Source of the DNA: Acidobacteriota bacterium
GTDB lineage: Bacteria; Acidobacteriota; Aminicenantia; Aminicenantales; Saccharicenantaceae
Reading direction: 5' to 3'
Length of the DNA stretch: 64,000 nt
Assembly (NCBI GenBank): GCA_028749115.1
Contig: JAQURD010000002.1
Coordinates: 145,402-209,401, forward strand
Shown here: piece after piece, positions 1-64,000 of the stretch
How the letters are laid out: the number at the start of each line of letters is the position of its first letter
Position numbering within the stretch: position 1 is the stretch's first letter
Program-made: the position numbers and the translations under genes
The notes under the pieces: model-generated
What the model was told of the DNA's origin: nothing
Database searches by the model: none
The model's input: the letters and a program-made list of their open reading frames with translations, nothing else

Positions 1-153
1 ACCTGGCACGGGCACTTCAAATGCTTGCTATGTGGGCAGGTCTATGATGTCGAGATAGAAAGCCTCGAGCTTAGTGGGCTGGACAATTATCAAGTGCTGG
101 AAAAGCATCTTGACCTGAAGGGCCTCTGCCCTTCCTGCAGTCATAAAAAATAA
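1..153 (+). CDS. Fur/PerR-family metalloregulator, C-terminal fragment (5' end outside window)
   Basis: Frame 1 reads ...TWHGHFKCLLCGQVYDVEIESLELSGLDNYQVLEKHLDLKGLCPSCSHKK*; the HxH plus two CxxC pairs are typical of Fur/PerR C-termini; sits just upstream of dfx and prx. Confidence 0.5.
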   Translation, partial: TWHGHFKCLLCGQVYDVEIESLELSGLDNYQVLEKHLDLKGLCPSCSHKK

Positions 154-175
154 TCTAAAGGAATGGGAGGTATAA

Positions 176-586
176 ATGGCTAAAAAGTACGGTATTTACA
201 AATGTCTGAAGTGCGGGAATATCGTTGAAGTCCTGCACGAAGGTCCGGGCACCCTGGTTTGTTGCGGCCAGGAGATGGCTTTGATGGAAGCCAGGACGGC
301 TGACACCACCCAGGAAAAACATGTACCATATATTGAAAAAGTGGCTGGCGGCTATCTGGTTAAGGTCGGCCAGATGGTAGATCATCCCATGGAAGAAAAG
401 CATTACATCGAATGGATCGAGCTTATAGCTGATGGGAAAATTTACCGCCAGGAACTCAAGCCAGGAGACAAGCCGGAGGCTTTCTTCCCGCTGGAAGCTG
501 CTCATGTCTGGGCTCGTGAATACTGCAATATTCACCTGTTGTGGGAAAATAAAAACGAGACAAACGAAAACCGACCTGGAAAATAG
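176..586 (+). CDS. dfx: desulfoferrodoxin (superoxide reductase, 2Fe class)
   Basis: N-terminal desulforedoxin-like CxxC...CC ([11 protein letters not shown]...LVCCGQEM) followed by a neelaredoxin domain; RBS GGGAGG upstream. Confidence 0.85.
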
Positions 587-895
587 ATGAAAGAATATGT
601 CGCAGGTGTTACTGAGGCCTTCCCTCGCTCCATCGCAGATAGATGGCCGAATAATAGCCCCGGCATGGATTCCAGGTTCCTTCCCAGCATTCGCTCCGCT
701 CACTGCCAGCCCTTTCCAACCTTTGGTTTTCAACCAGCGGAGCCAGCCCTCTGGATTCCATTCCAGAAACTTCTTTTACCAATAGGTAGAAATGGCAGAA
801 CTTGTTCCATGTACCGGGTACCAAGGGAAGCCTCAGTGCCAGCACCAGGCGGCATCTTATTGTTAAATTAAATTATCAAAGTAAGGAGATAACTT

Positions 896-1549
896 ATGGA
901 AAACAATGAATCAAAAGGTATGCTTTTAATCGGCGACAGATTTCCCGAAATGGAAGTTCAAACAACTCACGGGAAAAAGTTGCTGCCCAAGGACTATGCC
1001 GGCAAATGGGTGGTGTTATTCAGTCACCCCGGTGATTTTACGCCGGTCTGTACGACTGAATTTGTGTCCTTCGCTAAGAACTACGATAAGTTCAAAAAGC
1101 TTAATGCTGAACTTCTTGGCCTGTCCGTTGACCAGGTTTTTTGCCACATCAAATGGGTGGAATGGATCGAGAATGAACTCAAAGTGGAAATTCCTTTCCC
1201 TATCATTGCTGACGATCTGGGCAAAATTTCGATGAAAATTGGTATGATCCATCCAGGCGGTGGCGCCAAGACGGTCAGAGCTGTTTTCATCATTGACCCG
1301 GAAGCTACTGTCCGGTTGATTCTCTACTACCCGGCCGAAGTTGGCCGCAATATGTCAGAAATTCTCAGAATCCTCGAAGCCTTCCAGGTTTCTGACCAGC
1401 ATGATGTGGCCATGCCAGCCAACTGGCCCAACAATGAGCTGATTCAGGATCATGTTATCATTCCGGCTCCAACCGATGTCAAAGGAGCTAAAGAGCGTAA
1501 AAAACAAGCCAATTGCTTTGACTGGTGGCTCTGCCATAAAAAGGTCTGA
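896..1549 (+). CDS. peroxiredoxin (1-Cys/Prx6-type, AhpC/TSA family)
   Basis: Peroxidatic-Cys motif FTPVCTTE and thioredoxin-fold layout; RBS AAGGAG upstream. Confidence 0.85.
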
Positions 1550-1582
1550 CCGGGTCAAAGGAATTTAAAGGACTCAATTTAT

Positions 1583-1609
1583 GGGGGCGGTTTACCGCCC
1601 CTTTTTTTG
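1583..1609 (+). terminator. rho-independent terminator after the peroxiredoxin gene
   Basis: GGGGGCGG-TTTA-CCGCCCC hairpin followed by TTTTTTT. Confidence 0.6.
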
Positions 1610-1724
1610 TCTTCCCGGGTTCACTTCGGAACTTTAAATAGCCACGCAACTTTCTTCAGTTGAAATATTTTATTATTGTAATAAATATAGATATATAATC
1701 TGAAATAACAAAGGAGGAAACAAA

Positions 1725-2498
1725 ATGGATAAATCAATGACTATTAAAATTATGGTCTTTCTTTTAGTTTCTTTGCTGCTAACACCCTTATTCCTCACTG
1801 CTCAGAATCCAAAGACGAGTAAACTTAACGAGCCTAATAAAAAACGCGGCTTGCCGGTTATGGAAGCTCTGGCAGTAAGAGCTTCGGCTACCGAGTGGTC
1901 AACCCAGGATCTAAGCGCTCAGGATCTATCCGATTTGTTGTGGGCAGCTAACGGAATTAATCGCCCCGATAGCGGGAAACGCACAGCCCCCTCAGCCATG
2001 AATGCTCAGGACGTTGATATTTATGTCTTCTTGAAAGACGGAGCTTATCTCTATGAGGCCAAAACCCACAGCCTGATTGAGGTCGTTTGCGGCGACCAGC
2101 GGTCGCTGTTCTTCCAGCCAAGACCACCCAGGCCAGCTTCGCCTGAACAACCCGGCCAACCAGGTCAGCAACCACCAATTCCAGGGCAGTCCGGCCAGCA
2201 GCCGCCTCCACCACCTGCCAGTGGTCCTGGCCCTCAGCAACAACCGACCATGGCGCCGGTCGTTCTTCTGCTGGTTTCCGATGTCTCCAGATTCCGGGCA
2301 GGCAGCGATGATTTAAAGAAGGAATGGGCCGCTCTTGATACCGGCCTAGTTTCGCAGAATATCTCTATCTTCTGCGCTGCTGTTGAACTAAGCACCAGAC
2401 CAAGAGCCGGCATGGACAGGGATAAAATCCGCACCTTACTCAATCTCAAAGAGACACAGTTCCCGCTCCTCAATCATCCGGTAGGTTACAAAAAATAA
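1725..2498 (+). CDS. nitroreductase-fold (SagB/ThcOx-like) protein with signal peptide and internal Pro/Gln-rich linker
   Basis: Signal-like N-terminus (IKIMVFLLVSLLLTPLFLTAQ); LSDLLWAANGINR nitroreductase-like motif; about 45-aa P/Q low-complexity insert; RBS AAGGAGG. Confidence 0.55.
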   Translation: MDKSMTIKIMVFLLVSLLLTPLFLTAQNPKTSKLNEPNKKRGLPVMEALAVRASATEWSTQDLSAQDLSDLLWAANGINRPDSGKRTAPSAMNAQDVDIYVFLKDGAYLYEAKTHSLIEVVCGDQRSLFFQPRPPRPASPEQPGQPGQQPPIPGQSGQQPPPPPASGPGPQQQPTMAPVVLLLVSDVSRFRAGSDDLKKEWAALDTGLVSQNISIFCAAVELSTRPRAGMDRDKIRTLLNLKETQFPLLNHPVGYKK

Positions 2499-3101
2499 GA
2501 AAAGCTAATAAATAATTCTTTTTAGTAATTTATCAATTGATTAGAACTACAGAAAAAGAATTTCTTTGCTGGCAAAATTTAAAAAATAAATTGTTTTCCG
2601 GCCTAAAATTGAACTCTCTGGCCTCTGCTAACAGGAAGGCAGAAATGCAAGTTTGCCCGTAGTTGCTAACTGCTCAGCCTTTACCTCTGGCCATTAGATG
2701 GTTGTTTAGTCGGCTAGTTACTAAAAGACTGGCGAACCTGTTCGATGTATTCCTCCCATAGATGGGAGGCCTCATCAACAGTTCGTTTTTTGAGCTTAAA
2801 TAGCCCCCTTTTCAAGCTTGAATAACACTTCGAATTCCATGCCCTTGACTTAGCAAATAAGCCTTCCTGTCCTTTATTCCAATCGCCATTTTCCACCCCC
2901 CTCTTTATTCATGACATTCCTGGTTGAAGAGCCGCAGCCCTTTTGACATAACTTACACTATCGTTTATACTTATTTAACTTATAGGCTAACCCCGGACGT
3001 TATCCCTTTGACCCGGGAGGAGGCTAAAACTAACCTGATGTAATAGGCATTTTGAGGTTTTTGATTAAGAATCAAACTGCCAGGCCGGTAGTGACAATCT
3101 A

Positions 3102-4145
3102 ATGGACAAGAATAATAGCAACAATACAACCAATAATAGAAAGAAGAAGTTAGCCAGAATAATTTTAACTGCTTTTGGCCTTATGCTGCTGGCTGTCCTC
3201 ATCTGGCGGGCCGGGCCAAAGGTCGTCTGGGAAAATATCGTTAAAGCCGGTTACTATCTTCCTTTAGTCTGCTTGATTGCCCTCACCTGGATGTTTCTGC
3301 AGGCCATAGCCTGGTCCATTGTCCAGAGCGCATTTCAAAAAGTCCCGCTTATGACTCTCTTCCGGGCGAAGATTATGGCAGACGGGCTTGGCACTCTCGT
3401 GCCCATAGCCGCCAATATTGGCGGAGAAGCCGCCAGGGCAGTTATTATCAAGCCTCATTCTCCGCTGAATGAAGGCATTCCTGGCATCGTTTTTGATAAA
3501 ACCATTGAATATTTTGCCTCTCTCGCCTATTTAGCCGCTGGACTTTTACTTTCTTTAATTTACCTTAAGATTCCTCAGAAGCTAGAAGTTTCCTCCCTGG
3601 TTGCCCTGGGCATCATCACTATTGTCCTGGTAATTATGGTCATCCTGCAGTTGAAGGGTGTTTACCCGATTGTTGAGCGACTGGCCGGCATTTCGCATCA
3701 TCTTCGCCGCTGGTTCGAACAAAAAGAAGCCAGCCTGAAAGATTTTGACAGGAATATGCGACTGATGTTCAGCCATTCAAAGACAGGCTTATTGCTGGTC
3801 TTCCTGCTGCACTTTACTGCCCGCTGTCTTGGAGCTCTGGAAATATACGTCATTATCAGAGCGATGGGCTGGCCGGCCAGCCTGGTCAAAGTTGTTTTTA
3901 TTTCGGTCTTTACAGTCATTATAAACACGGCCTTTTTTGTTATTCCCGGGCAATGGGGTGCGGCGGAAGGCGGAAGTTTGCTGGCCGCAGCAACTGTCGG
4001 TTATCCCGTGACGATTGGTCTGAGTGTCGGGCTGATCAGACGGCTGCGTAAAATTTTCTTTGCTGTTCTAACCGTGATTTTAACCGCAGCCGGTAAACAT
4101 AAGCAAAACGAAAAATTAGCAACGGAGAATGCCAATGGTAGATAA
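3102..4145 (+). CDS. flippase-like / lysylphosphatidylglycerol-synthase TM-domain family membrane protein
   Basis: Multi-pass membrane protein with a basic N-terminus and hydrophobicity layout resembling the UPF0104/LPG_synthase_TM family. Confidence 0.55.
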   Translation: MDKNNSNNTTNNRKKKLARIILTAFGLMLLAVLIWRAGPKVVWENIVKAGYYLPLVCLIALTWMFLQAIAWSIVQSAFQKVPLMTLFRAKIMADGLGTLVPIAANIGGEAARAVIIKPHSPLNEGIPGIVFDKTIEYFASLAYLAAGLLLSLIYLKIPQKLEVSSLVALGIITIVLVIMVILQLKGVYPIVERLAGISHHLRRWFEQKEASLKDFDRNMRLMFSHSKTGLLLVFLLHFTARCLGALEIYVIIRAMGWPASLVKVVFISVFTVIINTAFFVIPGQWGAAEGGSLLAAATVGYPVTIGLSVGLIRRLRKIFFAVLTVILTAAGKHKQNEKLATENANGR

Positions 4146-5457
4146 GGCTGTCATCCTGCTCCGCCCCGGATCAGGCAAAAAGATACTTGGCCTGCCACTC
4201 TTTTTAAGGGGTATTCTGGCTTGCTGCCAGGCTGGTTTTAAATCTTTTTATTTAATAGGCCAGGGAAACCAAGAAGAACTTGATCTGATAGAATCGATAA
4301 AAAATGACCGGCGAATCTTAGCAGCTACCCCGGTTATAAACTATTTGCTGGCTAAAGACTTTTTCTTGCCAGGTAAAACAAGCAGCTATGAATTATTTGA
4401 TTCACCAGGCGGATTTCTCCTTCTTGAGGGTAATGTGGTTTTTGATCCGCTAATTCTGGAAGAAGCAAAACTTCTTGAGCCCCAGTACCATGAAATGATA
4501 ATTTTTAAAGCCAGCAGGCAAGATGACTCTGGTTCAAACTGGACAGGGCTGGCAGTTATTTCAAAAGAGCTCCTGCCAGATATACTCAGTCAATTGCCTG
4601 CCAATTATGGTAAAGGTTATAAACTCTTAGCTACTCTGCCCAGAACGGCGGTGGTCAGATACTTGAGTCTGCCGGCGGGGCGGTTTCTCCTGAGTGTAAA
4701 TTCCAGAGCAGCCGGGAAAGAAGCAACCAGAGCCCTGTTAGCCACGGCCCGCAAGCCGCAGGATGGTTTTATCGCCAAGTATATTAACCGGCCTATTTCG
4801 CTTTTTTTCAGCCGGATATTGATCAGGCTGGGAGCCAACCCAAGTTTACTATCCTTTATAAATTTTCTAATCGGCCTGGGCGGTGCCTGGCTGGCTGCTC
4901 TCGGTACCGGCTACTGGAGTTTTCTCCTGGCAGGCTTATTTTTTGAGCTGGCCAGCATTTTTGATGGCTGTGATGGCGAGGTCGCTCGTCTGACTTACAC
5001 CACCTCCGATAAGGGGGCTCTGTCGGATGTAATCCTTGATGCCTCGAGCTACATTATCTTCTTTAGCTGTCTCGATCTGGGGCTTTATCGTTTAAAACAA
5101 GATACCAGCTATCTGACTCTCATGGTCATATTCCTTTTTGCCGCTGCCTGGTATTATTACAACCTGGCTCGCTATACGCGCACTTCTGGCATTGGCAAAA
5201 AGATATTTCTCGTAGCCAAAGAGATAGAAGCCAGACCTGAAAAAGAAAAAAAGCTGGCTATCATAGATAAAGTGGCGTCCAGGCTGGCCTTTACTGTGCG
5301 GCGCGATTTTTTTGCTACTTTTATTTTTGCTCTGTTGGCTCTGGGGCAGGCCACTGTTATGGCTTACATAATAAGTTTCGCCTGGCTAATTCAATCAACT
5401 TATTTCCATTTTTATGTGCAAAAGAAATTCGTACAGCAGTCGGCCGAAATAAATTAA
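4129..5457 (+). CDS. CDP-alcohol phosphatidyltransferase with N-terminal degenerate nucleotidyltransferase-like domain
   Basis: Intact D-G-x2-A-R-x8-G-x3-D-x3-D motif (DGCDGEVARLTYTTSDKGALSDVILD) inside a TM region; N-terminal roughly 200 aa is soluble and resembles an NTP-transferase fold lacking the GxGTR signature; probable start is the 2nd Met (4135). Confidence 0.7.
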   Translation: MPMVDKAVILLRPGSGKKILGLPLFLRGILACCQAGFKSFYLIGQGNQEELDLIESIKNDRRILAATPVINYLLAKDFFLPGKTSSYELFDSPGGFLLLEGNVVFDPLILEEAKLLEPQYHEMIIFKASRQDDSGSNWTGLAVISKELLPDILSQLPANYGKGYKLLATLPRTAVVRYLSLPAGRFLLSVNSRAAGKEATRALLATARKPQDGFIAKYINRPISLFFSRILIRLGANPSLLSFINFLIGLGGAWLAALGTGYWSFLLAGLFFELASIFDGCDGEVARLTYTTSDKGALSDVILDASSYIIFFSCLDLGLYRLKQDTSYLTLMVIFLFAAAWYYYNLARYTRTSGIGKKIFLVAKEIEARPEKEKKLAIIDKVASRLAFTVRRDFFATFIFALLALGQATVMAYIISFAWLIQSTYFHFYVQKKFVQQSAEIN

Positions 5458-5518
5458 ATGGCCAGTTCGTACCAACTTATGTTAATAAGCTAATAATAAT
5501 TAAGGACAGTTTAAGCCA

Positions 5519-6745
5519 ATGAAGATACTTCATGTCTTGACTTCTTTCGAACCAGCCTGGGCTGTAGGCGGTTCGATCACCGCTCATGGTAATCTCTGCC
5601 GGGCTTTGCACCGGCTGGGCCATGAGGTGACCGTTTATGCCAGTAATGTTGATGGTCTGGGCGGCCGTCTGGATGTTCCTACCAAACAGCCAGTTAATCT
5701 GGATGGCCTGGAAGTCTGGTATTTTCGTCAAGAGCTGGGCAGAGTCCGGGCTTTCTATTCAAGTGGCCTGCTTCGCCATCTGAAAAAGACAGCCAAAAAC
5801 TTCGATGTCATTCATTTAGCCGGCCTGTGGCAATATCTATGTGTGGCCGCTACCTCAATTGTAAAAAAGCAGGGTCTTCCTTCCATCATCACCCCACATT
5901 CCAGCCTGATGACGGCTTCGTTTTATGGAGTTGGCTCTCTCCCCGTAAAAAAATTTTACTGGAATCTATTTGGGAAAAAAGCCATCAAAAATGCTACTGC
6001 CGTTCATTTTCTAAGCGAGGGAGAAAGGCAGGATTCCGAGGATTTTACCAGAGGCGAGGCCAGCTTTATAGTTCCTAATGGCATTTTTACCGACCGTTAT
6101 GAGAGAAATGATAATCTCAGGGCAGAACTCAGAAAAAAATTAAATCTGCCTGAAGAGGCTCTGGTTCTCCTTTTTCTGGGCAGGCTTCATCCCAAAAAAC
6201 AAATTGACCTGATTATTAAAGCTCTGCCCGCCGTTTTAAAGCACCGGCCGGACGTTTTTCTAGTGATTGTCGGCCCGCCCGGCAAGGAAGACTATGTCAA
6301 TAATCTTAAAAATCTGACAGCCAGCCTGGGATTAGAAAAACACGTCATCTGGGTAGGTCTTATTGATCATCATGAGACACCCGCCTATTATTCAGCTTCC
6401 GATCTCATGGTCTTGCCCAGCTTAGCTGAAGGAGTCAGTATGGCCCTGACCGAGGCTATGGCGGCTTCCCTGCCCCTTCTTATCACCAACCGGGTCGCTA
6501 ATTGGGTAGAGATAGAGCAGGACGGAGCAGGATTGGTAGTCGAACCGGTGGCCTTCGATGTAGAAAAATCTCTGGTCAGGCTGGCCACTGACCCGACTCT
6601 TCTGGCCACACTGTCCAGACAGGCTAAAGAATCAGCCAGAAAACGATACGACATTAGCCAGGTTGCACCTCTTATGCTCAGGGCTTACCAGGATGTTATC
6701 ACCGGAGAAAGAAGTCCCGAGCTTCACTGGCAGCAAAAAAGCTGA
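5519..6745 (+). CDS. glycosyltransferase family 4 (GT-B, group 1)
   Basis: MKILHVLTSFEP...GG N-terminus and C-terminal EGVSMALTEAMAASLPLLIT motif typical of GT4. Confidence 0.8.
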   Translation: MKILHVLTSFEPAWAVGGSITAHGNLCRALHRLGHEVTVYASNVDGLGGRLDVPTKQPVNLDGLEVWYFRQELGRVRAFYSSGLLRHLKKTAKNFDVIHLAGLWQYLCVAATSIVKKQGLPSIITPHSSLMTASFYGVGSLPVKKFYWNLFGKKAIKNATAVHFLSEGERQDSEDFTRGEASFIVPNGIFTDRYERNDNLRAELRKKLNLPEEALVLLFLGRLHPKKQIDLIIKALPAVLKHRPDVFLVIVGPPGKEDYVNNLKNLTASLGLEKHVIWVGLIDHHETPAYYSASDLMVLPSLAEGVSMALTEAMAASLPLLITNRVANWVEIEQDGAGLVVEPVAFDVEKSLVRLATDPTLLATLSRQAKESARKRYDISQVAPLMLRAYQDVITGERSPELHWQQKS

Positions 6746-6814
6746 GATTGACTGCGCTACGCCTGTTAACCGACCCCGCTAAAAAATATAGCGACCGTTT
6801 TTTAGATTAATCAC

Positions 6815-7402
6815 TTAAGGTTCAATTCTGGTGCCCAGTACTTCCAGGAACTTCCGCATCCACTCTGGATGTCCAGGCCAGGCGGCAGCAGTCACCAGAT
6901 TGCCGTCCACATGAGCGTTGGACAGGCTGTCATTTAGCTCGCCCCATTTAGCTCCGGCTCTAATCACATCTGGTTTTAGGGCCGGATAAGCTGTGCAAAG
7001 TTTACCCTTAAGGACATCGGCCGCGACCAGCACCTGCGGGCCATGACAGATGGCAGCTATAGGCTTGTTATTTTCGTCAAAGTGCCTGACGATAGAAATT
7101 ACTTTTTCATTCAAACGGATGTACTCCGGGGCACGTCCGCCCGGAATAACCAGGGCATCATAATTTTTTGGATCAATCTCTTCAAAGGTCGCAGTCAGGG
7201 CAAAATTGTGGCCTGGTTTTTCACTGTAGGTTTGATCGCCGACAAAATCATGAACAGCAGTTTTGACCGCCTCCCCTATTTTCTTGCCAGGGCAGACGGC
7301 ATCAACCTGATGGCCGACCATGGTCAGCATCTGGAAAGGAATCATGGCTTCATAATCCTCAACATAGTCTCCAACCAGCATCAGAATCTTTTTGACACTC
7401 AT
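6815..7402 (-). CDS. DJ-1/PfpI-family intracellular protease/amidase
   Basis: Nucleophile elbow [10 protein letters not shown], class-I glutamine-amidotransferase-like fold, strong RBS GGAGG. Confidence 0.8.
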
Positions 7403-7522
7403 TTTTACCTCCTCTTTATGTTATTGGACATCAATAATTTAAACCTATTTGGTTAAAACAGGCAAGGCCAGGATCAATGTTTAACTTCCGGCGGTTTTGG
7501 GGATTGATTATAAAAAATTTAA

Positions 7523-7598
7523 TGGTGGAGCTGACCGGGCTCGAACCGGCGACCCCGTGACTGCCAGTCACGTACTCTCCCAACTGAGCTACAGCCCC
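7523..7598 (-). tRNA. tRNA-Ala (anticodon GGC)
   Basis: Reverse complement is GGGGCTGTAGCTCAGTTGGGAGAGTACGTGACTGGCAGTCACGGGGTCGCCGGTTCGAGCCCGGTCAGCTCCACCA (76 nt); cloverleaf folds, G3:U70 Ala identity pair, anticodon loop CTGGCAG, encoded CCA. Confidence 0.9.
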
Positions 7599-7611
7599 AC
7601 CGGGTGAATTT

Positions 7612-7640
7612 ATGATACAGAAAACCTCCTTTCCCGTCAA
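7612..7640 (-). promoter_or_regulatory. putative sigma70-type promoter for tRNA-Ala (TTGACG-17nt-TATCAT)
   Basis: Minus strand reads cTTGACGggaaaggaggttttctgTATCATaaattcacccggt then the tRNA 5' end. Confidence 0.4.
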
Positions 7641-7644
7641 GAAG

Positions 7645-7689
7645 CCGGAAACAGGGGACACCATCTATATTTCCTATTCTTTCTTGGCC
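7645..7689. repeat. conserved intergenic motif copy 1 (CCGGAAAcaGGGGACACcATCTATATTTCCTATTcTTTCTTGGCC)
   Basis: About 90% identical over roughly 40 nt to 17598-17644. Confidence 0.6.
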
Positions 7690-8302
7690 TTTCCTTTTCT
7701 GCCTATGTATTTTGTGAATTACTGCCAAGAGTGGCGGTAAGGCGTTGACCTGCCTCCCGATTTCCTCATCGACCGTAATAGCCAGGACAGATTTAGCAAG
7801 ATAGTAGGGTTAGAAACGGGCTGAGCAATTTTGGACAAAACCTATTTGGTGTCCTCACTTAAAATCTATAACTATGCTGATCTCTACCGATCTAAGGAGA
7901 TTTAGGCAGAGTTGATTTGTTGTTTGATGAGAAAATCTCAACGAAAAATATTTTGCCGGCCAGCCGCTCTAATAAATATCTGAGCTGATAAAACGACCGG
8001 ATACACTCAGAACCAGGGAGGCATGAACCACAGGTAGTGGCAGGTTGTCTATACATAGCAACATCTATCTTACCTCAAATATCACCAATGTGCCTGACCC
8101 AGCATACCGATCCTGTGATCTAACCAGAATCGGTATTTAAGTTGACAAAAAAACTACTAGATTTAAGATATATTATCTCAAGATTTTTTGTGGTCTCAGT
8201 GGTCACCTTGACTGATACTGGTCGTAACAAAAGAATATTGAATATTAACCACGCCACTATTCATTTAATAAAATCAAAAATCATTCCTTAGAGAGGAGGA
8301 CT

Positions 8303-9640
8303 ATGAATAAACATCTTAAAAAAATCAGTCCGGCATTCAGTAGACCTGTGATCTTGGTTTTTTTATTTATGGTTATGGTGATTCCTTTAGCCAGTTCAGG
8401 CCGGGCCGGCAGCCAGGCAGTCAAACCAGCCTATGCCCTGGTCAACTGCCGGATATTCCCGGTGGCCCAGCCGGTTATAAAAAAAGGAACAATCGTTGTC
8501 CGCGATGGTTTGATTGAAGCTGTTGGGCCGACCGCCAGCATTCAAATTCCAGATGACGCCGAAATTATCGAGGCCAGCGGCTTAACCGCTTATCCTGGTT
8601 TGATTTCTGCTCACACCAACCTGTTCTTTGAAACAAAAGAACAGGCCCAACCAGCCACACCTGAAGATTATTTAGCTGCTTACAGCCAGCCGGCAGAACC
8701 AAAGGAATTTCCCTGGCTTCAAATCATAGAAAAACTTAAACCGAAAAAGCAGACCGTTGAAGCCTATCATCGAACCGGCGTCACCACAGTAGTCGTTGCC
8801 CCCAATGAGGGGATTTTCCAGGGACAGAGTGTTGTTCTCAATCTAAACGGCGACCAGATTAACGAGATGGTCCTTCTCCAGCCCTGGGCACTTAACATCA
8901 ACTTTACCACCGAGAGAGGAGTTTATCCTTCGAGCCCCATGGGCACTTTAGCCTTCCTCCGGCAGAAATTTTATGATACCCAGCATTACAGTCTTCATCT
9001 TCAAAAATACCTCCAATCACCGCTATTTTTAAAAAGACCCGTATATGACCCTTTTCTGGAAGCGCTTCTGCCGTTTGTCATTGACAAAAAACCAATTGTT
9101 TTTGAGTGCCATAATCTCGAGGAAATAAAACGCGCCCTGAAACTCATTAAAGAATTTCAATTAAATGCCGTCCTCTCCGGTTGCAACGAAGCCTGGCGGG
9201 TTAGCGAGGATCTTAAGTCAGCCGCTAATATTCCTCTGCTGGTCACCCTTGATTTTCGACCCCCGACCAGCAGCCATTATGCTCAGGAAGGACAGACTGC
9301 TAAGGAGAAGGCAGAAAAAGAAATTTATCCGGCTAACGCTTCACACCTCTTCCAGGAAAAAATTAATTTCTCACTGACCAGCTTCGGTCTGAATGAATCA
9401 AATTTTATAAAAAATCTCAGATTGGCCATTCAAGTGGGCCTGCCGGCTGACCAGGCTTTGCGGTCTTTGACCATTGAGCCGGCTCGCACTCTTGGCCTGG
9501 AGAAACAACTGGGTTCTCTCGAACCGGGCAAAATTGCCAACCTCATCCTGACCAGAGGAGATCTTTTCGATGAAAAAGCACAGGTGGTCAAAGTCATGGT
9601 TGATGGAACCTTATTCACTTATGAGGAGAAAGGCCAATGA
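8303..9640 (+). CDS. secreted amidohydrolase-superfamily protein (COG1228-like), HxH metal site degenerate
   Basis: Signal peptide; amidohydrolase fold; the strand-1 motif reads PGLISAHTNL instead of DxHxH; stop overlaps the next start (ATGA). Confidence 0.75.
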   Translation: MNKHLKKISPAFSRPVILVFLFMVMVIPLASSGRAGSQAVKPAYALVNCRIFPVAQPVIKKGTIVVRDGLIEAVGPTASIQIPDDAEIIEASGLTAYPGLISAHTNLFFETKEQAQPATPEDYLAAYSQPAEPKEFPWLQIIEKLKPKKQTVEAYHRTGVTTVVVAPNEGIFQGQSVVLNLNGDQINEMVLLQPWALNINFTTERGVYPSSPMGTLAFLRQKFYDTQHYSLHLQKYLQSPLFLKRPVYDPFLEALLPFVIDKKPIVFECHNLEEIKRALKLIKEFQLNAVLSGCNEAWRVSEDLKSAANIPLLVTLDFRPPTSSHYAQEGQTAKEKAEKEIYPANASHLFQEKINFSLTSFGLNESNFIKNLRLAIQVGLPADQALRSLTIEPARTLGLEKQLGSLEPGKIANLILTRGDLFDEKAQVVKVMVDGTLFTYEEKGQ

Positions 9641-10950
9641 GAAAAAAAATAAAGAAAACCGGCTTGCTTATATCTTTTCTAATTCTTTTTCTGTCCTCAG
9701 CCACCTGGCTCTTAGCCAGCGGCAATTTGCTGATTAAAAACGCCACGATTTTGACTGTAACCGGCGGTGTTATCCCCCGCGGTGATGTTCTGGTCATCAA
9801 TGGTTTAATAGAGCAAGTCGGCCAGAACTTAACTGCTCCAGCCGACGTCAGAATTATTGACGCGGCCGGCAAATACTTGATGCCGGGCATCATTGATACC
9901 CATACCCACATCGCTCTCTCTGGCACCAACGAGGGGACGGACGCAGTCACACCAGAAGTTAATATGGCCGAGGTGATTAATGCTGATGATACTTCCATCC
10001 TGACTGCTCTGTCCGGTGGTGTGACCATGGTTCATACCATGCACGGCAGCGCTAATGTCATTGGAGGAACCAACGTTGTTCTGAAGCTTAAATGGGGCCA
10101 ACCTTCTGAGCAGCTCGTTGTCAAAGAAGCTTATCCCACTCTTAAATTTGCTCTGGGTGAAAATGTCAAGCAATCTAATTGGCCTCTTCTCCCCGGGCGA
10201 CCTCAGCGTTATCCAGCCACCCGCCTGGGTGCCAATGCTCTTATCAGAAGCGAATTAATAAAGGCGAAAGATTATATGGCTGCCTGGGATCGCTATGAGC
10301 AGCTTAAAAAATCCGAAAATCCGCCGGCTGACCTCTTGCCTCCAAGAAAAGACCTGAGACTGGAGACACTGGCCGGCCTTCTTCGCGGCCAGCTCATCGC
10401 CCGCTGTCATGCCTATGTCGCCACAGAAATGATCGAGTTTCTAAACCTCTCCAAAGAATTTGGCTTCAAAATAGGGGCTTTTGAACATGCCTGGGAAGCC
10501 TACAAGATAGCTGACGAGCTAAAAGCCGCCGGCGTCGGGATATCAGTTTTTGCTGATTCCTGGGCTTATAAAATGGAAGCAGCAGAAGGCATCGCCTATA
10601 ACGCTGCTTACTGCACCAAAAAAGGTATTCTGGTCTCGATTAATTCCGATAGCGGCGAGCGGATAAGAAGGCTATTTAATGAAGCCGGGAAAACGGTGAA
10701 GTATGGATTAACCCAGGACGAAGCCTTGAGGCTTATTACCATTAATGCTGCTAAACAACTGGGCGTTGACCATCTCGTCGGCAGCATTGAAGCTGGCAAA
10801 CAGGCTGACCTGGCTCTTTTCAGCCGGCATCCAATGAGTGCTTACACCCGTTGTGAGATGACGATTATTGAGGGCGAGGTTTACTTCGACCGGGAGGCAC
10901 TTCTCAAAGAAAGAGCTGCCGCTTCAGCTAAAAAAGGAGGCTTATCATGA
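9637..10950 (+). CDS. secreted amidohydrolase (COG1228-like dipeptidase/prolidase-type), intact metal site
   Basis: Signal peptide; PGIIDTHTHIALSG canonical HxH; 4-nt overlaps with both neighbours. Confidence 0.8.
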   Translation: MRKKIKKTGLLISFLILFLSSATWLLASGNLLIKNATILTVTGGVIPRGDVLVINGLIEQVGQNLTAPADVRIIDAAGKYLMPGIIDTHTHIALSGTNEGTDAVTPEVNMAEVINADDTSILTALSGGVTMVHTMHGSANVIGGTNVVLKLKWGQPSEQLVVKEAYPTLKFALGENVKQSNWPLLPGRPQRYPATRLGANALIRSELIKAKDYMAAWDRYEQLKKSENPPADLLPPRKDLRLETLAGLLRGQLIARCHAYVATEMIEFLNLSKEFGFKIGAFEHAWEAYKIADELKAAGVGISVFADSWAYKMEAAEGIAYNAAYCTKKGILVSINSDSGERIRRLFNEAGKTVKYGLTQDEALRLITINAAKQLGVDHLVGSIEAGKQADLALFSRHPMSAYTRCEMTIIEGEVYFDREALLKERAAASAKKGGLS

Positions 10951-12320
10951 GGCTAATGAGCATGGCTCAAACCGGTCGCCAATTAAAAGATAGAAAGAAC
11001 AGCAATCTGCTTCTGGCCCTGGCTGTCTTACTGAGTGTTATTCTCATCATTCCGCCATTTTCACTGGCCCAAACAGCCGCAGCAGCCGAAAACGGCTCAG
11101 AAATTATAGCTATTGTCGGTGCCAGAATTGTTCCCGTCACCGGCCCGGTTATTGACTCTGGCTCCATCCTGATCAAAGATGGCCGGATTGCTGGTCTCGG
11201 AACCAGCATTTCCATCCCGGCCGGAGCCAGGGTTATCGAGGCTAAAGGCCTCATTGCATATCCGGGAATGATTGACAGTTATTCGTGGCTCGGCCTGGAA
11301 GAAATCAGCGGAGTTCGGGCCACAGTCGATAATCGCGAAACTGGCCGGATTAATCCCCAGGTTAAAGCCATTGAAGCTCTCCATTATGATTCCATGCATA
11401 TCCCGATTGCCCGGGCCAATGGTATTGTGGCGGCAGTAGTTGCCCCTTCCGGTGGCCTTATCTCTGGACAGAGTACTCTGGTAAAATTAGATGGCTGGAC
11501 CAACCGGGAAATGGTTATCAAAGAATCACTGGCCATGGTGATCGAACTCCCAGCTCTCAGGAGAAGCCGCGGAGAGTTTTCTGGTCTCAGCCGTCAGCAG
11601 CCTCAGATCTCTACCGAGAAAGTCCTTGATGAACTGCGGCAAATTTTCGAGAAAACCAGGATGTATGAGAAAAGAAAAGAAGCAGCCCAGAAAAGCATCC
11701 TTCTGCCACCGCCAGATTTTGATGAGGCCAGTTACTTTCTCCTGCCCGTGGTTAAAGGTGAATTGCCGGTCATTTTCTCAGTTCATGCTGATAAAGATAT
11801 CCTCCAGACCATTAAATTTGTACAGGAAGAAAAGATAAGGGCTATTTTTTACGGAGTTGAACAGGGCTTTAAAGTTGCCAGGGAAATCAAGCAAGCCGGC
11901 CTTCCCTGTATTATTGGTTCTCTTTACAGCCTGCCGCCTGTCGGGGAAGATGGCTATGATGCCCTTTTCTTAAATCCGGTCATACTCAACGAGGCTGGCG
12001 TTAAAATTGCTTTTTCCTCCTCAAGTGCCAGCGCTGCTAAAGACCTCCCCTATCATGCTGCCAAAGCGGCAGCCTTTGGGCTCAAACCAGAAGAAGCCCT
12101 CAAAGCTGTGACCATTTATCCAGCAGAAATCTTTGGTGTGGATAAATTGATGGGCAGTCTCAAGCCAGGCAAACTGGCTAATATAGTTCTGACCGACGGT
12201 GATCTGCTTGAGCTTGGAACAAAAATTCAAAAAGTTTTTATCGAAGGTAAAGAGGTTTCACTGGAAAACCGTTATACTGTGCTTCTGGAAAAATTTGAGC
12301 AGAGAGATAAAAGAGAATAA
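10947..12320 (+). CDS. secreted amidohydrolase-superfamily paralog, HxH metal site degenerate
   Basis: Signal/TM N-terminus; motif reads PGMIDSYSWLGL (no HxH); translationally coupled to the upstream gene. Confidence 0.75.
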   Translation: MRLMSMAQTGRQLKDRKNSNLLLALAVLLSVILIIPPFSLAQTAAAAENGSEIIAIVGARIVPVTGPVIDSGSILIKDGRIAGLGTSISIPAGARVIEAKGLIAYPGMIDSYSWLGLEEISGVRATVDNRETGRINPQVKAIEALHYDSMHIPIARANGIVAAVVAPSGGLISGQSTLVKLDGWTNREMVIKESLAMVIELPALRRSRGEFSGLSRQQPQISTEKVLDELRQIFEKTRMYEKRKEAAQKSILLPPPDFDEASYFLLPVVKGELPVIFSVHADKDILQTIKFVQEEKIRAIFYGVEQGFKVAREIKQAGLPCIIGSLYSLPPVGEDGYDALFLNPVILNEAGVKIAFSSSSASAAKDLPYHAAKAAAFGLKPEEALKAVTIYPAEIFGVDKLMGSLKPGKLANIVLTDGDLLELGTKIQKVFIEGKEVSLENRYTVLLEKFEQRDKRE

Positions 12321-12396
12321 TCAGAAAAAAGAAACTCAACCGGGCCGAGAATGCTTGAGCCTATCACTGAGGCTATCTGCCGGGCCGGTCAGAATC

Positions 12397-13092
12397 TCAA
12401 ATAGAGGTCAGAATAACGGCAATTATTCCTGTCAGAAAGACACCATCAAAAGTCCCTGCCCCTCCGATAGAGGCCACCGGGGCTCCCAGTTCAGGTATTT
12501 TTTTAAGATTCATAAAATCAGCTCCAATCAGTGTTCCCAGCGTCCCTGAAACATAAGCTATAACTGAAGCAGAATGTATACCATCAGGCGAGATAAGTGA
12601 AACGAGAAAAGCCACTAAGGCTGCCACCAGCGGCGGGAAAAGGGCTGGAGTAGCTATACCAAGGCCTCTAACCGGGCGGGCAACTCTGTTGACGAGAAAG
12701 GCAACTATCACCATGCTTAAAACAAACTCCCAGAAAAGCACTCCCCAGCGGAAAACCAGGTAAAGGCTTATCAGTGAGGGAATAACCGCACCACCCACAT
12801 TGATGGCCAGAACAGTCGTGTCACTTGAAGCAGCCACCGGCATCTGAAACTTCCAGCCGTAGAAATTTACTACCTGTCGCTCCAATACTGACCCGGAGTG
12901 CAGCTTTTTTATAGGGATATTAATGCCGCTGCCAATTAAAGTCAGAAGAAGGAGGGCAAAAACTGTGTCAGGCGGGATGCCCAGCCTCTGGAAGGCAAAA
13001 GAGATAATTCCCAGCTTTAGAAAAAAGAAAAGCCCACCAAGAAGAATAAAATAGCCAATCAGGAAAAAAAGAAGCACTGGCAAAAAGAACAT
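12397..13092 (-). CDS. integral membrane protein (possibly DUF1614-like)
   Basis: About 6 predicted TM helices; no recognisable catalytic motif. Confidence 0.4.
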   Translation of the reverse strand: MFFLPVLLFFLIGYFILLGGLFFFLKLGIISFAFQRLGIPPDTVFALLLLTLIGSGINIPIKKLHSGSVLERQVVNFYGWKFQMPVAASSDTTVLAINVGGAVIPSLISLYLVFRWGVLFWEFVLSMVIVAFLVNRVARPVRGLGIATPALFPPLVAALVAFLVSLISPDGIHSASVIAYVSGTLGTLIGADFMNLKKIPELGAPVASIGGAGTFDGVFLTGIIAVILTSI

Positions 13093-13461
13093 TGGCTTTT
13101 TCTCCTTACAGTCTATTTATTTCATCTTAATAATACAATGATAAGGGGCTAATGGAAAGAAAACAAATCGCTGTTTTAAGATTAAGGCTAAATTTATTTG
13201 CCCCTTAGCTGACCGGTGCCGGCAAAAATATCATTGGGCCTACCTGCCCTATCTGCCTCAACAGTGATAATCAGATAGCAATAGGGCAAAAATAGAGATT
13301 GACTTTGCCGTTCATTTTTGTTATAGGAGTTGCATCCTTCAAAGGGGAAGGTTAAGCTATTAGAAGCAAAAAAGGTTCTTTATGCTTTTTCAGGGCTCCA
13401 CCGCCCGAAGTGAGGCTAATTGCTATTTAATCTAGGTTTGACAATGCCAAAGGAGGCAAAA

Positions 13462-15201
13462 ATGAACAAAATGAAGAAACTTTATTCAGCGAGGTTTTAT
13501 GTCATCTGTCTTGGGCTGATTATGCTCTTTATCTTTATGGGCCATTCACAATTAATTCAGTCAAGACAACTGCAAAAAATTCCACTGGATAAAATTGCTT
13601 TAGCGCAGCCCAAAATTATTATGGAAAAAACACCACTGGAATCTCCGAAAGGAATGAGGATTTTTGAGACAAAGGTCCTATCTGTGCGTACCGATCTTAT
13701 CCAAAAATTTATTGCAGAAAAAAGTCTTATGAAGACACCTTTAATCATGAAAAATTTGCCTCAGCAGGAAGAAATCTACCAGGAATCAGAAAAAAAATTC
13801 ACCAGAATACTGACCAACACACAGCGAGGGCACATGATCGTGCTCCCTCATCTCGAAAAAATAGCCATGACCAAAGCTCAGCTTTTGAGGCACGACATGG
13901 CCATGAATAAAGCTATGGAACAGGTTAACCTCATGCAGCTTATCCCCAGAGACGAAAGTAAAGTCACGCCAAAGCAAGTTATCACCTTAACCAGAGCTCA
14001 AGTCAAGCAGGGCGAGCCGGCCGTAGTAAGCGATATCCTCCAAACTGTTTTATTCCAGAGAACCCTTGATGATAAACCTGTGGTAGGCAAGGGGTCTCAA
14101 CTTTTTGTTGAACTTGGGAATGAGGGCAAGTTAGAGGGCTACAGCCGAACCTGGAATGAGGTCATACCAAGCAACCTTGTGCCTGAATTCAGAACAGATC
14201 AAGAGATTTATGACGATATCGAAAAAACTTTGACGACTCAAATCAAAGGGAATGTAACTGTGCAGGTCAGAAAACCCAGACTCATCTATTTTGGAGATGA
14301 CAGAAAATTCGTCCAGCCTGCCTATTTCTTCACGGCTGAAATCTCTTCTCCTGAGGCCCTGGGAAAAGCCTATTATGCAGGAATTGTTACAGCTTTGAAA
14401 AATCCTCCCGAACCGGTGCTCCTGCCTCAAGAAGAAAAGATGCGGGCTTTGCCTCTTCAGGTTTCTCCCCTGCCGAAGGGCAAGGCCAGCGGGCCTTTTA
14501 TTCCCCAGGATGACCCGAGTGTAGGCCGTTATGTCGTCCGCAATGATAGCAATGATTGGGTTGATGACGCTAATGACTTTCGTAATGGTCTGTTGCAAGG
14601 CCACAGCAGCAGCAGTCCTGCCATTAGCTTTGGCGATTACTACTGGGATGAGCCCTGGCTCTGGACAACTGATGAAAATTCCTATGTTGATAAATGGCAC
14701 ATTGTTCTTATGGAGGGACATGGAGCGAACTGGCTTTTTACGACTCGAAGCAATTGTTGTGACGTCGTTAACCTGAACGCTGCTAGCCAACCAGGATATG
14801 GAAACCGGGCTGGCGATAGCATGAGATTCCTTATCCTTAAAGGGTGTTCTATCATTCCCGCTCCTCCTGATAGAGCCAATTGGCCAGACCCGTGGTGGAG
14901 AATCTTTAAGGGACTTCGCCAGGCAGTGGGATTTCGCACATCTATGTACATTAACGATAACATTTCTAAACACTTTGGCAAGCATCTTGCCCAGAACTGC
15001 CGGGTCCTTGATTCCTGGTTTCATGCAACCAATGATTGTTCAAGCTATAGCTGGGAACGTTTCTGGGGAAGCTGGGGTGATGAAGTCTATGGATATGGTG
15101 CGGTAGTCATGATCCCGGGACATGAAGGAGACGGCATTTATTCCACAGCAGCCCTGCCAGCCGCAACTTCAACAGGATTGACCATCTGGTGGCAGCACTG
15201 A
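13462..15201 (+). CDS. secreted/anchored protein with C-terminal caspase-like (clan CD) putative cysteine-peptidase domain
   Basis: RBS AGGAGG 6 nt before the ATG at 13462; N-terminal signal/anchor; C-terminal WHIVLMEGHG (His, nt 14719) ... RFLILKGCS (Cys, nt 14845), each preceded by a hydrophobic beta-strand about 42 aa apart, resembles a clan CD His/Cys dyad. Confidence 0.5.
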   Translation: MNKMKKLYSARFYVICLGLIMLFIFMGHSQLIQSRQLQKIPLDKIALAQPKIIMEKTPLESPKGMRIFETKVLSVRTDLIQKFIAEKSLMKTPLIMKNLPQQEEIYQESEKKFTRILTNTQRGHMIVLPHLEKIAMTKAQLLRHDMAMNKAMEQVNLMQLIPRDESKVTPKQVITLTRAQVKQGEPAVVSDILQTVLFQRTLDDKPVVGKGSQLFVELGNEGKLEGYSRTWNEVIPSNLVPEFRTDQEIYDDIEKTLTTQIKGNVTVQVRKPRLIYFGDDRKFVQPAYFFTAEISSPEALGKAYYAGIVTALKNPPEPVLLPQEEKMRALPLQVSPLPKGKASGPFIPQDDPSVGRYVVRNDSNDWVDDANDFRNGLLQGHSSSSPAISFGDYYWDEPWLWTTDENSYVDKWHIVLMEGHGANWLFTTRSNCCDVVNLNAASQPGYGNRAGDSMRFLILKGCSIIPAPPDRANWPDPWWRIFKGLRQAVGFRTSMYINDNISKHFGKHLAQNCRVLDSWFHATNDCSSYSWERFWGSWGDEVYGYGAVVMIPGHEGDGIYSTAALPAATSTGLTIWWQH

Positions 15202-15977
15202 ATAGAAAGCCAAAGAAAGTCTGATAATTCATTCAAAGAAGCTCTTCAGCCTAAAAGGGATTATTTAGGGGCAAGAGGAAAGATTGCTTTAAAATGAAGT
15301 TGCTTTGCACAAAAACCTATATTTTAGGCATTGACCTGTTCCCGATAAGTTTTATTTAAGTATCAGTGGAATCAAAGGATTGAACCTTCGGCTAGTTGAA
15401 TGATTAAATCCTTTAAATTTGAGGGGGTTTCTCTGAGATTTAAGTTCTGGGGGTACCACTGTCAAAGAAAATACAGAACTTCAAGATGAAGACAAAGAAT
15501 TATCTACCTGAATGGGGAGTAAAAAATAATCAGTACAAAGAAAATTTAACAGTCCATAAATAAGACTTAGAGCGAAAGGCTGCCAGCCAGAATTAATAAC
15601 TCTGTCTGGCAGCTCTCATTCATATTTTACCTTGAATCGTTCATCTATATCCGAAAGAATTTCAAATTCGTAATTATCAAGTCAATTTTTAGGTTCGACC
15701 TGATAAAGAAAAGCCACATTTATAATTCCATAAAGTAAATAATACCACCGAGACAGAAGGGCTAAGAAGCAAAATATCTGACTTTGATGATAATCGTTTC
15801 AGAACTTTAATTTACTACCTGGTTTTAAATAGATAGTGATTTACTATTTGGAAGTTTTCATATTGTCATTTGCCATAAGAGAAAATGCACAACTAGAAAG
15901 TTAACCTGGCGACTATGAACTCAGTTCATTAAGGAATAAAATCTATCCTGTTGAAAATTCATAGAAGGTAGTATGAA

Positions 15978-17597
15978 ATGCAGGCCAAGGCTTCAAAAGG
16001 AAAAATTCAGTTAATTCTGGTTACTACTCTTCTGGCTCTTCTTTTTGTTTTTGCTCCGGCCCAGGCAGCCAGCGGGGTTAAAAATGTTATCCTTTTCATT
16101 GGCGATGGCATGAGCATCAGCACGATGAGCCTGGCTCGCTGGTTTAACGGCGGTCAACCTCTGAGCTGGGATCAATATGTCTGTGGGTTGGTCAGGACCT
16201 ATTCAGCGGATGACCCAATTACCGATTCAGCGGCTGCAGCTACCGCCATGGCTACCGGTCACAAAACGAGGAATGGTTTTCTGAGCGTCCTGCCTGATGC
16301 TCTGGACAGAGCCCCGGTAGCCACCATCCTTGAGGGGGCAAAATTAAGCGGTAAATCAACCGGCCTGGTGGTGACCTGTAACCTTCAGCATGCCACGCCT
16401 GCCGCCTTTGCTGCTCACTACCCTGACCGTTCTGACTATGAAGCTATCGGTGAGCAAATGGTTTATACCGGCGTTGATATCCTGCTGGGAGGGGGACTTA
16501 AGTATTTTACCGGGCGAAAAGACGGCGAGGATCTGCTCGCTGTCCTCAAGGAAAAAGGCTATAAAATTATCACCACGCCGGCTGAGTTGAAGTCGGTGGA
16601 AAGTCAGCGACTGGCCGGACTTTTTGCCGATGTGGATTTGTCCTATGACCTTGACCGCGACCCCGCCAAAGAGTCATCGCTGGCTGAAATGACCGGAGCC
16701 GCCATAAATCTTCTATCCAGAAATATAAATGGTTTTTTCCTGATGGTGGAAGGCAGCAAAATAGACTGGGCCAACCATGACCATGACCCTGTGGCCTCAG
16801 TGACAGATATGATGGCTTTTGACCGGGCAGTCAGGGTGGGACTTGATTTTGCTTTTAAGTCACAGGAAACAGCAGTCATTGTCGTCGCTGACCACTCAAC
16901 TGGTGTCCTAACCATCGGCAATGAAAAAACCTCATCAAAATCAGGTCGGGAAAAAGTTGGCGACTTCGTTAATCCGTTAAAAGCAGCCAAAACAACTGGT
17001 GAAGGTCTGGAAAAGCTTCTCCGGCCGGAGATGAGTGCGGCCGAAGTCAAATCTATCGTCAGTGAGCGTTATGGCCTTTGGGATCTGACTGAAGAAGAGC
17101 TTAAGGCAATCATGGATTATCTGGCTGAAGCTGCTAAAAATCCTGAGCTAGCTGGAAAACTCATGTCCGTTGTTGGTCCGATGATGAGTCAAAGGGCCAT
17201 GGTTGGCTGGACAACGGGAGGCCATACAGGAGAGGAAGTTGCCCTGGCTGTTTACCATCCAGAAGGACGGCGGCCGACTGGCGTCATTGAAAATACGGAG
17301 ATAGCTTCCTATATGGCCAGCATGCTGCGGATAAACCTGCAAGCCTTAAACAAAGAATATTTTATTGAAGCGACACAGGCCTTCACAGCCAGCGGCGCAG
17401 AAGTTCAGCTTGATCTCAATACTGACCCGGCCAATCCTGTGCTTAAAGTCAAAAAAGGCAACCGGACTCTCGTCATTCCAGCTAACAAAGATTTTGTCGA
17501 AATGAACGGAACCAGAGTCCAGACCAAGCTGATTAATGTTTATAACGGGAACAATTTCTATGTCTCCCACCAGGTGATTAACCTGCTGTCCAATTAA
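15978..17597 (+). CDS. phoA: alkaline phosphatase (PhoA family) with about 90-aa C-terminal extension
   Basis: Signal peptide; VILFIGDGMSISTMS; active-site Ser in DSAAAATAMATG; metal-binding DH/HD motifs. Confidence 0.85.
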   Translation: MQAKASKGKIQLILVTTLLALLFVFAPAQAASGVKNVILFIGDGMSISTMSLARWFNGGQPLSWDQYVCGLVRTYSADDPITDSAAAATAMATGHKTRNGFLSVLPDALDRAPVATILEGAKLSGKSTGLVVTCNLQHATPAAFAAHYPDRSDYEAIGEQMVYTGVDILLGGGLKYFTGRKDGEDLLAVLKEKGYKIITTPAELKSVESQRLAGLFADVDLSYDLDRDPAKESSLAEMTGAAINLLSRNINGFFLMVEGSKIDWANHDHDPVASVTDMMAFDRAVRVGLDFAFKSQETAVIVVADHSTGVLTIGNEKTSSKSGREKVGDFVNPLKAAKTTGEGLEKLLRPEMSAAEVKSIVSERYGLWDLTEEELKAIMDYLAEAAKNPELAGKLMSVVGPMMSQRAMVGWTTGGHTGEEVALAVYHPEGRRPTGVIENTEIASYMASMLRINLQALNKEYFIEATQAFTASGAEVQLDLNTDPANPVLKVKKGNRTLVIPANKDFVEMNGTRVQTKLINVYNGNNFYVSHQVINLLSN

Positions 17598-17644
17598 CCC
17601 GGAAAACTAGGGACACAATCTATATTTCCTATTTTTTTCTGGCC
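17598..17644. repeat. conserved intergenic motif copy 2 (CCGGAAAactaGGGACACaATCTATATTTCCTATTtTTTTCTGGCC)
   Basis: Matches 7645-7689; lies between the convergent phoA and ADP-ribosylglycohydrolase genes. Confidence 0.6.
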
Positions 17645-17786
17645 AGATCTTGAGAAAAGAAATTACCTTTCCCTGCCCCTTGAGAAGTTTTGAGCCAGCT
17701 TGCCACCGAAATTCTGAACACATAGCAATTTTTTGACTCAAAGCCGCACTCAGAAACCAGACAGAGGAGATCTTTTACCGCTTAAA

Positions 17787-18752
17787 TCAAAAGCAGTAAA
17801 CACATTTACAAAAGCGTTGGGCCAGATCCATGATATCGTCTTTTCTGGCCAGCCTGTTTATCCAGCGCTCCGGGATACCGGCCAGGCCATAATAGAGGCC
17901 AGCTAATCCACCGGCCACGGCCCCCGTCGTATCAGTATCATCTCCCAGATTTACTGCCTTTAAAACTGTTTCCTCGTATGATTTGCTTTTTAAAAAGCAC
18001 CAGAGGCCCGCTTCTAGAGTATCAATTACATACCCGCTGGAGTTTATTGATTCTTCGGGCAGCTCCTGGATATTGGCTTCTAAGATTCTGGCAAAATGAG
18101 GCAACTCGCGCTTGTATGGCAGGCGAGTGTAATATTTTTTTACTTCAGCACCTGTCGTTTTATAAGCATCCGCTGGGTTCTGGCCCTTAAGAAGATTGAT
18201 GGCCAATTGAATATATATTCCGCAGGCCATCTGACTCCGCGGATGACCGTGGGTTAGGCAGGAAACTTGATGGGTCAGTTCAAATTGCTCTGGTCGGCTC
18301 AATTTTTCAACATAATAAGCCAGCGGCAAACTTCTCATCAATGAGCCGTTTCCATTACTGAACTCATCTCTTCCCCCGGCCTCAACTGGATTTACACCCT
18401 CTCTCAAGCGATTAATGGCCAGCCCCGTTGTGCACCCCACATCGAAAGCCTGACCATACGGAGCCCAGTATCCTTCGTCCAACCAGCGGCAGAATTTATG
18501 AGCTATATCATGAAGGTCGAAGCCCTGACAGAGTGATTCAGCCAGACAGAAAGCGAGCGAGCTATCGTCAGACCAGGTTCCAGGCGGCCGGGCGTATGTA
18601 CCATAACCAATCATATCGGTAACAGGTTGCTTTTTCCGCTCACTTCTCTTAGTGAATTCAACCGGCACACCCAGCGCATCGCCGACGGCCAGACCAAACA
18701 GGCCGCCCAGCACCTTTTCTTCCCTCTCGTCTCTTTCCTCTTTGTTTCTCAT
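17787..18752 (-). CDS. ADP-ribosylglycohydrolase family protein (DraG-like)
   Basis: N-terminal LGGLFGLAVGDALGVPVEF signature and C-terminal GDDTDTTGAVAGGLAGLYYG motif of ADP-ribosyl hydrolases. Confidence 0.8.
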   Translation of the reverse strand: MRNKEERDEREEKVLGGLFGLAVGDALGVPVEFTKRSERKKQPVTDMIGYGTYARPPGTWSDDSSLAFCLAESLCQGFDLHDIAHKFCRWLDEGYWAPYGQAFDVGCTTGLAINRLREGVNPVEAGGRDEFSNGNGSLMRSLPLAYYVEKLSRPEQFELTHQVSCLTHGHPRSQMACGIYIQLAINLLKGQNPADAYKTTGAEVKKYYTRLPYKRELPHFARILEANIQELPEESINSSGYVIDTLEAGLWCFLKSKSYEETVLKAVNLGDDTDTTGAVAGGLAGLYYGLAGIPERWINRLARKDDIMDLAQRFCKCVYCF

Positions 18753-18943
18753 AACTAAAGGCTATGCCTCCCGTCTATAAAATTAGTTTAATAGCTGGCA
18801 GGTTGAACGCTCTAGACTGGGATAAGCTGCATTTATTACCTTTCACTCGCCCCGAGTACACCAATTGCTTCTCGCTCAGATGTCAAAAAACAAACTGTTT
18901 TATAAGTTATTTCAAAAAAGCTTTTTTCTCATTACTATTGCCA

Positions 18944-19480
18944 TCAATCGTCTATTTTCAGCAAATTGCTCTTACCACCAATGCCAGGCAACGATAATGA
19001 ATTTTGAGGCGCATAAATTTTCGGTGCCTGGGTAGTATAAGGATTATTCATGCTATAAACAGAGTAGCGGTTGCCATAAGGACTATATGGATTATTAATG
19101 CTGACCGGTGAGTACTTGCTTCCATAGACTCCATAAGGATTGGACACCGATTCGGGATCATACTTGTTCGAATTTAGCCGGCCGAGATACTGACCATCCT
19201 CACCAACAAGAATTGGGGAACTCGATCCAGAGACATAGCGGTTATTAACGCTTGACGGTGAATATGGTGAGCCGTAGGGTGAATATGGATTATTGACACT
19301 ATCAGGTGAAAATTTACTTCCATACTGGCCACAGGGGTTAGAGATGGATTCCGGATCATACTTATTAGCTGAATACTTCCCCAGGTATTTATACTTCTGA
19401 TTTTTCGTATTGCTCGTCTGTCCAAAAACCAGAGAAAACGAAATTAGCGTAACAAACAGAATGGCAAAAGCTTTTTTCAT
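18944..19480 (-). CDS. small secreted Tyr/Pro/Ser-rich protein with internal tandem duplication
   Basis: Signal peptide; two roughly 50-aa repeats NKYDPES(I/V)SNPxGxYGSK(F/Y)SPxS(V/I)NNPYSPYG. Confidence 0.6.
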   Translation of the reverse strand: MKKAFAILFVTLISFSLVFGQTSNTKNQKYKYLGKYSANKYDPESISNPCGQYGSKFSPDSVNNPYSPYGSPYSPSSVNNRYVSGSSSPILVGEDGQYLGRLNSNKYDPESVSNPYGVYGSKYSPVSINNPYSPYGNRYSVYSMNNPYTTQAPKIYAPQNSLSLPGIGGKSNLLKIDD

Positions 19481-19641
19481 GGTTTGCTTCTTTTCCTTTT
19501 ACCTGCTTATATTATAAGGCAAATTGTTTCAATAATTCCACTCTTGACTACTAGACCATCTCACCTTAAGGTATTTGAATTAAAGACTGGTTTTCCTTAG
19601 AATGGAAACACTTCATTTTCAACAGGCATTGAGAAAGCATC

Positions 19642-21981
19642 ATGAATCCTAAAAATTATAAGAAACCAGACTTTAGCTTGAAAGAAATCAGGACTATGGC
19701 GGCTAAGGCTTTTGTCCTCGCACTTAAGGAAATCAGACCTCTACCCGGCGACCGTTCCCAGAATTTTCTGATAACAGACCGTTCAGGCCTGAAATATGTT
19801 TTAAAAATCTCATCTTCATTTGACCACCTGGAGGAACTGGATTTTGAAAATCAGGTCGTCCTGAAGCTGAGCCAGGAGCTTTCTGATTACCATTTTCCGC
19901 TGCCGCAACCTGATATTAATGGCCAGCTAATAAGCTGCTATGAGCGTGGCAATAAGGTCTTCTATCTCCGGCTTTTTGATTACATGGAAGGGCCGAGCCT
20001 GGCCGATTTGCAGTCTGTGCCGTTATCTCTCTGGTCAGAAATTGGCCGTCTGCTGGCTCGAATAGACCTCGTCCTTAAGGATTTTTACCACGCCGGAAGC
20101 AGACGCGAACTGCCCTGGGATGTGAAAAATGTCCTATGGTCAAAAGATAGATTGAAATATGTAACTGACCCGGTCAAAAGGAGGCAGCTTGATTATGTTC
20201 TTCTCCAGATTGAGACTTACCTCCTCCCTGTTTCGACCGGGCTTCGCCGCCAGGTCATTTACGGTGACGGCAATGAGCATAATTTCATTCTCCAGGTAAA
20301 AAAAGAAGCTTATCGCCTGACCGGCCTGATTGATTTTGGCGATATGAGCGACAGCTTTCTGGCCGCTGAGCCAGCTATTGCCCTGACCTATGCCATGATG
20401 AAGACCTCCGCGCCCGAAGAAGCCGTAAAAGTGCTTCTCTCTGCCTATCATAAAATCAACCCGCTGCAGCCGGCCGAACTCGATGTTCTTTATTACCTGA
20501 TTCTGTCGCGTCTTGTTATCAGCCTGACCATGGCTGCCTGGAGACGGCAGACTGAGCCGCAGAATGAGTATATGACGGTATCAGAAGAACCGGGCTGGAA
20601 ACTGCTTGATTCTCTGTTTACCTCCAACCCGGAAAAATGGCGAAGCCTTTTTTATAAAAGCTGTAAACTCGAGCTGTCTTCTCTCTGGCTCGAAAGCGAG
20701 AAACTCCTCGGATTCAGGAGTGAGCATATCTCTGAGGCCATGAGTCTGACCTACCGCCAGCCATTGCACATAACCAGGGGTGCCGGCCAGTATCTTTTTG
20801 ATGACCGCGGTGAATCCTATCTCGACTGTGTCAATAATGTTTGCCACCTGGGACACTGCCATCCGCGCGTAGCCCGGGCTGTCGCCCGCCAGATGGCCAT
20901 ACTCAACACCAATACCCGCTATCTTTACGACGTATTAGCTCTCTACGTGGAAAAACTTTTATCAAAGTTTCCGGCGAAGTTTCAGTACTGCTTTCTGGTT
21001 AACTCCGGCAGCGAAGCCAATGACCTGGCCTTACGTCTGGCCAGAAATTATACCAGGGCGACAGAGATTTTAGTCCTCGATAGAGCCTATCATGGAAATC
21101 TGAGTTCGCTCATTGATATCAGCCCTTATAAATTTGACGGGCCGGGAGGAAAGGGTGCTCCACCCTTCATTCATAAGCTGGCGACTCCTGATCCCTATCG
21201 GGGGCCGTATCGCGGTCGAACCGAGGCGACCAGCCTGAAATACACCGCCGACGCCAGGCAGGTCATTAATGATTTAAAAGCCGCCGGTAAAAAGCTTGTC
21301 GGTCTGATCGCCGAACCAATGATGGGCTGTGCGGGCCAGGTCATCTTTCCACCGCGTTACTTAAAGCATGCTTTTGATCTGGTTCACCGGGCCGGCGGAG
21401 TCTGCATTGCTGATGAAGTTCAGGTTGGCTTCGGACGTCCGGGGCGTTTCTTCTGGGGTTTTGAATCGCAGGAGGCTTCACCGGACATTGTCACGCTAGG
21501 AAAGCCCATCGGCAACGGCCATCCAATTGGGGCGGTCGTCACAACAGAAGAAATCGCCCGCTCGTTTGTCACCGGCATGGAATATTTCAACACTTTTGGC
21601 GGCAATCCGGTAAGCTGTGCTGCCGGTCTGGCTGTCCTCGAGGCGATCGAGGAGGAAAATCTCCAGGAAAATGCTGGCTCGGTTGGAGACTATTTTTTGA
21701 AAAGGCTCAATGAGCTGCAGTCAAAACATGAGTTAATCGGGGACGTCCGCGGGCTGGGATTATTCATAGGAGTTGAGCTGGTCAAAGACAGAGAAACCAG
21801 ACGGCCAGCGACTCGTGAGGCTGAACTCATCGCCGAGAAGATGAAAAGAAATAACATTCTGGTGACAACCGAAGGCCCTTACCACCAGGTGTTAAAGATC
21901 AAGCCCGCTATCATTTTCAACAAAGACAATGTTGATTTATTCGTCGAGACTCTTGATGAGATTCTGAAAGTTTTTGATTAG
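19642..21981 (+). CDS. fusion protein: APH-like kinase domain + class-III aminotransferase-like (AGXT2L/phospho-lyase-type) PLP domain
   Basis: N-terminal about 330 aa carries catalytic-loop GDGNEHN and IDFGDM (DFG-like); C-terminal about 440 aa carries [11 protein letters not shown] and the PLP Lys in TLGKPIG of class-III aminotransferases. Confidence 0.8.
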
Positions 21982-22161
21982 TCCCGCTCTTTTATAAGAA
22001 GTAGCAGCCGACAGCAGTTACCCTGAACGATATAAGAGCTGAAGTCAAATCAATCACGAGTAATCCACAGATCAAAAACTCAGTGAACGATGTTCTGCTC
22101 AGCAGGTCCTGTCCAGAGTTCTATCTTCTTCCCGGGATAAAAATAGTTTAAATTTCTATTT

Positions 22162-22749
22162 TTATTTTTTCGTGTTGTTGGCAATGGCAGCTAAGGCTCT
22201 AAATTGTTCTGCCAGAAACCTGGTAAAGATTACAATCAGATAGCCAATAATGGGCATAAGGAGAATGCCAAGCCAGCCTCTGCCCGGAAAGCGAAGCCCA
22301 ATAAGTCTTAAAAAGCTATAGCCATCATCCCCCACTAAAATCATCGAAATTAAAGCGCCGCCAAATCCGACAATTGCAAATAATGTTCCAAACCATTCGC
22401 CTAAGGTCTGGATAAAATGAGAGAAGATGGGCGTAGCTACAAATTCAGCTCCAGTAGCAGCACTGGCTGCTATTTTCATCATTCTATCCCACCAGATTTG
22501 AAAACCTATCCAGCCGGCAAAAGCAATAACTACCCAAATCAGCAAAAAAACGAGAACAAACTTGAACGGCCCTTTAAAAATATCAGTTTTAGAAAATAAG
22601 ATATACAAAGGAAATATCAGGTTGAGTATGGCTAACAGGCCATAGAGCCAGCTAAATGGCTGGCGAAAGAAATGTCCCTGGTCAATAAATGACAGGTAGG
22701 GCTTAACGAAACCAAAAAACTTGTTTTCCATTTTTTCCTCCTCCTCCAA
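22162..22749 (-). CDS. hypothetical integral membrane protein
   Basis: 4-5 TM helices, RBS GGAGGAGG; no recognisable motif. Confidence 0.45.
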   Translation of the reverse strand: MEEEEKMENKFFGFVKPYLSFIDQGHFFRQPFSWLYGLLAILNLIFPLYILFSKTDIFKGPFKFVLVFLLIWVVIAFAGWIGFQIWWDRMMKIAASAATGAEFVATPIFSHFIQTLGEWFGTLFAIVGFGGALISMILVGDDGYSFLRLIGLRFPGRGWLGILLMPIIGYLIVIFTRFLAEQFRALAAIANNTKK

Positions 22750-22900
22750 TTTTTATGAGATAAAGGCCGCAAAGTAATTTATGCCCGACAAATCTCATCT
22801 TGCTCTTTACCAGAATTAAACTCTTTCACCTGCTATTAGCCATTATAATAAAATTAAGATCAGGTAGGAAGCAACCCGCCTCAGATAAGACGCAATCGAT

Positions 22901-22973
22901 AAAAAAAAACTCCGGCCACCCGTTCTGGAAAATAACTCGGCAATTTGAGCCTTACGCCAGAATGGGTGGCCGG
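22901..22973 (-). terminator. rho-independent terminator: 17-bp near-perfect inverted repeat plus U-run, downstream of the OMP gene
   Basis: CCGGCCACCCGTTCTGG ... CCAGAATGGGTGGCCGG (one mismatch) flanked by A9 on the + strand (U9 on the transcript). Confidence 0.55.
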
Positions 22974-23050
22974 CTTTAACTACTATCCGGCTGGCTTTCT
23001 GGCTAACAGCCGGAAGTAAAGAGTCTTTTATGAAAACTGAAAAAACAGGG

Positions 23051-23623
23051 TTAGAATCTATAAGCAACACCCAGGCTTAGCATATTGGTATCAGACACAA
23101 CATGAAACATGGCTGTTGCCTCAAAGTGCCTGCCTATTGCTACTCCTGCCCCCAGCCTTAATCCAATATTTGTTTCATTAGTTGTACTGGATTCAACCGC
23201 TTGAATAACAGCATATTCATCCATCATCAATTCAGGATATTCCGCCGTGAGTTTTGCATGCCGAAAATAGGTTCCCAATCCTCCGATGAAAAATAATTTT
23301 ACTTTCTCCAGGGGGAGATTGTATCTTCCGTCAACCGAAATAACGATATTTGATACCTTAAGATCATAATAACTCTCGCCACCGGTATTATAAAAAAAGC
23401 CGATTCCGCCCTGGATATCTATCATTTTATAAACCGGATAGAGGACTCCGCCCTGAACATTGAAACCTATGTCCGCTGCATCTGACCAATCGCCTAATGG
23501 TAACTGAAGCCCGGCCCCTGCATAAAAGTTAAGTTTCTTCTGACTCTGCGCAGAGAAACCAAAGGTAGCCAGCACTAAAACCAGACACAAGACACCAGCC
23601 AAAACTTTTAGACTCTTCATCAA
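23051..23623 (-). CDS. outer-membrane beta-barrel protein (OmpW/OmpA-like small porin fold)
   Basis: Signal peptide, alternating amphipathic beta-strands, C-terminal ...GVAYRF with terminal Phe. Confidence 0.6.
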   Translation of the reverse strand: MMKSLKVLAGVLCLVLVLATFGFSAQSQKKLNFYAGAGLQLPLGDWSDAADIGFNVQGGVLYPVYKMIDIQGGIGFFYNTGGESYYDLKVSNIVISVDGRYNLPLEKVKLFFIGGLGTYFRHAKLTAEYPELMMDEYAVIQAVESSTTNETNIGLRLGAGVAIGRHFEATAMFHVVSDTNMLSLGVAYRF

Positions 23624-23722
23624 GACCTCCTTTTAAAAAATACTTCTTATTTTTCTAAAACCATGGCGTTTCCGGCCATAGCTTTTAATTTTTTTTAAAT
23701 CTGGAAAAGCTTTTTATGGCTA

Positions 23723-25354
23723 TTACTTCTCAGCCAGAAATGGATATCTGTAATCCACTGGTGGCACAAACGTCTCACTAATCGTCCTAACACTTGTCCA
23801 CTTTAGCAGATTGATTTTTGTTCCGGCCTTGTCGTTAGTTCCGGAAGCACGGCTGCCACCAAAGGGCTGCTGTCCAACCACTGCTCCGGTCGTCTTGTTG
23901 TTGATATAGAAATTGCCAGCCGCATGACGCAATCTTTTCTCCATCTCGACAATAGCTTTCCTGTCCGTAGCAAAGATCGAGCCGGTCAGACCATAAGGAG
24001 AGGTCTTGTCGCACAACTCTAAAGCTTTTTCCAGTTCACTGTCTTTATAAACATAAATGGTCAGAACAGGTCCAAAGATCTCTTCTTCCATCGTCTTGAA
24101 TTTCGGATTGGTGGTCAGAATGATTGTTGGTTGAATGAAAAAGCCCTGACTATCATCACACTTGCCGCCGCAAATTATTTCAGCTTCAGACGAATTTCGA
24201 GCATAATCAATGTAGGACTTGATGTTATTAAAGGCAGCCTGATCAATGACGGCACCCATGAAATTGGTGAAATCTTCTATATCGCCAACTTTGATAGTCG
24301 CAATTTCCTCCAGCAATCTGGCTTTGACCTGTGGCCAGAGGCTTTCCGGAATATAAGCTCTCGAGGTGGCTGAACACTTCTGTCCCTGGTATTCGAAAGA
24401 ACCCCTGATCAAAGCGGTGGCCAGTGACTCAACTTCGGCTGATGGATGGGCAAAAGCAAAATCCTTGCCACCAGTTTCTCCAACGATTCTCGGATAAGTC
24501 CTGTATTTGCTGATGTTGGAACCAATGGTGGCCCACATGTCGTTAAAGACACTGGTCGAGCCAGTAAAATGAACACCAGCCAGCCATTCACTCTTCATCA
24601 CCGGATCTCCCACACTGCCGCCGCTGCCGGGCAGGAAGTTGATGACGCCATCCGGTAAGCCAGCCGCCTGAAAAAGCTTCATTAAATAGTAGCCGGAAAA
24701 GACAGCAGTTGAAGCTGGTTTCCATAAAACCACATTGCCCATTAAAGCCGGACTGGTCGGCAGGTTAGCGGCAATAGAAGTAAAATTGAAAGGAGTAACA
24801 GCAAAAACAAATCCTTCCAGTGGCCGGTACTCAACTCTGTTCCAGTTATCGAGTGTGTTCAGGGGCTGATCTTTGTAGATCTGGGTCATGAGGTAACTAT
24901 TGAATCTAAAAAAATCTATTACCTCGCAGGCAGCATCAATCTCTGCCTGAAAGACTGTCTTGCTCTGATTAAGCATAGTAGCTGCATTGATAACAGGACG
25001 CCATGGCCCGGCCAGCAGTTGGCCTATTTTCAGAAATATAGCCGCTCTATGCTCCCAGGGCATATTTTCCCAGTCGTGTTTGGCCTGGAGAGCTGCTTCA
25101 ATGGCTGCCTGAACTTCCTTCTCTCCCGCCTTATGGTAAGTGGCCAGGACATGATTCTTGTTATGAGGTTCAATACACCTCCCGGTCTTTCCTGTCCTGA
25201 CTTCTTTTCCCCCAATAATCAAGGGAATTTCGATTTCTGCCGCCTTCATCTTTTTTAGTTGTTCTTTCAGTACCTTCTTCTCTGGACTACCCGGTCCATA
25301 GTTCAGTATGGGTTCATTTTTTGGTTGCTCTAAATTAGCAATACTGTTTGACAT
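23723..25354 (-). CDS. 1-pyrroline-5-carboxylate (L-glutamate gamma-semialdehyde) dehydrogenase, ALDH superfamily
   Basis: VGETGGKDF and EYQGQKCSA (catalytic Cys) motifs; N-terminus MSNSIANLEQP typical of single-domain P5CDH; start taken at the ATG 7 nt after AGGAGG (the track ORF starts earlier). Confidence 0.85.
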   Translation of the reverse strand: MSNSIANLEQPKNEPILNYGPGSPEKKVLKEQLKKMKAAEIEIPLIIGGKEVRTGKTGRCIEPHNKNHVLATYHKAGEKEVQAAIEAALQAKHDWENMPWEHRAAIFLKIGQLLAGPWRPVINAATMLNQSKTVFQAEIDAACEVIDFFRFNSYLMTQIYKDQPLNTLDNWNRVEYRPLEGFVFAVTPFNFTSIAANLPTSPALMGNVVLWKPASTAVFSGYYLMKLFQAAGLPDGVINFLPGSGGSVGDPVMKSEWLAGVHFTGSTSVFNDMWATIGSNISKYRTYPRIVGETGGKDFAFAHPSAEVESLATALIRGSFEYQGQKCSATSRAYIPESLWPQVKARLLEEIATIKVGDIEDFTNFMGAVIDQAAFNNIKSYIDYARNSSEAEIICGGKCDDSQGFFIQPTIILTTNPKFKTMEEEIFGPVLTIYVYKDSELEKALELCDKTSPYGLTGSIFATDRKAIVEMEKRLRHAAGNFYINNKTTGAVVGQQPFGGSRASGTNDKAGTKINLLKWTSVRTISETFVPPVDYRYPFLAEK

Positions 25355-25748
25355 AACATAACCTCCTGCTTTTATTTTATAATGCTTACTTCCCGGCCGG
25401 CTGAGCTCGGTAAAGATAAAACCCACGCCCTAAAAATCACAACTTGCCTCATGAAAATCCACTACTTTAATCTCGCCTGTCAGAGGCAATCATTATCCCT
25501 ACTTGTCTCTTTTCCAAGCCGGGAGGTACAACCATTCTTGCTTATACCCTTTTCGTCTTTAAACCTTCAAAGCCATTCTCAGGTCAAAAGATACAAAAAG
25601 AATTAACCTGATTTTTCAGATAAATATGATAACGGATTCATCATACCTTCGTCAAGCAAAGATCTTAATAATTCGCTAAGACAGGCTCGCTTACCACCCG
25701 AGAAAAAAGTAAATATGTGAATATGTGGACAGCCTGATTTGTGAGCTA

Positions 25749-26588
25749 TTAAGAATCAGTCTCTTTTGTGTTTTCTGCCTGGCTTTTTCGCTCTTCCTTT
25801 ACTACTTTTTCTACCTCTCTATCGACTTTTTCCTTTGGCTCTTTCTTCACGCTTTTCTTCATTTTTGACTTCTTCTCTTTTGGTTTCTCAGGCAGCCTGA
25901 TGACCGTCGTGGTGGCTATTCGGTCGTGCATGGAGAGACCTTGTCTGTCCCACAGAACCTGCCAGAAGCCAAGAGAAGCAAATAGCCCGGAACAGACATA
26001 ACCATGGGCCCGCTCAAAGCACTGATACCAGCCGAGCCGCTGGTTGCCTTCCAGGTCAACGACCTTCAGTCCGAATAACCTCTTCCCCGGCGTTCGGCCA
26101 CCATACCTGAAAAACAGGACAAAATAGAGCAAAGTGATGATGTATTCTTTGATGATGTTATAAGCGTTATCTCTTTCCCGCTGGCTGGTTGTCAATGCCT
26201 CTTTAGCTTTTTCAATACTGGCAGCCGCCAGTTCCTTCGGGTATTTACTGGCAATTTCTTCATCGGTCATGGCGGTTGCTTTCTGATATTGTTCATATGG
26301 TATTCTTCCCTTGAGAAGATCCAGCAAGGCCATCTTTTTCTCCTGCTCTACACTGATTCCAGTTTCAGTACTGATAGTGATATTCCCACCTTTACTTAGA
26401 GTCTTTGCCACCTGACCGGCCGGAGATGTTTCGTGGCGAAGGCGAGCTTTTAATTCGGCATAGCCCGAGTAAACCAGGAGAGAAAGGACAGTTATGATGG
26501 CTGCATCTACGGCAAAAGCCAGACCGCGGCGGATAAATCCCGCCTGATCTGGCTGGATTTTGTTCCTTGGAAACAATTTTGAAAACAT
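25749..26588 (-). CDS. RDD-family membrane protein with Lys/Glu-rich C-terminal tail
   Basis: RRGLAFAVDAAI ... GRTPGKRLFGLKVV RDD signature; about 45-aa KE-rich tail. Confidence 0.6.
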   Translation of the reverse strand: MFSKLFPRNKIQPDQAGFIRRGLAFAVDAAIITVLSLLVYSGYAELKARLRHETSPAGQVAKTLSKGGNITISTETGISVEQEKKMALLDLLKGRIPYEQYQKATAMTDEEIASKYPKELAAASIEKAKEALTTSQRERDNAYNIIKEYIITLLYFVLFFRYGGRTPGKRLFGLKVVDLEGNQRLGWYQCFERAHGYVCSGLFASLGFWQVLWDRQGLSMHDRIATTTVIRLPEKPKEKKSKMKKSVKKEPKEKVDREVEKVVKEERKSQAENTKETDS

Positions 26589-26734
26589 CTGCCCTCCTTT
26601 TTCCAGAGGTCAATCCGGGTATTTCATTTCTCTGGATATTTATTAAGCAACGATAATCCCGGTTATATTTCCAGCCAAAAAAGCGAAAGAAAAATAATTC
26701 TTTGCCTATTTAAAGCCCAGGCTTATTTTGAAGA

Positions 26735-27649
26735 TCACTGCAGATGGCCGTGGCGCAGAAAATCCAGAAGGGAGGCGGAAAACTCCGGCTGAATGAGGGT
26801 GGTAATGTGGTCTCCTCCCGGGATAATTTTGATTTCGCCGTGGCCCAGGAGCTCTCTGGCTGTTTCGATCTTCCCCTTAACATGCTGCGACTCGTTCTCG
26901 CCGCGGATGAAAAGAACTGGAGCCTGGCATTTTTTAAGGTCGGCTACTGTCACTGCCAGCTCTGGAAAACTCTGGCCACAGATGGCGAAGGCTTTAACAT
27001 CTTTCCCTCCATAGAGATACTTGGCCACGGCCTCAGCCTGTTCTCGAGTCGGCTTGGGCCTGTCAGCGGGTGTAATGTCAATTAGATATGAGCCTAAATC
27101 TCCACTCTCGACAGCCCTGGCAAAAGACTCGACCTCGGAGAAATCACCCGGTTTCATCACTTCGGCGATGACCGGTGCCTGGCCGGCGTAAACCACACTC
27201 AGGACACGCTCCGGATAGGTGGCTGCCACTTTACCGGCGATGAAGGCCCCGGATGAATATCCTACCAGGTGGGCTTTATCAATATGAAGATGATCGAGCA
27301 GACGCACCACATCGGCTGCCAGCTCTACCCCATATTGCTTCGGGTCATGCGGTTTATCGCTCTTCCCGTGCCCCCGGCAATCAAGAGCAATAAGCTTAAA
27401 ACCAGTGCTGGCGTCGAGTTTGGTGTTCCCCTGCTGGTCACGTCCCCACATGCTGGAATCAGCCATCCAGCCAGGGATGAGCACCACTGGTTCGCCCTCA
27501 CCTTCGGTGACGTAGTAAATCTTCACTCCGTTCGAATCAAAAAAGCCATCTTCGGCCCTGGCCAATCCGGCCATCGGCCCCAGGATTAACCCCAGAACCA
27601 ACCCGAAGCAGCCAGCCATGATAATCGCTAGAAAACGTTTATTATTCAT
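26735..27649 (-). CDS. secreted alpha/beta-fold hydrolase
   Basis: Signal peptide; nucleophile elbow GYSSG; HGxP-like oxyanion region. Confidence 0.75.
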   Translation of the reverse strand: MNNKRFLAIIMAGCFGLVLGLILGPMAGLARAEDGFFDSNGVKIYYVTEGEGEPVVLIPGWMADSSMWGRDQQGNTKLDASTGFKLIALDCRGHGKSDKPHDPKQYGVELAADVVRLLDHLHIDKAHLVGYSSGAFIAGKVAATYPERVLSVVYAGQAPVIAEVMKPGDFSEVESFARAVESGDLGSYLIDITPADRPKPTREQAEAVAKYLYGGKDVKAFAICGQSFPELAVTVADLKKCQAPVLFIRGENESQHVKGKIETARELLGHGEIKIIPGGDHITTLIQPEFSASLLDFLRHGHLQ

Positions 27650-27741
27650 CTTTAAGCCTTATCCTGATTTATTCTCAATTTAATCATTTATCCTGAGTTT
27701 AGCTGCTATTTTAAGCCATTCACTGGCCATGTCAACTTAAG

Positions 27742-29856
27742 TTAGAGCGACCGCAGAAGGCGGAGGGCTACCACCGGTGAGATTTCGCTGCCGGCGGCGG
27801 CCTCAAACTTCACCGTGATTCTGTCTTTGCCTTTGACCAGCTTATCCGGAAGCACATAGTCCTTTTCGATGAAGCGTGGCGATGGAACGCGGGTTATCTC
27901 TTCTTGAGCCAGCACCTCGCCGTCAATCAATAGCTTAAAGCTCGACGGTCGCAGTCTTTCTTCAGAGTAATAGGTGACATGAAGGACAGGGCTCTTAATT
28001 CCCTTGATAGGCAGCTCGCAGGAAAACCAGGTATTTCCCCGGCGGCTTCCCCGTCCCAGGACCCGTTGAGGGGTAATTCTTTCGCCGGCCTGGAAATTAA
28101 ATCCCTTTTCACTTCTGGGGTTGCCCAGCTCAACCATAACCACCGTAGCGGCCTCGAGCTTCTTGAGCCGGGCCTGTTCGGCCTGATATTCGATCAGCCT
28201 CTTTTCCCATTCTTTTAAATCTATATAATCCCAGTAGCCAGCATAGATTCGCTTGTGAACGGAGTAGAAAGGAAAGAGATCAACCTTAAGGCCTTTATCC
28301 GGCTCGGCTAGACTTCTGGCCACACCTTCGATATAAAAATGTCCGGGGCGATCCCCAGCCGGCTTAACCCAGTCGCTCACCGGACGTGGAGCGGCAACCA
28401 GTAGCGGCACAGATGGACGCTTTAAGGCAGCCTGGGCTTCGGCCTCATCCTCATCTTCAATCCCCCGCCGTCTCCAGTCGATTTCGGGGCCAAGGTCTCC
28501 AGCCAGAACCAGCGGTCCCCACATCAGAGCCACGACTCTCGCCTCGCCGGCAGCCGGTTCGAGATAGAGTGACTTGGGAAGTGTGACCTCCACCGTGTCT
28601 CCTGTCTTCCACTGCCTCTTTATCTCGATATAATAGCCGTTTCGGTCTCTTTCCTTAGCGGCGCGGGCATACTGTGGATTAGCGACAGATGAGGTCGGCT
28701 GAAGGGCTTCCTCGGATAGAGCCTGGCCATTTATCCTGACCGAAAAACCCTGACGGGCCCACCAGGGACGACGCAGGAGCAGCGTAAATTCTTTCGGCTT
28801 ATCAGTTTCAATTCTCAGGGTAGCTTTTTCGCCTTCAGGAAAGTCGGTCTCCATCTTGACCCTGGCTCCGACCCGGTCGGCAGCGGCCGTGGATGGAACA
28901 TAAAGATTCACCCAGAGCCGGCTTGTATCCTCGTAGTAAATCCCCAGACCGTGGAGAGCATGGTTTTCCATACCTGAGCCAACACAGCAGGTGAAACTTC
29001 GGAACATATCCTGATACTCATGCTGGACACCGCGGCCCACCGGAACCATATAACACATCCGGCCGTCTTCGTTGTCTATCGAGGCGAGCACATGGTTGAA
29101 AAGGGCTCTCTCCATAAAATCAGCGTAATGAGCATCGGGCGACAGGGCAAAGATGATGCGCGCCAGCTTGAGCATATTGTAAACGTTGCAGCTTTCGGAA
29201 GTCCGGCCATCAACCTGAAAAGCCAGTTCCTCGGCCGCACCAAAATACTCATTCATCCCGTTGCCGCCGGTGGCGTAGCTATGATGATTGGCCACCGTGT
29301 CCCAGAAAAAGCTCGAGGCCATCAAATCTGCCGACTCGCCGGTATAAAGGTAGCGGACAGTAGCTCCGATCATCTTGGGAATCTGAGTGTTGCCGTGGGT
29401 GCCGGCCAGAATGTCCTCATGATGAGCCAGCGGCCGGTGGAAAATTTCCTGCTCAAACTGGCGGTAGAGCTGGAGCCAGCGGCGGTCGCCGGTATCAGCA
29501 TAGAGGTCAGCTAAGATCTCATTCATCCCGCCGTATTCGCAGTCCAGCATCTGCTGAATCTGCTTGGGACTCAGGCCGGAGAGGATTTTCTCGGCCCAGG
29601 CGGCGAATTTCGTCTCGACTTCGAGGGCGCTGAGATAGCCATCGCCGTTTTTATCCTGAACTTCCTTTAGCTCTTTAACTATATAGTCGGCGCGGTCCTT
29701 AAATCGGGTGTCGCCGGTAGCGGCATACATCAGGCTAACAGCCGAGAGATAATGGCCGGCAATGTGGCCGGTCAGATTGCGGCCCGGGCCATCCCAGCCG
29801 TCATAGGGCTCAGCTTTGGGCTGGAGGCCGGCGTTTTTCCGATAGAGAGCCAGCAT
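27742..29856 (-). CDS. glycoside hydrolase family 127 (beta-L-arabinofuranosidase-like, DUF1680) protein
   Basis: GHYLSA N-terminal motif plus ESC and TCCVGSG motifs matching the GH127 Glu/Cys/Cys-Cys zinc-catalytic site; reading frame stays open 73 codons upstream with no start codon. Confidence 0.65.
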   Translation of the reverse strand: MLALYRKNAGLQPKAEPYDGWDGPGRNLTGHIAGHYLSAVSLMYAATGDTRFKDRADYIVKELKEVQDKNGDGYLSALEVETKFAAWAEKILSGLSPKQIQQMLDCEYGGMNEILADLYADTGDRRWLQLYRQFEQEIFHRPLAHHEDILAGTHGNTQIPKMIGATVRYLYTGESADLMASSFFWDTVANHHSYATGGNGMNEYFGAAEELAFQVDGRTSESCNVYNMLKLARIIFALSPDAHYADFMERALFNHVLASIDNEDGRMCYMVPVGRGVQHEYQDMFRSFTCCVGSGMENHALHGLGIYYEDTSRLWVNLYVPSTAAADRVGARVKMETDFPEGEKATLRIETDKPKEFTLLLRRPWWARQGFSVRINGQALSEEALQPTSSVANPQYARAAKERDRNGYYIEIKRQWKTGDTVEVTLPKSLYLEPAAGEARVVALMWGPLVLAGDLGPEIDWRRRGIEDEDEAEAQAALKRPSVPLLVAAPRPVSDWVKPAGDRPGHFYIEGVARSLAEPDKGLKVDLFPFYSVHKRIYAGYWDYIDLKEWEKRLIEYQAEQARLKKLEAATVVMVELGNPRSEKGFNFQAGERITPQRVLGRGSRRGNTWFSCELPIKGIKSPVLHVTYYSEERLRPSSFKLLIDGEVLAQEEITRVPSPRFIEKDYVLPDKLVKGKDRITVKFEAAAGSEISPVVALRLLRSL

Positions 29857-30483
29857 CCTATCCGGTTCGAGAGTCAGAAGATATTGTTTGGTCAGCTCTT
29901 GAGCTTTGAGGAGCGGGCCGCCGGTTAACCTGACTTTATTCAGGGGAACGGGGGTAGCGCGAAGCAGTTTCTGCTGAATTGTCCTGGCCTCGGGGTCAAC
30001 CGGCTGGACAAAAGTCTGGGCGAAGAGCGGCGGAAGAGCAAAAAGGCCGATGATGAGGGCAAGCAGAAGCGACGGCTAAGGTAGATGCCGGGAGTCTTCT
30101 GGGCGGCAAAGGCTGGCCCAAGGGCTGACTTTGTTGTGGCATTAAACGGCCCTGCAGTAAGTGGCGAGTTATCTGTAGCAATTTCAATGACTTGAAAGCG
30201 ATAGCCTCCGAAATTCTGGCGATTATACCATCCATCTTTCTTCTCCTGATGTATTTTTTTGTTATCTTATTCTTTTCCTGATGTGTAATATATCTTATTT
30301 CCCGCCGTCCCGGCAAGCCCTTTTTATGCTCTGACCAAACCAAGACCACTTAACACTTTTATGGATTGAATCCATGAATGCCAAAAGCTGTGCATGCATA
30401 TCAAGACTCATAAAGCTATTGACTTTAACTACCATTGACAACCTCTTCATGCTAAAAATATACTGTTCCCGGGGAGGGTAGTT

Positions 30484-30996
30484 ATGATCAAAAGAATAAA
30501 CAAAAGCTCTCTTGAGCGATTCATAAAAAACGATTTACCCAAGAAATTACAAAAAGATCTTCAAGATCTTCGTATCATCAGAGAAGCTGACATTGCCTGC
30601 TGCGTCTATTTCCATCTGAGAAGATTTATAGGTTCAGACAAAAGCCTGAAAGTTTTCGCTGAGAGACCTTCGAAACAGACAAAACATATTGTCGATATGG
30701 TCATTTTTAGAGATTTCCCCAATAAGTCTCCAGATCCGCGTATTGCCTTTGAACTCAAATGGAACCGAAAAAGGATATCGAAAAAGGATAGAGACAGCTT
30801 AGACCAATGCATAAGAAAACTAAACCTGGCAAAGGTTTATTTCATTTCGGTTTGCAAGAAAGACGGAGTAAATAGGGTCATTAAATCGGATTCAGAAAAG
30901 TTTAGGCTTTTCGAGATATATATTTATCCGAATTTATCCCCAGGCAAGTATAAAGAATGGGACGCCAGGCGGGCTAAAGTCAAAGACAAGTTTTAG
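30484..30996 (+). CDS. hypothetical protein (first gene of the AT-rich island)
   Basis: Clean 170-aa ORF in low-GC DNA; no recognisable motif. Confidence 0.4.
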   Translation: MIKRINKSSLERFIKNDLPKKLQKDLQDLRIIREADIACCVYFHLRRFIGSDKSLKVFAERPSKQTKHIVDMVIFRDFPNKSPDPRIAFELKWNRKRISKKDRDSLDQCIRKLNLAKVYFISVCKKDGVNRVIKSDSEKFRLFEIYIYPNLSPGKYKEWDARRAKVKDKF

Positions 30997-31369
30997 TGGA
31001 CTCGATGAAGAGTACCTAATTGGAGGGATGATTCATCGGTCTTTGCTCAAAGATTGACTTGAATTGATACTAAGGCAAGTCAAGTGGCGAGATTACCTTC
31101 AGGAACATAGGTCATAAGAAAAGAGGAAAAAATGACCACCCACAAAAAGCTTATCATGAAGAATTTAAGTTTAGTATAAAAATTTTATGATAGCCAGACA
31201 GCGAACTAAATTTGAAAGGGGGTATACCATTAAAACCAGCAGTATCTACCTGAAATCTATGGAATATATTTCTGACAAAAATAATCGAACGATTTATTTT
31301 TATACTGACCCCATGAGGAGGTGGATACCTCAAAGAGATAGAGTTTATACTGAATAAGGAGGCGTCAGG

Positions 31370-31892
31370 ATGAAGCCTAGGCAATGGAGTTCAGAGGAGA
31401 AGATGGCCATAGTGCTGGAGGGGTTAAAGGGGGAAAAATCGGTAGCTGAGATCTGTCGGGAACACCAGATAAGCCAGGCATTGTATTATCGGTGGCGGGA
31501 CAGGTTTTTGGAGGCAGGTCAGAAGGGATTAAGCAAGGGGGGCAGTGAGGATGAAACGAAGGCGCTTCAAGCCCAGATAGAGAAGCTGGAGAAGTTCATA
31601 GGGCGGCAGACGATGGCGATTGAGGCTTTAAAAAAACTCAAGAGTTAATCTCAGGGAAGTAGTCGAGCTGATGAGGGAGAGAGGGATGAGCCTGAAATCG
31701 GTCTGTGAGACTCTCAGGATAAGCCGGAGCGGGCAGTATCGGAAGGAGAGCCAAAGGCCTGGCTCAAATAGGGATGAGGTTCTGCTCGTTTGAGGAAGCT
31801 GAGGCCAGAGTCGGTGTCAGGATAGAAGATTATAACCGGCTCTATGTGCACTCAGCTTTGGACTATCTAAGTCCTGAAGAGCTCGCTCAGTA
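31370..31892 (+). mobile_element. IS3-family insertion-sequence remnant: intact orfA (HTH/leucine-zipper, 92 aa) plus two orfB fragments missing the DDE core
   Basis: orfA MKPRQWSSEEKMAIVLEGL...EICREHQISQALYYRWR...; downstream frames give LREVVELMRERGMSLKSVCETLRISRSGQY (orfB N-terminus) and EEAEARVGVRIEDYNRLYVHSALDYLSPEELAQ* (orfB C-terminus). Confidence 0.7.
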
Positions 31893-32064
31893 ATGGGTTC
31901 AAACACAGGAAGCTACATCGCAGGGAGCTCAAATATGAACCGGGTTAAAGCCACAGCCTGTAATCCAAACAATATGGACTATTTTTTTAAAAAGAACTCT
32001 ATCTCTCAAAGCGAGAAAAAGTGTCTTGCTTTTCGGGGTTCACTACATAAGGGGAAACCTCCTA

Positions 32065-32838
32065 TTATCTATCATTGCCTTTCTTAGCCTGCTCCTTCAT
32101 ATAATTTCCTGTAAATGATAGATAGTCCACTATATTAAATATTAAATCCAAGGGGTTTACAACCTTATGTTCATCCGTTCCCAAATTTCCAGGGTCATCC
32201 GTTGCAGAAGTAAACAACAACATCTCCATTTCACTAAAACCATATTTAGGCCACCCATAGAATCTTTGAAAAGGTTTATTTCGGTGAACAATAAACTTGT
32301 CTCTAACTAATTTCAAACTTGAGGTAAACCATCCCGTTTGCTCACGAACATATTTTGCATACGTTTCATGGTTACTATAAGGTATATTTTCAGTCCTCAA
32401 GAAAAATTCGCGATGCTTCGTAAAAGAAGTAAAACTTGGCTGTGTGGGTTGATTTTTCAAAAATATCTTTGTTATGGCACTAGCTCTATCTAAAAGAATG
32501 CGACTGTGGATCAGCAAATTATCGAAATCCAGGCCGAGAAAGCGTCCAGTTTCATTTCTTTTAGCAGCAAGCCACCTTTCATGCTTGGTAAACGGTATAC
32601 CCACCTTTCTAGACCAATAAGGACCGTTCCTATATCGGCGCTCTATTGACATGGCTTTCAACAACCTTTCACAACAAAGAATAAAGAAAATATATTGTTC
32701 CAGATAAGAATTTATGGGATCTGCATACCCTAAGTAAGGCGTACGATCGTCTAGGGTGACCAAGTAATTTGATAATGGGTCGTTCTTAATTTTCTTAAGG
32801 ATCTTTATAATATTCATTGGATCCCAAAAAGGAGACAC
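32065..32838 (-). CDS. hypothetical protein (island cargo)
   Basis: 257-aa ORF in AT-rich DNA; no recognisable motif. Confidence 0.4.
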   Translation of the reverse strand: MSPFWDPMNIIKILKKIKNDPLSNYLVTLDDRTPYLGYADPINSYLEQYIFFILCCERLLKAMSIERRYRNGPYWSRKVGIPFTKHERWLAAKRNETGRFLGLDFDNLLIHSRILLDRASAITKIFLKNQPTQPSFTSFTKHREFFLRTENIPYSNHETYAKYVREQTGWFTSSLKLVRDKFIVHRNKPFQRFYGWPKYGFSEMEMLLFTSATDDPGNLGTDEHKVVNPLDLIFNIVDYLSFTGNYMKEQAKKGNDR

Positions 32839-33004
32839 ATACTCCCTCTGAACAGTGCAGCTCCTTATATAGTCTTGTTATATATATAAGGTCGCCTCCA
32901 TAACTATTCTCTAGATCTAAAGATAATATACACCATTATTTGTTTGTGCTGATAACTATTCTTATAGGCCCATTGAAGGCCGGTGGCTAGTGTACAAAAT
33001 AAAA

Positions 33005-33697
33005 TCATATATCTAACAGATACCCGTTCTTTTTAAGCCAGTCTTTATGTTTTTCATAATCTGGCAGCATTAGCTTGATTTTTGCCCAAAACTCCTTAGT
33101 ATGGTTTTTCTCTACCAAGTGAATTAATTCATGCACTACTGCATAATCAATAACTCCCAATGGGGCCATGATAAGACGCCAAGAAAAATTTAAATTTCCA
33201 GAGGGAGAACAAGAAGCCAGCCTTTTTCTTGAATCAGTAATGTTTACCTTATTAAAACTTAATCTCCTTTTTTGGGCATACCACCTGACTCTTTCTGGTA
33301 TCTTCAAACGGGCTGCATCTTTGTACCAGTTAATGATCAATTCTCTTGCCTCCGGTAGCGCTTTGTTAGATATAAAAAAACCTCTGTCAAACTTAATCGG
33401 AAGGTCCTGCTTACCGACAACCTTAAGTTTGTAATAAGCTCCAAGATAAGGGAATCCTTCTCCGTTGACATATTCTTTTGCCCTGAATAATTGGCGCTCT
33501 TTAGCTAATTCATCACTTTTTTTATTAATCCAGGCACTATTTTTTGCCAAAATTTTCCTTATAGTCCCGTCGTCGGTATTGGCGGGAACACGAAAGATTA
33601 GCTTCCCGCCCGAGCCAATCTTCAAAGACATAGACTTTCTGTTAGTTCTTACAATTTCTATTTCAGGCATTCTTCTTTCCATATATATGATAGGCAA
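33005..33697 (-). CDS. DUF45/YgjP-like (M48/WLM-type) zinc metallopeptidase, hsdR-associated
   Basis: HExxH motif in VVHELIHLVEKNH; this family is typically encoded directly downstream of type I hsdR. Confidence 0.7.
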   Translation of the reverse strand: MPIIYMERRMPEIEIVRTNRKSMSLKIGSGGKLIFRVPANTDDGTIRKILAKNSAWINKKSDELAKERQLFRAKEYVNGEGFPYLGAYYKLKVVGKQDLPIKFDRGFFISNKALPEARELIINWYKDAARLKIPERVRWYAQKRRLSFNKVNITDSRKRLASCSPSGNLNFSWRLIMAPLGVIDYAVVHELIHLVEKNHTKEFWAKIKLMLPDYEKHKDWLKKNGYLLDI

Positions 33698-36600
33698 GCT
33701 CTAATAGTTTCTGAGCAATTTCATTCCTTTTGGTGTGGATCTTGCCTCCCCATCCCGGCTCGTTTCCTTCTGCACTTCCTGATCGTTCAAGATGCTTGGC
33801 CTTTAAATTCAGCAAATGCGATATTAGATATGATTTTAACCGTTTTTGTTTTGTATAATTTTCCCAAAAATCGACAGACCTTATTTCTTTTTTAACCATT
33901 TCAATAATATCCCTGGTTATATCTATAAGAAAACTCAAATCCTCTTGTGATAGTTGGTCTATGGAATCCTTCCCATATATTTCTTGCTTCAGGAGGCCAA
34001 AAAATGGCATCTCTTTTTTAGGATCAAAACCAAATGTTTGCTCGGCTTCCCTGCCCTTCTTTAGCTTATCCCTTATTATTTCCAGTCCAGCTGCCAGCTC
34101 CTCCCAATTATTTTTATATTGTTCTAAAATTGAGTTTAATTTATCAGAAAATCTTTGATAGAACTCCGGGTCTTCCTCGAAGTGCTTTTCTATATAGTCT
34201 TTAGTAGCAAATTCTAGTTCCAGTGCTCTAGCTTTTGCTGTCCTCGCCTTTACTTGTTTTATAAAAGCGTCATCAAGGAGAGGCAATGGGGCAACTTTTG
34301 GGTTCACTCCTTTGGAAATAAGAAATTCTTCCACTATCTCCCTTATCTTTTTGCTGGCATCCTTTAGGCTAAGCTTATCATCTCGAAATCTGTTGCGAGC
34401 TGATTCTTTTATGAACTCAATGATTTTTAAATCAGTAACATATTTTAAAGCCTGGGGATCCGGCAAGACCGCATCCATTAATTTTTCAAAATTCCTTACC
34501 AGAGATATAAATTCGTTTCTTGTCTCTTCATCTACCAACAAGTCAATACACTCTTCTAAATTGTTTCTCCAGTCACTTACTCCGTAACTTCCAAAAAAAC
34601 TTTCAATTTGATTGTGAACATATTCAAGCTGATCAAAACCTTTCGCCTTGTTTATGATAACTTGAGAAATTTCCTCTATATCTTCGTCAGCATAAATAGC
34701 CAGTGCTTCCTTCAAATGTTTAAGAACACCGACATAGTCAACTACAAAGCCGCAGCTCTTATTTTCATAGACCCTGTTGACCCTAGCTATTGCCTGAAGC
34801 AAATTGTGTTCTTTGATTACATTATCCAAATACATAACCTGCTCCAATGGCGCATCAAAGCCAGTAATCAACATGCTTTGGACGACAATTATCCCTGTAT
34901 CCCCATTTATCCCACCTTCTGCAGTCTTACCAAATGGCAATTTAAAGCTCTTAATTAAACGCTCATGAAGATTGGGGTCGGTATAATCATGGTATTCTGG
35001 TGGGTCGTTAGGGAGACCAGAAATTATGACAGCCACCTTAAGCCTTTCCAGCTGTGCTATGTCCATTCCCAGAGAGCTTTCCCGGCATAATTTCTCGATC
35101 TTTCCCCTTAGAGCTTCTTCTAAAGCTTGTTTATATCTGATAGCCGCAAGCCGTGATACAGCTACAACCTGGGCTTTAAATCCGTTTGGAAAAACATGCT
35201 CAACATAGTGATCGATCATGTCCCTGGCTTTATCTCTAATTACTTTCTGATCTTCAAGATAAGCCCTCCACGTATAGCGGCCTAAGAGTCTTTCTTTTTC
35301 ATCTGGACCGACCTGAGCAAAGACATCTTCAAATTTGGCATTAGCTGCCCCTTCATTTGTAAGCTCAGCAGAGTGGACTCTCCCCTCATAGACAATTTCA
35401 ACTGTCACCCCATCCTCAACCGATTGCTTAATCCCATAGCGGTCAATATAGTCGCCAAAAGTCATTTTAGTTTTTTCTATTGGCGTTCCGGTATAGGCGA
35501 TTCTTATGGCGTTGGGCAATGCCCTATTTAAATTGGCACCCAAAAGGCTATACTCAGTCCTGTGAGCTTCATCAATCATTATTAGGATATTCGATGAGAT
35601 ATTTAAAATGGGAAACTGAGTTTCTAAGTCTCTTTCCTGAACTTTGTGAATCATTCCCATAACTAAATCTGGTGTATTTGTCTTTAAAAGTTCCTTAAAT
35701 TGGCTAATGCTATTGGCGAGGTTGACCGTGAAGCCTACACTTTTTGAGGTCTCTTTCAGCTGTCTTTCCAGGTCTTTTCTATCAGTGATAAAAATAATCT
35801 TATACTTGGCCAGTTCCGGATCATGATACATGGCTCTTACAGTAAACATCATAGTCAGGGACTTTCCTGAGCCCTGGGTGTGCCAGATAATACCCCCCTT
35901 ATCCTTTGGATCGGTTTTTTCTTTAAGACGCTTTATAATTTTTTTGACAGCTCTAAACTGCTGGTACCTTGGTGTAAGCTTTATAATCTCGCCTTTGTGA
36001 TCTTCTCTGAAAATCGTGAAATTATAAAGGATGTCTAACAAGTTATCTTGGGAAAGCATACCCTGCACAAGCACTTGTTGACTGGTGAGATTTCCAGCGG
36101 CTCCAATATCCGAGAGGGCAAAAGGATAAGGGTCTTTCCATTCGACAAAATGCTCGTGCTCGCCAGTGATCGTGCTATATTTAGCTGTTTGATTAGATGT
36201 TGCAATCATAAAAAGGTTATACCAGAAGAGCTTTTCATTGCCTTCCTTTTCGCCCCTTTTATTGGCGTACCTCCAAAGTTGGGTAATTGCTTCAGAAACA
36301 GGATCGGCTATGGCCGGAGACTTACATTCAATAACGACCAGTGGCAATCCATTTACAAAAAGCACGATGTCCGGGATGATATGTTTTTCAGTACCTGGGA
36401 TATTAACCTTAAATTGTGAAATTGCCAGAAAAGAATTGTTCTCAGGTCTTTTAAAATCTATATACCTGACAGTAGGACTCTTTTCACCAGTCTTTCTGTT
36501 TTCTGAAACGGACATATTTTCTATTAAGAGGTCATGAATCTCTCTATTGGCCTCCAGGAGAGAATGTCCCTGAGGGATCGTAATTCGCCTAACAACCTGG

Positions 36601-36860
36601 GTTATCTGATCTTCTTCAATCCATGCGTTTATTCTTTTTAGAGACTTTTTTAGCTCGTCTTCGAGAATAATCTCTATGAATGCCTCCCGAAGTTTAACCA
36701 CCTCACCATATCTAGGTTCATTCTGGTCGTTAAACGATAATATCGGCCAGACCTGCTCAGGATCATCTTTATTTTGCCTATAAATTCCCCACCCGAGTCT
36801 CTGCAGCTGGGCTAAGAGCGCGTTTTCTACATAAAATTCTTCGTCTAATTTCTTATACAT
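33663..36860 (-). CDS. hsdR: type I restriction enzyme R subunit
   Basis: N-terminal PD-(D/E)xK (IPDIVLFVNGLPLVVIECKSP); SF2 helicase motifs GSGKSLTM (I) and DEAHR (II); 1065 aa. Confidence 0.9.
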   Translation of the reverse strand: MYKKLDEEFYVENALLAQLQRLGWGIYRQNKDDPEQVWPILSFNDQNEPRYGEVVKLREAFIEIILEDELKKSLKRINAWIEEDQITQVVRRITIPQGHSLLEANREIHDLLIENMSVSENRKTGEKSPTVRYIDFKRPENNSFLAISQFKVNIPGTEKHIIPDIVLFVNGLPLVVIECKSPAIADPVSEAITQLWRYANKRGEKEGNEKLFWYNLFMIATSNQTAKYSTITGEHEHFVEWKDPYPFALSDIGAAGNLTSQQVLVQGMLSQDNLLDILYNFTIFREDHKGEIIKLTPRYQQFRAVKKIIKRLKEKTDPKDKGGIIWHTQGSGKSLTMMFTVRAMYHDPELAKYKIIFITDRKDLERQLKETSKSVGFTVNLANSISQFKELLKTNTPDLVMGMIHKVQERDLETQFPILNISSNILIMIDEAHRTEYSLLGANLNRALPNAIRIAYTGTPIEKTKMTFGDYIDRYGIKQSVEDGVTVEIVYEGRVHSAELTNEGAANAKFEDVFAQVGPDEKERLLGRYTWRAYLEDQKVIRDKARDMIDHYVEHVFPNGFKAQVVAVSRLAAIRYKQALEEALRGKIEKLCRESSLGMDIAQLERLKVAVIISGLPNDPPEYHDYTDPNLHERLIKSFKLPFGKTAEGGINGDTGIIVVQSMLITGFDAPLEQVMYLDNVIKEHNLLQAIARVNRVYENKSCGFVVDYVGVLKHLKEALAIYADEDIEEISQVIINKAKGFDQLEYVHNQIESFFGSYGVSDWRNNLEECIDLLVDEETRNEFISLVRNFEKLMDAVLPDPQALKYVTDLKIIEFIKESARNRFRDDKLSLKDASKKIREIVEEFLISKGVNPKVAPLPLLDDAFIKQVKARTAKARALELEFATKDYIEKHFEEDPEFYQRFSDKLNSILEQYKNNWEELAAGLEIIRDKLKKGREAEQTFGFDPKKEMPFFGLLKQEIYGKDSIDQLSQEDLSFLIDITRDIIEMVKKEIRSVDFWENYTKQKRLKSYLISHLLNLKAKHLERSGSAEGNEPGWGGKIHTKRNEIAQKLLELAYHIYGKKNA

Positions 36861-36877
36861 TTTTCGTCATTTTTTTA

Positions 36878-39208
36878 TCATTTTAATTGAGCCTTTGGGG
36901 CATCATCGACAACTTCATCTAAAATTTCTTGGACTTTAGACAAAGCCTTTTTTGTAAGATTCTGCCCCCTTTTAATTAAAAAGCTATCTTTATCAGCTCT
37001 TATTTCTATTATCTCATTACCCCGTTTGATCTCAATATAGGGCTCCTCAAGGTCAGTGGAATATATATAATCAGCTCTGTCTTGAAGTCCCTCTCTCCCT
37101 TTTAAGTGACGATTAAATAGGTCGTATGTATATAGCTCAGCATGCCTGCCACTTAGTTTTTCTTTCATTAAGAGGTATATCTTAGGAAAGTTTTCATGGT
37201 TAAGTTCGTCTCTATCAGCTCTGATTTTCCTATTTTTACAATAGGCCAAATTGTTAGGATTTTTTATAAAATACTTACGCCAATCGTCTTCCCCAAACTT
37301 CTCGATTATTCTGTTCAGATCCTCCTCGATATTCTTAGAAGTTAGCTCATCCAAAAGATTTTTTAAATACTGACTTTTAATATCATCATTAAACACCTTC
37401 CTCCAGTTGTCCATCTTAGCTCTAAGACCTCCTTCAAAATTGCAAAAGGTATAGTTCATACCATCCTTGACCAGATAATTGCCTTTGGCCAATAATGCTC
37501 TCTCAAAAAGGTCATTTTTCCCGCGATCACCATTACTAAATAATTCATTATTACTAAATAATTCCTTCAGCCTTTCTCCATAATATCTGAATTTCTTTTG
37601 GTCATATCCCCCCTGTCGATCTTTGGAATATTCCAAGATAAAGCCGATCTGTCCGTTAAAATAGCTATGGGTTTCAACATCAACAATTAGTTCTTCCCAA
37701 TTCGGATCTTCCATAATTAACTTTACTTTTTTCTTTTCCTCATCTGTCTGTATCCCTAAAAAGAAGTCAACTTTGGAGTCACCGCTTAGGAGATATTCAT
37801 AAATGTCGTTTATATGATTACTAAGCTCTTTTAACGAGCGGATAGCCCTATAAAAATCCATAGGCTCATCGATTCTGGTATTGTTGATTAAATTCAGAGC
37901 TATTCTCGCCCACCTCTTGAACATCTCCTTATTATTCTCGTTTAAGGCATGATCCCTTATAAAATATTTATACAGTGCATAAAATCTGCACCTTTCCTGG
38001 TAATTGATGGTGCTCCCGCTGTCGTCACCCCTATGAGGTTTAAGAAAGTCTAAAAATATATTCTTAAATGGCTCAATTAGCCTTCGCAATACTTTATGTT
38101 TTCCAAATAAATTGCTAACACTTTCACTATAATGCGTTAAACAATCCAAGCATAAAACGATATTCCTTATATTTTCTTCTGTAAATGTAGAGACTTTTAG
38201 ATCAGACTGGCCATCTCTAGTTTTTTTTTCGTCATCCCACATTTTAAATATTTCATATGAGTCCATAATATCTTTTTCCTCTGATATAAGATTTTCATGA
38301 TGAGCCTCAACATTTAAAAGGAAGACCAGGTTTTCAAGAAAGCTGAAATACTTCTTGTCAACGAATTGCGGACTTATCTTCTGACTTTGCATTTTTTCTA
38401 TTTTCCAGAAAATTTCTAACCATTCATTATCAAATTTCTTTTTTTCATCATTAGTTAGATCTTTAGAAAATAACGCTTTAAAATGTTCCAAAAAAGTCAA
38501 TGGCTTCCCCCTGGCATTCATTTTGATATAAAGCTCGTCAGTAAGAGCAAACTCTTCAAGCGGAAGGAAGTAAAATTCAATCACTGATTGTCCGCCAATC
38601 AGCTTATCCAACAATTCATTTTCCTCTTTTCCAAAGTTTTCTTGAATGATATCCAACATATTTAGCATGTTTGAAACTGTTGGATCTCTCTCCCAAGACA
38701 GAAAGAACCATTTGCAATTTTTTATCGCCTTGCTTATCTCTTTTCCCTTTTCATACTGGACACCCTCGTTTATTAACTTTTTACAAAAATCCTGGGAACT
38801 TAATCTAGTCTCATAACTGAATCGTGATAGACGATCCTTTAGATCCTTATTAAGTCTGTCTTCTTTCAAGGCAAGATACCAATGAAGAAGCCAGAGAGTG
38901 GTGAGCCGCTGCTGGCCATCAATAGGTATCAGTTTTCCTTGATCTATTTTTCCATAAATAAAGTCTAAACTCAGCTTCTTGCCATTTTTGATGCTATCGT
39001 ATATGGCATTTATAAAAGCATCGGCAATTCTTCTCTCTAGAGGTCTCCCTTGGGCATAATCCCTTTGAATTATAGGGATTTCAATTTGATATTCAGCAAT
39101 TAAAGACCAAAAATTGGTTTTCATTTTGGCCCTCTCTATTAGATTCTTTGCCTTTTTCATCTTTAAAATATTCTTCCAATGTTTCGACCATTGACTCAAG
39201 ATAAGCAT
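36878..39208 (-). CDS. DUF262 (ParB-like/GmrS-type) domain protein, type IV-restriction-like
   Basis: IPIIQRDYAQG ... IDGQQRLTTLWLL DGQQR motif; likely true start is the Met at about 39124 (MKTNFWSL...); inserted between hsdS and hsdR. Confidence 0.75.
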   Translation of the reverse strand: MLILSQWSKHWKNILKMKKAKNLIERAKMKTNFWSLIAEYQIEIPIIQRDYAQGRPLERRIADAFINAIYDSIKNGKKLSLDFIYGKIDQGKLIPIDGQQRLTTLWLLHWYLALKEDRLNKDLKDRLSRFSYETRLSSQDFCKKLINEGVQYEKGKEISKAIKNCKWFFLSWERDPTVSNMLNMLDIIQENFGKEENELLDKLIGGQSVIEFYFLPLEEFALTDELYIKMNARGKPLTFLEHFKALFSKDLTNDEKKKFDNEWLEIFWKIEKMQSQKISPQFVDKKYFSFLENLVFLLNVEAHHENLISEEKDIMDSYEIFKMWDDEKKTRDGQSDLKVSTFTEENIRNIVLCLDCLTHYSESVSNLFGKHKVLRRLIEPFKNIFLDFLKPHRGDDSGSTINYQERCRFYALYKYFIRDHALNENNKEMFKRWARIALNLINNTRIDEPMDFYRAIRSLKELSNHINDIYEYLLSGDSKVDFFLGIQTDEEKKKVKLIMEDPNWEELIVDVETHSYFNGQIGFILEYSKDRQGGYDQKKFRYYGERLKELFSNNELFSNGDRGKNDLFERALLAKGNYLVKDGMNYTFCNFEGGLRAKMDNWRKVFNDDIKSQYLKNLLDELTSKNIEEDLNRIIEKFGEDDWRKYFIKNPNNLAYCKNRKIRADRDELNHENFPKIYLLMKEKLSGRHAELYTYDLFNRHLKGREGLQDRADYIYSTDLEEPYIEIKRGNEIIEIRADKDSFLIKRGQNLTKKALSKVQEILDEVVDDAPKAQLK

Positions 39209-40958
39209 CCCTATCTTGTTTTTCCCATTTAACTGTTTGTTCGGAATTCTTAGAAAAATATTTTAAAAAGACATTTTTCGTGCCTATGGGAACAAAGCCA
39301 CCCTTTTTATCTATTTCTATAATCTTTTCCCTTTTGATGGGGAATATATTGTTACTTAGAGCAGAGTTATCATGACTAGAGAGGAGAGTCAAATTATCTA
39401 TTGAATGAATATTGATTTCATCAGAAAATAATTTGTATATTGTATCTTGTATTTTTTTAAATGTATTTTCGTCTATTATTTTCTCCTTTAATAAATCTTC
39501 AATATCTTTGGCCGCTACCAGATATCCATTGTTTTCTAAATATTTCAGTTGATCAGCAAGAAGAAGTTTTCTTTGATTGCTATTTTTTATAGTTTCTGAA
39601 TTTTGGGCATGAATGTGCTCTAGAGTCCATTTTTGTTCGACAAACTTATTAAAAGAGAACCTTGTTTCGTGGCTATCTTTTGCGATTAATATGTTAAATA
39701 ATAAAAGAACTTTCCTTATATCTTTATAATCTCTATCATATTCAAGCTCTCTTAAATAGTTACCGACACTATTTTTGTCCTGGAATTGGATACTTTTCTT
39801 AATTTCGTTTCTTATCCAGTCTTTAAATTCAACTTTGTCATAACTTTGACAGCATTTTATAATTTCCTTAATTTGAGTATCCGAATGGATTAGATAACCA
39901 ATTAGATGATAATATTCATCGTTATAAAACCATTCATCAAACATTCTATGATATGTCTTAACTTCATCCCATAGGCTATCCCGGGCTAAACCTTCTGATG
40001 CAATAATTTGGCCGTTAATAACGTCTATCTTTTTGGATATAAGTTCATTGAATATATAGAACGTATAATAAGGATCGATTAACTTATTTACTTCAATATC
40101 CACCAGCTTTTCATATTTATTAGCAATTAGGTCAAAGATAAATTCAATCCTAGTAGGAATATCATGTTTTTGCCTGTTTAGGAAATACCAAAATTTATCT
40201 GCCCGTAACGCACTTTCTATACTTTCCCATTCGTAGGCTCTTTTGAATTGGTGGTTCTCTCTATCTTCCTCAGATTCTTTAATAAATAAGATTGCCTTTA
40301 TTAGTTCGGCACTGGTCAGTGGTATTTTTCCCATATTTATTCTAGTGAATATTTCTGCTGGATCTTTGACCGCTTCATCATCTTCCGCCTCATACCAAAT
40401 AAATCGCACATTATTCGCTAAATCCCGGCCATTTTTTCTGTCAACCTTTATAAGAGCATTTGCAAAATCAGCCTTTGTAATCCTTTTTTGTTTTATATTT
40501 TCTTCAAACCAGTTCTTAATACATAAAAAGGCTTTGCTGATATAATAATAATCTATATTGTCTTTATCTTCTGTTATGATATCTGAGATCTTTCTTAAGT
40601 AATCTTCACTGCCCGGCCTGGTTTCATATTTTAATTGATAAATATTTTCAATATAGTAATCCTCCTTCAATCTATCCTTTAGAAAGGTTAAAACCAGAAA
40701 TATCGTTGTTAGCCTCTGCTGCCCGTCTATAACCTCATATTCATTCTGATTATTATTGTGCTTTTTGACGACGAGAGGCTGAAGGCAATAAAATTCTCCG
40801 GGTTTCTTATTATATCTACTTTGAAATTCTAAAATATCGTTTAATAGGTCAAGCACCTGCCTTTCATCCCATCTGTAACCCCGCTGATAAGACCCAATGA
40901 TGAATGTCTTGTTGAACAATTCGGGAATTGATATTAATTTAATTTGCGTCTGTGTCAT
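39093..40958 (-). CDS. GmrSD-like fused DUF262-DUF1524 type IV restriction endonuclease
   Basis: N-terminal SYQRGYRWDE ... IDGQQRLTTIFLVL (DUF262); C-terminal WTLEHIHAQN ... NLTLLSSHDNSALSN (DUF1524 His-Me finger-like). Confidence 0.75.
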   Translation of the reverse strand: MTQTQIKLISIPELFNKTFIIGSYQRGYRWDERQVLDLLNDILEFQSRYNKKPGEFYCLQPLVVKKHNNNQNEYEVIDGQQRLTTIFLVLTFLKDRLKEDYYIENIYQLKYETRPGSEDYLRKISDIITEDKDNIDYYYISKAFLCIKNWFEENIKQKRITKADFANALIKVDRKNGRDLANNVRFIWYEAEDDEAVKDPAEIFTRINMGKIPLTSAELIKAILFIKESEEDRENHQFKRAYEWESIESALRADKFWYFLNRQKHDIPTRIEFIFDLIANKYEKLVDIEVNKLIDPYYTFYIFNELISKKIDVINGQIIASEGLARDSLWDEVKTYHRMFDEWFYNDEYYHLIGYLIHSDTQIKEIIKCCQSYDKVEFKDWIRNEIKKSIQFQDKNSVGNYLRELEYDRDYKDIRKVLLLFNILIAKDSHETRFSFNKFVEQKWTLEHIHAQNSETIKNSNQRKLLLADQLKYLENNGYLVAAKDIEDLLKEKIIDENTFKKIQDTIYKLFSDEINIHSIDNLTLLSSHDNSALSNNIFPIKREKIIEIDKKGGFVPIGTKNVFLKYFSKNSEQTVKWEKQDRDAYLESMVETLEEYFKDEKGKESNREGQNENQFLVFNC

Positions 40959-40979
40959 TAATTTCTCCTTATTTGCTCT

Positions 40980-42176
40980 CTAAAGATCATTAACTCTCAC
41001 CCTGCCAGTCAATAAGTCTTCCATCAGCCCTCTTTTTATCCGCTCTAATTTTGCTTTATAAGCCTCTTCCTTTTCAATAACTTCATCTGCCTGAGAAAGA
41101 ATTCTAGCGATATGTCGTTGCTCATACGCAGAAGGGACAGAAATTTCTAGGTTAGAAAACTCTGAAATCCAGAAACGCTTATGTTCACTACCTGGATTAT
41201 AATTCAACAACTGTATCATATTATAAAGGAAAAACAAGCTGTTCCTATCATCTTTTAACCTCAATAGCTTTAATGCTGATGATTTCACTTTGAATACAAA
41301 AGAGATATATCTGCTACCTGTAGTAAAATCATCAAAGATAATAACTGGAATATTTTTAAAAACGCCGTCTTCTTCATTCGTATATCCCAGAATAAATGTC
41401 TTTCCTGCTGTTAAAACTGGAACGCCGAAACGTTCATCATAGTTTTCAGTTTTTACAATATATTTAGTTGGCTGTTCATACTGCAAAAGCTCTCCTAACT
41501 TTTTTATCTTCCACTCCTCTGGAATTCTGCCGAGGGGGGAATCTTTGAATTTGTGCGTTTTTTCACTTCTTATATGTCCATTTTCATCAATGCCTTTTGT
41601 CAACAATTCTTGCATTAAGCCTTGTTTTAGGCGATTATACTTCTCAATAAGGGCATCGGTTTTATCTATTGCATTATCAACCGTTTCAAGAATTTCAGCT
41701 ATTTTGCGCTGCTCAGAGCTGGATGGAAGAGCGATATATAAATTAGAGAATTCTGAAATCCAGAAACGCTTATGCTCACTACCCGGTCTAAAATTCAGAA
41801 ATTGCATTGTGGCATAAAGGCAATATAAATTATTCTTATTGTTCCTTAGCCTCAAGATTTTTAAGGCCGATGATTTCACTTTGAAAGGAAAGGTGATATA
41901 TCTACTTTCTGTAGTAAAATCGTCAAAAATAATAACAGGGATGTCTTTAAAAACCGATTTATCTTCATCTGTATATCCTAAGATAAATGTTTTCCCCGCG
42001 GTTAAGACTGGAATGCCAAACTGTTCATCGTAATTTTCACTTTTGACGATATAATTGGTCGCCTGCTCATATTTTATGACTTCGCTCAACTTTACTTTCT
42101 GCCACCCTTCTGGCAAGTAATTCATTTCTTCATTCTTAAATATCGTGATTTGTTTCATATGAAAATAACTTATCAC
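40980..42176 (-). CDS. hsdS: type I restriction-modification specificity subunit with two near-identical target-recognition domains
   Basis: Two roughly 170-aa TRDs (KLSEVIKYEQATNYIVKSENYDEQFGIPVLTAGKTFILGYT... vs KLGELLQYEQPTKYIVKTENYDERFGVPVLTAGKTFILGYT...) separated and followed by the conserved coiled-coil spacers. Confidence 0.85.
   Translation of the reverse strand: MISYFHMKQITIFKNEEMNYLPEGWQKVKLSEVIKYEQATNYIVKSENYDEQFGIPVLTAGKTFILGYTDEDKSVFKDIPVIIFDDFTTESRYITFPFKVKSSALKILRLRNNKNNLYCLYATMQFLNFRPGSEHKRFWISEFSNLYIALPSSSEQRKIAEILETVDNAIDKTDALIEKYNRLKQGLMQELLTKGIDENGHIRSEKTHKFKDSPLGRIPEEWKIKKLGELLQYEQPTKYIVKTENYDERFGVPVLTAGKTFILGYTNEEDGVFKNIPVIIFDDFTTGSRYISFVFKVKSSALKLLRLKDDRNSLFFLYNMIQLLNYNPGSEHKRFWISEFSNLEISVPSAYEQRHIARILSQADEVIEKEEAYKAKLERIKRGLMEDLLTGRVRVNDL
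41021..42101. repeat. internal direct duplication (about 500 bp x2, roughly 75% nt identity) encoding the two TRDs of hsdS
   Basis: Protein-level near-identity of the two halves; DNA copies at about 41606-42101 and 41021-41531. Confidence 0.6.
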
Positions 42177-42187
42177 CCCTCCCCACG

Positions 42188-44740
42188 TTAAAACTCTTGA
42201 TAAAAGCCTAACTTTTTTAAAAACTCGTCGAGCTTTCCTACTTCTTCATCCCTTGCAGCTCTTAGCTCAAGCAAAGATATTTTATATTTGTCCCACAGGT
42301 TTTCAAAAATCTTAATTATTCCTTTTTTCTCTGCGTTTAAATATCTATGGAGTTGATCAGCCAGAAGTTTGTAAAATTTTTCAAGAATCAAAGTTTCCGC
42401 TTCTTCATCTGTCAGCGAATTTCTTTTTTGATCAATCTTGCCTTCTTTTATCTTAATTAATTCTTTAGTGTCCTTATCTTGTTTATAAATACCTTCTAAT
42501 TCTTGGGTCTTTTGTTTAAGTTTCTTTTTCCAATCGTTTAAAGTCTTATTTTTGCTGCTTATCTTTTCGTGCAGTTCCCACAACTCATTTATCGTTTTCC
42601 TTGCTAAATCCGATATCGGATCGCCGTTGAACTTGGTTACTGAAGAAACTAAAGATTTGTTCCATTTTTGCTTTGACGGTACAAGAAGGATATCTTTTAT
42701 CTGCTCTTCCAAATAATCCATAACTCTATTAGCAGTTTTATCTCCTTGGCTCTCTTCATCCCAGTCATCTATCTCTTCTAAAAGTTCGCCTAGTTCCTCT
42801 TCAATTTTAGCTATCTTTGTTTCCAGGCCATCTATTTCTTCAGCTTCTTCTTTAAAATAATTTTGCTTGATCATGTCATCATCTATCAAGTTTTTGCTCC
42901 AACCGGCAGAGGTAATGGTTTTAAAGTCATATTTTAAATTTTCCCACCAGTTAGCAAACAAGCCAGAAACCTTGAACTCATCGAGTGCACCGAGCTGGAT
43001 CATTTTGTCCTTAAGAAGGTTCATGGCCATGTCTCTAAAGGCCCAAAGGTTATTGTTACCCTGACACTTTTCAATTTCAGGCTTAATTTCGTTCCAGAAT
43101 TCAGATAGGCAATTTAAATACTTGTTAAATGTGTCCTTTAGGCCTTCTGAAGACTCAACAACATCTCTTATCTTGTTCTTATCATCAATCTCAGACTTGA
43201 ATCGCCACCTACCTTGCGATACTGGTTCAAGAATAAGTTCGGGTGATATAGAAAGCTTTTTAAAGCTTTCAGCTTGACTATATACTTCTTCTTCCGGTAC
43301 CCAGCCCTCAATATGGGCTTTAACATTTTCTGGCTCAGGATCTGGGGAATTGTCTACATATCGTCGAATGTTAAGATTAAAATCGTTTTCTTCAATCTCC
43401 TTAATATCCACAAGTTTTGAATACTTTTCTATTTCTTTTTTCCCCTCGAAAACAGTTACAATCTTCTCAATATCTTCAGGTCTAAGAAAGTTCTGGTTTC
43501 TGCCTTCACCATACTCTCTATCAGCATTGATAAAAAGAATTTTATTTCTTAGATTCTCTGGTTTATTTTTGTTGATAACAATTATGCAAGCTGGAATGCC
43601 CACATTGTAGAAAAGCTTGGCTGGTAAACCAATAATAGCTTCGATGAGGTCATCCCTAACTATGCCCTCCCTTATGACCTTTTCGTGACCTCCCCTGAAA
43701 AGAACTCCATGAGGCATAACACTGGCCATGATTCCTTTTTCTTTCAAACTGGCTATCATGTGCTGAAGGAACATCAGATCCGCTTTTTTCCCTTTTTCAG
43801 GTGTAAATCCATATTTAAATCTGCTTTCATATTCCATATTGGCCCTGGAATAATTCAAAGAGAAAGGAGGGTTCGCCAGCACTCTGTCGAACTGTTTTAT
43901 ATATCCATTTTCTATAAAACGCGGATTGACCAGTGTATCTTCGTTCTCGATGTGGGCATCGGGAATGTCATGCAGAATCATATTCATCTTGCAAATTGAC
44001 CAGGTCACTGGATTTGATTCCTGCCCATATAATGCTATGTTCCTTGGATTTTGCCCTTGGCCTTCTACATATTGTCTAGATTCGATAAGAAAGCCGCCTG
44101 AACCTACCGTTGGGTCATATATGGTCATCCCTTCCTCTGGTTTAATCAGTCTAACCATTAATCTTTTCACCTGCGGGGGAGTGTAGAATTCGCCTCCCTT
44201 TTTTCCGGCAGAGTCAGCAAAATCCTTCAGTAGATATTCGTAAGCAGCTCCTAAGAGGTCAGGAAACTCAAAATCATCATTAGTAAGTCTATACTTATTA
44301 AAATGATGGATTAGGTCAATAAGCTGCTGGTCTTTGAGCTTGGTTCTTCCCTTTTTTACATTGAAATCTATATGCTTTAAAACTCCGTCGAGCTCTGGGT
44401 TGACCTCTTCGACTGCAGCGAGGGCTTTGTTTAGCTCGTTGCCGACATCCACCTTAAGGTTAAGTATTGTTTCCCATCTTGCACGTTGCGGCACAAAGAA
44501 TGCATCGCCATAAATATTTTGGTCTTCAATAATTTCTTCGAGCTCTTTGCCAGCATAGCCTTTTGACTCATATTCTTGTTTAAGTTCCTGTTGCTTTACA
44601 GTAAATACGTCTGAGACTCGCTTTAAGAATAACATGCCAAAGATGTATTCCTTATATTCGGAGGCATCCATCTTGCCCCTGAGAATGTCAGCTGCTTTAA
44701 ATAGATGTGTTTCTAACTGGCGGAGTGTCAGCTTAGGCAT
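42188..44740 (-). CDS. hsdM: type I restriction-modification DNA methyltransferase subunit (N6-adenine) with long C-terminal coiled-coil extension
   Basis: HsdM N-terminal domain; SAM-binding [10 protein letters not shown]; catalytic NPPF ([10 protein letters not shown]); 850 aa including roughly 330 extra K/E-rich residues. Confidence 0.9.
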
Positions 44741-44795
44741 AGGTCTCTTCTCCCTCTATATTTATGCATTTATATTTATGATTATATAATAATCG

Positions 44796-44990
44796 CTATT
44801 TAATCTCTCCATCTGATGAAAACATATTTTTCTTAACTAAAAATTCAGATAAAGACTCAGGAGATTCCAAAAGAATCGGCTCTCCAAATTCTGTATTCTT
44901 GCTATGATAAATCGGAAAAAGCACTTTGATACCTTTATTGCATTCAATGTTTTCTACCACTTGGGATTGATGGCCTTTTAGAGTGTCCAT
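44796..44990 (-). CDS. small hypothetical protein (64 aa) between the upstream module and hsdM
   Basis: ORF co-oriented and tightly spaced with its neighbours; no motif. Confidence 0.3.
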   Translation of the reverse strand: MDTLKGHQSQVVENIECNKGIKVLFPIYHSKNTEFGEPILLESPESLSEFLVKKNMFSSDGEIK

Positions 44991-45029
44991 ATTTTGCCCC
45001 TTCGCAAAAAGATATTACCGTTATCCTAT

Positions 45030-45695
45030 TCAACCCTCGAGGACCCGCCCTCCTTTATCAACCCAATAAATTTTAAAGGGCAATAACTTTTTTCTGAACC
45101 ACTCCACTTTCATTAATAGATTTTTGTAGGTGGTAAATCCAGCAGGAAGGGCAATACCAAAATCTACTTCTTGAGACCTGTCACCCCAGAAAATCAGGTC
45201 GAATATCGCTTCTGCGAAATAATGCCTAGCCTGAGCATGCCTGCCCGTCTCTGGATATCCTTTCACGCTAATCCATATGTTCCTTCCCCTTGGATCCTGG
45301 GCGATAACATCTATTCCTTGAGAGCGGGTGGCCGTATCAGAAAAGCTTATTATTTTATATCCCTCTCTTTTTAGCCAGTTGGTCAATTTCACTTGAATAT
45401 TTCCTTCCCAAAACCATGGCTTAGCAAAAGCGTTTTTTTCTCGCTCTGTAGAAATTTTATTTTTCGGCTCAACAAGATAAGAGGAGCCCAGATTTAATTT
45501 GTTTACCTTCTTATTCTTCAGGCAACTACAGCAAAGAGCTTTAGGCCGTAAAATCTTACCTTTCATAGCCAGAGAACGGCATACGGAATTTACTTGCTGT
45601 CTTGGGCCAATTCCGCTTTCTCTTGAAAGACAATCATCACAATAGCCTTCATTATTTTGGCTCAAAAATTCAAGTATTTTTTCTATATTGGTCAT
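45030..45695 (-). CDS. hypothetical protein (221 aa), Cys-rich N-terminus, possible nuclease-like C-terminus
   Basis: 13-bp gap to the upstream gene; N-terminal CDDC ... CCSC cluster; C-terminal GIDVIAQD ... WISVKG weakly reminiscent of Mrr/PD-(D/E)xK folds. Confidence 0.45.
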   Translation of the reverse strand: MTNIEKILEFLSQNNEGYCDDCLSRESGIGPRQQVNSVCRSLAMKGKILRPKALCCSCLKNKKVNKLNLGSSYLVEPKNKISTEREKNAFAKPWFWEGNIQVKLTNWLKREGYKIISFSDTATRSQGIDVIAQDPRGRNIWISVKGYPETGRHAQARHYFAEAIFDLIFWGDRSQEVDFGIALPAGFTTYKNLLMKVEWFRKKLLPFKIYWVDKGGRVLEG

Positions 45696-45708
45696 GTGTC
45701 ATAGCTTC

Positions 45709-46935
45709 TTATTCAAGTATTTTTTTTAAGATCTCAAAAACTTGATTTTCTCTGTTCCTGGTTACCCTTATAGAAACATCCTGGCTGTGACAAACCTTTC
45801 CGGGCCCAATAATTCTTGCACTTATATATCCGCACCCCTCAACAGGCACTAGAAGACGGAAGCGAAATTTTGAAGAACTGCTCCCTTCTAACATTCTCTT
45901 TTCAAAAAACACTTCTAGGACATCGGGACATCGGCTGAATTCTCTTATAACCTGTCTCATTTCAGGCGGGAGATCATTAATGTTTTCGATCCGCCTCTCA
46001 AATATCGTATTGTCCCCCTTTGAAGTGATTCTTATATCCCTGGGATAATCTAGAAGAACTATTTCCTGTGATTTAATTAAAGGTTCTTTTTGGAATTCCT
46101 GAGACCTTTTATTCTCGCTCAGCTCATTTTTTTTCTTTTTTGGCTCATCCTTAGGATACCCCGCAGGCGGGAAAGGCTTATTAGTAAGTAATACCTTATC
46201 ACGCTCTAAAAAAAACACCTTTTCTGGCTCTATAAGTCTAATTTTTGACTCTTCATTTCCAAGAATATGATCACGGGCCAGTTCACCCAGAGTAGAGAGT
46301 ATTGTGGCTCCTGCATACTGTTCTCCGAACACATGAAGCACCTCAACCTTAGAAGAAATGCGATCCCAGTTTAGAAGGCTGCGGTAGGCTTCCTGGCCGG
46401 TTAAATCAAATAACCTGACAATCTCAAATTGTCCTATATAAGAAAGCATTATTGACGTTAAGAACTCATCTTTAGCCCATATCGCCGTTATATCAGGATG
46501 ATCTTCAATATCACAACTATAAACCTGAATAAGCTCTTCAGGTAAAAGCATTCCATAAAGTGCTGAAATTATCAGAATATGGTGTGGTGCCTCTTCAAGA
46601 ATCCGATCATTTTTCTCCTTGACCGCGGTATAAAATCTTCCAGCATAACGGCTGGCCGCAGACATATAAATTCCGGGCTTTGCTGATCTGCCTCCAAAAT
46701 CCGGGCCTGGAAAAAGTCTCGCATTGAATTGCATCTCCTTGAGATTCAGACCATCCCGACTCAAGGAACCGCTTTTAATAATCTCGAGAACTCTCAATCT
46801 TCTTCTTATGAGTTCACCAGCTATATTAAATGAGATGACCTTCGATATCGAAGGCGCTTCCTTATCATAATCATATTCCCCTTGAACTTTCTGATTTGAA
46901 CAAACCGTGACAATGAGTATATGGCTTTTATTCAT
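45709..46935 (-). CDS. YaaA/DUF328-like domain protein with about 200-aa C-terminal extension
   Basis: N-terminal 170 aa aligns with E. coli YaaA signature blocks: ILIVTVCSNQK ~ LILISPAKT; YAGRFYTAV ~ FKGDVYTGL; HILIISALYGMLLPEELIQVYSCDIE ~ [25 protein letters not shown]. Confidence 0.5.
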   Translation of the reverse strand: MNKSHILIVTVCSNQKVQGEYDYDKEAPSISKVISFNIAGELIRRRLRVLEIIKSGSLSRDGLNLKEMQFNARLFPGPDFGGRSAKPGIYMSAASRYAGRFYTAVKEKNDRILEEAPHHILIISALYGMLLPEELIQVYSCDIEDHPDITAIWAKDEFLTSIMLSYIGQFEIVRLFDLTGQEAYRSLLNWDRISSKVEVLHVFGEQYAGATILSTLGELARDHILGNEESKIRLIEPEKVFFLERDKVLLTNKPFPPAGYPKDEPKKKKNELSENKRSQEFQKEPLIKSQEIVLLDYPRDIRITSKGDNTIFERRIENINDLPPEMRQVIREFSRCPDVLEVFFEKRMLEGSSSSKFRFRLLVPVEGCGYISARIIGPGKVCHSQDVSIRVTRNRENQVFEILKKILE

Positions 46936-47386
46936 ATGTTATCGATCCATTAATTGACCTAAGCTTTCATGCTTCTTTTAATAATTAGGCAAAGAAATCA
47001 GGTCCCGGCACCACCGCCTTTATATAAAATAATTTTTCTCGACCCGAAAATCCTCTTCTGAGGTGATTTTTGGGGCGAAAGTTAACCTTTCTTGTTGCCA
47101 TTACTTTCCTAAAAACGGGCCTTTTTTCTTCCTTGAAGAGTAAAACCTCGAACTCAATTGCCCTTCCATTTATCATTAAGATAATAGGATAGAAAACCGA
47201 TTTTAGTCAACCAGGACCATTTTTATCCAATTTGAGATATAGTAACCAAGAAACACCGGCTATTGATAGGGAACGCCTTCGTTCTGTTGCCAGCTATCAA
47301 TAAGAATAGAAATCTATGAAGTTAAGAGATTTGTAATTCGAAAGATGACTTTAGTATGGAATAGCCTTTTATGTTTTGATCTATTT

Positions 47387-47872
47387 TTACATCTCTTTTC
47401 TCTTTAGTGCTTTTTCTATTCCCTTCATTTCTTTACTGTGTTCCCGCATTATTTCTTTAAGTATACGATTAATATCTGCATCCCGAGGCACTTTCCCTTT
47501 TACTCGCGCCCCCGGTACCCTAACCAAATGGGTAACAAGGGTTTCTATATCTCTTAAATAATCGACTCGCTTTATCCTGAAAATGACAAAACTATCCCAT
47601 TTCCCGGCATGGCGATCTTTCAAATGCCAGTTAATACGCCTAAATAGGTCAGTGGTCAATCCAACATAATATAATTTATCCTTGCGATAAAGGGCATAGA
47701 TTTCTGAATATCCTTTCATTATTTCCTTAAGCCGCTTTTTAAATACTGGATTGCCAAAAATACTATAGGGAAGCTTCTTTGACATGCCTTTAATCAAGGC
47801 ACCCTTAGTCGTCTTTTTTTTGCTTTTCGGTATAGTTCCCTTGCCAACTTTTTTCCCATTTCGTTCATTCAT
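47387..47872 (-). CDS. GIY-YIG nuclease family protein with Lys-rich N-terminal tail
   Basis: GYSEIYALYRKDKLYYVGLTTDLFRRINWH matches GIY-(x10)-YVG with downstream Arg/His; alternative start at Met52 (47719) would give a canonical roughly 110-aa GIY-YIG protein. Confidence 0.65.
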   Translation of the reverse strand: MNERNGKKVGKGTIPKSKKKTTKGALIKGMSKKLPYSIFGNPVFKKRLKEIMKGYSEIYALYRKDKLYYVGLTTDLFRRINWHLKDRHAGKWDSFVIFRIKRVDYLRDIETLVTHLVRVPGARVKGKVPRDADINRILKEIMREHSKEMKGIEKALKRKEM

Positions 47873-48611
47873 TTTTGTTCTCCCCCAATAATATTATTTC
47901 TGATGCAGAATAGTTATTCTAAAGAATCTTCAATCAGTCTCGGAACATCCAAACACGTCATGAACGCATTAAACCATAAAGTAGAGAAACTCACGCTCTT
48001 CGCGCCTTTAATATGCAAATTTCTGAATTAGCATGCATTTGAGAATACCCAACTTCGAGTAGCGCCTTAAGATGTTCATCGTTTTGATTTCAAGACTAAC
48101 ACTGACCATCCTTTTTAGGTAGCACACCCATGCCGATCTTTATAAATATTCAATATTCCTGGGGGGCTCTGTCAAGTTTTTTGCATGGTTTGGCTATTGC
48201 AAGCACTTGGTTTTTCATCTTGGTAGATTGCCCAGCCTCATTTTGCTATAATCTCACGACCAGTTTATCTCCATTAAACATAGAATATTTATTGGTCCAA
48301 TTACAGTCTCATTTAATAAAAAGGAATTTCTTAAAAGTTTGCTAAGGCCCGACACTAAGATAATATTTAATAGCGGCATACTCCTGGCTCTCAAATTTGG
48401 AGCAAACTCAAGACAGATTTGAACATCAGCTATGAATTGCATAAGATATTAACCAGAGAAGAAAGGGAAATGGAAGAAAGAAATTTGGCCACCTTTCCTT
48501 ATAACATTGTCAACTCAAGCCAATCTTTAAGCAAAATCGGGTCTTCCTTCTGGCCATCATGACACCCATTTGGGACAAATCTTGACCCTTACTATCCGAC
48601 GCAGCGTCTGT

Positions 48612-51600
48612 TCAAGTTGGATCGTCATCATCTATGTTTGAACACTTTTGAATTTTTTCAATAACAGAGGTTATCAAAGAATTAATATAGCTTTTTATTG
48701 TCCCTGGCGGACATTTATCATACATCCTTTCTAATGATTCTTTTTTATGTGCCAGGTCAGATGAAATTTGCCAAGTTGCAGATGGACTACCAAAGAAAAC
48801 TTGTTGAGCAAGAACATGTTTTATCTCATCGAAGAGGCCAACTTTTTCAGTAGCTATTAAATATTCTAAGTATAAATCAGTTGTACCATTGCTAAAAGGC
48901 ACGCTACATAATGCATTGGCAGCAATTCTTAAATTCCCAACATCTCCTGCTTCTACTTTCTCGCTGATATAGCCCATTAGATAATCTCTTTGTTCATTAT
49001 CAGTGGTGCAAAGATTACTAATTAATAATTCATTTGATAAAGGCGACAAAAGACCTTCGTTGGACCAAGTATTAACTTTTTCCATCAGTTTCACAAAATC
49101 TTCATATGTTCTAATCAGCCCTTTTACCGAACCGAACCCATCAAAGGGCATCGCATCATAGTCTAAAATTTTACCTCTCTTATAATATTCACTTTGCTTT
49201 TTAATGCGATAGTCAACCAGACTAATGAATTTATCTAAATCACTGTTAATCGCGAATCCTAAGAGGTTATCAGTATGGTGATCTATCTTGGGAATTTCTC
49301 TTATTATCTCAACAAGCCTTTTTCGTATCTTTTCCAAATCCTCGTCTCGCAGGTTCCAATTCTTTGCTTCTTGTATCAAAAAATCGCAAGCCTCTAAGAC
49401 TGGATGGCCTACTTCTCCTTGTAAGGATTGTTCAAGAATATAGACTATTTGATCTCTTTCTTTCTGCGGCCTATCTTTAAAAATCTGATAAGAACTGTAG
49501 AGAATACGGCTCCTGACATAATCGTCGGCCCGTTCAATAATTCTCAAAAGCCACGGCATAAATTTTGACTCAGAAACATTATGGCTAATTATAAGGTCCA
49601 ATAAGATACCAACCATTTGTGGCCGCAGGTTTTCCAAATCAGCAAGTATAGATTCAGCATATTTATCAATATATCTTTTGTCCTTATCGGAAGCAGCTTG
49701 GCAAATACCAGGATGAAATCTTTCTGGAATCTTCTCCATAAGTTTTCTGTTAGTTGCTATTTGAATAAATGCTTTTTCGTTAAATTTCGACCATGTCTCA
49801 ATCAATGGGACAGGCCCCAGCCGCGCAATTCCGTTTATTTCATTTTCTAATCTATTTAGATATCCAATTATTTCATCCTGTTGTTTGTTCTTATCAGACA
49901 ACTTTTTTACTAACACATCAAAATCTCTCTGTTGAAATGCGATGCATCGATAATAATTATCAATAAGCCATGTCCTCCTGTCTTTCCCTGGGGTCTCCTC
50001 TTCTAGTTTCTTAAAATCAGAAATAATTAGGTCGTCCACAACAAAGTATCTAAATATTAGATAATCTATTGACCTAGGAAATGCTCTTAGTATGTCTGCT
50101 GCCTTAGCACTTAAATTTGGGTGATCTTCGTTATCTTCCCAATATCTGATCAGAACATCTTCAACTGCACTAAGAAGTTGATGAGAGTCAGTAAAGTTTA
50201 TTAGTTTTTCTAACCATGTAAAGGCTTTTTCGATATCTCGAAGGATTCTATCCCAGAAGTCATCATTCTTGGAAGCCGGACGATATCCAATATAATCGAT
50301 TATTTCTATACCCATCTTTTTAATCTTGTCATTTTGATGGAATAAAAAACATTTAAGCACTTCCATTGCCTTATCTCTATATTGATCTATAGATTTTTTG
50401 AAAGAACCACTATACCGAAGGACTTTTCTCCCAATAATCAGCTGATATTCATAGCCTTCTTGGTACTCATGAGAACCTGATAGGGCTTCTTTTACGCCTT
50501 CGCTAGCTAATTCCGCTTCAAGTTCGGTACAGCTCGCCTTGTTTACCCAGCTTAAAAGTTCATTTAAAGAGTTTGTTGCGGATGTTATATTTTTTTCTAT
50601 AGGAGAGACGATATTTCTTATAAGCGTCGTCGGTTTGTAATTATGACATGTCCCTTTGAGACCTTTTTGAGCAATATAAAGAATCAACTCAAGAGTCACT
50701 TTTTCATATCCGGGAATATGAAGAATGCTATAGATAATCGGTCCATAAGAATCTTGATTAAGTCGATAGCCTTCTTCGGTGCTTGATGAATCTATATAGG
50801 CATAAGTCAAATTAATTGTCTGATCTGGAGCTAAAAAAGCCACATGGCCAGCGAGCTCAAGTCGCTTTGCTTTTTCCCAGTCATTAGTCTGCGATACCTC
50901 ATCAATCCATTTTTTTAACAGGTCCTTGACAGCTTCATTGACCAGAGTTGTTTCTTTGTATAGGGATGCATCTGCTAAATTAGCCATTAGCTGGTCAGGA
51001 CATATAGACAACCAGTTGTCCAACATAGTATGAGCTATATTTTTTTCGCTCTTTTTATCCAGCTCAATAGATAAATAAATGTCACCTTTCATATCAGGAT
51101 TGAATCTTAAAGAAGAACCGGTTTTGCGAAGGATTTTTGACTCGACGAGCCGATCCATGGCTTCATTTATTAAATCAGTTTTCAGATCCAATACAGATGC
51201 TAATTGTTCGATTATTTTATTAGCTTGTTTCTCTTTTGGAAAGGGTAAAATTGCTGATAGCTCTCTTAAGAGATTTTTTGTATCCCGTTCATTCAATAGC
51301 CCCTGGAGAGCGTTTTCGGCCTCACGATCAAGTTCATCTTTAATGCGTGTTTTTATCTCTCTTCCATCGGTTGCTCCATCTTTTATATACTTACCCGTAA
51401 CTACAATTAAGAATAGATTCCCGTTTAATTGTTTAACAATTCTTTCCGGATGATTAATTGTTTTTGAACCTGACGCAATATTCAAGATTTCTATCAAAAT
51501 CTTTTCTGGCAGTTTAGGTAATTCAAAAACCTCATAATTATAAATACTCTGCTTACAAGCTAACTCTTCTACAATTTTCAATCCTGAACTCCGGCAAGAC

Positions 51601-52457
51601 AAAATTATCTTCAACAACCCTGGACAAAAAGTCTTCGTGTGAGCAATTAGTTTTCGTGCTTCATCCTGATATCTATCTGCATCATCCAGAAATACTACTG
51701 TATTTTTCTCGTGATTCAATTCATTAATGGCATTATTGAGATCACTTATTCCCGGCCTACAAAACCAAGCTTGCATATCAGGCTTGATTTTGATCACATT
51801 TTTCCCAGCGTCGATGATAAAATGAGTTTTTCCATATCCACCACAAGCATGAACAATGAATATTTTGCTTCTGGAGTCTTGTAAAAACTTCTCGAAGGTC
51901 TCTAACGAATCTTCTCTTCCTAAGAAATTACTGAGAATGTGCTCTGACTGCGCTTTAGCAAACTTTTGGGGCGGAACAAACATCGGCTCCTGAGTATCGC
52001 CGAAGTAATTGTACCTAAGCCATGGGTACTGGACGATTCTGCTCTCAAGATTTGCACGCGGCCAAATAAATAATTTTTTTACAAACCCTTGACCCTGATT
52101 CAGCCTCTCTAGTTTACCAACATGATCATTTATACCTACTCTAAGATCGGCATTAGTCGCAATTAAAAGATAGTCCACCCGATTTTTCTTAGCCTTTTTC
52201 AATTCGTCTTTTACCTCTTGACGCAATTGCTTATAAGCTTGATTAAGATTATGCTTTGTCCATTTCGACTGAAAATTCCAGACACCGCAATATTCCATAT
52301 ATGGACCGTCATAGCGACCATCCCACCCGCCATCGGCGGCTATTGCTGGGCTACTTGAAAGGTAACCAGGGTTGTTTATCTCCAGCGCAAATAAGTCATT
52401 CACCAAACGCTGGAAATCCCTATCATTATTAATTTTCCCCCAGTCCAGTTCTTTCAT
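48612..52457 (-). CDS. Avs-like antiviral STAND NTPase: N-terminal Mrr-like restriction-endonuclease domain + P-loop NTPase + about 950-aa helical repeat sensor
   Basis: aa 15-100 DFQRLVNDLF ... ADGGWDGRYD ... NFQSKW ... VDYLLIATNADL (Mrr_cat-like D ... QxK); Walker A IFIVHACGGYGKTHF (aa about 200), Walker B VVFLDDADR; rest is predicted alpha-helical repeats. Confidence 0.65.
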   Translation of the reverse strand: MKELDWGKINNDRDFQRLVNDLFALEINNPGYLSSSPAIAADGGWDGRYDGPYMEYCGVWNFQSKWTKHNLNQAYKQLRQEVKDELKKAKKNRVDYLLIATNADLRVGINDHVGKLERLNQGQGFVKKLFIWPRANLESRIVQYPWLRYNYFGDTQEPMFVPPQKFAKAQSEHILSNFLGREDSLETFEKFLQDSRSKIFIVHACGGYGKTHFIIDAGKNVIKIKPDMQAWFCRPGISDLNNAINELNHEKNTVVFLDDADRYQDEARKLIAHTKTFCPGLLKIILSCRSSGLKIVEELACKQSIYNYEVFELPKLPEKILIEILNIASGSKTINHPERIVKQLNGNLFLIVVTGKYIKDGATDGREIKTRIKDELDREAENALQGLLNERDTKNLLRELSAILPFPKEKQANKIIEQLASVLDLKTDLINEAMDRLVESKILRKTGSSLRFNPDMKGDIYLSIELDKKSEKNIAHTMLDNWLSICPDQLMANLADASLYKETTLVNEAVKDLLKKWIDEVSQTNDWEKAKRLELAGHVAFLAPDQTINLTYAYIDSSSTEEGYRLNQDSYGPIIYSILHIPGYEKVTLELILYIAQKGLKGTCHNYKPTTLIRNIVSPIEKNITSATNSLNELLSWVNKASCTELEAELASEGVKEALSGSHEYQEGYEYQLIIGRKVLRYSGSFKKSIDQYRDKAMEVLKCFLFHQNDKIKKMGIEIIDYIGYRPASKNDDFWDRILRDIEKAFTWLEKLINFTDSHQLLSAVEDVLIRYWEDNEDHPNLSAKAADILRAFPRSIDYLIFRYFVVDDLIISDFKKLEEETPGKDRRTWLIDNYYRCIAFQQRDFDVLVKKLSDKNKQQDEIIGYLNRLENEINGIARLGPVPLIETWSKFNEKAFIQIATNRKLMEKIPERFHPGICQAASDKDKRYIDKYAESILADLENLRPQMVGILLDLIISHNVSESKFMPWLLRIIERADDYVRSRILYSSYQIFKDRPQKERDQIVYILEQSLQGEVGHPVLEACDFLIQEAKNWNLRDEDLEKIRKRLVEIIREIPKIDHHTDNLLGFAINSDLDKFISLVDYRIKKQSEYYKRGKILDYDAMPFDGFGSVKGLIRTYEDFVKLMEKVNTWSNEGLLSPLSNELLISNLCTTDNEQRDYLMGYISEKVEAGDVGNLRIAANALCSVPFSNGTTDLYLEYLIATEKVGLFDEIKHVLAQQVFFGSPSATWQISSDLAHKKESLERMYDKCPPGTIKSYINSLITSVIEKIQKCSNIDDDDPT

Positions 52458-53475
52458 AGATAGTCTCTTTTAATCTAAAAAATAAATTTGCTTTTAAGCT
52501 TCATAACAGGAATAAGAATTAATGTTCCAATTTTGCCTTTCTAACCATTATATGAAATATAATGTGCTAAAAAATGGATGTCAACACACTGCCTCATTCA
52601 GTTAAGATGAATTATCGAGGGGGGGACTATAATAGCCAAAAGTAATTGTATTGCCAGCTGCTGACAACAGCTGGAAGATTGGCCGGGCAAGCCAGTTAGT
52701 TTTTGCAATTTGTATGAGCTTTATATAGCCATACGGAATAGTTAAATTAAAATGAGAGTAGCCATGGGAAAGCATACCATATATAAGATTTTTTCTGCCC
52801 AAGTTACAAGGGAAACCTCTGTCTAATAAAGAAGGTTATTAAACACTGAAGATATGATCGGAATTCGCATTAAATGGCTAGCCATTTAATGCTATAATCC
52901 CATGGATTTAGACATATAAAAACAGGGTTTACATTACGCACTCGATGGCAAGAAGAATTTTATGCTAATTTAGAAAAGATTTTAACTGCTTTCAGCTAGG
53001 AATTCATATAACGGTTTGAAGGAGGCGGTAGCACGGATTATTTCGTCCTTGAAACTTTCGTGTTCCATCTCCGGATAATCCTTGAAGAAATATCTGGTTC
53101 TGATCATTAGCTGACCGTTGTAACCTTTCTTGCGGGCAATGGCGCTGCAAGAATTCCAGATAGATATTAGGCAATTTGTTTCTTAGCTCAAAGAGCTGGC
53201 TTTCAAACTCACGGAAAAGATTATCATCCTGGGTCGTGTTTTTTATTCCATTTTTCTTCTTGACAACTGCCCGCCGGCGAATTATTTTTAAAATTGAACG
53301 GTTAGTTAACAGGGGAAAAGCGATGCGCCTCGGGTATAGCTGTCTGATCAGGGGAGAATTATCGGAATTTCTACATTTCCAGCGGGCTTTTTTCTAAATA
53401 TGGCTCTGCCTCGGGGCAATTTTGTTCAATTTAGTTGATCATTTTGCCCTGGGTCAGGCCGCAGGAGGTAAAGGG

Positions 53476-54936
53476 ATGAAAAAAGTTCCAAAAACGGCTG
53501 CCAATCTATTATTAAATTATTTCGTCAGCGATCCCCTGCCACGGTTGCCAAAGCTCTTAACTCTGGCTGAATCTCTTGACCGGGGACACCTGCGGACCAA
53601 CAAAATCCGGCGGCTCCGCGAAATTCTGATGAATGAGAATAGCAACTGGCATCTGTTCGTCAAAAAATTGGCCGAGGAAGTGGATCCAAAGTGTCTGAAA
53701 AAGCTGGTCGAGTGCTTTTTTGTTAACTCAATGCTGGATGGCATTCCGCTGGCACATGACCTGTCGGAAAAGTATGATTGCAATATCCCCTGGGTCATTC
53801 TGATGGACCCAACCAGCGCCTGCAATCTGTCCTGTGTCGGCTGCTGGGCGGCTGAGTATGGCCAAAAATACAATCTCTCTTACGAGCTTCTCGACTCGAT
53901 CATCCGTCAGGGAAAAGAAATCGGCATCCATTTTTATATTTTTTCAGGCGGCGAGCCCCTGGTCAGAAAGAAAGATATACTGCGTTTGTGCCGTGCTCAT
54001 CAGGACTGCTATTTCTTTGCCTTCACCAATGGCACGCTGGTTGACGATGAATTCTGCCAGGAATTGCGGAAACTCGGCAACTTCGCCCTGGCTTTCTCGA
54101 TCGAAGGCGACCGGGAGGCAACTGATTTCCGCCGCGGCGAGGGCGCCTATCAAAAAGTCATAGAGGCTATGGATAGAATGAAGGCCCACAAGCTTTTCTT
54201 TGGCTATTCGGCCTGCTATCACCACTACAACACCGAGAATGTCATATCTGATGAATTTGTTGACAATATGATTGCCCGGGGCTGCCGCTATGCCTGGTAT
54301 TTTACTTATATTCCGATAGGAAAAAGCGCCAGGACCGATTTGCTGGTCACGCCTGAGCAGCGAGCCTATATGTACAGGCGCATCAATGAAGTGCGGGCCA
54401 CCAAGCCTCTCTTTGGCATGGATTTCTGGAATGACGGCCAATATGCTTATGGCTGCGTGGCCGGCGGCAAGCGTTATTTCCATATCAATGCGGCTGGCGA
54501 TGTCGAACCGTGTGCTTTTATCCACTACTCTAACGTCAATATCCATGACGTCAGCCTGCTGGATGCGCTGCGGTCACCGATCTTTATGCAGTACAGACGG
54601 AGGCAGCCATTTAATGAGAACCCGCTCAGGCCCTGTCCGCTCCTTGATAACCCGGAGATACTGGTGGACATGGTGAAGGAGTCGGGAGCCAAATCAACTG
54701 ACATGGAAGCACCGGAAGACGTGGAGGAACTCTGCGCCAAAACACGGGAAGCAGCCAGGCGGTGGGCGCCGGTTGCTGAACAGCTGAGGCCGCGGCCCAA
54801 GGTAGCTCAGGCGGCGCAGGGGGCAGAGACAACGCAGGCAGCACAGGCAGCTGCTCAGGCTACTGAACAGGTGGCTCGACCTTCTGAGCAGGCAGGCCAT
54901 CCTTCCGCTCAGCCGCCGACCTCGCCCTCTGCTTAG
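53476..54936 (+). CDS. radical SAM/SPASM-domain protein with about 100-aa N-terminal extension and Ala/Gln-rich C-terminal tail
   Basis: CNLSCVGCW CxxxCxxC cluster; FSGGEPL SAM motif; C-terminal GCVAGG ... AAGDVEPCAF ... RPCPLL SPASM cysteines; strong RBS AGGAGG before the 2nd Met (53476), whereas the track ORF begins at 53422. Confidence 0.85.
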   Translation: MKKVPKTAANLLLNYFVSDPLPRLPKLLTLAESLDRGHLRTNKIRRLREILMNENSNWHLFVKKLAEEVDPKCLKKLVECFFVNSMLDGIPLAHDLSEKYDCNIPWVILMDPTSACNLSCVGCWAAEYGQKYNLSYELLDSIIRQGKEIGIHFYIFSGGEPLVRKKDILRLCRAHQDCYFFAFTNGTLVDDEFCQELRKLGNFALAFSIEGDREATDFRRGEGAYQKVIEAMDRMKAHKLFFGYSACYHHYNTENVISDEFVDNMIARGCRYAWYFTYIPIGKSARTDLLVTPEQRAYMYRRINEVRATKPLFGMDFWNDGQYAYGCVAGGKRYFHINAAGDVEPCAFIHYSNVNIHDVSLLDALRSPIFMQYRRRQPFNENPLRPCPLLDNPEILVDMVKESGAKSTDMEAPEDVEELCAKTREAARRWAPVAEQLRPRPKVAQAAQGAETTQAAQAAAQATEQVARPSEQAGHPSAQPPTSPSA

Positions 54937-55027
54937 CTGCCTCAGGTCAGTCAGCAATCCATCCATGGGTTTAGCTGACATGCATTAGCCTCAGTAGCAG
55001 ATTAATATCGTCCTGTTCGATCGCAAT

Positions 55028-55294
55028 CTATTTAGCCAGCGTTATCTGCCTGCTTTTTTTCTTTTTTCTGGCCCATTCGATGGCTTCCTCTACATCTTGC
55101 TCGCTTAGACCAAGTTCGGCCATTTTCTTCCTCACTTTTTCTAAGGAACCTTCACCAACAGGGGTCATCTTCACTGGCTCAAGAATTATCTTGCCGTCTT
55201 CGACATGAACTTCAAAATATTCGACATCCTCCAGATTCTCCATTATTTTTTTGGGCAAAGTGATTTGGTTTTTATAGGTCCTTTTGCAAAGCAT
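55028..55294 (-). CDS. AbrB/MazE/SpoVT-family (swapped-hairpin) DNA-binding protein, antitoxin-like
   Basis: YKNQITLPKKIMENL ... GKIILEPV matches the SpoVT-AbrB looped-hinge fold; acidic/basic C-terminal tail. Confidence 0.5.
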   Translation of the reverse strand: MLCKRTYKNQITLPKKIMENLEDVEYFEVHVEDGKIILEPVKMTPVGEGSLEKVRKKMAELGLSEQDVEEAIEWARKKKKSRQITLAK

Positions 55295-55632
55295 TGGTCA
55301 GCCTCCACAATAATATTAAGCTCTGGTAATGCATCTGTCAAGTAATATTTCCTTACATCCTTCTACGCTTGCTAATTCTTATGAACATAAGGATCACCAA
55401 CTCCGCTTCTATTTATACCAAACTTATAACAAGCCCATTTCAGGCCAGAAGCATCACTCTTAGTTCAATTATTTACCAAGATAGTGGCCCTGGTTAACAT
55501 CCTGAATCAAATTTAACTGTTAAATCTTAGGCCGGCTCCCTGAGAGGCTATGGCCAGTCAAATCAGGCGGCTTAAGAATACTTCAATAGAAAGCTATTTA
55601 TCGATCAGGATAATTGGTGAATTTGGAATCTC

Positions 55633-56277
55633 TTATTTTTGCAAAGTGTCATATAAACTTACTATTTTTTGCTCTAAGAGTTTTATTTCATTTTCTAAGC
55701 CATCTGGTACTTCTAAATACTTTTTTAAGGTTTCCAATCCAACCAGAGCTGCATATTTTATAAACCCTGACAATAGCAAAAGATTAGTTTTAACGACACT
55801 ATCATCTACTATTGGCTCGATATGCCATCTGCCAGTTTCCATATTAACTAGATGGCCTATTGAATCCCAAGAAACCTTCATGTGTGATGCATATTCGTTT
55901 AAATGCTCTCGAAGTTCTTGGAATTTTCCGTCTATTATTTTTGCTATTTCCCCTGCAGAAGGCAATTTGTCATCTAAAAATAGTTGTATCCTCTTTTCGT
56001 CCTCGGTTAAGAATGTTAATGCTTCCAAATACTCTATTGCCAGTCGGAGCAAAGCACCAGATTCTTGTCCTAACCCTTCCCATATCAAAATATATATGGC
56101 TTTAAATAGATATTTACATTTGACAAGTATCAATCCGCATACCCTTACGAATGTGCTGTCATTAACATGCTTGTTAAAAACTCGAATTTCCTTATCTAAG
56201 ATATCAAAGCCACGGGTAACAATTTCTTTATATTGTTCTATCTGCTTTTGAAAATCTTCGTCATTTACTTGAAACAT
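55633..56277 (-). CDS. hypothetical protein (214 aa, helical)
   Basis: Clean AT-rich ORF; no motif. Confidence 0.4.
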   Translation of the reverse strand: MFQVNDEDFQKQIEQYKEIVTRGFDILDKEIRVFNKHVNDSTFVRVCGLILVKCKYLFKAIYILIWEGLGQESGALLRLAIEYLEALTFLTEDEKRIQLFLDDKLPSAGEIAKIIDGKFQELREHLNEYASHMKVSWDSIGHLVNMETGRWHIEPIVDDSVVKTNLLLLSGFIKYAALVGLETLKKYLEVPDGLENEIKLLEQKIVSLYDTLQK

Positions 56278-56349
56278 TTCAATATACCCTATCGGTTCTA
56301 CCGCTAGAACATCTTCTGCCTCTGGCCTTCTGACCTCCTCGCTGCTTTT

Positions 56350-56622
56350 CTACCCTTCCCCTGATATTCTTTTATCATGCAAAATTGCCCAGATATAAGA
56401 AGGCCCGCGGACCTTATTGTTTATAGCTCCAGGCCCATCAACGGGCATAAGATCATAGGCAGTCGCGAAATCGCTTTTTGATAAATTATAATTCGTCCTT
56501 GACACTTTAATACTGGAACCATGTACCCAATAGCAAAACTGCTCTCCGTTTTTCGTATAGAATGTTTCACCCTGATGGCCCAGTACTTTTTGCCAAATAG
56601 CCTCAAAATTTGATTGGCTCAT
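56350..56622 (-). CDS. hypothetical protein (90 aa), second gene of a coupled pair
   Basis: Start overlaps the upstream ORF stop (ATGA). Confidence 0.4.
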   Translation of the reverse strand: MSQSNFEAIWQKVLGHQGETFYTKNGEQFCYWVHGSSIKVSRTNYNLSKSDFATAYDLMPVDGPGAINNKVRGPSYIWAILHDKRISGEG

Positions 56623-57203
56623 ACCTGATCTCCTATTTTATGTTTTGGTTTAGCCAGGTAAATCCTGGCCTCACTTTTGCTATTAAACCTGACAGCATAA
56701 GGCTCTGCGATAACCTCAGCAACATTTACAATACGATTCATATGGATACTATTCCATAAATCGTCTTTTGTCTTGTCTACAGGCATTGGGTAAACGATAA
56801 ACATCACCAGTTGCTCGCAATCCTGGTTGGGACATTTTTTGAGTTTTTTTACATCATCAATCACATGTTGAACCTGATTTGTTATAGGTTTTCCAGGCAG
56901 ATTATAGTTCGTTACGATAACTTCCAGGCCGCACCATATCTCTTTTTCATTTGTTTTAAACCAGATGTCGCAAAAGCCTGCTTTCGGCCCATATACTTCC
57001 TCGAGATTTGCATCGACAACGGTCCCGATTTTCTTACACTCATTAAGATACCAGATAAACTCACCCTGTAACCACTTCTCACAGCTGGCTTGCCTATTTA
57101 AATATGGTATAAAGTAATCTTTTTGTTTGGAGAGAAACTCAAAGAACCCCGAAAATATTTCTATACCTACCCCCTCCCCTGAACAGGCACTGACCGCATC
57201 AGC
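56619..57203 (-). pseudogene. roughly 195-codon open frame lacking any ATG/GTG/TTG in its first 113 codons (possible frameshifted gene)
   Basis: Continuous protein-like frame ADAVSACSGEGVGIEIFSGFFEFLSKQKDYFIPYLNRQ ... QVQHVIDDVKKLKKCPNQDCEQLVMF ... ; the track calls only the last 81 codons from a GTG at 56864. Confidence 0.4.
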
Positions 57204-57441
57204 TTATATTGCTCATTAGATGCCTACAAATAACGGGCAGCGTTGCTCTATCTTTGTACATTAAGGTTAAGATAACTAATAGATTAAAGTCAAATTTGAC
57301 TCTCTTTCCCAGTTGAGCTTGCCAAAGAAGGACAGGAGGCAATTGCACAAAATAGGCCATCTACATCAGATAGACAATAGTATGAGCAGAGCTTGAAAGA
57401 ATGAACAGATCATTAAGCCTGCCCATTACAAGTGAAACCAA

Positions 57442-57924
57442 TTAGCTCTGTTTTTTCTTTTTTTGTGGCGGCTTTTCTTCCTTTTTCCTTGCCTTCAAAA
57501 GAGGAAGTGTAATCGGGGGGATATTCATGCGTGCTGTCGTATTGTAAATAAATTCTCTAAAAAACGGCCAGGTATTGATATGCAAGTTAGCCTTTTTAAA
57601 CTCCTCAAAAAATTCTGGTGAGAAACAGCTGGCGGGAGAATAATTCAAGCAAAAGGCACATTCTATCTTACCAGCCGCTTTAACTTCAGCAGTCTTCAAC
57701 ATCATCTCCACACAATATCGGTGAATTACATCAACTGTATCATCGTCCTTAACTGCCATAGACGGCTCGTCAATAATATTAATCAAGTGTTCTGCTTCCT
57801 TTCCTTGAAAAAAGGCGTCTCTATCTATTTCGCATGAAGAGCTCTTGAGGTACATACCATTCAGTTTAATTTTCCCAATAATTTCTGCATATTTTTCTTC
57901 GCTTATAGCCCTTTTCTTACTCAT
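57442..57924 (-). CDS. hypothetical protein (160 aa) immediately downstream of hicB
   Basis: 8-nt gap after hicB, co-oriented; Lys-rich C-terminus; no motif. Confidence 0.4.
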   Translation of the reverse strand: MSKKRAISEEKYAEIIGKIKLNGMYLKSSSCEIDRDAFFQGKEAEHLINIIDEPSMAVKDDDTVDVIHRYCVEMMLKTAEVKAAGKIECAFCLNYSPASCFSPEFFEEFKKANLHINTWPFFREFIYNTTARMNIPPITLPLLKARKKEEKPPQKKKKQS

Positions 57925-57932
57925 TTTTTCTC

Positions 57933-58502
57933 CTAGCAGAGAGATTTTCTATATATATTTTTATTTTCATTTACCGTTGGTTGTGGAGCAAAGTCAACAT
58001 CCTGCAAATTTATCCGATATGGAGGCTTTCGCCATTCATTAAACACTTGTAACATTGTCTGTGACATTGTTTCGACTTCATTTTCATATTTAAGAGACGC
58101 TAAGCCTCGTTCAATCAGGTGATTCAAGAGCTGGTTGAGGCTGATATCCTGTTCTTTGGCCAGTTTAGATAATTCTTCGTGAAGATAAAATGGAATTCGC
58201 AGCAATATCCGCCCGCTGTACCGTTCTTCGTCCTTTTCAGGCTCAGGAATTTGTACCCCGCCCCGCAGATACATTTCAAAGAGATCTCTCTTGACCACAT
58301 CAAGATGGGCCAGAGCCTCTTCAATGGTGTCGCCATAGCCACGAAAGGCTTCTCTTCCAAGCTGAGGAATCCTGGCTTCATAGCCACCACCATCCTCATC
58401 ATTAAAAGGCACTATTTCTACCTTATATCTGTGATTCAGATAATAACTGAGATCTTTTTCCTGAACTTTTTTTTCAGCTTTCTTTTTCATTGTCCTTTTC
58501 AC
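57933..58502 (-). CDS. hicB: HicB-family antitoxin (RNase H-like N-terminal domain + RHH DNA-binding domain)
   Basis: YKVEIVPFNDEDGGGYEARIPQLGREAFRGYGDTIEEALAHL HicB signature; C-terminal GRILLRIPFYLHEELSKLAKEQDISLNQLLNHLIERGL ribbon-helix-helix. Confidence 0.75.
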   Translation of the reverse strand: MKRTMKKKAEKKVQEKDLSYYLNHRYKVEIVPFNDEDGGGYEARIPQLGREAFRGYGDTIEEALAHLDVVKRDLFEMYLRGGVQIPEPEKDEERYSGRILLRIPFYLHEELSKLAKEQDISLNQLLNHLIERGLASLKYENEVETMSQTMLQVFNEWRKPPYRINLQDVDFAPQPTVNENKNIYRKSLC

Positions 58503-58815
58503 TTTTTCCCTCCATTAGCTCACAGATTTCTATGGCTTCAATAATCTTCTCTACATAACAACGCTTAACGGTTTGTCCGCTTTTAACTGGAATGGTAAAA
58601 ACTCCCTCTAAAGCATACTTCGTGCTTAAAGGATTTTGCTCTTTATATTTACCCAATCTGGGATCTTTAACAATGATATGTGAGCCTCTTTTATGTTCAT
58701 AATATTCAAAAGAATCCTTTATTATGCTTTCGACTTCTTCTACTCTGAGTTCTGGAAGCTTCTCTCCGCGTGCCTGCTTGTCTTTAAGCTGCTGGATACG
58801 CTTTTTAACACTCAT
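58474..58815 (-). CDS. hicA: HicA-family mRNA interferase toxin
   Basis: HKRGSHIIVKDP ... dsRBD-like HicA fold; overlaps hicB by 29 nt. Confidence 0.7.
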   Translation of the reverse strand: MSVKKRIQQLKDKQARGEKLPELRVEEVESIIKDSFEYYEHKRGSHIIVKDPRLGKYKEQNPLSTKYALEGVFTIPVKSGQTVKRCYVEKIIEAIEICELMEGKSEKDNEKES

Positions 58816-59425
58816 GTTATTGCTTTATAATGATATTATAGATGATATCACTTTTGTCAAGTATTTTTTTAGCCCAGAATATGCCAGACAAGACTATGTC
58901 TAAAATTCACCCAGCCGCCAATCTATCTCAAAAGACGGTGCCAGGCTAAGTATTTTCTCATTTTAAGCAGAAGGAAATTTAAGCGAGCCAACCCGATTTA
59001 ATGGAACGAATCTTATTAAAAGAGCGAATCTTCGGGGAACAGCGGAAAAAGGTCGAGGACGGAAGCCTGACCAGACTAAAAAACCAGACTAATAAAACTT
59101 GAATGGAGGCAAGGCGATTGGGTTATAATAGGTGCGAAATCAAATTTCAGGGTTCCAAAAAACATAAATAAAAAATAAACACAAAGCAGATACCCATGAA
59201 TCTCTCAGCCAGCCCATCCAGGCTTTCATCTAAGCCTTTTGGCTGGCTAAACTATGGGAATCACCTTAGACCATACTACTCCTCTATCCACCACCTGGAC
59301 GCTATCTATCAGCCTGAAATAGAGCGTCTCTTCAGACAAAAGTGTGTCAGATAAAAAGGACTTGAATTGTCAGGCACGCTAAAAATATATTATAATATTT
59401 AGTTAAACAATATGAGGGGGTGAAG

Positions 59426-60838
59426 ATGGGCAACGATCTTCTGGGAAAACCGCTTGATCCAAAGTTTCCTGACTACGTTTATGCCGCCAGTCCTCTGGTT
59501 ACAGTCTATGAATCTCCTAAGGGCAGTAAGAGCGTGGCCAAAGTGATGATGGGCGAGTGGATGAAAATACTGAATGAAAAAATTCCAGAGGCAGGCCGAA
59601 TTCATGTCAGATACCGGGGCGGTAATGGCTATGTCAACGTGGCCGACCTCAGTTTCCGACGGTTTCTCGAAATCTACTTCATTGACGTCAACCAGGGTGA
59701 TTCGATCCTGATTCAGACGCCTGATGACCGGCGTATTCTAATTGATGGCGGGAAAGGAGATGAAGCCCTGACTTTTATCCGTCAAAAATATAACTTGTTT
59801 AAAGAAGACAATTACATTGATTTTGATGCAGTCATCGCCACCCATTCAGATGAAGACCACACAGGCGGTTTGATTAAGATTCTTAAGGAGCCCAAAATCG
59901 CCGTCAAACGTTTTTATCATAACGGCCTTTTCCGCCGCCGGGATAAATCAGCTGACCCGGGGCCAGTTAAAGATAATCGTATTTACGGCCTGGCAGATCG
60001 CCCCGGTCTGTCCGACCAGCCAGAATTAACTCCACTGATGAAGAGTCTGCTTAAGGCCATTGATCAGGCTGAGCAGCGCCTGCCAAAAGTTGTTCAAAAA
60101 ATGAATCAATATGAAAGGTGGCAGGGCCGGATCGATCTTCCGGCCAAAGGATTTGTCTGTAAACGTCTGGAAGTCTCAGATGGGTATCTGCCCCCTTTCA
60201 ACCAGTCTGACCGGCCTGATAAACTAAACATCAAAATCCTCTGGCCCAAATCTCAAAAGACTGATGGCCAGCTTTATTATAAGTATTATGGCGACCCGGG
60301 TAAGACCGTCAATGGCAACTCTATTGTTCTGATGATTAATTACGGCTCCCAGAAGATTATCCTCACCGGTGACCTTAACACTAAAGCTATGCAGGATCTG
60401 GTACAGGAATATCATTCGGGCGAACTCGGGGCTAAGGTTTATAAAGCAGCTCATCACGGCAGCCAGGATTTTTTTACCGGGTTTCTGCAAGCTGTCCAGC
60501 CTGATGCCGCCGTGATCTCATCTGGTGATGACAAATATGATGAACATGGACATCCGCGGGCTGTTCTGATTGGCACCATTACCAGATTTTCCAAGTGTGA
60601 ACGGCCAGCAGTTTTCATTACTGAACTGGCGGCCTGTTATACACCTGTGTCTAAAAGCATAAATAAGCAGGAACAAATAGCAGAAGGCAAAATACAGATT
60701 TACGAACGTTCTATTCAGGGTATTGTCCATCTGAGAACAGATGGCGAGGGTCTCTATCTGGGAACAGTTCACGGTAGAAAACCGCCTGAAGATCCTCAGG
60801 CCAACATTCTCTGGAAATGGGATCTCTGGCCAGAATAA
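59426..60838 (+). CDS. MBL-fold metallo-hydrolase (ComEC/Rec2-like beta-lactamase domain) with N-terminal SH3-like region
   Basis: IDVNQGDSILIQTP ... ILIDGG; THSDEDHTGG (HxHxDH); later AAHHGS; RBS GAGGGGG before the ATG at 59426. Confidence 0.75.
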   Translation: MGNDLLGKPLDPKFPDYVYAASPLVTVYESPKGSKSVAKVMMGEWMKILNEKIPEAGRIHVRYRGGNGYVNVADLSFRRFLEIYFIDVNQGDSILIQTPDDRRILIDGGKGDEALTFIRQKYNLFKEDNYIDFDAVIATHSDEDHTGGLIKILKEPKIAVKRFYHNGLFRRRDKSADPGPVKDNRIYGLADRPGLSDQPELTPLMKSLLKAIDQAEQRLPKVVQKMNQYERWQGRIDLPAKGFVCKRLEVSDGYLPPFNQSDRPDKLNIKILWPKSQKTDGQLYYKYYGDPGKTVNGNSIVLMINYGSQKIILTGDLNTKAMQDLVQEYHSGELGAKVYKAAHHGSQDFFTGFLQAVQPDAAVISSGDDKYDEHGHPRAVLIGTITRFSKCERPAVFITELAACYTPVSKSINKQEQIAEGKIQIYERSIQGIVHLRTDGEGLYLGTVHGRKPPEDPQANILWKWDLWPE

Positions 60839-61352
60839 TTGTAGCTGCAAGTTTCGGCACAGCTGACTGCAGGTCCAGGCGGCAGAGGCACCCTTTGTCT
60901 CTCGTCTTTTGCTGCTGGCAGAGTCACTCCCCGACCTGTAACTACCACCGGCAACCTTCAAGCATTATATCTGTCATCAGCTTGCCCCGCATAAGACTTA
61001 AATAACAGGAAAATGTTTTACTCTGCCTCAAAAATATCTGCAGCCGGCTGAAAACTTATGAAATGGCAAGAGTTTATTGAAGATATTTAAGACATATGAT
61101 AAATTCAGCAGGTATTAAAATACCGGTATTAAAATAAAAATTAAAGATGCAGAATCCTGATAACTTATCTTCCGAAAACCTCATCATGACAATTAGAGAC
61201 TTCCCCTATGAATTACCCTAAAGGTTGCACTTTTATCCGGTCAGCTAATGAGCTGGAGGCATTTTTTACCAGGATTAAAGTCCTCAAGCAGAAGGAAGGT
61301 AGCTATTTAACTAATAGATCCGACAGCAGCAATCAGAGCCCTGAGTTGACTG

Positions 61353-62321
61353 ATGAATAACTCAGAAACTTCTAAGCCTGCTTGCAGCCAGAAAGGAGAT
61401 GCAATGAAAAAAAATTTAGCACCAGGAAGAGCTATAGCTCTTGTCCTTCTGTCCAATTTTTTCCTTTTTGCCTTAGTCAGCTGTCATCACACCCAGGTGA
61501 ATTTTGTCAATAATATCCACGAGAAAGATCTTCTCTTTCAGTCTGTTCAGCCGCTTCATCAACCGGCCGAGATTCAGCAAAAAAAGCTGCAGGACCACCT
61601 GGCCATTTTGAAGCAGTTCAATCAAAACCCGGATGAGTTTGCCCGAAAAGTCATCAAAAAGGAAAGGCATTATCTTTTTGATGGAGTGGTTGACCCTGAG
61701 GTTACCATCAGAGTGGGCCATCTCGGTGACGGCGGTAAATGGATCTGTAATCCCCAGCGGCTGGGCGAAAAGCCAGTGATTTACTCAATAGGAGTTGGCG
61801 AGGACATCTCCTTTGATACCGATATGGCTGGTTTGTTTGGAGCTCAAGTCTTTATGTTTGACCCGAATCCTGAGGTCAGCAAAAATTTGCCGCCAAAGGA
61901 TGAGGGCTATGAGTGTGGAGCCGGTAGACTCTTCTACCAGGCTGTGGGTCTCGGGCCAGTCTCAGCCGAAAAAGGTAAAGAATGGGAGCTGACCATAAAT
62001 GGCCAGCGCTGTCCGGCCAAAAGCCTGGCTGATTTAGCTGCCTCCTTAGGTCATCAGTCGGTTGACATTCTCAAGATGGATATTGAGGGTGGGGAATATG
62101 CTGCTCTCCATCAAATTCTTTCCGCCGGTACTCTGAATCAGCTCGGCGTTAAGATGATTCTGGTTGAATTTCATATCTGGGATGACGGGCTTTTTAAGGA
62201 TTTCCTGACTTTAATCAACTCTCTGACTGAACAGGACTATCTGATTTACCGCAAAGAATTTAATGCCACCAATATAAAATGTGCTGAGTATGCTTTTGTC
62301 CATAAATCATTTCTCCAATGA
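61353..62321 (+). CDS. FkbM-family methyltransferase with N-terminal membrane/lipoprotein anchor
   Basis: VIYSIGVGEDISFD ... VFMFDPNP ... DILKMDIEGGEYAAL FkbM motifs; hydrophobic N-terminus ending LVSC. Confidence 0.7.
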   Translation: MNNSETSKPACSQKGDAMKKNLAPGRAIALVLLSNFFLFALVSCHHTQVNFVNNIHEKDLLFQSVQPLHQPAEIQQKKLQDHLAILKQFNQNPDEFARKVIKKERHYLFDGVVDPEVTIRVGHLGDGGKWICNPQRLGEKPVIYSIGVGEDISFDTDMAGLFGAQVFMFDPNPEVSKNLPPKDEGYECGAGRLFYQAVGLGPVSAEKGKEWELTINGQRCPAKSLADLAASLGHQSVDILKMDIEGGEYAALHQILSAGTLNQLGVKMILVEFHIWDDGLFKDFLTLINSLTEQDYLIYRKEFNATNIKCAEYAFVHKSFLQ

Positions 62322-62538
62322 AAAATTCTTTTCTGCCGGCATATTCCTGAGAGATTATCCCCGCCGGCAGAAGCCAGGGCAACTCATATTTGCCTTGAAG
62401 CTGAGAGCCTGATTGGCCTCATTCGAGCTGTTCATGGAAGGAAAAAGGCAAAGGGAGTAAAATAACTTTTCTATTCAAGTCAAAAAGGTTATAAAATAGG
62501 CGTGCTGGCGTTCTAAAAGAACATACAAGGAGTGAACC

Positions 62539-63879
62539 ATGAGGGAGAAAAATCCTGATCTTGAAAAGGGTCATTCCAGGCGGCGTTTTTTTGAGCTGCT
62601 GGGCGGAGGCTTTTTAACAGCTTCCAGTTGGCCCCTTGCCCGCCGGGCTTTCGGCCACAATGGCCTGCCCCAGGAAAAGGAACAGGTGCCCCCTATACCC
62701 AGCGCAGCCGGGGCAGTCGATCCGGCTGATACTAAATTCTGGTTATTTGTGCGGGAGCAATTCCCCATTACCAAAAATAACAACCTGATTTATATGAATA
62801 ACGGCACGATGGGGCCCTCTCCTTACTATATTCAGTGGATGTTTTTTAGTAAAGAACAGGAAGTAAATTTTACCGGCACCTATGGCGGCCATGATGTTGC
62901 CCGGGCAAAAGTAGCTGAATTTATTAACTGCCGCGAAAAAGAGGTGTCTCTCACTCATAATGTGACCGAGGGTATAGATATTATTGCTCAGGGTTTAAAA
63001 CTAAAGCGGGGAGATGAAGTTATTATCACCAATCACGAACATGCTGGCAACGCCATTCCCTGGTATACCCGAGCGAGAAGAGACCGGGTGGTCATCAAAG
63101 TCGCCCCTCTTGGTCAGGATGCCGCTCAGACCCTGGCCAGCGTGGAACGGGCCATCACCAAAAAGACTAAAGTCATCGCTATTCCTCATATGACCTGCAC
63201 CAACGGCCAGATTTTGCCGGTTAAAGAAATTATTGAGCTGGCCCACCGGAAAAGAATCCTGGTGATGCTCGACGGAGCTCACCCGCCAGGCATGTTCAAG
63301 GTTGATGTGCGTGAGCTGGGCTGTGATTTTTATGCGGCCTGCGGGCATAAATTTTTATTAGGGCCAAAGGGGACCGGCTTTTTGTATGTAAAAGAGGAAC
63401 TATTTGACCGGGTCGAGCCGATCATGACCGGTGGCGGCTCGGATTCTGGCTGGGACTATAAAAGAGGCCTCCACGGCTGGGACAAAACTGCCCACCGCTA
63501 TGATTATGGCACACAGAGTTTAGCCCTCTACTACGGGATGATGGCCTGTTTTGATTTTATTAACGGTATTGGCCTGGATAATATCACCAGGCGGGATAAA
63601 ACCCTGGCCACCAAATTGCTGGAAGGGCTAAAAGACATTCCTCAGGTGGAAATTCTAACACCCCTGGAAGAGAAATCCCGTTGTGCCCTGACCGGTTTTC
63701 GCTTGAAAAACATGCCTTACGATCAATTTCAGAACTGGCTGATGGAAAAATACAGAATAAGGATAAGAGGAGTCGGAGAAGGCGGCCTGAATTCTCTACG
63801 GGTTACCACCCATATTTATAACACTTTTGAGGAAGTTGACCTCCTGCTGGAAGCTATCCGTGAAGCAGCCAGAAAATAA
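62539..63879 (+). CDS. Tat-exported class-V aminotransferase-fold PLP enzyme (cysteine-desulfurase/IPN-epimerase-like)
   Basis: Twin-arginine signal SRRRFFELLGGGFLTASSW ... A; HEHAGN and ACGHKFLLGPKGTGFLYV (PLP Lys); RBS AAGGAG. Confidence 0.8.
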   Translation: MREKNPDLEKGHSRRRFFELLGGGFLTASSWPLARRAFGHNGLPQEKEQVPPIPSAAGAVDPADTKFWLFVREQFPITKNNNLIYMNNGTMGPSPYYIQWMFFSKEQEVNFTGTYGGHDVARAKVAEFINCREKEVSLTHNVTEGIDIIAQGLKLKRGDEVIITNHEHAGNAIPWYTRARRDRVVIKVAPLGQDAAQTLASVERAITKKTKVIAIPHMTCTNGQILPVKEIIELAHRKRILVMLDGAHPPGMFKVDVRELGCDFYAACGHKFLLGPKGTGFLYVKEELFDRVEPIMTGGGSDSGWDYKRGLHGWDKTAHRYDYGTQSLALYYGMMACFDFINGIGLDNITRRDKTLATKLLEGLKDIPQVEILTPLEEKSRCALTGFRLKNMPYDQFQNWLMEKYRIRIRGVGEGGLNSLRVTTHIYNTFEEVDLLLEAIREAARK

Positions 63880-64000
63880 AACAGAAAAACGGCCTCTGCT
63901 TGCCCTTGATTTTTCGCCTTTTATCCATGGCTGAGGCCTGGATCCGCTGCCAGCTTAACCTGGCCGGACATTAATTGACAGAAAAAGAAAGGAAGTGTAT

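Follow-up and report, generated by a model that had tools for sequence, protein, structure and literature searches.

The evolution of enzyme function has a textbook example in the amidohydrolase superfamily, whose exported members have, to our knowledge, been treated as single-gene homo-oligomers. The closest match to the three genes analysed here is the Thermotoga maritima MSB8 amidohydrolase of PDB entry 3OOQ, an uncharacterised structural-genomics entry whose only mention found in the literature was its use in a docking benchmark. It is a homo-oligomer of dihedral symmetry, with 10 chains in the entry, and has neither a signal peptide nor dead partners. The COG1228 peptidases, namely the Arg/Lys carboxypeptidase Cc2672 (3MTW), the prolidase Sgx9260b (3FEQ/3N2C) and Sgx9260c (3MKV), belong to the same superfamily, share a composite layout of beta-sandwich plus barrel with the trio and in several cases are exported. 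As far as we know, those that have been characterised are single-gene enzymes without pseudoenzyme partners.

In the window, meaning the whole 64,000-nucleotide stretch of DNA that was analysed, the trio consists of three plus-strand open reading frames of 445, 437 and 457 aa: gene A (8303..9640), gene B (9637..10950) and gene C (10947..12320). B is a predicted catalytic amidohydrolase, while A, the N-terminal member of the trio, and C are predicted pseudoenzymes of the amidohydrolase fold with signal-like N termini. The genes had been described in the earlier note as consecutive and overlapping by ATGA, and both junctions indeed read ATGA, the start of B overlapping the stop of A at 9637-9640 and the start of C overlapping the stop of B at 10947-10950. 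GGAG-type Shine-Dalgarno sequences for B and C lie within the 3' end of the respective upstream gene, and GGAGG is found 5 nt ahead of the first ATG. A candidate sigma-70-like promoter upstream of A (TTGACA-16-TAAGAT, plus strand, 8142..8169) is a candidate by consensus match only, at 10 of 12 positions, and the count of sigma-70-like sites across the region was no higher than the shuffled expectation. The NCBI call for gene A (P0121, 423 aa) begins at Met23, so that the signal peptide is cut off; since A orthologs of 444-449 aa align along 100% of the 445-aa form, the start was corrected to this longer form.

All three proteins scored above the Pfam gathering thresholds for Amidohydro_1 and Amidohydro_3 (48-68 bits versus cut-offs of 25 and 29.7), with an E value of 8e-15 for gene A against Amidohydro_1. 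In natural fusion proteins all three domain types were predicted to fold confidently, and the model matched amidohydrolase structures; by threshold and by fold, the trio belongs to the superfamily. The genes had been taken for paralogs, and this was borne out by pairwise identities of 28% (A-C), 26% (A-B) and 25% (B-C) with E values of 1e-47 to 7e-25; profile comparison placed C nearer to A than to B. PDB entry 3OOQ was the best match for each protein over nearly its full length (E values of 2.3e-57 for B, 7e-34 for C and 2.4e-27 for A, and 6.7e-87 for the B-family profile), and an AlphaFold2 (AF2) model of a fusion homolog matched it with a TM score of 0.91 and 36% identity. The full-length similarity that places A, B and C in the 3OOQ-like subgroup includes an insertion between strands 4 and 5, and the insertion with the motif P-x-T-R-M-G after strand 4 is common to the trio family and 3OOQ. 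Several residues invariant in B, for example H136 and Y260, are lacking in 3OOQ. Lone B-like genes, with a single match per record, were found on replicons of Bacillus, Acetoanaerobium, Nonomuraea and Halogeometricum.

The COG1228 peptidases were the best NCBIfam near-neighbours of the trio yet proved to be remote relatives, with similarity confined to N- and C-terminal segments (E values of 1e-5 to 1e-9) and Foldseek TM scores of about 0.55-0.6. No NCBIfam model reached its cut-off for A, B or C, and the COG1228 equivalogs for Xaa-Pro dipeptidase and Arg carboxypeptidase (NF051886 and relatives) gave 51-62 bits versus a cut-off of 500. The designation of the proteins as COG1228-type therefore held only loosely: the JGI name for the orthologs, "imidazolonepropionase-like amidohydrolase", agrees with it, but the characterised COG1228 enzymes are distant and 3OOQ matches over the full length. 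Judged by sequence, the trio belongs with 3OOQ.

From the superfamily, as in the COG1228 peptidases, an HxH/Lys/His/His/Asp scheme of metal ligands is expected for B. The strand-1 motifs quoted in the earlier note were found exactly in all three proteins (98-PGLISAHTNL-107 in A, 83-PGIIDTHTHI-92 in B and 106-PGMIDSYSWL-115 in C), and its claim that only the middle gene keeps the HxH metal site was confirmed for the full ligand set. In B this set comprises H89, H91, K170, H258, H284 and D338, each 100% conserved across a set of 150 diverse B domains sampled from 50%-identity clusters, together with many further invariant polar residues among about 40 invariant positions. On the plus strand, the His89-Thr90-His91 codons of the strand-1 HxH are at 9901..9909 and the codon for Lys170, the predicted bridging strand-4 lysine in the motif LKFALGEN, is at 10144..10146; we presume from other members of the superfamily that this lysine is carbamylated. 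The codons for the strand-5 ligand His258 (10408..10410), the strand-6 ligand His284 (10486..10488) and Asp338, the strand-8 ligand or general base (10648..10650), follow on the same strand. Ligands were equated through residues invariant in the family, through profile-profile alignment and through their location on the strands in the AF2 model of the fusion homolog P0361. There the ligands sit at the ends of strands, and the counterparts of H89 and H91 are H535 and H537 (strand 531-536), that of K170 is K616 (in strand 614-618) and that of H258 is H700 (at the end of strand 696-700). Direct alignment to Cc2672 and Sgx9260 paired only the terminal beta-sandwich segments and was not informative on ligands.

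B thus has a ligand set of the binuclear type, and A and C do not. At the six B ligand positions the window proteins have H104, N106, N200, E268, G293 and F361 in A, and Y112, W114, a gap, S278, G303 and S359 in C. These columns, including that of Asp338, were variable in 116 A-type and 60 C-type domains, the one exception being a Gly in place of the beta-6 His (75% in A, 87% in C). No alternative conserved set of metal ligands was found among the same 116 A-type and 60 C-type domains, and so the idea that the flanking paralogs are pseudoenzymes was not refuted on this point. Both nevertheless stay full length over phylum-level divergence, each with its own near-invariant polar residues. The conserved residues specific to A are Y208, P209, M213, G214, R220, Q221, D225 and E284, and those specific to C are E119, D128, S149, R156, D259 and D338. 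Median identity across phyla was 31% for A, 47% for B and 37.5% for C, making B the slowest evolving. At the level of sequence, constraint acts on both A and C; they fit the description of pseudoenzymes, having lost the catalytic residues while being kept as partners by selection.

Loss of catalytic residues might also be expected if A and C were functionless, decaying duplicates of B. We give this practically no chance, as their frames are intact and full length, their orthologs occur in more than eight phyla with class-specific near-invariant residues, their signal peptides are retained and their fusions are maintained; decay into pseudogenes is effectively refuted by conservation. Another explanation is that the operon encodes three independent enzymes, A and C being active in a noncanonical way (metal independent or with differently placed ligands) on other substrates or at successive steps of a pathway. 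Near-invariant polar residues off the canonical site (R220, Q221, D225 and E284 in A; E119, D128, S149 and R156 in C) could be read in this way, and the clustering of paralogous hydrolases is common, with peptidases near the trio in some loci. However, no conserved cluster of His, Asp, Glu or Cys was found at the active-site-equivalent barrel ends of A or C, and their conserved residues make up a sparse, scattered set next to the roughly 40 invariant positions of B.

The N termini of A, B and C each consist of a basic n-region followed by a hydrophobic stretch of 15-18 residues. Signal peptides were called by eye and by hydrophobicity only. As read from the sequence, the signal-peptide-like N terminus of A covers about aa 1-33 (8303..8401, plus strand; MNKHLKKISPAFSR followed by PVILVFLFMVMVIPLA and SSG) and that of C about aa 1-43 (10947..11075, plus strand), ending in ...PPFSLA/QT. 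A hydrophobic N terminus was present in 80-93% of separately encoded trio orthologs (80% for A, 93% for C).

A species-level scan anchored on B, with one genome per species, gave 80 loci among the matches listed. With E<=1e-30 as the limit, 1,224 clusters of proteins were found in the B search. In 76 of the 80 loci A and C accompanied B, and in 74 the order was A-B-C on one strand. Within these B-anchored loci, the flanking paralogs were not seen as independent enzymes, and the idea was not refuted on this point either. Among the loci listed, 53 had separate A, B and C genes, 14 had an A-B fusion followed by C, 5 had A followed by a B-C fusion and 1 had all three in a single chain, in every case in this order and along a single strand; in 2 others a B-C fusion preceded A. 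At locus L049 A and B are fused and C is missing from the vicinity. Close coupling of the genes was frequent: four-nucleotide overlaps were found at 15 A/B and 25 B/C junctions, and measured gaps elsewhere ranged from 0 to 124 nt. The large surveys were all anchored on B, the A- and C-anchored search covering a small plasmid collection.

The genomes were labelled as Acidobacteriota, Gemmatimonadota, Bacteroidota, Armatimonadota, Planctomycetota, Zixibacteria, Balneola and a gammaproteobacterium, amounting to more than eight phyla, although labels of metagenome-assembled genomes may be wrong and the domain-classifying HMMs were built from Aminicenantes sequences. The window itself comes from an Aminicenantes-type Acidobacteriota genome, and the trio is spread far wider. 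A two-gene version was seen in sphingomonads. On a Qipengyuania citrea plasmid (L083) the B-like gene retains HxH and overlaps by 4 nt a downstream C-like gene that lacks it, and in Novosphingobium resinovorum B-like and C-like matches are adjacent in the same order; neither has A, so that some lineages can dispense with A at least. The sphingomonad B-like proteins are only about 33-35% identical to the window B, and the Qipengyuania one bears a signal of the lipoprotein type, with a gene for a peptide MFS transporter lying upstream.

Fusions were also frequent in the 150 top-ranked cluster representatives (about 76 A-B, 43 A-B-C and 22 B-C), where the frequencies are inflated because ranking by summed score favours multidomain proteins. 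Assembly artefacts were rejected as their source, since the linkers are long and internal signal peptides are absent: a hydrophobic signal segment was found in 0 of 25 internal B and C domains (0 of 9 for internal C domains) versus 84-93% of separately encoded B or C proteins. The fusions are therefore products of evolution. Among 426 flanking ORFs from 81 loci, which were clustered, there was no conserved neighbour gene, the largest cluster being PAS histidine kinases in 8 loci only, which indicates that the trio is the unit. Peptidases of the S9, M28, NlpC/P60 and M20 types and a TonB-dependent receptor flanked it sporadically, so that gene context gives no firm clue to the substrate.

AF2 models of two natural fusions were consistent with packing of the domains against one another. 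The A-B fusion gave a pLDDT of 89 and a pTM of 0.89, and the B-C fusion a pLDDT of 82.6 and a pTM of 0.84; the linkers in both were 27-39 residues long with a pLDDT below 50. For two domains of equal size, pTM values of 0.84-0.89 suggest a confidently predicted interface, pTM being an indirect proxy. Such packing, together with recurrent fusions in a fixed order, would be unexpected for mere co-regulation, and we therefore regard three independent enzymes as quite unlikely. Somewhat less improbable, though still doubtful, is that A and C are accessory factors rather than stable subunits, such as periplasmic chaperones for folding, metal insertion or stabilisation, or binding proteins that capture substrate and hand ligand to B transiently. 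The lost ligands and the tight co-occurrence are compatible with this too, and it would suit the separate export of each protein and the missing A in sphingomonads. That A and C are covalently joined to B in numerous lineages, even with all three in one chain, instead points to a permanent 1:1(:1) association, and the predicted packing appears fixed rather than like beads on a string.

We therefore consider it likely that the three proteins work as a single unit, a metal-dependent amidohydrolase that is exported, probably to the periplasm, and in which B is the sole catalytic protomer and A and C are permanent partners devoid of a metal site. One catalytic subunit with two pseudoenzyme partners was also the proposal of the earlier note, and it is supported by the invariant ligands of B, the lack of an alternative set in A and C, the fixed order and the recurrent fusions. 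In this unit the genes would be co-transcribed and translationally coupled, and each product would carry its own Sec-type signal, implying assembly after export. B would form a binuclear site from H89, H91, K170, H258, H284 and D338, and its paralogs A and C, full length and folded, would pack against it; other lineages would make the same unit as one, two or three polypeptides. We infer the physical complex, its stoichiometry and the binuclear metal content, as well as a role for A and C either as scaffold or in shaping the substrate site. Our best guess for the substrate is a peptide or an amino-acid-derived amide. The unit probably arose by duplication of a single gene for a homo-oligomeric 3OOQ-like enzyme, after which one lineage would have stayed catalytic as B and the other lost its site and was duplicated again to give A and C.

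A broader reading, which we advance tentatively as having somewhat less than an even chance, is that the trio is an ancient, obligate heteromer of one active and two dead protomers derived from a homo-oligomeric 3OOQ-like ancestor and, among bacteria of soils and sediments (Acidobacteriota, Gemmatimonadota, Bacteroidota and others), a major exported hydrolase, the dead protomers building or gating the single active site and setting its specificity. The module, in which an active protomer would be permanently tied to two dead paralogs, is widespread and apparently unstudied. If the proposal is true, it offers a clear-cut case from nature in which a homomer became a heteromer with pseudoenzyme subunits, and it corrects the label "amidohydrolase family protein" on thousands of genes, two-thirds of which would not be enzymes of the canonical type. 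For substrate discovery, too, the trio is a target, in phyla of soil and sediment that are abundant yet little understood.

Bile salt hydrolases of the metal-dependent kind (2026) differ from the trio in architecture, having one hydrolase domain and a C-terminal domain. A full-text literature search on heteromeric amidohydrolases with inactive paralogs or pseudoenzymes returned nothing relevant. The dihydropyrimidinase-related CRMP/DPYSL proteins have the amidohydrolase fold but have lost metal ligands, and their paralogs assemble with one another into hetero-oligomers. They were among the remote PDB matches and belong to a different subfamily; unlike the trio, they are eukaryotic cytosolic signalling and scaffold proteins that, as far as is known, assemble without an active paralog. 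A dead amidohydrolase-fold protein that serves as an obligate structural subunit is described for the Pseudomonas aeruginosa aspartate transcarbamoylase-pseudo-dihydroorotase complex (PMC7053772). In that complex the dead subunit partners an unrelated enzyme, ATCase, in the cytoplasm, whereas in the trio two dead paralogs are proposed to join an active relative outside the cytoplasm.

Genes A (8303-9640), B (9637-10950) and C (10947-12320) lie in tandem on the plus strand and form ORFs of 445, 437 and 457 aa. At both the A/B and the B/C junction, an ATGA sequence marks a 4-base overlap of the start codon with the preceding stop. B and C each have a GGAG-type ribosome-binding sequence 8 to 11 nt before the start, within the preceding gene, and gene A has a GGAGG 5 nt 5' of its ATG. 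All three products exceeded the Pfam thresholds of both Amidohydro_1 and Amidohydro_3, and with identities of 28% (A-C), 26% (A-B) and 25% (B-C), they are unmistakable yet old paralogs. Their N-termini, as read from the sequence, exhibit a basic stretch followed by 15 to 18 hydrophobic residues, resembling Sec signals. The NCBI model of A (P0121, 423 aa) begins 22 codons downstream (8369 rather than 8303) and thereby loses the signal segment; the 445-aa form, whose ATG is the one preceded by GGAGG, is supported by orthologs of 444 to 449 aa. The earlier note had described three overlapping paralogous genes, all with signal peptides, and this description agreed with the coordinates, both ATGA junctions, the Pfam scores, the 25 to 28% identity and the Sec-like N-termini; the strand-1 motifs quoted for A, B and C were exact.

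A 900-bp spacer containing tRNA-Ala(ggc) (7523-7598, minus strand) separates gene A from a DJ-1/PfpI-like gene (identified by eye), and a promoter-like TTGACA-16-TAAGAT was found upstream of A at 8142-8169. Since this spacer precedes the trio and the gene 3' of it (12397-13092) runs on the opposite, minus strand, the trio is considered a self-contained operon. Past that gene, 13420-15201 (plus strand) encodes a protein of 593 aa that matches DUF6345 and begins with a hydrophobic segment; no tie between it and the trio was seen in other loci. Elsewhere in the window, 19642-21981 (plus strand) encodes a protein of 779 aa in which an APH-type phosphotransferase domain is fused to a class-III aminotransferase. 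A minus-strand block at 33663-52457, with 32 to 40% GC versus 45 to 50% elsewhere, resembles a defence island. It includes type I restriction-modification genes for HsdR (33663-36860), HsdS (40980-42176) and HsdM (42188-44740), two GmrSD_N/DUF262 genes between hsdR and hsdS (36878-39208 and 39093-40958), and a gene whose 1281-aa product weakly matches nSTAND NTPases (48612-52457), all on the minus strand.

The metal ligands were compared using HMMs for A, B and C built from close homologs of each. B served as the query of an exhaustive HMMER search, A-, B- and C-type domains were taken from the 150 cluster representatives (50% identity) that it yielded, and the families were mapped onto one another by hhalign. 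In B, residues D87, H89, H91, K170, H258, H284 and D338 were 100% conserved among the 150 representatives, and about 35 more positions were at least 95% conserved, including N98, E99, H136, S138, N140, E175, N176, R196, Y213, Y260, E264, E287, D307, W309, K312, E314 and D391. In a fusion homolog modelled with AlphaFold2, the equivalents of the B ligands lie at beta-strand ends, as an amidohydrolase barrel predicts. This placement and the complete ligand conservation predict that B is a metalloenzyme with a binuclear, Lys-bridged site, the class being drawn from established superfamily knowledge. The positions corresponding to the six ligands are H104 in A and Y112 in C for H89, N106 and W114 for H91, N200 and a gap for K170, E268 and S278 for H258, G293 and G303 for H284, and F361 and S359 for D338. 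These columns were variable across 116 A and 60 C domains except at the strand-6 His position, where Gly stood in 75% of the A domains and 87% of the C domains, and no alternative conserved metal set was found in the A or C domains. The proposal that only the middle paralog keeps its metal site, made originally from the HxH motif, was thus upheld for all six ligands. In A and C, conservation falls chiefly on Gly and Pro, with a few class-specific polar residues (R220, Q221, D225 and E284 in A; E119, D128, S149 and R156 in C). That the three are independent enzymes, with unconventional chemistry in A and C, is an explanation we regard as improbable; it is weakened by the lack of any cluster of conserved polar residues where the barrel opens. 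Decay of A and C as mere duplicates is excluded by their conservation and has next to no probability. Many A-type proteins (P0153-P0234, about 535 to 577 aa, and the A ORFs of most non-Aminicenantes loci) are about 100 residues longer than A of the window, with an insertion that splits the HMM match around model positions 330 to 360.

The window derives from an Aminicenantes/Saccharicenans-type Acidobacteriota MAG. To place it among other genomes, one genome per species was scanned with a pattern from a diverse B alignment, and every ORF in the best 80 loci of at least 600 matches was classified by the A, B and C HMMs. Separate genes in the order A, B, C were present in 53 of the 80 loci (49 of them clean, the other 4 split by frameshifts or carrying an extra fragment), an A-B fusion followed by C in 14, and A followed by a B-C fusion in 5. 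A single A-B-C chain, split near its end by a frame change, occurred in one (Planctomycetaceae), and a contig end interrupted four. In two loci a B-C fusion preceded A (L042 18-4342, labelled Vicinamibacterales, and L075 5533-9992, labelled Acidobacteriota); L042 begins near a contig end, where an upstream A is possible. The remaining locus, L049 (4288-7590, a Fimbriimonadales MAG), encodes a 1100-aa A-B fusion, and no C-type gene was found within the 6-kb flank. Labels of the 80, some of which may reflect MAG binning errors, comprised Acidobacteriota (several classes), Gemmatimonadota, Armatimonadota, Planctomycetota, Zixibacteria, Balneola, the gammaproteobacterium Gallaecimonas, and among the Bacteroidota Algoriphagus, Dyadobacter, Litoribacter, Saprospiraceae and others. 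Spacing was tight throughout, with 4-nt overlaps between A and B in 15 cases and between B and C in 25, and measured gaps of 0 to 124 nt at the other junctions. Across 81 loci, the window and an Aminicenantes contig outside the 80 (L001) included, no conserved neighbour besides the trio was found, the largest flanking cluster being present in 8 of the 81. The trio is ancient and widespread and behaves as a single unit. When the window was compared with other phyla, B proved the slowest evolving, at a median identity of 47%, followed by C at 37.5% and A at 31%, the order that would be expected for one catalytic and two structural subunits. In L001, A is followed by B running into C via an apparent frameshift and then by the remainder of C; a Peptidase_M20 gene lies directly 3' of the trio and a prolyl-oligopeptidase N-terminal (Peptidase_S9_N) gene close by (10649-12184 and 12588-14417). 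On a Hymenobacter volaticus plasmid (L082 4281-8481), the trio is seemingly broken into five short annotated CDS, through pseudogenisation or sequencing errors.

The 150 representatives comprised about 76 A-B, 43 A-B-C (1266 to 1589 aa) and 22 B-C fusions and 9 lone B proteins, counts that are not frequencies because representatives were ranked by summed score, which gives multi-domain proteins an advantage. A hydrophobic signal-like segment preceded 80 to 93% of the A, B and C domains that are encoded separately and none of 25 internal domains, ruling out assembly errors as the source of the fusions, which by this criterion are genuine evolutionary events. Fusion linkers spanned about 20 to 170 residues. 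Structure prediction on two natural fusions gave a mean pLDDT of 89.0 and a pTM of 0.89 for the A-B fusion P0361 (875 aa; linker 436-462 with pLDDT below 50) and 82.6 and 0.84 for the B-C fusion P0385 (871 aa; linker 425-463 likewise). In these models the dead A and C domains each form a complete amidohydrolase-like fold, and, from the definition of pTM, values of 0.84 to 0.89 with two equal-sized domains indicate a confidently predicted relative arrangement. Covalent fusion and predicted fixed packing weaken the proposal that A and C act transiently, as accessory factors or to capture substrate; this is unlikely, if somewhat less so than independent enzymes. We consider it probable that the trio is one exported hydrolase unit in which the only active site would be that of B; A and C, themselves non-catalytic, would accompany B permanently, stabilising it or shaping how its site is reached.

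For all three proteins the best solved structure by far was 3OOQ, an uncharacterised Thermotoga maritima amidohydrolase (B, 2.3e-57; C, 7e-34; A, 2.4e-27; near-full-length alignments), which is a homo-oligomer of dihedral symmetry with ten chains in the entry. Foldseek searches of the PDB with the fusion model returned 3OOQ as the sole close match (TM 0.91, 36% identity) and no solved two-domain relative. The label COG1228-type in the earlier note holds as remote kinship only, since Cc2672 (3MTW) and Sgx9260 (3FEQ, 3N2C, 3MKV) aligned to the trio just at terminal beta-sandwich segments. The NCBIfam Xaa-Pro dipeptidase equivalog scored 51 to 62 bits against a cut-off of 500, and no NCBIfam model claims A, B or C. 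The three are members of a 3OOQ-like subgroup of the amidohydrolase superfamily, outside every characterised equivalog. Weak hints of a peptide or amino-acid-derived amide substrate come from the remote kinship to COG1228 peptidases, from sporadic neighbouring peptidases (S9, M28, M20, NlpC/P60) and from a peptide transporter adjoining a sphingomonad gene pair.

That pair, on a Qipengyuania citrea plasmid (L083 3815-6600), encodes a B-like lipoprotein with HxH and then, after a 4-nt overlap, a C-like protein that lacks this motif; just upstream lies a gene for a peptide MFS transporter. B-like and C-like matches lie side by side in the same order in Novosphingobium resinovorum (NZ_CP017076.1 858472-860969), and neither two-gene locus has an A gene. 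Lone B-like genes, in a single place per record, occurred in the plasmid collection in Bacillus, Cytobacillus, Acetoanaerobium, Nonomuraea, Monoglobus and Halogeometricum; when A and C were the queries in that collection, every place matched had a B-like gene adjacent to it or coincident with it. Profile comparison scored A-C at about 585 versus 437 to 472 with B, and A and C share derived states absent from B (Arg at C156/A156, Pro at the B W309 site and Gly at the B H284 site), which suggests that both descend from one non-catalytic ancestor. We hypothesize, as the simplest course, that a homomeric singleton gave rise to B with a dead partner and then to the A-B-C trio.

Dead amidohydrolase-fold subunits are already known, among them the CRMP/DPYSL family. 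In the searchable literature, no conserved, exported and repeatedly fused set was found in which a live member of a family is joined by two dead paralogs, and the only prior trace was an automated name on one ortholog, 'Secreted enzyme, contains two amidohydrolase related domains'. We infer both the complex and its function. Pseudomonas ATCase is reported to require pseudo-dihydroorotase, a dead amidohydrolase-fold subunit (PMC7053772). For pseudo-dihydroorotase and CRMP/DPYSL, the partner is an unrelated enzyme or there is none, whereas in the trio the dead paralogs stand beside a live one of the same family.

Follow-up and report, generated by a model that had tools for sequence, protein, structure and literature searches.

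The window analysed here, a stretch of 64,000 nucleotides, contains one gene whose product carries a His-Gly pair and, some way further on, a Cys, each behind a predicted hydrophobic beta-strand. Does this gene encode a peptidase of clan CD, and what does the remainder of the protein do? To answer, we computed the gene, its family, its fold, the conservation of the dyad, and the fused or split coupling of its two modules.

The gene and its family

The gene and its start are defined by these features:

13462-15201, + strand, complete DUF6345 gene of 579 codons plus TGA, apparently monocistronic
13450-13456, + strand, Shine-Dalgarno sequence AAGGAGG, 5 nt 5' of the ATG at 13462
13462-13545, + strand, N-terminal leader (aa 1 to ~28) with a basic n-region and a hydrophobic core at aa 12-26

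A longer version of the reading frame, starting from a TTG at 13420, is possible. We favoured the ATG at 13462 because AAGGAGG sits 5 nt upstream. The ORF is 579 aa long, correcting the 580 aa of the original prediction. Its leader consists of the basic MNKMKK followed by the 15-residue hydrophobic core (mean Kyte-Doolittle value of 2.8) and fits a signal peptide or a signal anchor, in agreement with what had been proposed for this N-terminus. Homologues likewise begin with a hydrophobic segment, and AF2 displayed a low-confidence helix at aa 5-26. The DUF6345 protein would be extracytoplasmic.

The upstream neighbour is a divergent DUF1614 gene, and an alkaline phosphatase gene follows downstream after a gap of 776 nt. 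Neither these nor the amidohydrolases in the window are conserved partners of the DUF6345 gene. Rfam gave no significant match in or around the gene, no meaningful repeats were found there, and promoter and terminator scans at the gene stayed at background level. An antisense ORF of 297 aa (14131-15024) was interpreted as a shadow ORF opposite the conserved gene on the sense strand.

The protein had been described as belonging to an unknown family, but it was already catalogued: Pfam DUF6345 (PF19872) matches aa 394-526 with 54.9 bits (cut-off 26.9), and NCBI lists a "DUF6345 domain-containing protein" of an Acidobacteriota MAG with which it shares 100% identity. In Pfam, DUF6345 likewise matches each of the 34 aligned homologues. 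Orthologues occur, for example, in Granulicella sp. S156 and in Tannerella forsythia (WP_046825757.1). Our literature search retrieved no biochemical data for any DUF6345 protein, and the sole mention found was a proteome table. A DUF6345 protein of Tannerella forsythia was found in outer-membrane vesicles (PMC10682907).

The His-Gly/Cys pair and the predicted fold

The C-terminal part of the protein contains the following features:

14509-15198, + strand, DUF6345 domain (aa 350-579) with a predicted caspase-hemoglobinase (clan CD) fold, from Pfam, AF2, and Foldseek
14719-14724, + strand, His420-Gly421 at the C-terminal end of the third core strand (HIVLMEGHG), from conservation and DSSP; candidate general base and clan-conserved Gly
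14845-14847, + strand, Cys462 at the end of the fourth core strand (FLILKGC), from conservation; candidate nucleophile
14755-14760, + strand, adjacent Cys432-Cys433 in a small beta-hairpin after the His strand, jointly present or absent in the family

His420 (CAT, 14719-14721) and Cys462 (TGT, 14845-14847) lie exactly where the original prediction had placed them, and the strings that it quoted are present. Each residue also follows a predicted beta-strand, as it claimed: DSSP assigns strands E414-418 and E456-460 in the full AF2 model, and E75-83 and E117-124 in the numbering of the domain model. The two residues are 42 positions apart, the same distance as from His121 to Cys163 in human caspase-3 (comparison sequence checked as identical to PDB 7xn4_A). 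This spacing had been called exact for clan CD, which holds for caspase-3 and caspase-7 but not clan-wide. It is 47 in SAVED-CHAT, where H375 and C422 are ~4 Å apart (bioRxiv 10.1101/2023.06.23.546230), and 46 in PmC11 and 49 in MARTX-CPD (PMC4357240).

To quantify chance, we defined the pattern as three hydrophobic residues, x0-2, HG, x30-60, three hydrophobic residues, x0-2, and C. It arose in 12/5000 shuffles of the DUF6345 protein, and among the 35 ORFs of the window that reach 200 aa, the DUF6345 ORF alone contains it. Family conservation is stronger evidence than this test. In 209 sequences, and relative to the residues present, retention is 196/203 for His420, 202/203 for Gly421, and 202/207 for Cys462, so the catalytic candidates of the original prediction are conserved in the family. 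The three residues are among the seven most conserved columns of this bacterial and archaeal set, and they are invariant across 33 divergent domains with a mean column identity of ~31%. The exceptions are few: three sequences lost His and Cys jointly (P0053 with Y/G, P0172 with P/P, and P0207 with K/M), three present Asp for His and keep the Cys, and one has Ser for Cys.

Other positions of the domain showed more variation. Cys462 is the only Cys conserved family-wide and therefore lacks a disulfide partner, while Cys432 and Cys433 could possibly form a vicinal disulfide. Cys462 sits within LKGCS here and within IHSCE in many relatives, which include both HSCE and KGCS types. Two residues before it, position 460 is K in this protein and H (102), K (61), Q (19), or R (8) in the family. 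Position 496 is Y, W, or F in 152/205 sequences and is a candidate counterpart of the aromatic residue on L5 of the clan. P1 specificity was not inferable, since conserved basic (R360, K/H460, R492) and acidic (D362, D470, D499) residues share the loops that build S1 in clan CD. The C-terminus had been described as rich in Trp and Cys: this is true for Trp, with 15 residues in 234 aa against one in the first 345, and not for Cys, with only five.

The AF2 model of the domain covers aa 340-579 and reached a pLDDT of 89.5 and a pTM of 0.89. Against the PDB, its best Foldseek match was the SAVED-CHAT protease 8tl0 (E 1.9e-7, prob 1.00, TMq 0.53, 16% identity). Below CHAT, the matches were weak and mixed with flavodoxin-like folds. 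At E 6e-3 to 0.14, they included iotapain 6nag (C11), CED-3 4m9r, caspase-7 1k86, PIGK/GPI8 8imx/7wld, legumain 6ysa/7fql, the paracaspase MALT1 8v4x, and clostripain 9cip. The list spans six clan CD families, with C11, C13, and C14 among them. The full-length model independently matched 6nag, 9cip, 7wld, and caspase-6.

The topology of the model is b1-a1-b2-b3[His]-small hairpin-b4[Cys]-b5-helices-b6. In clan CD, His and Cys stand on loops after b3 and b4, L3 carries a small sheet, the Gly adjacent to the His is conserved in all families, and L5 carries an aromatic residue (PMC4357240). The model matches this description because it places His and Cys after b3 and b4, together with the small hairpin and the Gly. 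Together, the AF2 model and the Foldseek matches support an alpha/beta/alpha sandwich on a caspase-type central sheet. Structure prediction thus returned the caspase-hemoglobinase fold that the original prediction had anticipated, and the C-terminal DUF6345 domain is predicted to have a clan CD fold.

At the sequence level, no profile method tied DUF6345 to any known clan CD family. Neither phmmer nor hmmsearch with the family profile found a match among all PDB sequences (for the profile, at E<=10), and NCBIfam gave no link to a known family. Pfam at E<=10, searched with 34 members and their consensus, returned only DUF6345 for the C-terminal domain and no clan CD family. A profile of 33 divergent C-terminal domains retrieved only PF19872 proteins from a collection of 5.8 billion proteins, with no bridge to CHAT, C11, or C14. 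The sole hhalign alignment to caspase-3 was not significant (E 0.084) and pairs H420 with His121 and C462 with Cys163.

This non-significant alignment and the shortness of HG...C would suit a chance motif in a protein of unrelated function. Given the shuffling result, the near-invariant residues, and the clan CD fold match, we regard that explanation as effectively refuted. A metal site, for example for zinc, formed by Glu418, His420, and Cys462 in a hydrolase or redox protein that shares the flavodoxin-like alpha/beta sandwich, is highly improbable. A clan CD protease gave the only strong fold match (E ~1e-7, prob 1.00), accompanied by the six clan CD families listed, and the signature of the clan is HG...C behind consecutive strands, the Gly being invariant (PMC4357240). 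E418, two residues before His420, is indeed conserved in 165/202 sequences, and a flavodiiron protein, azoreductases, and WrbA are among the weak matches (E 6e-3 to 0.1), but the family keeps no further His or Cys ligand. Judging from the models and alignments, DUF6345 is probably an undescribed cysteine protease family.

The N-terminal module and its coupling to the domain

The region between the leader and the DUF6345 domain is divided in two:

13603-14427, + strand, N-module (aa 48-322) of tandem alpha+beta sub-domains, from Foldseek and the Pfam consensus; proposed chaperone/inhibitor (pro-) module
14428-14508, + strand, variable Pro-rich inter-domain linker (aa 323-349), from low model confidence and alignment variability

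The ~400 aa that had been left unrecognised consist of a distinct conserved module of ~275 aa and a variable linker. The pLDDT is 60-69 for aa 321-350, and linker length and sequence vary among homologues. This linker could be a region of activation cleavage. The full-length AF2 model has a pTM of 0.86, which implies a fixed packing between the domains.

Foldseek matched the N-module to 5coz (E 2.4e-7) and to YycI 2o3o (E 2e-6). Twelve YycI chains were found at E 2e-6 to 6e-5 and prob 1.00, yet with a TMq of 0.23, a TMt of ~0.5, and an rmsd of 9-10 Å. YycI is a kinase regulator and not a protease inhibitor. The Pfam YycI model matched 1/34 members (E 0.036). Below threshold, the N-module consensus reached E 2.4e-5 with DUF4901 (24.9 bits where 27 are required) and E 0.0096 with FTP (16.2 bits where 21 are required), and the FTP and DUF4901 matches of individual members were also sub-threshold.

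N-module and C-terminal domain were found together in 49/49 loci examined, which span Acidobacteriota, Cyanobacteria, Desulfocapsaceae, Bacillota, Armatimonadota, Methanothrix, and Bathyarchaeota. This coupling to the catalytic domain is a new observation of the present analysis. In most lineages, the module is fused N-terminal to the catalytic domain. In Bacteroidota, it is a separate gene, downstream of the DUF6345 gene and adjoining it (hhalign probability 99.2-99.6%); both proteins of the split pair (at locus L006, 6001-6759 and 6782-7759) have hydrophobic leaders, and the N-terminus of the N-module protein is anchor-like. When a profile of the N-module alone was searched, the one protein retrieved was P0226, which lies directly against a DUF6345 ORF. 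At locus L012, the N-module lies upstream and in the same reading frame as DUF6345; the ORF downstream was rejected as a homologue of the module (E 0.11, beta-propeller-like Pfam matches). We discarded the gene neighbourhood as a functional clue because each lineage examined has different genes at its flanks (PKS/ACC genes, a phycobilisome linker, an aminotransferase, recA/uvrD, and others).

With a kinase regulator as the best named structural match of the N-module, the protein could also be extracytoplasmic but non-catalytic and serve in binding or signalling, with a pseudo-protease domain that only binds a partner joined to a YycI-like regulator. Caspase-fold pseudo-enzymes are known, such as the N-terminal domain of Raptor, and a few family members lack His and/or Cys. 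However, His, Gly, and Cys are kept in ~96% of the 209 sequences, in bacteria and archaea, and the rare losses are paired, as expected of occasional pseudo-enzyme offshoots from an active family. No linked two-component genes were found in the window or the loci examined, and we consider this explanation improbable.

The explanation we favour, with moderate confidence, is an exported precursor of a cysteine peptidase made of two modules, a clan CD catalytic domain and a chaperone/inhibitor module. We infer peptidase activity for the DUF6345 domain, and a role as chaperone/inhibitor for the N-module. The exported protein would combine the N-module with a C-terminal cysteine peptidase domain (aa 350-579), in which Cys462 would act as nucleophile and His420 as general base, at the C-terminal ends of two adjacent core strands and with Gly421 after the His. 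The N-module (aa 48-322) would be an obligate partner, most likely an intramolecular chaperone and/or inhibitor (pro-domain). It would block activity until either cleavage of the flexible linker (aa 323-349) or displacement of the module outside the cytoplasm released the enzyme. Bacteroidota make both modules too, as two proteins from adjacent genes. PepSY-type modules offer a parallel: they have been proposed to work as chaperone-inhibitors, described as 'akin to pro-domains in protease zymogens', with their gene beside that of the enzyme, as for YpeB, which holds SleB inactive (PMC13556211).

The same fold and Cys-His chemistry could also serve another reaction, that of a transpeptidase/ligase or of an amidase on a cell-envelope polymer, with the N-module in targeting or substrate binding instead of inhibition. 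The characterised members of clan CD all act on protein peptide bonds (PMC4357240), CHAT as the top structural match is an endopeptidase (bioRxiv 10.1101/2023.06.23.546230), and genes for envelope biogenesis or sorting do not form a conserved neighbourhood in the loci examined. Thus, we consider this reading rather unlikely, despite several points that suit it: the fold matches include legumain and the transamidase PIGK, and GPI8/PIGK and some legumains are transpeptidases/ligases; the N-module resembles YycI, an extracytoplasmic membrane-anchored regulator; the N-module protein of the split form starts with an anchor-like hydrophobic segment; and the YpeB precedent concerns a peptidoglycan lytic enzyme and not a protease (PMC13556211).

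Relation to known systems and significance

Regarding the two-module peptidase precursor, the closest structural relatives of its catalytic domain are the CHAT proteases (PF12770; Haliangium ochraceum SAVED-CHAT 8tl0 and Craspase TPR-CHAT), which have a caspase-like fold and a His...Cys dyad in common with the DUF6345 prediction. CHAT proteases are cytoplasmic defence effectors that carry SAVED or TPR sensors and are switched on by nucleotide signals or RNA. In contrast, the DUF6345 protein has an export leader and a YycI/FTP-like module, and lacks linkage to defence genes; it has no Pfam CHAT match even at E<=10, and the identity is 16%.

The C11 enzymes (clostripain, PmC11, and the Bacteroides thetaiotaomicron iotapain 6nag) are secreted bacterial members of clan CD in which His and Cys end consecutive strands, as in DUF6345, and they are among its fold matches (6nag at E 3e-3 to 6e-3, plus 9cip). 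In these enzymes, an Asp two residues before the Cys determines S1 (Asp229 in clostripain, Asp177 in PmC11), whereas the DUF6345 protein has Lys at this position, its family has His/Lys/Gln, and no match to Peptidase_C11 (PF03415) was found. C11 enzymes present a C-terminal helical domain (PMC4357240), and the DUF6345 protein instead presents an N-terminal YycI-like module.

Caspases and metacaspases (C14) share the order His-Gly...Cys after hydrophobic strands, and the spacing of 42 is that of caspase-3 and caspase-7 (PMC4357240). DUF6345 differs from them in lacking the QACxG pentapeptide and a PF00656 match, and would be exported rather than cytosolic; nothing found here points to Asp specificity or to dimers formed through b6.

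For the N-module, the FTP/PepSY propeptides of M4/M36 metallopeptidases and YpeB-SleB likewise couple an extracytoplasmic alpha+beta module to a hydrolase, in cis or from an adjacent gene (PMC13556211). Here, the partner is a predicted caspase-fold cysteine enzyme and not a zinc metallopeptidase or a lytic transglycosylase, and the Pfam matches remain sub-threshold. YycI/YycH, the extracytoplasmic membrane-anchored regulators of WalK/YycG (2o3o), are the best named structural match, but TM-scores are low and no kinase partner lies near DUF6345 in the window or the loci examined.

More tentatively, DUF6345 may be a previously unrecognised exported family of clan CD with an obligate FTP/YycI-like chaperone-inhibitor, acting in cis or from an adjacent gene. 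Its exporters would include Acidobacteriota, Bacteroidota (among them the periodontal pathogen Tannerella forsythia), cyanobacteria, and methanogenic and Bathyarchaeotal archaea. If true, this would be the first metalloprotease-type pro-module governing a caspase-fold enzyme. The gain would be incremental and not conceptual, with chemistry and fold of known kinds, and the claim is wholly predictive.

Prokaryotic caspase-like enzymes are now studied mainly as cytoplasmic defence effectors. If confirmed, a catalogued domain of unknown function would turn out to be a new family of peptidases in the caspase clan, with members in soil Acidobacteriota, Bacteroidota, cyanobacteria, and anaerobic archaea, and an exported, non-immune branch would be added to these enzymes. 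The Tannerella forsythia vesicle protein would offer a tractable and medically relevant test organism, and the fused and split forms a natural experiment on the propeptide-like control of a caspase-fold enzyme.

Gene, family and surroundings

The open reading frame at 13462..15201 (+) is real, although it has 579 codons before TGA and not the 580 residues of the original prediction. An alternative TTG start at 13420 would add 14 residues, and we favour ATG 13462 for the AAGGAGG that lies ahead of it at 13450-13456. At the N-terminus (MNKMKKLYSARFYVICLGLIMLFIFMGHSQ...), a basic head leads into a 15-residue hydrophobic core, and DUF6345 homologues start likewise with a hydrophobic leader. Such a start is consistent with a Sec signal peptide or signal anchor, and the protein is probably exported, in line with the secretion first proposed.

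The family, at first considered unknown, is DUF6345: residues 394-526 match Pfam PF19872 (54.9 bits, cut-off 26.9), and the protein is 100% identical over its full length to an NCBI DUF6345 domain-containing protein entry on a 298-kb contig. NCBIfam and PDB sequence searches with the protein gave no match. The family is of modest size, with 64 matches in a word-indexed search and, at 50% identity, 256 clusters (E <= 0.001) in an exhaustive scan that used the last 213 aa. Two paralogues lie ~1.2 Mb apart in one Acidobacteriaceae genome (loci L032 and L039, contig CAWDYE010000002.1). The literature searched names DUF6345 once, in a proteome table placing Tannerella forsythia WP_046825757.1 (DUF6345, 536 aa) among outer-membrane-vesicle proteins (PMC10682907); PF19872 is not mentioned there.

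The gene appears monocistronic, with a divergent DUF1614 membrane protein gene upstream and a 776-nt ORF-free gap before the downstream alkaline phosphatase gene. No Rfam family, repeat, or promoter or terminator signal above background was associated with it. Its neighbours are wholly different among homologues, and therefore genomic context yields no clue to the substrate.

Elsewhere in the window, three tandem amidohydrolase-family paralogues (8303-12320 (+); 445, 437, and 457 aa) have overlapping start and stop codons and each carry an N-terminal hydrophobic leader, which suggests an exported enzyme trio. A 178-aa protein (18944-19480 (-)) has a signal-like N-terminus, repeated 'NKYDPES(I/V)SNPYG.YGSKYSP.S(V/I)NNPYSPYG' units and no Pfam match, and a 779-aa protein (19642-21981 (+)) fuses an APH-type phosphotransferase domain to a class-III aminotransferase domain. 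The block at 32000-52500 (-), with low GC (0.32-0.40 vs 0.45-0.50 elsewhere) and a GC skew that is strongly negative, resembles a defence island.

Genes of the low-GC block
33663-36860, minus strand: HsdR
36878-39208 and 39093-40958, minus strand: two GmrSD_N/DUF262 genes, between hsdR and hsdS
40980-42176, minus strand: HsdS
42188-44740, minus strand: HsdM
48612-52457, minus strand: protein of 1281 aa, STAND NTPase match below threshold

Predicted fold and conserved dyad

For the AlphaFold2 model of aa 340-579 (pLDDT 89.5, pTM 0.89), the top Foldseek match in the PDB was SAVED-CHAT (8tl0), through its CHAT protease domain (E 1.9e-7, probability 1.00, 16% identity, query TM 0.53). After it, at E 6e-3 to 0.14 and interspersed with generic flavodoxin-like proteins, came C11 iotapain (6nag), CED-3, caspase-7, PIGK (a GPI transamidase subunit), legumain, MALT1, and clostripain. 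The C-terminal half of the full-length model independently matched iotapain, clostripain, PIGK, and caspase-6. It is highly improbable that the domain is instead a flavodoxin-like scaffold bearing a Glu/His/Cys metal site. Its predicted order of elements (b1-a1-b2-b3-His, small hairpin, b4-Cys, b5, three helices, b6) corresponds to the clan CD layout of McLuskey and Mottram, who place the dyad on the loops that follow b3 and b4 and list as further clan features a small sheet on L3, a Gly that every family keeps beside the His, and an aromatic on L5 (PMC4357240).

The candidate dyad lies exactly where it was first placed, with the His420 codon at 14719-14721 and the Cys462 codon at 14845-14847. 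A motif of three hydrophobics, then HG, then 30-60 residues, three more hydrophobics, and C matched 12/5000 shuffles of the protein; of the 35 ORFs in the window that reach 200 aa, it matched this one only. That the motif arose by chance is almost certainly wrong. When all 209 retrieved proteins were aligned to the domain profile with hmmalign, His420 was kept in 196/203, Gly421 in 202/203, and Cys462 in 202/207 (denominators are residues present), all within the seven most conserved columns, and 195 sequences had both His and Cys. Among 33 domains chosen for < 45% identity to one another, the sole invariant columns were H420, G421, G447, C462, W478, F482, G484, and W519. Thus, the predicted caspase-like fold and the His/Cys conservation, the two points on which the original prediction was to stand or fall, both favour its reading.

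Both residues are lost in three full-length sequences that are likely pseudo-enzymes (P0053 Tyr/Gly, P0172 Pro/Pro, P0207 Lys/Met). Asp replaces His with Cys retained in P0107, P0119, and P0155, and Ser replaces Cys in P0162. Cys462 is the only Cys conserved family-wide; Cys513 and Cys526 are lineage-specific, and Cys432 and Cys433 are gained or lost together (pair present in ~40% of members), which suggests an adjacent disulfide-bonded pair. The C-terminus described as Trp/Cys-rich is so for Trp (15/16 within the last 234 residues) but has only five Cys.

At the sequence level, the family profile had no relevant match among PDB sequences (E <= 10). Pfam at E <= 10, with 34 members and the family consensus, returned for this domain DUF6345 alone and no clan CD family, and a profile search of a large protein collection returned PF19872 proteins only. 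With caspase-3 (sequence identical to PDB 7xn4_A), the sole hhalign alignment, at E 0.084, set H420 on His121 and C462 on Cys163, and the 42-residue His-Cys spacing is the same in both; this is consistent with the clan but not counted as evidence. The protein resembles clan CD peptidases in the modelled structural features that could be checked, and it fails every sequence-based test for CHAT, C11, C13, C14, and C25. DUF6345 is best described as a distinct family of the clan CD kind.

An N-terminal partner module, fused or split

Residues 48-322 form a confidently modelled N-module (pLDDT mostly > 90), followed by a Pro-rich linker (aa 323-349) of variable length and low model confidence. The best PDB matches of the module, all with low TM-scores, are the uncharacterised 5coz (E 2.4e-7) and YycI, a kinase regulator represented by twelve chains (E 2e-6 to 6e-5). 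Individual members show sub-threshold Pfam matches to YycI, FTP (the fungalysin/thermolysin propeptide motif), and DUF4901 (the YcdB/YcdC repeat). Against DUF4901 the module consensus reaches 24.9 bits (E 2.4e-5, cut-off 27), and against FTP 16.2 bits (E 0.0096, cut-off 21). The FTP part coincides with the most conserved block of the module, which in this protein corresponds to ...LQTVLFQRTLDDKPVVGKGSQLFVELG.... That the protein is a YycI-like regulator whose pseudo-protease domain has no catalytic role is distinctly unlikely and hard to square with dyad retention of ~96%.

We surveyed all six-frame ORFs of the first 48 loci retrieved with a separate HMM per module, and both modules were present in 48/48. 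They are fused, N-module first, in Acidobacteriota, Cyanobacteria, a Desulfocapsaceae MAG, Bacillota, Armatimonadota, Methanothrix, and Bathyarchaeota, and split, catalytic gene first, in Bacteroidota-type loci. In a Chitinophagaceae genome (L006), a DUF6345 protein of 252 aa that has a leader of its own (6001-6759) is followed after 22 nt by a 325-aa ORF homologous to aa 114-318 of the window protein (hhalign probability 99.2%, E 7e-20); a second, unrelated contig set has the same arrangement (99.6%, E 5e-25). The split loci (L006 6001-7759, L009 5001-6760, also L007, L010, and L011) reverse the fused order, and each of the two genes carries a hydrophobic leader; in L006, the pair has a gene for a VWA-domain protein immediately upstream. 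In a close relative (L049 4001-5727), a 306-aa N-module ORF ends exactly at the start (4921) of a 268-aa DUF6345 ORF, either by an assembly frameshift or by a split inside the linker. The dedicated N-module profile search gave one protein with this module only, and it adjoins a DUF6345 ORF. By this distribution, the N-module appears to be an obligate partner of the DUF6345 domain. The fusion and fission pattern, together with the full-length pTM of 0.86 (pLDDT 84.7; 34-sequence alignment), indicates that the two work as one physical unit.

Proposed mechanism and significance

We consider it reasonably probable that the protein is the exported precursor of a caspase-fold cysteine peptidase. After export, Cys462 would act as nucleophile and His420 as general base, and Gly421, as elsewhere in clan CD, would help to form the site for the oxyanion and the substrate backbone. 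Two residues before the Cys, Arg-specific C11 enzymes have Asp and caspases Gln; here the residue is Lys (His, Lys, or Gln in relatives). The loops that form S1 in clan CD contain conserved residues of both charges (Arg360 and Arg492; Asp362, Asp470, and Asp499), and no particular P1 specificity can be read from them.

By analogy, the most plausible role of the N-module would be that of the FTP/PepSY modules that are propeptides of M4 metallopeptidases, with activation by cleavage of the exposed linker or displacement of the module. That the protein is instead a transpeptidase or amidase of caspase fold, using the N-module for targeting, is rather unlikely. For the precursor reading, a comparable case is YpeB, encoded beside its enzyme SleB and proposed by Rudner and colleagues as its chaperone-inhibitor, 'akin to pro-domains in protease zymogens' (PMC13556211). 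For the window protein, the computed results cover the fold, the conservation of the dyad, and the coupling of the modules, whereas activity, inhibition, activation, and localisation are inferred.

DUF6345 proteins differ from known clan CD systems in pairing a predicted export leader with closest similarity to CHAT proteases, which are cytoplasmic, and in an obligate YycI/FTP-like partner that is either fused or encoded by a separate adjacent gene. Conceptually unsurprising and based wholly on prediction, the result gives this DUF a solid, testable functional prediction with a regulatory twist.

Follow-up and report, generated by a model that had tools for sequence, protein, structure and literature searches.

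Two-gene GmrSD-type systems and their relatives

The closest known systems to the gene pair described here are TgvAB of Vibrio cholerae VPI-2 (VC1767/VC1766) and GmrS1/GmrSD2 of Escherichia coli ECOR17. To our knowledge, two-protein GmrS/GmrSD restriction systems were recognised only in 2024-2025, and experimental tests have covered only one lineage, that of TgvAB and the ECOR17 pair. In this class, both genes are required and the target is glucosylated 5hmC DNA. The ECOR17 doublet needs GmrS1 and GmrSD2 together, plus residues E582/H583 (PMC12373910). Single-chain enzymes of the GmrSD family, including Eco94GmrSD/GmrSD-CT596, BrxU, and HEC-06, often lie within BREX, Hma, or type I R-M operons. 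Surveys of embedded defence genes likewise report that GmrSD-like genes often sit within type I R-M systems (bioRxiv 10.1101/2024.01.29.577857; PMC4619093) and that embedded genes share the orientation of the system that hosts them in 96.7% of cases (bioRxiv 10.1101/2024.01.29.577857).

Here, we examine a 64,000-nt stretch of an Acidobacteriota contig (hereafter, the window) in which two DUF262 genes lie between hsdS and hsdR of a type I R-M operon. We consider it reasonably likely that this operon houses two separate defence modules: a complete type I R-M system and a mobile, split GmrSD-family restriction enzyme built from two unequal subunits.

Organization of the locus

Six open reading frames, none of them broken, make up the cluster. 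In order of transcription, they are:

42188..44740, minus strand: hsdM, long-form type I m6A methyltransferase, 850 aa (Pfam HsdM_N and N6_Mtase)
40980..42176, minus strand: hsdS, specificity subunit, 398 aa (Pfam Methylase_S in two stretches)
39093..40958, minus strand: predicted GmrSD-type subunit, 621 aa, with a DUF262 NTPase/sensor domain, a helical linker, and a DUF1524 His-Me finger nuclease (GmrSD_N 113 bits)
36878..39124, minus strand: nuclease-less DUF262 partner, 748 aa (GmrSD_N 75 bits, its sole Pfam match)
33663..36860, minus strand: hsdR, type I restriction/translocase subunit, 1065 aa, intact (Pfam HSDR_N, SWI2_SNF2/ResIII, T1R_D3-like, and T1RH-like_C)
33005..33670, minus strand: ygjP, DUF45/YgjP-like metallopeptidase (Pfam YgjP-like 175.6 bits)

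The gene order, strand, and coordinates agree with the initial annotation, as do the domains it had named. It had described an intact type I operon with two DGQQR/DUF262 genes between hsdS and hsdR, and the corresponding domains and motifs are all present. Junctions throughout the cluster are 11-21 nt gaps or overlaps, and the six genes are probably co-transcribed as one operon. Promoter-like and terminator-like sites within the cluster are no more frequent than in shuffled sequence. The cluster falls in a low-GC island at about 31-52.5 kb of the window, where GC is 0.32-0.40 versus about 0.43-0.55 elsewhere.

HsdM scores 105.7 bits against Pfam HsdM_N and 359 bits against N6_Mtase, passes TIGR00497 (253.5 bits, cut-off 242.75), matches PADLOC MTase_I PDLC03031 over its full length, and carries the catalytic motif NPPF at residue 290; residues 470-850 are without a Pfam or PDB-sequence match. 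HsdS consists of two related target-recognition domains whose halves are 62% identical (116/187). In HsdR, the PADLOC REase_I match spans residues 8-1016 of 1065, and the motifs D164...E177-x-K179, GSGKS330, DEAH430, and QAIAR689 are intact. The hsd genes are thus not disrupted, a possibility that the initial annotation had allowed for, and by gene content (HsdM, HsdS, and an uninterrupted HsdR) the type I R-M system appears complete. For ygjP, the most likely start is the ATG of ATGCCTGA; it overlaps the stop codon of hsdR and is preferred over a TTG at 33697. This gene follows hsdR in 14/14 embedded loci and co-diverges with hsdM, hsdS, and hsdR (rho 0.78-0.86); it is a regular companion of the type I genes and travels with them.

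A single nuclease, in the 621-aa protein

Judged by motifs and domains, the 621-aa protein has the make-up of a genuine GmrSD-type enzyme, which supports its earlier reading as a DUF262-DUF1524 fusion. Its GmrSD_C score of 22.0 bits is just under the cut-off of 23; the same domain is found in 19 of 27 members of its family (best E 4e-10), and the His-Me motifs are intact (E447-H448, N522, N531, and N536). Among 73 homologs, at least 90% conservation was observed for Q25-R26, D78GQQR82, N208-G-K, and E447-H448...N522...N531...N536. A ParB/Srx partition protein, which the initial annotation had named as the competing identity of the DGQQR proteins, finds little to recommend it: the 621-aa protein scores 17.7 bits with TIGR00180, whose cut-off is 58.45, its 748-aa partner has no match, and a conserved nuclease is present in one of the two, the 621-aa protein.

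When the 621-family profile was compared with solved structures, the top match was DndI (9jfl; E 6.6e-15, full length), followed by SspE (E 6e-11); the match to BrxU was much weaker (E 0.003). The profile aligns onto the nuclease motifs of both DndI and SspE.

The 748-aa partner

The longer DUF262 protein had been annotated as a 776-aa product, but that reading frame shares 116 nt with the gene upstream. Its true start is ATG 39124, with the Shine-Dalgarno sequence GAGAGGG ahead of it, and the resulting 748-aa product is identical to database protein P0001. It divides into a DUF262 domain (about residues 1-250), a helical core (about 250-480), and a C-terminal module (about 480-748), and conserves Q20-R21, D69GQQR73, and M202-N-x-R-G. 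NTPase motifs are therefore retained in both proteins of the pair, whereas the His-Me motif is conserved in the 621 family only.

As the initial annotation had noted, no DUF1524 is recognisable in this protein, and Pfam, PADLOC, and NCBIfam return nothing beyond DUF262. AF2 models reach pLDDT 84 over the full length and 78.6 for residues 475-748. In Foldseek searches, the full-length model has no significant match in the PDB (BrxU at E 2.5-4 only), and the C-terminal model retrieves only PH-like domains from the PDB (E about 1) and only uncharacterised proteins from BFVD (E 0.05 or worse). Searching PDB sequences with the 748-family profile yielded no real match. A degenerate DUF1524 was considered and rejected: HHalign against the 621-family C-terminus gives a probability of 0.15%, and an HMM comparison with the GmrSD2 nuclease region gives -0.6 bits. 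These two weak alignments placed R542-A-L-L near the N-L-x-L-L metal-binding motif, but in registers that disagree.

Within the 748 family, where partner length ranges from 670 to 920 aa, the C-terminal region holds an invariant E484 and a mostly conserved H486, the extreme C-terminus is the least conserved part, and the C-terminal module is essentially confined to one architecture. The initial suggestion of a distinct effector at the C-terminus thus fares poorly, with Foldseek, HHalign, and HMM searches negative and the region the most variable of the family. Because it combines the lack of a recognisable fold or nuclease motif with variability across the family, a sensor or specificity module fits better than an effector.

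We also put forward, tentatively and with more doubt than conviction, that the 748-aa protein may be a swappable specificity subunit. Its conserved DUF262/helical core would dock on the 621-aa nuclease subunit, its variable C-terminal module would read a particular DNA modification, and target range would be diversified by exchanging C-termini. HsdS, which diversifies the target range of type I enzymes in much this way, serves as the model for such an exchange. If true, the pair would represent a modular 'sensor plus nuclease' layout of a kind not known to have been described for GmrSD-family enzymes.

An obligate pair

The initial annotation had counted two type IV restriction genes inserted in the operon; comparative data instead identify a single module. 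Across 80 genome loci from many phyla, the 621-type gene lies immediately upstream of the 748-type gene on the same strand without exception (80/80), and the reading frames mostly overlap, by 1-35 nt. In the reverse check, 64/64 metagenome loci, namely those with enough downstream sequence, have a 748-type gene after the 621-type one, a context that speaks against the 621-type protein being a self-sufficient single-chain enzyme. Twenty-three 621-type genes that had looked solo did so as an artefact of a C-terminal-only HMM requirement, and the partner is present in 23/23. Divergence of the two proteins is strongly correlated (rho 0.83, Mantel p about 5e-4). Because of this co-occurrence and co-divergence, we treat the two DUF262 genes as one obligate two-gene module.

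These same data make it very improbable that two independent single-gene type IV enzymes stand side by side by chance, with the longer one bearing a novel effector domain of its own. Such an arrangement would account for the DGQQR DUF262 domain in both proteins and for the conserved residues E484 and H486 in the longer one, but not for the invariable co-occurrence, fixed order, overlapping frames, and co-divergence. It also sits badly with a 748-aa protein that has no detectable nuclease or other catalytic fold, an extreme C-terminus that is the least conserved in the family, and a C-terminal module found essentially in one architecture.

The obligate pairing and probable translational coupling of the genes would also suit a toxin-regulator or abortive infection device, in which the 748-aa protein restrains the 621-aa nuclease and frees it on an infection cue, leading to indiscriminate DNA damage. 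The ECOR17 doublet is grossly toxic on induction (PMC12373910), and with some phages TgvAB partly inhibits growth at high MOI (PMC11411939). Nevertheless, a nuclease gene placed first with its nuclease-less partner second is unusual for antitoxin-toxin logic, the NTPase motifs kept in both proteins fit co-operating enzymes better than an inhibitor and its target, and TgvAB was concluded to target phage DNA directly (PMC11411939). We therefore regard this explanation as distinctly unlikely.

A mobile cassette at the hsdS-hsdR junction

Among the 56 loci with adequate flanks, 14 have the pair embedded in the arrangement hsdM-hsdS-[pair]-hsdR-ygjP, 7 have hsd genes nearby, and 35 have no hsd genes within the flanks. 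Around non-embedded pairs (49 loci), the neighbours are a mixed set of defence-island genes. HsdM, HsdS, HsdR, and YgjP correlate with one another in divergence (rho 0.75-0.86), and cross-correlations between the pair and this hsd module are not significant (rho -0.04 to 0.25). Since the two genes diverge together and independently of the hsd genes, they constitute a mobile cassette that has been placed repeatedly into the hsdS-hsdR junction and that mostly stands alone elsewhere. For the same reason, its link to the type I genes is probably one of co-location and probable co-transcription, and not that of an integrated machine. The co-divergence result offers a clear example of 'embedded' defence genes as independent cassettes for which the hsdS-hsdR junction serves as a landing site; they do not belong to the type I enzyme itself.

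Placement also bears on whether the pair senses a host mark. As an SspE/DndI-type system, it would read a self mark (e.g., the m6A added by HsdMS, or some other mark of the host), hydrolysis of NTP on DNA bearing the mark would free the complex, unmarked foreign DNA would be nicked or cut, and the pair would be a second effector of the methylation system. DndI and then SspE are the closest solved relatives of the 621 family by profile, well ahead of BrxU; one locus in four lies inside a modification-restriction operon; and sensing a host mark while attacking unmarked DNA is precisely the logic of DndI and SspE (PMC11662687; PMC13251355). Against this, 35 of the 56 loci lack hsd genes within the flanks, and the pair shows no co-divergence with HsdM or HsdS (rho about 0), although co-divergence would be expected if it read their mark. 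The neighbours include no dnd/ssp or recurring methyltransferase genes: dndBCDE/sspABCD modification genes are absent from the window and are not recurrent near the 49 non-embedded loci. On balance, we find host-mark sensing unlikely, if less so than release of a toxin.

The lineage comprises more than 8,000 homologs, and its C-terminal module alone forms 1,128 clusters at 50% identity. It is spread over many bacterial phyla, with Klebsiella, Yersinia, and Enterobacter among the hosts. Megablast and blastn searches with the window operon and a Kluyvera pair found no match in all complete E. coli genomes, and PADLOC makes no system-level call for the DUF262 pair. The closest homolog carries the label of a Methanofastidiosum MAG; because the same GH127 gene adjoins there as in the window, this label may reflect mis-binning.

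Proposed mechanism

Under the two-module reading that we favour, HsdM, HsdS, and HsdR would form the first module, methylating host DNA and cutting unmethylated DNA. In the second, the 621-aa subunit would contribute the sole nuclease, a DUF1524 His-Me finger, along with a DUF262 NTPase/sensor domain, and the 748-aa subunit would bring a second DUF262 NTPase domain, the helical core, and the variable C-terminal module, with no nuclease of its own. The two proteins may assemble into a hetero-oligomer, where single-chain GmrSD enzymes use an intertwined homodimer; NTP binding and hydrolysis at both DGQQR sites would gate the 621-aa nuclease, and recognition or regulation would be supplied by the 748-aa subunit. 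The most likely target would be hypermodified phage DNA (e.g., glucosyl-hmC-type cytosines), such that the pair would complement a type I system whose target is unmodified DNA.

It is by analogy with TgvAB, ECOR17 GmrS1/GmrSD2, BrxU, SspE, and DndI that we infer a complex, a need for both genes, a role for the NTPase sites, and the target. Since sequence comparison shows no orthology of the pair to TgvAB or to the ECOR17 doublet, their mechanism and target transfer by analogy only. Recognition may run in either direction, toward modified or unmodified DNA, since DndI, the best solved relative of the 621 family, senses a host mark and attacks unmarked DNA. Composite attack on unmodified and modified DNA, as the initial annotation envisaged, would be a reasonable analogy with TgvAB and BrxU/BREX.

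If active, this lineage would be one that current defence-system catalogues have missed, and it would add to the barriers against modified-DNA phages and phage therapy. The 748-aa C-terminal module could, in turn, reveal a new mode of DNA-modification recognition.

Comparison with known systems

Several accessory defence genes occupy the same hsdS-hsdR niche, including Campylobacter jejuni RloF and other 'R-linked ORFs' as well as PrrC/RloC (PMC4619093; bioRxiv 10.1101/2024.01.29.577857). RloF, compared with the pair by description only, is reported as a lone DUF262 gene; the anticodon nucleases PrrC and RloC are unrelated to the pair. DndI and SspE, the best profile matches to the 621 family among solved structures, are phosphorothioate-sensing single-protein DUF262-nuclease effectors. 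The single-chain GmrSD enzymes share the DUF262 - helical linker - DUF1524 layout of the 621-aa protein and all catalytic motifs, but they act alone as homodimers, whereas the 621-type protein is always found beside a nuclease-less partner (64/64 loci).

The strongest likeness is to TgvAB and GmrS1/GmrSD2. All feature two adjacent, co-oriented, and overlapping DUF262 (DGQQR) genes, with a DUF1524/HNH His-Me nuclease in just one protein. They are likewise embedded between hsdS and hsdR, more often stand alone, and are widespread across phyla.

Despite this shared design, BLASTP alignments between our pair and the TgvAB/ECOR17 pair reach 23-64 bits over about 90 residues of the DUF262 core only; alignments inside the TgvA and TgvB families reach 79-238 bits. 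The two genes also run in the opposite order: the one with the nuclease comes first in our pair (80/80 and 64/64 loci), and the DUF262-only gene comes first in TgvAB and ECOR17. The nuclease-less partner is 748 aa, with an extra C-terminal module of no known fold, compared with 483 aa for ECOR17 GmrS1. In the portion of the TgvAB survey tables available to us, none of the signature motifs of our lineage appear. The member from Enterobacter belongs to CLS_082, a rare cluster of 2 members that lies outside the 20 clusters examined in the ECOR17 study (PMC12373910).

These differences indicate that the pair is not orthologous to TgvAB or to ECOR17 GmrS1/GmrSD2, the two systems that the comparison covers; a distant relationship to the other enterobacterial doublets, CLS_016/017 and CLS_018/019, may exist. 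By its sequence features, we propose that the 621/748 pair represents a second, non-orthologous doublet lineage, different from TgvAB though alike in design.

Operon organization

The initial annotation, which described a type I restriction-modification operon with two type IV genes inserted in it, stands in part: DUF262 genes are indeed embedded in an intact type I operon, with two coordinate corrections, and the ideas of two insertions and of a distinct effector are not supported. Six tightly packed genes occupy positions 33005-44740 of the window, within a low-GC island (about 31-52.5 kb):

hsdM, minus strand: 850 aa; HsdM_N and N6_Mtase domains, with NPPF at residue 290
hsdS, 40980-42176, minus strand: 398 aa; two target-recognition domains
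DUF262 (GmrSD_N) gene, 39093-40958, minus strand, between hsdS and hsdR: 621 aa
DUF262 (GmrSD_N) gene, 36878-39124, minus strand, between hsdS and hsdR: 748 aa
hsdR, minus strand: 1065 aa; nuclease motif D164...E177-x-K179; helicase motifs GSGKS330, DEAH430, and QAIAR689
ygjP, 33005-33670 (most probable start; previously placed at 33697), minus strand, after hsdR: YgjP/DUF45 metallopeptidase

The longer DUF262 protein was previously listed as 776 aa, an ORF that shares 116 nt with its upstream neighbor; a GAGAGGG Shine-Dalgarno sequence precedes the ATG at 39124, which yields a 748-aa product identical to a database protein. Within the operon, neighboring genes are 11-21 nt apart or overlap, and promoter-like or terminator-like sites are not enriched relative to shuffled sequence, which is consistent with a single transcription unit. 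The two halves of HsdS share 62% identity, suggesting that the bipartite recognition site is symmetric or palindromic. HsdM residues ~470-850 (42188-43333) form a C-terminal extension of ~380 aa that has no match in Pfam or PDB sequences and is covered by the PADLOC MTase_I model.

An obligate and mobile gene pair

Rather than two independent insertions, the DUF262 genes constitute one module. With the 748-aa family as anchor, a 621-type gene immediately precedes the anchor gene, co-oriented and usually with a few-base overlap, in 80/80 loci fetched from GTDB species genomes (Bacteroidota, Campylobacterota, Firmicutes, Proteobacteria, Spirochaetota, Planctomycetota, and others). Conversely, when the 621-aa family is the anchor, a 748-type gene immediately follows it in all 64 metagenome loci where the contig continues for at least 1.5 kb downstream. 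The two genes therefore form an obligate unit.

Of the genome loci, 56 have sufficient flanking sequence: 14 are arranged exactly as in the window (hsdM-hsdS-[pair]-hsdR-ygjP), and all 14 encode a long HsdM (802-909 aa); in 7, hsd genes lie nearby with the pair not embedded; and the other 35 lack hsd genes altogether. Non-embedded pairs neighbor mixed defense-island genes, among which neither a recurrent third component nor dnd/ssp genes occur. Pairwise divergence across the 14 embedded loci and the window separates the proteins into two sets that co-evolve internally and are independent of each other: HsdM, HsdS, HsdR, and YgjP intercorrelate (rho 0.75-0.86; Mantel p about 5e-4), as do the 621 and 748 families (rho 0.83; Mantel p about 5e-4), and cross-set correlations are not significant (rho -0.04 to 0.25). 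The pair is thus a mobile cassette placed repeatedly into the hsdS-hsdR junction, and YgjP groups with the type I genes. YgjP co-diverges with HsdM, HsdS, and HsdR (rho 0.78-0.86), its gene overlaps the hsdR stop codon (ATGCCTGA), and it behaves like a fourth component of this subfamily of type I systems.

Subunits and proposed mechanism

In the 621-aa protein, DGQQR spans residues 78-82, and the C-terminal part has a His-Me finger (E447-H448, N522-L-T-L-L, N531, N536) whose catalytic residues are invariant across the family. Pfam GmrSD_C scores just under threshold here (22.0 versus 23) and is detected in 19/27 homologs. The family profile aligns over its full length to DndI, a protein of known crystal structure (9jfl; E 6.6e-15), and also aligns with SspE and BrxU. 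The protein is predicted to be a true GmrSD-type enzyme of the single-chain kind.

The 748-aa protein retains the DUF262 NTPase motifs (Q20-R21, D69GQQR73, M202-N-x-R-G) and has no recognizable domain beyond DUF262. AlphaFold2 models are confident, with pLDDT 84 at full length, and 78.6 with pTM 0.80 for residues 475-748; Foldseek searches of PDB and BFVD with these models returned nothing significant, the best PDB matches to the terminal beta-rich part being PH-like domains at E about 1. Profile-profile comparison of the C-terminus with that of the 621 family is negative, and alignment to the nuclease region of GmrSD2 from the ECOR17 doublet is weak (-0.6 bits). Conserved residues of the family include W405, R407, N411, Q459, E462, E463, K466, R542-A-L-L, and W574, as well as E484 (73/73) and H486 (62/73). 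A profile built from the final 274 residues matches 1,128 clusters among 1.84 billion representatives, nearly all at the C-terminal ends of 700-880-aa proteins; the module is therefore confined to one architecture. Across the wider family, variability is greatest in the final ~150 residues, which often cannot be aligned. The structure, profile, and HMM comparisons thus agree with the earlier view that the C-terminus of this protein is not an obvious DUF1524. The distinct effector proposed for its C-terminus is not sustained, given no significant fold or nuclease match and a variable end, and we infer that a recognition or regulatory role fits better.

The best-supported interpretation is a GmrSD-family restriction enzyme split between two subunits: the 621-aa one would supply the nuclease, and the 748-aa one a second NTPase site and the variable module. 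BrxU and SspE form homodimers; here the two subunits may assemble into a hetero-oligomer instead, in which NTP turnover would gate cleavage. Hypermodified phage DNA would be the likely target, an activity that would complement the type I system, which is probably co-transcribed. Recognition could also have the opposite polarity: the closest solved relatives, DndI and SspE, respond to a mark on host DNA and attack DNA that lacks it. This reading is less likely, as no modification genes are associated with the pair and it does not co-diverge with HsdM and HsdS.

Neighboring genes and hotspot turnover

Three minus-strand ORFs just upstream of hsdM (45030-47872) and a larger gene in the same island are not recognized by PADLOC, and further genes lie downstream of the island:

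within 45030-47872, minus strand: 221-aa ORF, no matches
within 45030-47872, minus strand: 408-aa ORF, weak YaaA/DUF6884-like matches
within 45030-47872, minus strand: 161-aa ORF, sub-threshold GIY-YIG match
48612-52457: 1281-aa protein, nSTAND NTPase 5 at 33.2 bits (cut-off 34); may be an uncharacterized STAND-type defense gene
within 53422-58502: radical SAM/SPASM protein, weak prokaryotic-viperin (pVip) match
within 53422-58502: HicB antitoxin-like gene
within 53422-58502: 160-aa ORF, weak PD-T4-9_C match

The nearest relatives (77% identity; contig loci L081-L083) carry the same operon adjoining the same GH127 gene, with other HsdS alleles and a PARIS-like pair beside it, differences typical of a defense hotspot. 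HsdS alleles of 397, 415, and 434 aa in these near-identical operons suggest that specificity is being swapped. Between ygjP and the GH127 glycosidase gene, L081-L083 encode the PARIS-like pair (AAA_15/AAA_21 + DUF4435; 15172-17362), whereas the window has unannotatable ORFs (30000-32838; e.g., a 257-aa ORF at 32065-32838), which indicates cassette turnover at one chromosomal hotspot. The closest homolog (P0002, 77% identity), from these loci, is labeled as a "Methanofastidiosum sp." MAG; its bacterial-looking GH127 neighbor, shared with the window, implies that the archaeal label may be mis-binning.

Comparison with known systems

Among the neighbors of GmrSD homologs, type I R-M domains show the strongest enrichment; DUF262 genes cluster with GmrSD genes, and RloF has been noted between hsdS and hsdR (Machnicka et al., PMC4619093). 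Hma and type I systems also often host embedded GmrSD-like genes (Payne et al., bioRxiv 10.1101/2024.01.29.577857). TgvAB of V. cholerae, described by two groups, sits between hsdS and hsdR, encodes TgvA (first gene, DUF262 only) and TgvB (second, DUF262+DUF1524), requires both genes, and targets glucosyl-5hmC (PMC11411939; bioRxiv 10.1101/2024.04.05.588314). GmrS1/GmrSD2 of ECOR17 is an equivalent doublet, and three doublet architectures occur among the 20 commonest enterobacterial clusters (PMC12373910).

The lineage of the window's pair is widespread. Its enterobacterial members (Klebsiella, Yersinia, Enterobacter, Pectobacterium, and others) are all named just "DUF262 domain-containing protein"; one, WP_069303584, belongs to a rare 2-member cluster (CLS_082) in the PMC12373910 table, outside the clusters examined or tested there. 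Using sequences from the paper supplements, the ECOR17 pair matches TgvAB at 79-238 bits and, by this measure, clearly groups with that lineage. In contrast, the window's DUF262 proteins match any TgvAB or ECOR17 protein at only 23-64 bits over a ~90-residue DUF262 core, the gene order is reversed, and the nuclease-less partner is 748 rather than 483 aa. Overall, the pair is a variant of the two-protein GmrSD-like systems found within type I operons, one that is not orthologous to TgvAB, has the opposite gene order, and carries a larger partner.

Follow-up and report, generated by a model that had tools for sequence, protein, structure and literature searches.

A rare YaaA-fold protein and its PD-(D/E)xK partner constitute an exchangeable defence-island cassette ahead of methylase-based systems

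Introduction

Why would a gene named for peroxide stress stand at the head of a Type I restriction-modification (R-M) operon? In the window, that is the whole 64,000-nucleotide stretch of DNA analysed here, hsdM is preceded by genes for a 408-aa and a 221-aa protein and by a 64-aa ORF, all of which are on the minus strand and co-oriented with hsdM (Table 1), as was described in an earlier note that proposed the three as an uncharacterised module. The intergenic gaps along the series 408-aa gene, 221-aa gene, 64-aa ORF and hsdM are 13, 39 and 55 nt, and no terminator-like sites were found between these genes and hsdM. The best sigma-70-like promoter candidate, located upstream of the 408-aa gene, is no more than a match to the consensus, the regional total of such matches being no higher than that of shuffled sequence. 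The low-GC surroundings represent a defence island: besides the Type I R-M system, with two GmrSD-like genes inside its operon, they contain a STAND NTPase, a GIY-YIG gene and toxin-antitoxin genes.

Table 1. Coordinates of the cassette, its domains and the neighbouring features in the window
Feature	Position	Strand	Description
Type I R-M operon	33663-44740	minus	hsdM, hsdS, two DUF262/GmrSD_N, hsdR; Pfam and PADLOC
hsdM	42188-44740	minus	downstream of the 64-aa ORF
Variable block	44755-52977		8.2 kb; STAND NTPase, GIY-YIG, 408-aa and 221-aa genes, 64-aa ORF
64-aa ORF (PHU81_02240; MDD8019991.1)	44796-44990	minus	annotated in the source MAG
221-aa gene (PHU81_02245)	45030-45695	minus	zinc-stabilised winged helix, linker, XisH-like PD-(D/E)xK domain
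408-aa gene (MDD8019993.1)	45709-46935	minus	YaaA/DUF328-fold N-domain, linker, rare C-terminal domain
C-terminal domain of the 408-aa protein (residues 291-408)	45712-46065	minus	predicted topology beta-alpha-beta4-alpha
N-domain of the 408-aa protein (residues ~1-265)	46141-46935	minus	YaaA fold
Best match to a sigma-70-like promoter	47181-47210	minus	TTGACT-18-TATTAT, 10/12
GIY-YIG gene	47387-47872		within the variable block
STAND NTPase	48612-52457		within the variable block

Results

Judging from profile comparisons, the similarity of the 408-aa protein to YaaA is real and well above chance. Residues 87-195 matched the Pfam family PF03883 (DUF328) with an E-value of 8.4e-7, the score of 29.2 bits missing the curated gathering score of 29.6 by 0.4 bit; all 47 clade relatives matched this family at E <= 1e-3 (best 1.4e-11), and the clade profile aligned with E. 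coli YaaA in hhalign at a probability of 95% and an E-value of 4e-8, which upholds the DUF328/YaaA relationship suspected in the earlier note. The N-domain has the alpha/beta fold of YaaA (5caj) and spans residues ~1-265, not the 170 aa originally assigned to it. It carries a polar set, namely C12, S13, K16, R46, N71, D79, Y97, H118, H119, S124, G128 and E134, with Q137, Y139, W153, Y184 and W190 as further residues, which is kept in 41-47 of the 47 clade members despite an identity of only 21-34%. The DUF328 signature (an N-terminal SxxK, which is SPAK in E. coli YaaA, and S-G/A-L-Y-G ... P ... D/E ... Q-x-Y) is present and aligns with the YaaA motif; S13, K16, S124, G128, E134, Q137 and Y139 are each found in 46 or 47 of the 47 members, and P132 in 41.

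The DUF6884 HMM (PF21818), whose gathering score is 30, was matched by ten of the 47 relatives and gave 17.1 bits with the 408-aa protein; the motifs CxxxK and LSAxxG of DUF6884 (PMC11701544) have their counterparts in C12xxxK16 and I122-S-A-L-Y-G128. In the wider clade, the N-domain is fused to a ParE/RelE toxin (five cases), Schlafen AlbA_2 (six), NERD (one) and HEPN (one). None of the PADLOC v2 models matched the 408-aa protein significantly, the best being PDC-M57A (E 0.038).

The N-domain is followed by a disordered linker (residues 267-290) and a 118-aa C-terminal domain (CTD; residues 291-408), which together replace the unique extension of about 200 aa reported before. With the motifs (T/S)xxx(H/D)xT(I/M)(F/W) and DLP and a conserved Gln, the CTD is rare, having only 46 matches in 1.84e9 representative proteins, and neither Foldseek against PDB folds nor profile searches against PDB and Pfam sequences returned a match. 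The CTD also occurs behind CARF, receiver and NDT-like plus ATP-cone domains, and this location behind sensor domains gives it the position of an output module. Sequence pattern, topology and the ParE tails of relatives had also suggested a RelE/ParE-like toxin, which was rejected, as hhalign gave a probability of at most 1.1% (17 and 52 sequences) against the ParE-like tails of the relatives.

The 221-aa protein comprises a zinc-stabilised four-Cys winged helix (residues 1-67), a disordered linker (71-90) and an XisH-like PD-(D/E)xK domain (92-221) with the alpha-beta-beta-beta-alpha-beta core of that fold, so that the Cys-rich N-terminus and PD-(D/E)xK-like C-terminus read earlier from the letters are both borne out. 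E97, D129 and K145 are invariant among 27 homologues of 37-53% identity. At position 143, the middle acidic site of (D/E)xK, the family has S, T or N, and nuclease activity is therefore not assured; D166, located on the next helix, is likewise invariant. Cfr10I has S188-V-K190 plus E204, and by analogy D166 could be a stand-in for the missing acidic residue. No significant family was found for the 221-aa protein, the 64-aa ORF or the CTD in PADLOC, NCBIfam or Pfam, the best PADLOC v2 model for the 221-aa protein being Cas10 at a non-significant E of 0.01. The two domains were found apart beside distant clade members, as a 70-aa zinc winged helix-turn-helix protein (L039/L040) and a 143-aa PD-(D/E)xK ORF (L084). 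As for the candidates that were rejected, a Z-alpha domain agrees with the winged helix in fold, but its helix-3 Asn/Tyr and Pro-Pro-x-Trp wing are absent, and the 161-aa gene that follows the YaaA-like gene of L039, in which a D...ECK motif was read, gained no support from hhalign as a PD-(D/E)xK relative of the 221-aa protein.

The 64-aa ORF has a plausible ribosome-binding site, forms a singleton cluster among ~15 billion proteins and has no counterpart at E < 0.4 by tblastn in 97 related loci. It is probably lineage-specific or spurious and, being an unconserved singleton, was ruled out as a module member, and the proposed three-gene module is thus not retained. The GIY-YIG gene and the upstream 63-aa ORF were also dismissed as conserved partners, having no homologues in related loci.

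In at least eight independent loci, the 408-aa gene and the 221-aa gene have orthologues that lie next to each other, with identities of 42-62% and gaps of -35 to +36 nt, and their association with defence genes is constant, so that both the synteny and the defence linkage that the earlier note had anticipated were found. The neighbours are always methylase/helicase defence systems, and the co-occurring methyltransferases are amino-methyltransferases of the N6_Mtase, Eco57I/PglX-like and N6_N4_Mtase kinds. The paired orthologues mostly precede ARMADA-type-I-like operons, which consist of a YprA helicase, an SNF2 helicase and a PglX-like methylase, and it is these operons, not Type I R-M, that the closest ones lead; the SNF2 helicase neighbouring the relatives matches the DpdE model (E 5e-201). 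Without the 221-aa gene, the 408-aa gene also heads DrmD+DrmMI, Hma-like, Type II R-M and NurA/HerA operons, often with an HNH gene ahead of it; an HNH_2 gene lies directly upstream in 12 loci. About half of the loci with a full-length 408-aa orthologue lack the 221-aa gene, which also occurs alone, or with ARMADA-I in the absence of a YaaA-like gene. The cassette had no matches in INPHARED, PLSDB and IMG/VR, apart from one weak IMG/VR match of the 221-aa family; a phage or plasmid origin was rejected on this basis, and the absence from phage, plasmid and viral collections places the cassette on the host side. A rare mobile cassette, the pair is found in uncultured bacteria, where it precedes anti-phage systems of different kinds that are based on a methylase.

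Ca. Saccharicenans and three metagenome contigs (L099-L102) have the Type I operon of the window but not the cassette, with HsdM at least 90% identical and 99.4% DNA identity across hsdM and the start of hsdS. By blastn, positions 44754-41511 of the window correspond to 7988-11230 of L099 (99.4%) and positions 53230-52978 to 4086-4463 (88%), and the homology junction with the cassette-less operon lies 14 nt before the hsdM ATG. In Ca. Saccharicenans, the same slot is occupied by 3.5 kb of DNA that include a divergent AAA_11/AAA_12/DUF559 helicase. The cassette in the window genome was recently swapped in beside the Type I system, and the precise junction with so similar an operon makes this a clean case of turnover among the cassettes of a defence hotspot. 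Since a near-identical Type I operon occurs without it, the cassette is an exchangeable insert in a defence hotspot and not an R-M subunit; conserved co-occurrence with the same hsdMSR operon was not found, the cassette being absent from L099-L102. Therefore, of the defence or R-M accessory role suggested previously, the defence-island association stands, while 'R-M accessory' is too specific, as the link to hsdM is not conserved; a better description is an exchangeable defence-island element with a preference for the leading position in methylase/helicase systems. The occurrence of the pair here without any ARMADA system, and of the Type I operon elsewhere without the pair, also argues for autonomy.

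Discussion

We propose, with a probability of about 0.4, that the pair is an autonomous and horizontally exchangeable defence module: the YaaA-fold protein would read or process a base in DNA, and the nuclease would make the cut. First, the YaaA-fold N-domain would engage DNA and present one base to the polar pocket of C12, S13, K16, R46, N71, D79, Y97, H118, H119, E134, Q137 and Y139; this step is modelled on other members of the superfamily, namely DpdC, which acts on preQ0 in DNA, the DNA-binding YaaA, and YfjM, for which base flipping is predicted. A non-canonical base state of invading DNA would be the most likely target; against the proposal, the ligand of the N-domain could be a nucleotide rather than DNA. 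Then, the rare CTD may serve as output or adaptor, and cleavage would be executed by the partner nuclease, which is the zinc-winged-helix PD-(D/E)xK protein here and, in many relatives, an HNH protein also or instead. We infer that recognition of DNA or a base by the one protein is coupled to cleavage by the other, which may have an anti-phage effect. Placed ahead of methylase/helicase systems, the cassette would act as their complement in the manner of embedded Type IV enzymes, the systems being Type I here and ARMADA-I-like, DrmD+DrmMI, Hma-like and Type II elsewhere.

This proposal is favoured by the enzyme-like polar constellation of the N-domain, invariant across the 47 clade members, by the N-domain fusions to the conflict-type domains ParE/RelE, Schlafen AlbA_2, NERD and HEPN, by the PD-(D/E)xK core of the partner, the conserved adjacency of the pair and the HNH_2 genes directly upstream in 12 loci, and by the precedent of DpdC, the DUF328 enzyme of an R-M-like system, for which action on a DNA-embedded base is established (PMC10164549). 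Against it are the loci in which either gene occurs without the other, the S, T or N within (D/E)xK and the lack of a solved fold resembling the CTD, as well as the steady operon-leading position, which would also suit a regulator.

Regulation is the rival that survives best, being unlikely on the whole and still a serious possibility. The cassette would then control the downstream defence operon in response to a signal, by analogy with BrxR/CapW, Csa3 or NrdR. The YaaA-like domain would sense a nucleotide, base or DNA-damage signal, and operator DNA would be bound by the CTD, by the winged helix of the 221-aa protein or by both, which would set expression of the restriction system. The 408-aa orthologue is the first gene in operons of at least five different system types, which is the pattern of portable defence regulators; a winged helix is indeed present, and the CTD stands behind receiver, CARF and ATP-cone domains, families whose commonest outputs are DNA-binding domains. 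Moreover, the cassette replaced the native hsdM upstream region in the window, so hsdM transcription now depends on cassette sequences. However, the catalytic-type PD-(D/E)xK residues are invariant in the 221-aa family, the other recurrent partner is an HNH nuclease, the clade fusions are toxins and nucleases rather than HTH domains, and the polar pocket of the N-domain looks enzymatic; the two intergenic regions contain short AT-rich palindromes only, with no conserved operator-like repeat, and half of the loci lack the 221-aa gene.

The proposal that a base is read and the DNA cut also has a wider form, which is rather doubtful, namely that the YaaA/DUF328 fold might be a general base-reading module of immunity in prokaryotes, which in this clade would flip hypermodified phage bases and, via the CTD as a new output domain shared with CARF, receiver and ATP-cone proteins, license an HNH or PD-(D/E)xK nuclease. 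The 7-deazaguanines, the substrate class of the relative DpdC, are an example of such bases. If true, this would be a new modification-dependent (Type IV-like) restriction class plugging into Type I, ARMADA, DISARM-like, Hma and BREX loci.

Quite unlikely is a DpdC-like base-modifying or base-correcting enzyme, whose YaaA-fold domain would alter a host DNA base, as a second epigenetic mark or in editing or repair of methylase products, while the nuclease would restrict DNA lacking or carrying the mark. DpdC of the Dpd R-M system is itself a DUF328 protein that converts preQ0-DNA to ADG-DNA (PMC10164549, PMC12839542), a precedent that also contradicts the earlier statement that YaaA/DUF328 proteins are not known from defence; the invariant C/S/K/H/H/E/Q/Y set may point to catalysis, and co-occurrence with amino-methyltransferases is constant. 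On the other side, TGT/DpdA, DpdB and preQ0-synthesis genes were not seen among the annotated neighbours in the window operon, the 8.2-kb block and the related loci, no Dpd model of PADLOC matches the 408-aa protein, and the ParE/RelE, HEPN and NERD fusions suit a sensor better than a housekeeping modifier.

Finally, an ordinary YaaA peroxide-stress protein beside unrelated genes, as the NCBI name 'peroxide stress protein YaaA' for MDD8019993.1 and the weak PF03883 match would have it, is highly improbable, because the NCBIfam YaaA equivalogs score 12.8-17.3 bits against cut-offs of 204-392, identity to YaaA is 16%, an extra domain is present, orthologues occur in only 2 of 185,579 species genomes, and the gene is conservedly linked to nuclease/defence genes within a swapped defence-hotspot block. 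The name is an over-annotation, and its use for the clade hides a defence-linked family.

If the cassette is active, the DUF328/YaaA fold would have another immune function next to that of DpdC, a new output domain that is also placed after CARF, receiver and ATP-cone sensors would be defined, and ARMADA, DISARM-like and Type I systems would gain a portable accessory module.

Comparison with known systems

The 408-aa protein and DpdC belong to the same superfamily fold family (PF03883). DpdC comes from a defence system that is large and rich in helicases, and its substrate is a base in DNA (PMC10164549), whereas the 408-aa protein carries an additional domain at its C-terminus and has a nuclease gene as partner. 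E. coli YaaA (PDB 5caj), a DNA-binding peroxide-stress protein, is a single-domain, housekeeping and widespread protein of ~258 aa, while the 408-aa protein is two-domain, very rare and confined to defence islands. With DUF6884 and B. subtilis YfjM, the latter predicted by the Pfam authors to flip a base into a pocket (PMC11701544), it shares motifs of the CxxxK and LSAxxG type, but differs in architecture and genomic context. For the 221-aa protein, no HMM-detectable sequence similarity was found to XisH or to wHTH-PD-(D/E)xK restriction enzymes such as SdaI, from which it is also distinguished by the four-Cys zinc site in the winged helix and by S, T or N in place of the middle acidic residue.

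As regards context, ARMADA Type I has the order YprA helicase, BrxHII/SNF2 helicase and PglX-like methylase, and the paper describing it makes no mention of YaaA or DUF328 (PMC12458937). Such a system follows the closest pair orthologues, whereas the window has no ARMADA genes and the pair precedes Type I R-M. Although the cassette has no sequence or fold relationship to GmrSD/BrxU and its modification dependence is hypothetical, it resembles the embedded Type IV genes of the GmrSD/BrxU type in R-M/BREX loci, being likewise an accessory nuclease module in or near methylase systems.

Results

The three ORFs that the earlier note described upstream of hsdM are present on the minus strand as claimed; the 408-aa, 221-aa, 64-aa and hsdM genes are separated by 13, 39 and 55 nt, and no terminator-like sites were found between them. 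After hsdM follow hsdS, two DUF262/GmrSD_N genes, hsdR and a YgjP-like peptidase gene, the last a frequent companion of Type I R-M systems. The source of the proteins (MDD8019990-994) is a MAG assigned to Acidobacteriota; between roughly 30 and 59 kb the window is low in G+C and carries many defence genes. The 64-aa ORF, formerly counted as the third gene of the module, is a singleton with zero homologues across the related loci and has to be dropped from it.

Features of the locus in window coordinates
Feature	Position	Strand	Remark
YgjP-like metallopeptidase gene	33005-33697		overlaps hsdR 3′ end
Tandem DUF262/GmrSD_N genes (621, 776 aa)	36878-40958		between hsdS and hsdR
hsdS	40980-42176
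Second HsdS target-recognition domain	about 41103-41510
hsdM	42188-44740		directly after the 64-aa ORF
AT-rich palindrome ATATTTATGCATTTATAT	44758-44775		directly at the sharp swap junction
64-aa ORF	44796-44990	minus
221-aa ORF	45030-45695	minus
408-aa ORF	45709-46935	minus
Top promoter-like match	47210-47181
GIY-YIG-like gene (161 aa)	47387-47872		directly upstream of 408-aa gene, co-oriented
STAND NTPase gene (1281 aa)	48612-52457		nSTAND5 33.2 bits vs gathering score 34

HsdM relatives at ≥90% protein identity occur in Ca. Saccharicenans and several metagenomes, where the entire hsdM-hsdS-DUF262-DUF262-hsdR operon is present and the cassette (the 408-aa and 221-aa genes) is absent. In blastn against the Ca. 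Saccharicenans locus L099 (GCA_049654545.1), the match at 99.4% identity begins at window 44754, 14 nt ahead of the hsdM start codon ATG, and a second conserved flank restarts at 52978. Since identity stops at both flanks, 44755-52977 is an 8.2-kb block in place of a 3.5-kb helicase-containing segment, and it contains, besides the STAND NTPase and GIY-YIG genes, both cassette genes and the 64-aa ORF. The idea of an R-M accessory tied to hsdM is therefore too narrow, because a near-identical Type I operon occurs without the cassette. The cassette does not belong to this R-M system; it occupies a defence hotspot, where it can be exchanged.

As for the neighbours, the STAND NTPase, with a weak PDC-M58A likeness at its N-terminus, is probably an Avs-like sensor. 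The GIY-YIG-like gene (Pfam 22.0 bits vs 22.6; NCBI name "GIY-YIG nuclease family protein") had no homologues in other YaaA-like loci. The HsdS halves are 64% identical to each other over 179 aa, which implies two similar putative target-recognition domains and a presumably symmetric target; the second is not conserved in the otherwise near-identical Saccharicenans operon, suggesting a possible specificity swap or gene conversion. The tandem DUF262/GmrSD_N insertion is kept in loci L099-L102; its two ORFs as listed share 116 nt, so the downstream gene probably has a later start.

The 408-aa protein is a member of the DUF328 superfamily and not a YaaA orthologue, and its database name "peroxide stress protein YaaA" is an over-annotation. 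Among 47 clade members at only 21-34% identity, C12, S13, K16, R46, N71, D79, Y97, H118, H119, S124, E134, Q137 and Y139 of the N-domain are near-invariant, and because this polar set persists at such identity, it points to a specific pocket, putatively enzymatic or ligand-binding. The set takes in CxxxK and LSAxxG-type motifs, described for DUF6884/YfjM by the Pfam authors with base flipping predicted (PMC11701544).

The C-terminal domain (CTD, residues 291-408) has no relatives in Pfam or PDB by sequence or fold, and its profile gave only 46 matches among 1.84 billion representative proteins, the majority with the identical YaaA-N + CTD architecture. In a subset (P0081-P0094) the CTD stands behind a nucleoside-deoxyribosyltransferase-like domain plus ATP-cone, a receiver or CARF (Cas_APE2256). 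Output or effector modules sit in this place, after a sensor domain, and the occurrence of the CTD in CARF, receiver and ATP-cone proteins marks it as a putative output domain not described before. An early suspicion of RelE/ParE likeness was unsupported on comparison.

The 408-aa family is rare and host-borne, with 22 clusters in 5.8 billion proteins, 2 of 185,579 species genomes (both Ca. Aminicenantes) and zero matches in phage, plasmid and viral collections. In at least eight distinct loci the 221-aa gene, encoding a four-Cys winged helix and an XisH-like PD-(D/E)xK domain, directly follows the 408-aa gene (spacing -35 to +36 nt; 42-62% identity); next come a 1694-1699-aa YprA/DruE-like helicase (DEAD, Helicase_C, MZB), an SNF2 helicase (DpdE/DrmD models) and, on contigs that are long enough, a DrmMI/PglX-like methylase.

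Other full-length 408-aa orthologues lack the 221-aa gene and lead DrmD + DrmMI/Type IIG, HmaC-DUF7680-HmaB, Type II R-M or NurA/HerA operons; an HNH_2 gene lies directly upstream in 12 loci. A 511-aa subfamily (L014, L027, L030, L032), flanked by an HNH gene and DrmD + DrmMI/Type IIG methylase, carries an additional C-terminal segment of ~100 aa with the motif GGYPG..HRMPSCC.VM. In the wider clade, sharing the N-domain only, fusions to ParE/RelE, Schlafen AlbA_2, HEAT, NERD or HEPN occur, as do Type I, BREX, Mrr and PLD neighbourhoods. The winged-helix and PD-(D/E)xK domains of the 221-aa protein recur, each as a small gene of its own, beside distant clade members (L039/L040, L084), and its family also occurs without a YaaA-like gene, solitary or before ARMADA-I-like operons. 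Two solitary homologues adjoin genes for DNA glycosylases: in L009 a pair of HhH-GPD genes, in L095 a Tag-like Adenine_glyco gene. Both have methylase genes nearby, and the one in L009 restriction genes also.

Discussion

Established here are the folds and the conserved residues, the rarity and the exchangeability of the cassette, its synteny and its distribution on the host side. As to mechanism, we infer, at a probability of roughly 0.4, that the cassette may be a reader/processor-plus-cutter module, a reading favoured because DpdC is a DUF328 enzyme acting on a base inside DNA in an R-M-like system (PMC10164549). The N-domain would probe the base state of DNA, the CTD would be the output, and cleavage would fall to the PD-(D/E)xK and/or HNH partner, so that the module would act as a complement to the methylase-based system that follows it, like embedded Type IV enzymes. 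As a rather unlikely alternative, the cassette would be a portable regulator of the operon that it precedes; its place in the lead, its winged helix and the domains that the CTD accompanies speak for this. A DpdC-like modifier role for the 408-aa protein appears improbable. A housekeeping YaaA can be set aside as highly implausible.

Neither protein is included in PADLOC v2, Pfam has no family for the 221-aa protein or the CTD, and no description of a YaaA-like defence cassette was found in the literature searched. The greatest interest lies in the clade-wide picture and in the new CTD common to CARF, receiver and ATP-cone proteins. The earlier statement that YaaA/DUF328 is not known from defence was mistaken, as DUF328 already has a place in Dpd, and accessory modules that pair a sensor with a nuclease are of a familiar kind. 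The gene order behind the pair in its relatives is that of "ARMADA Type I" of PMC12458937, where YaaA and DUF328 are unmentioned.
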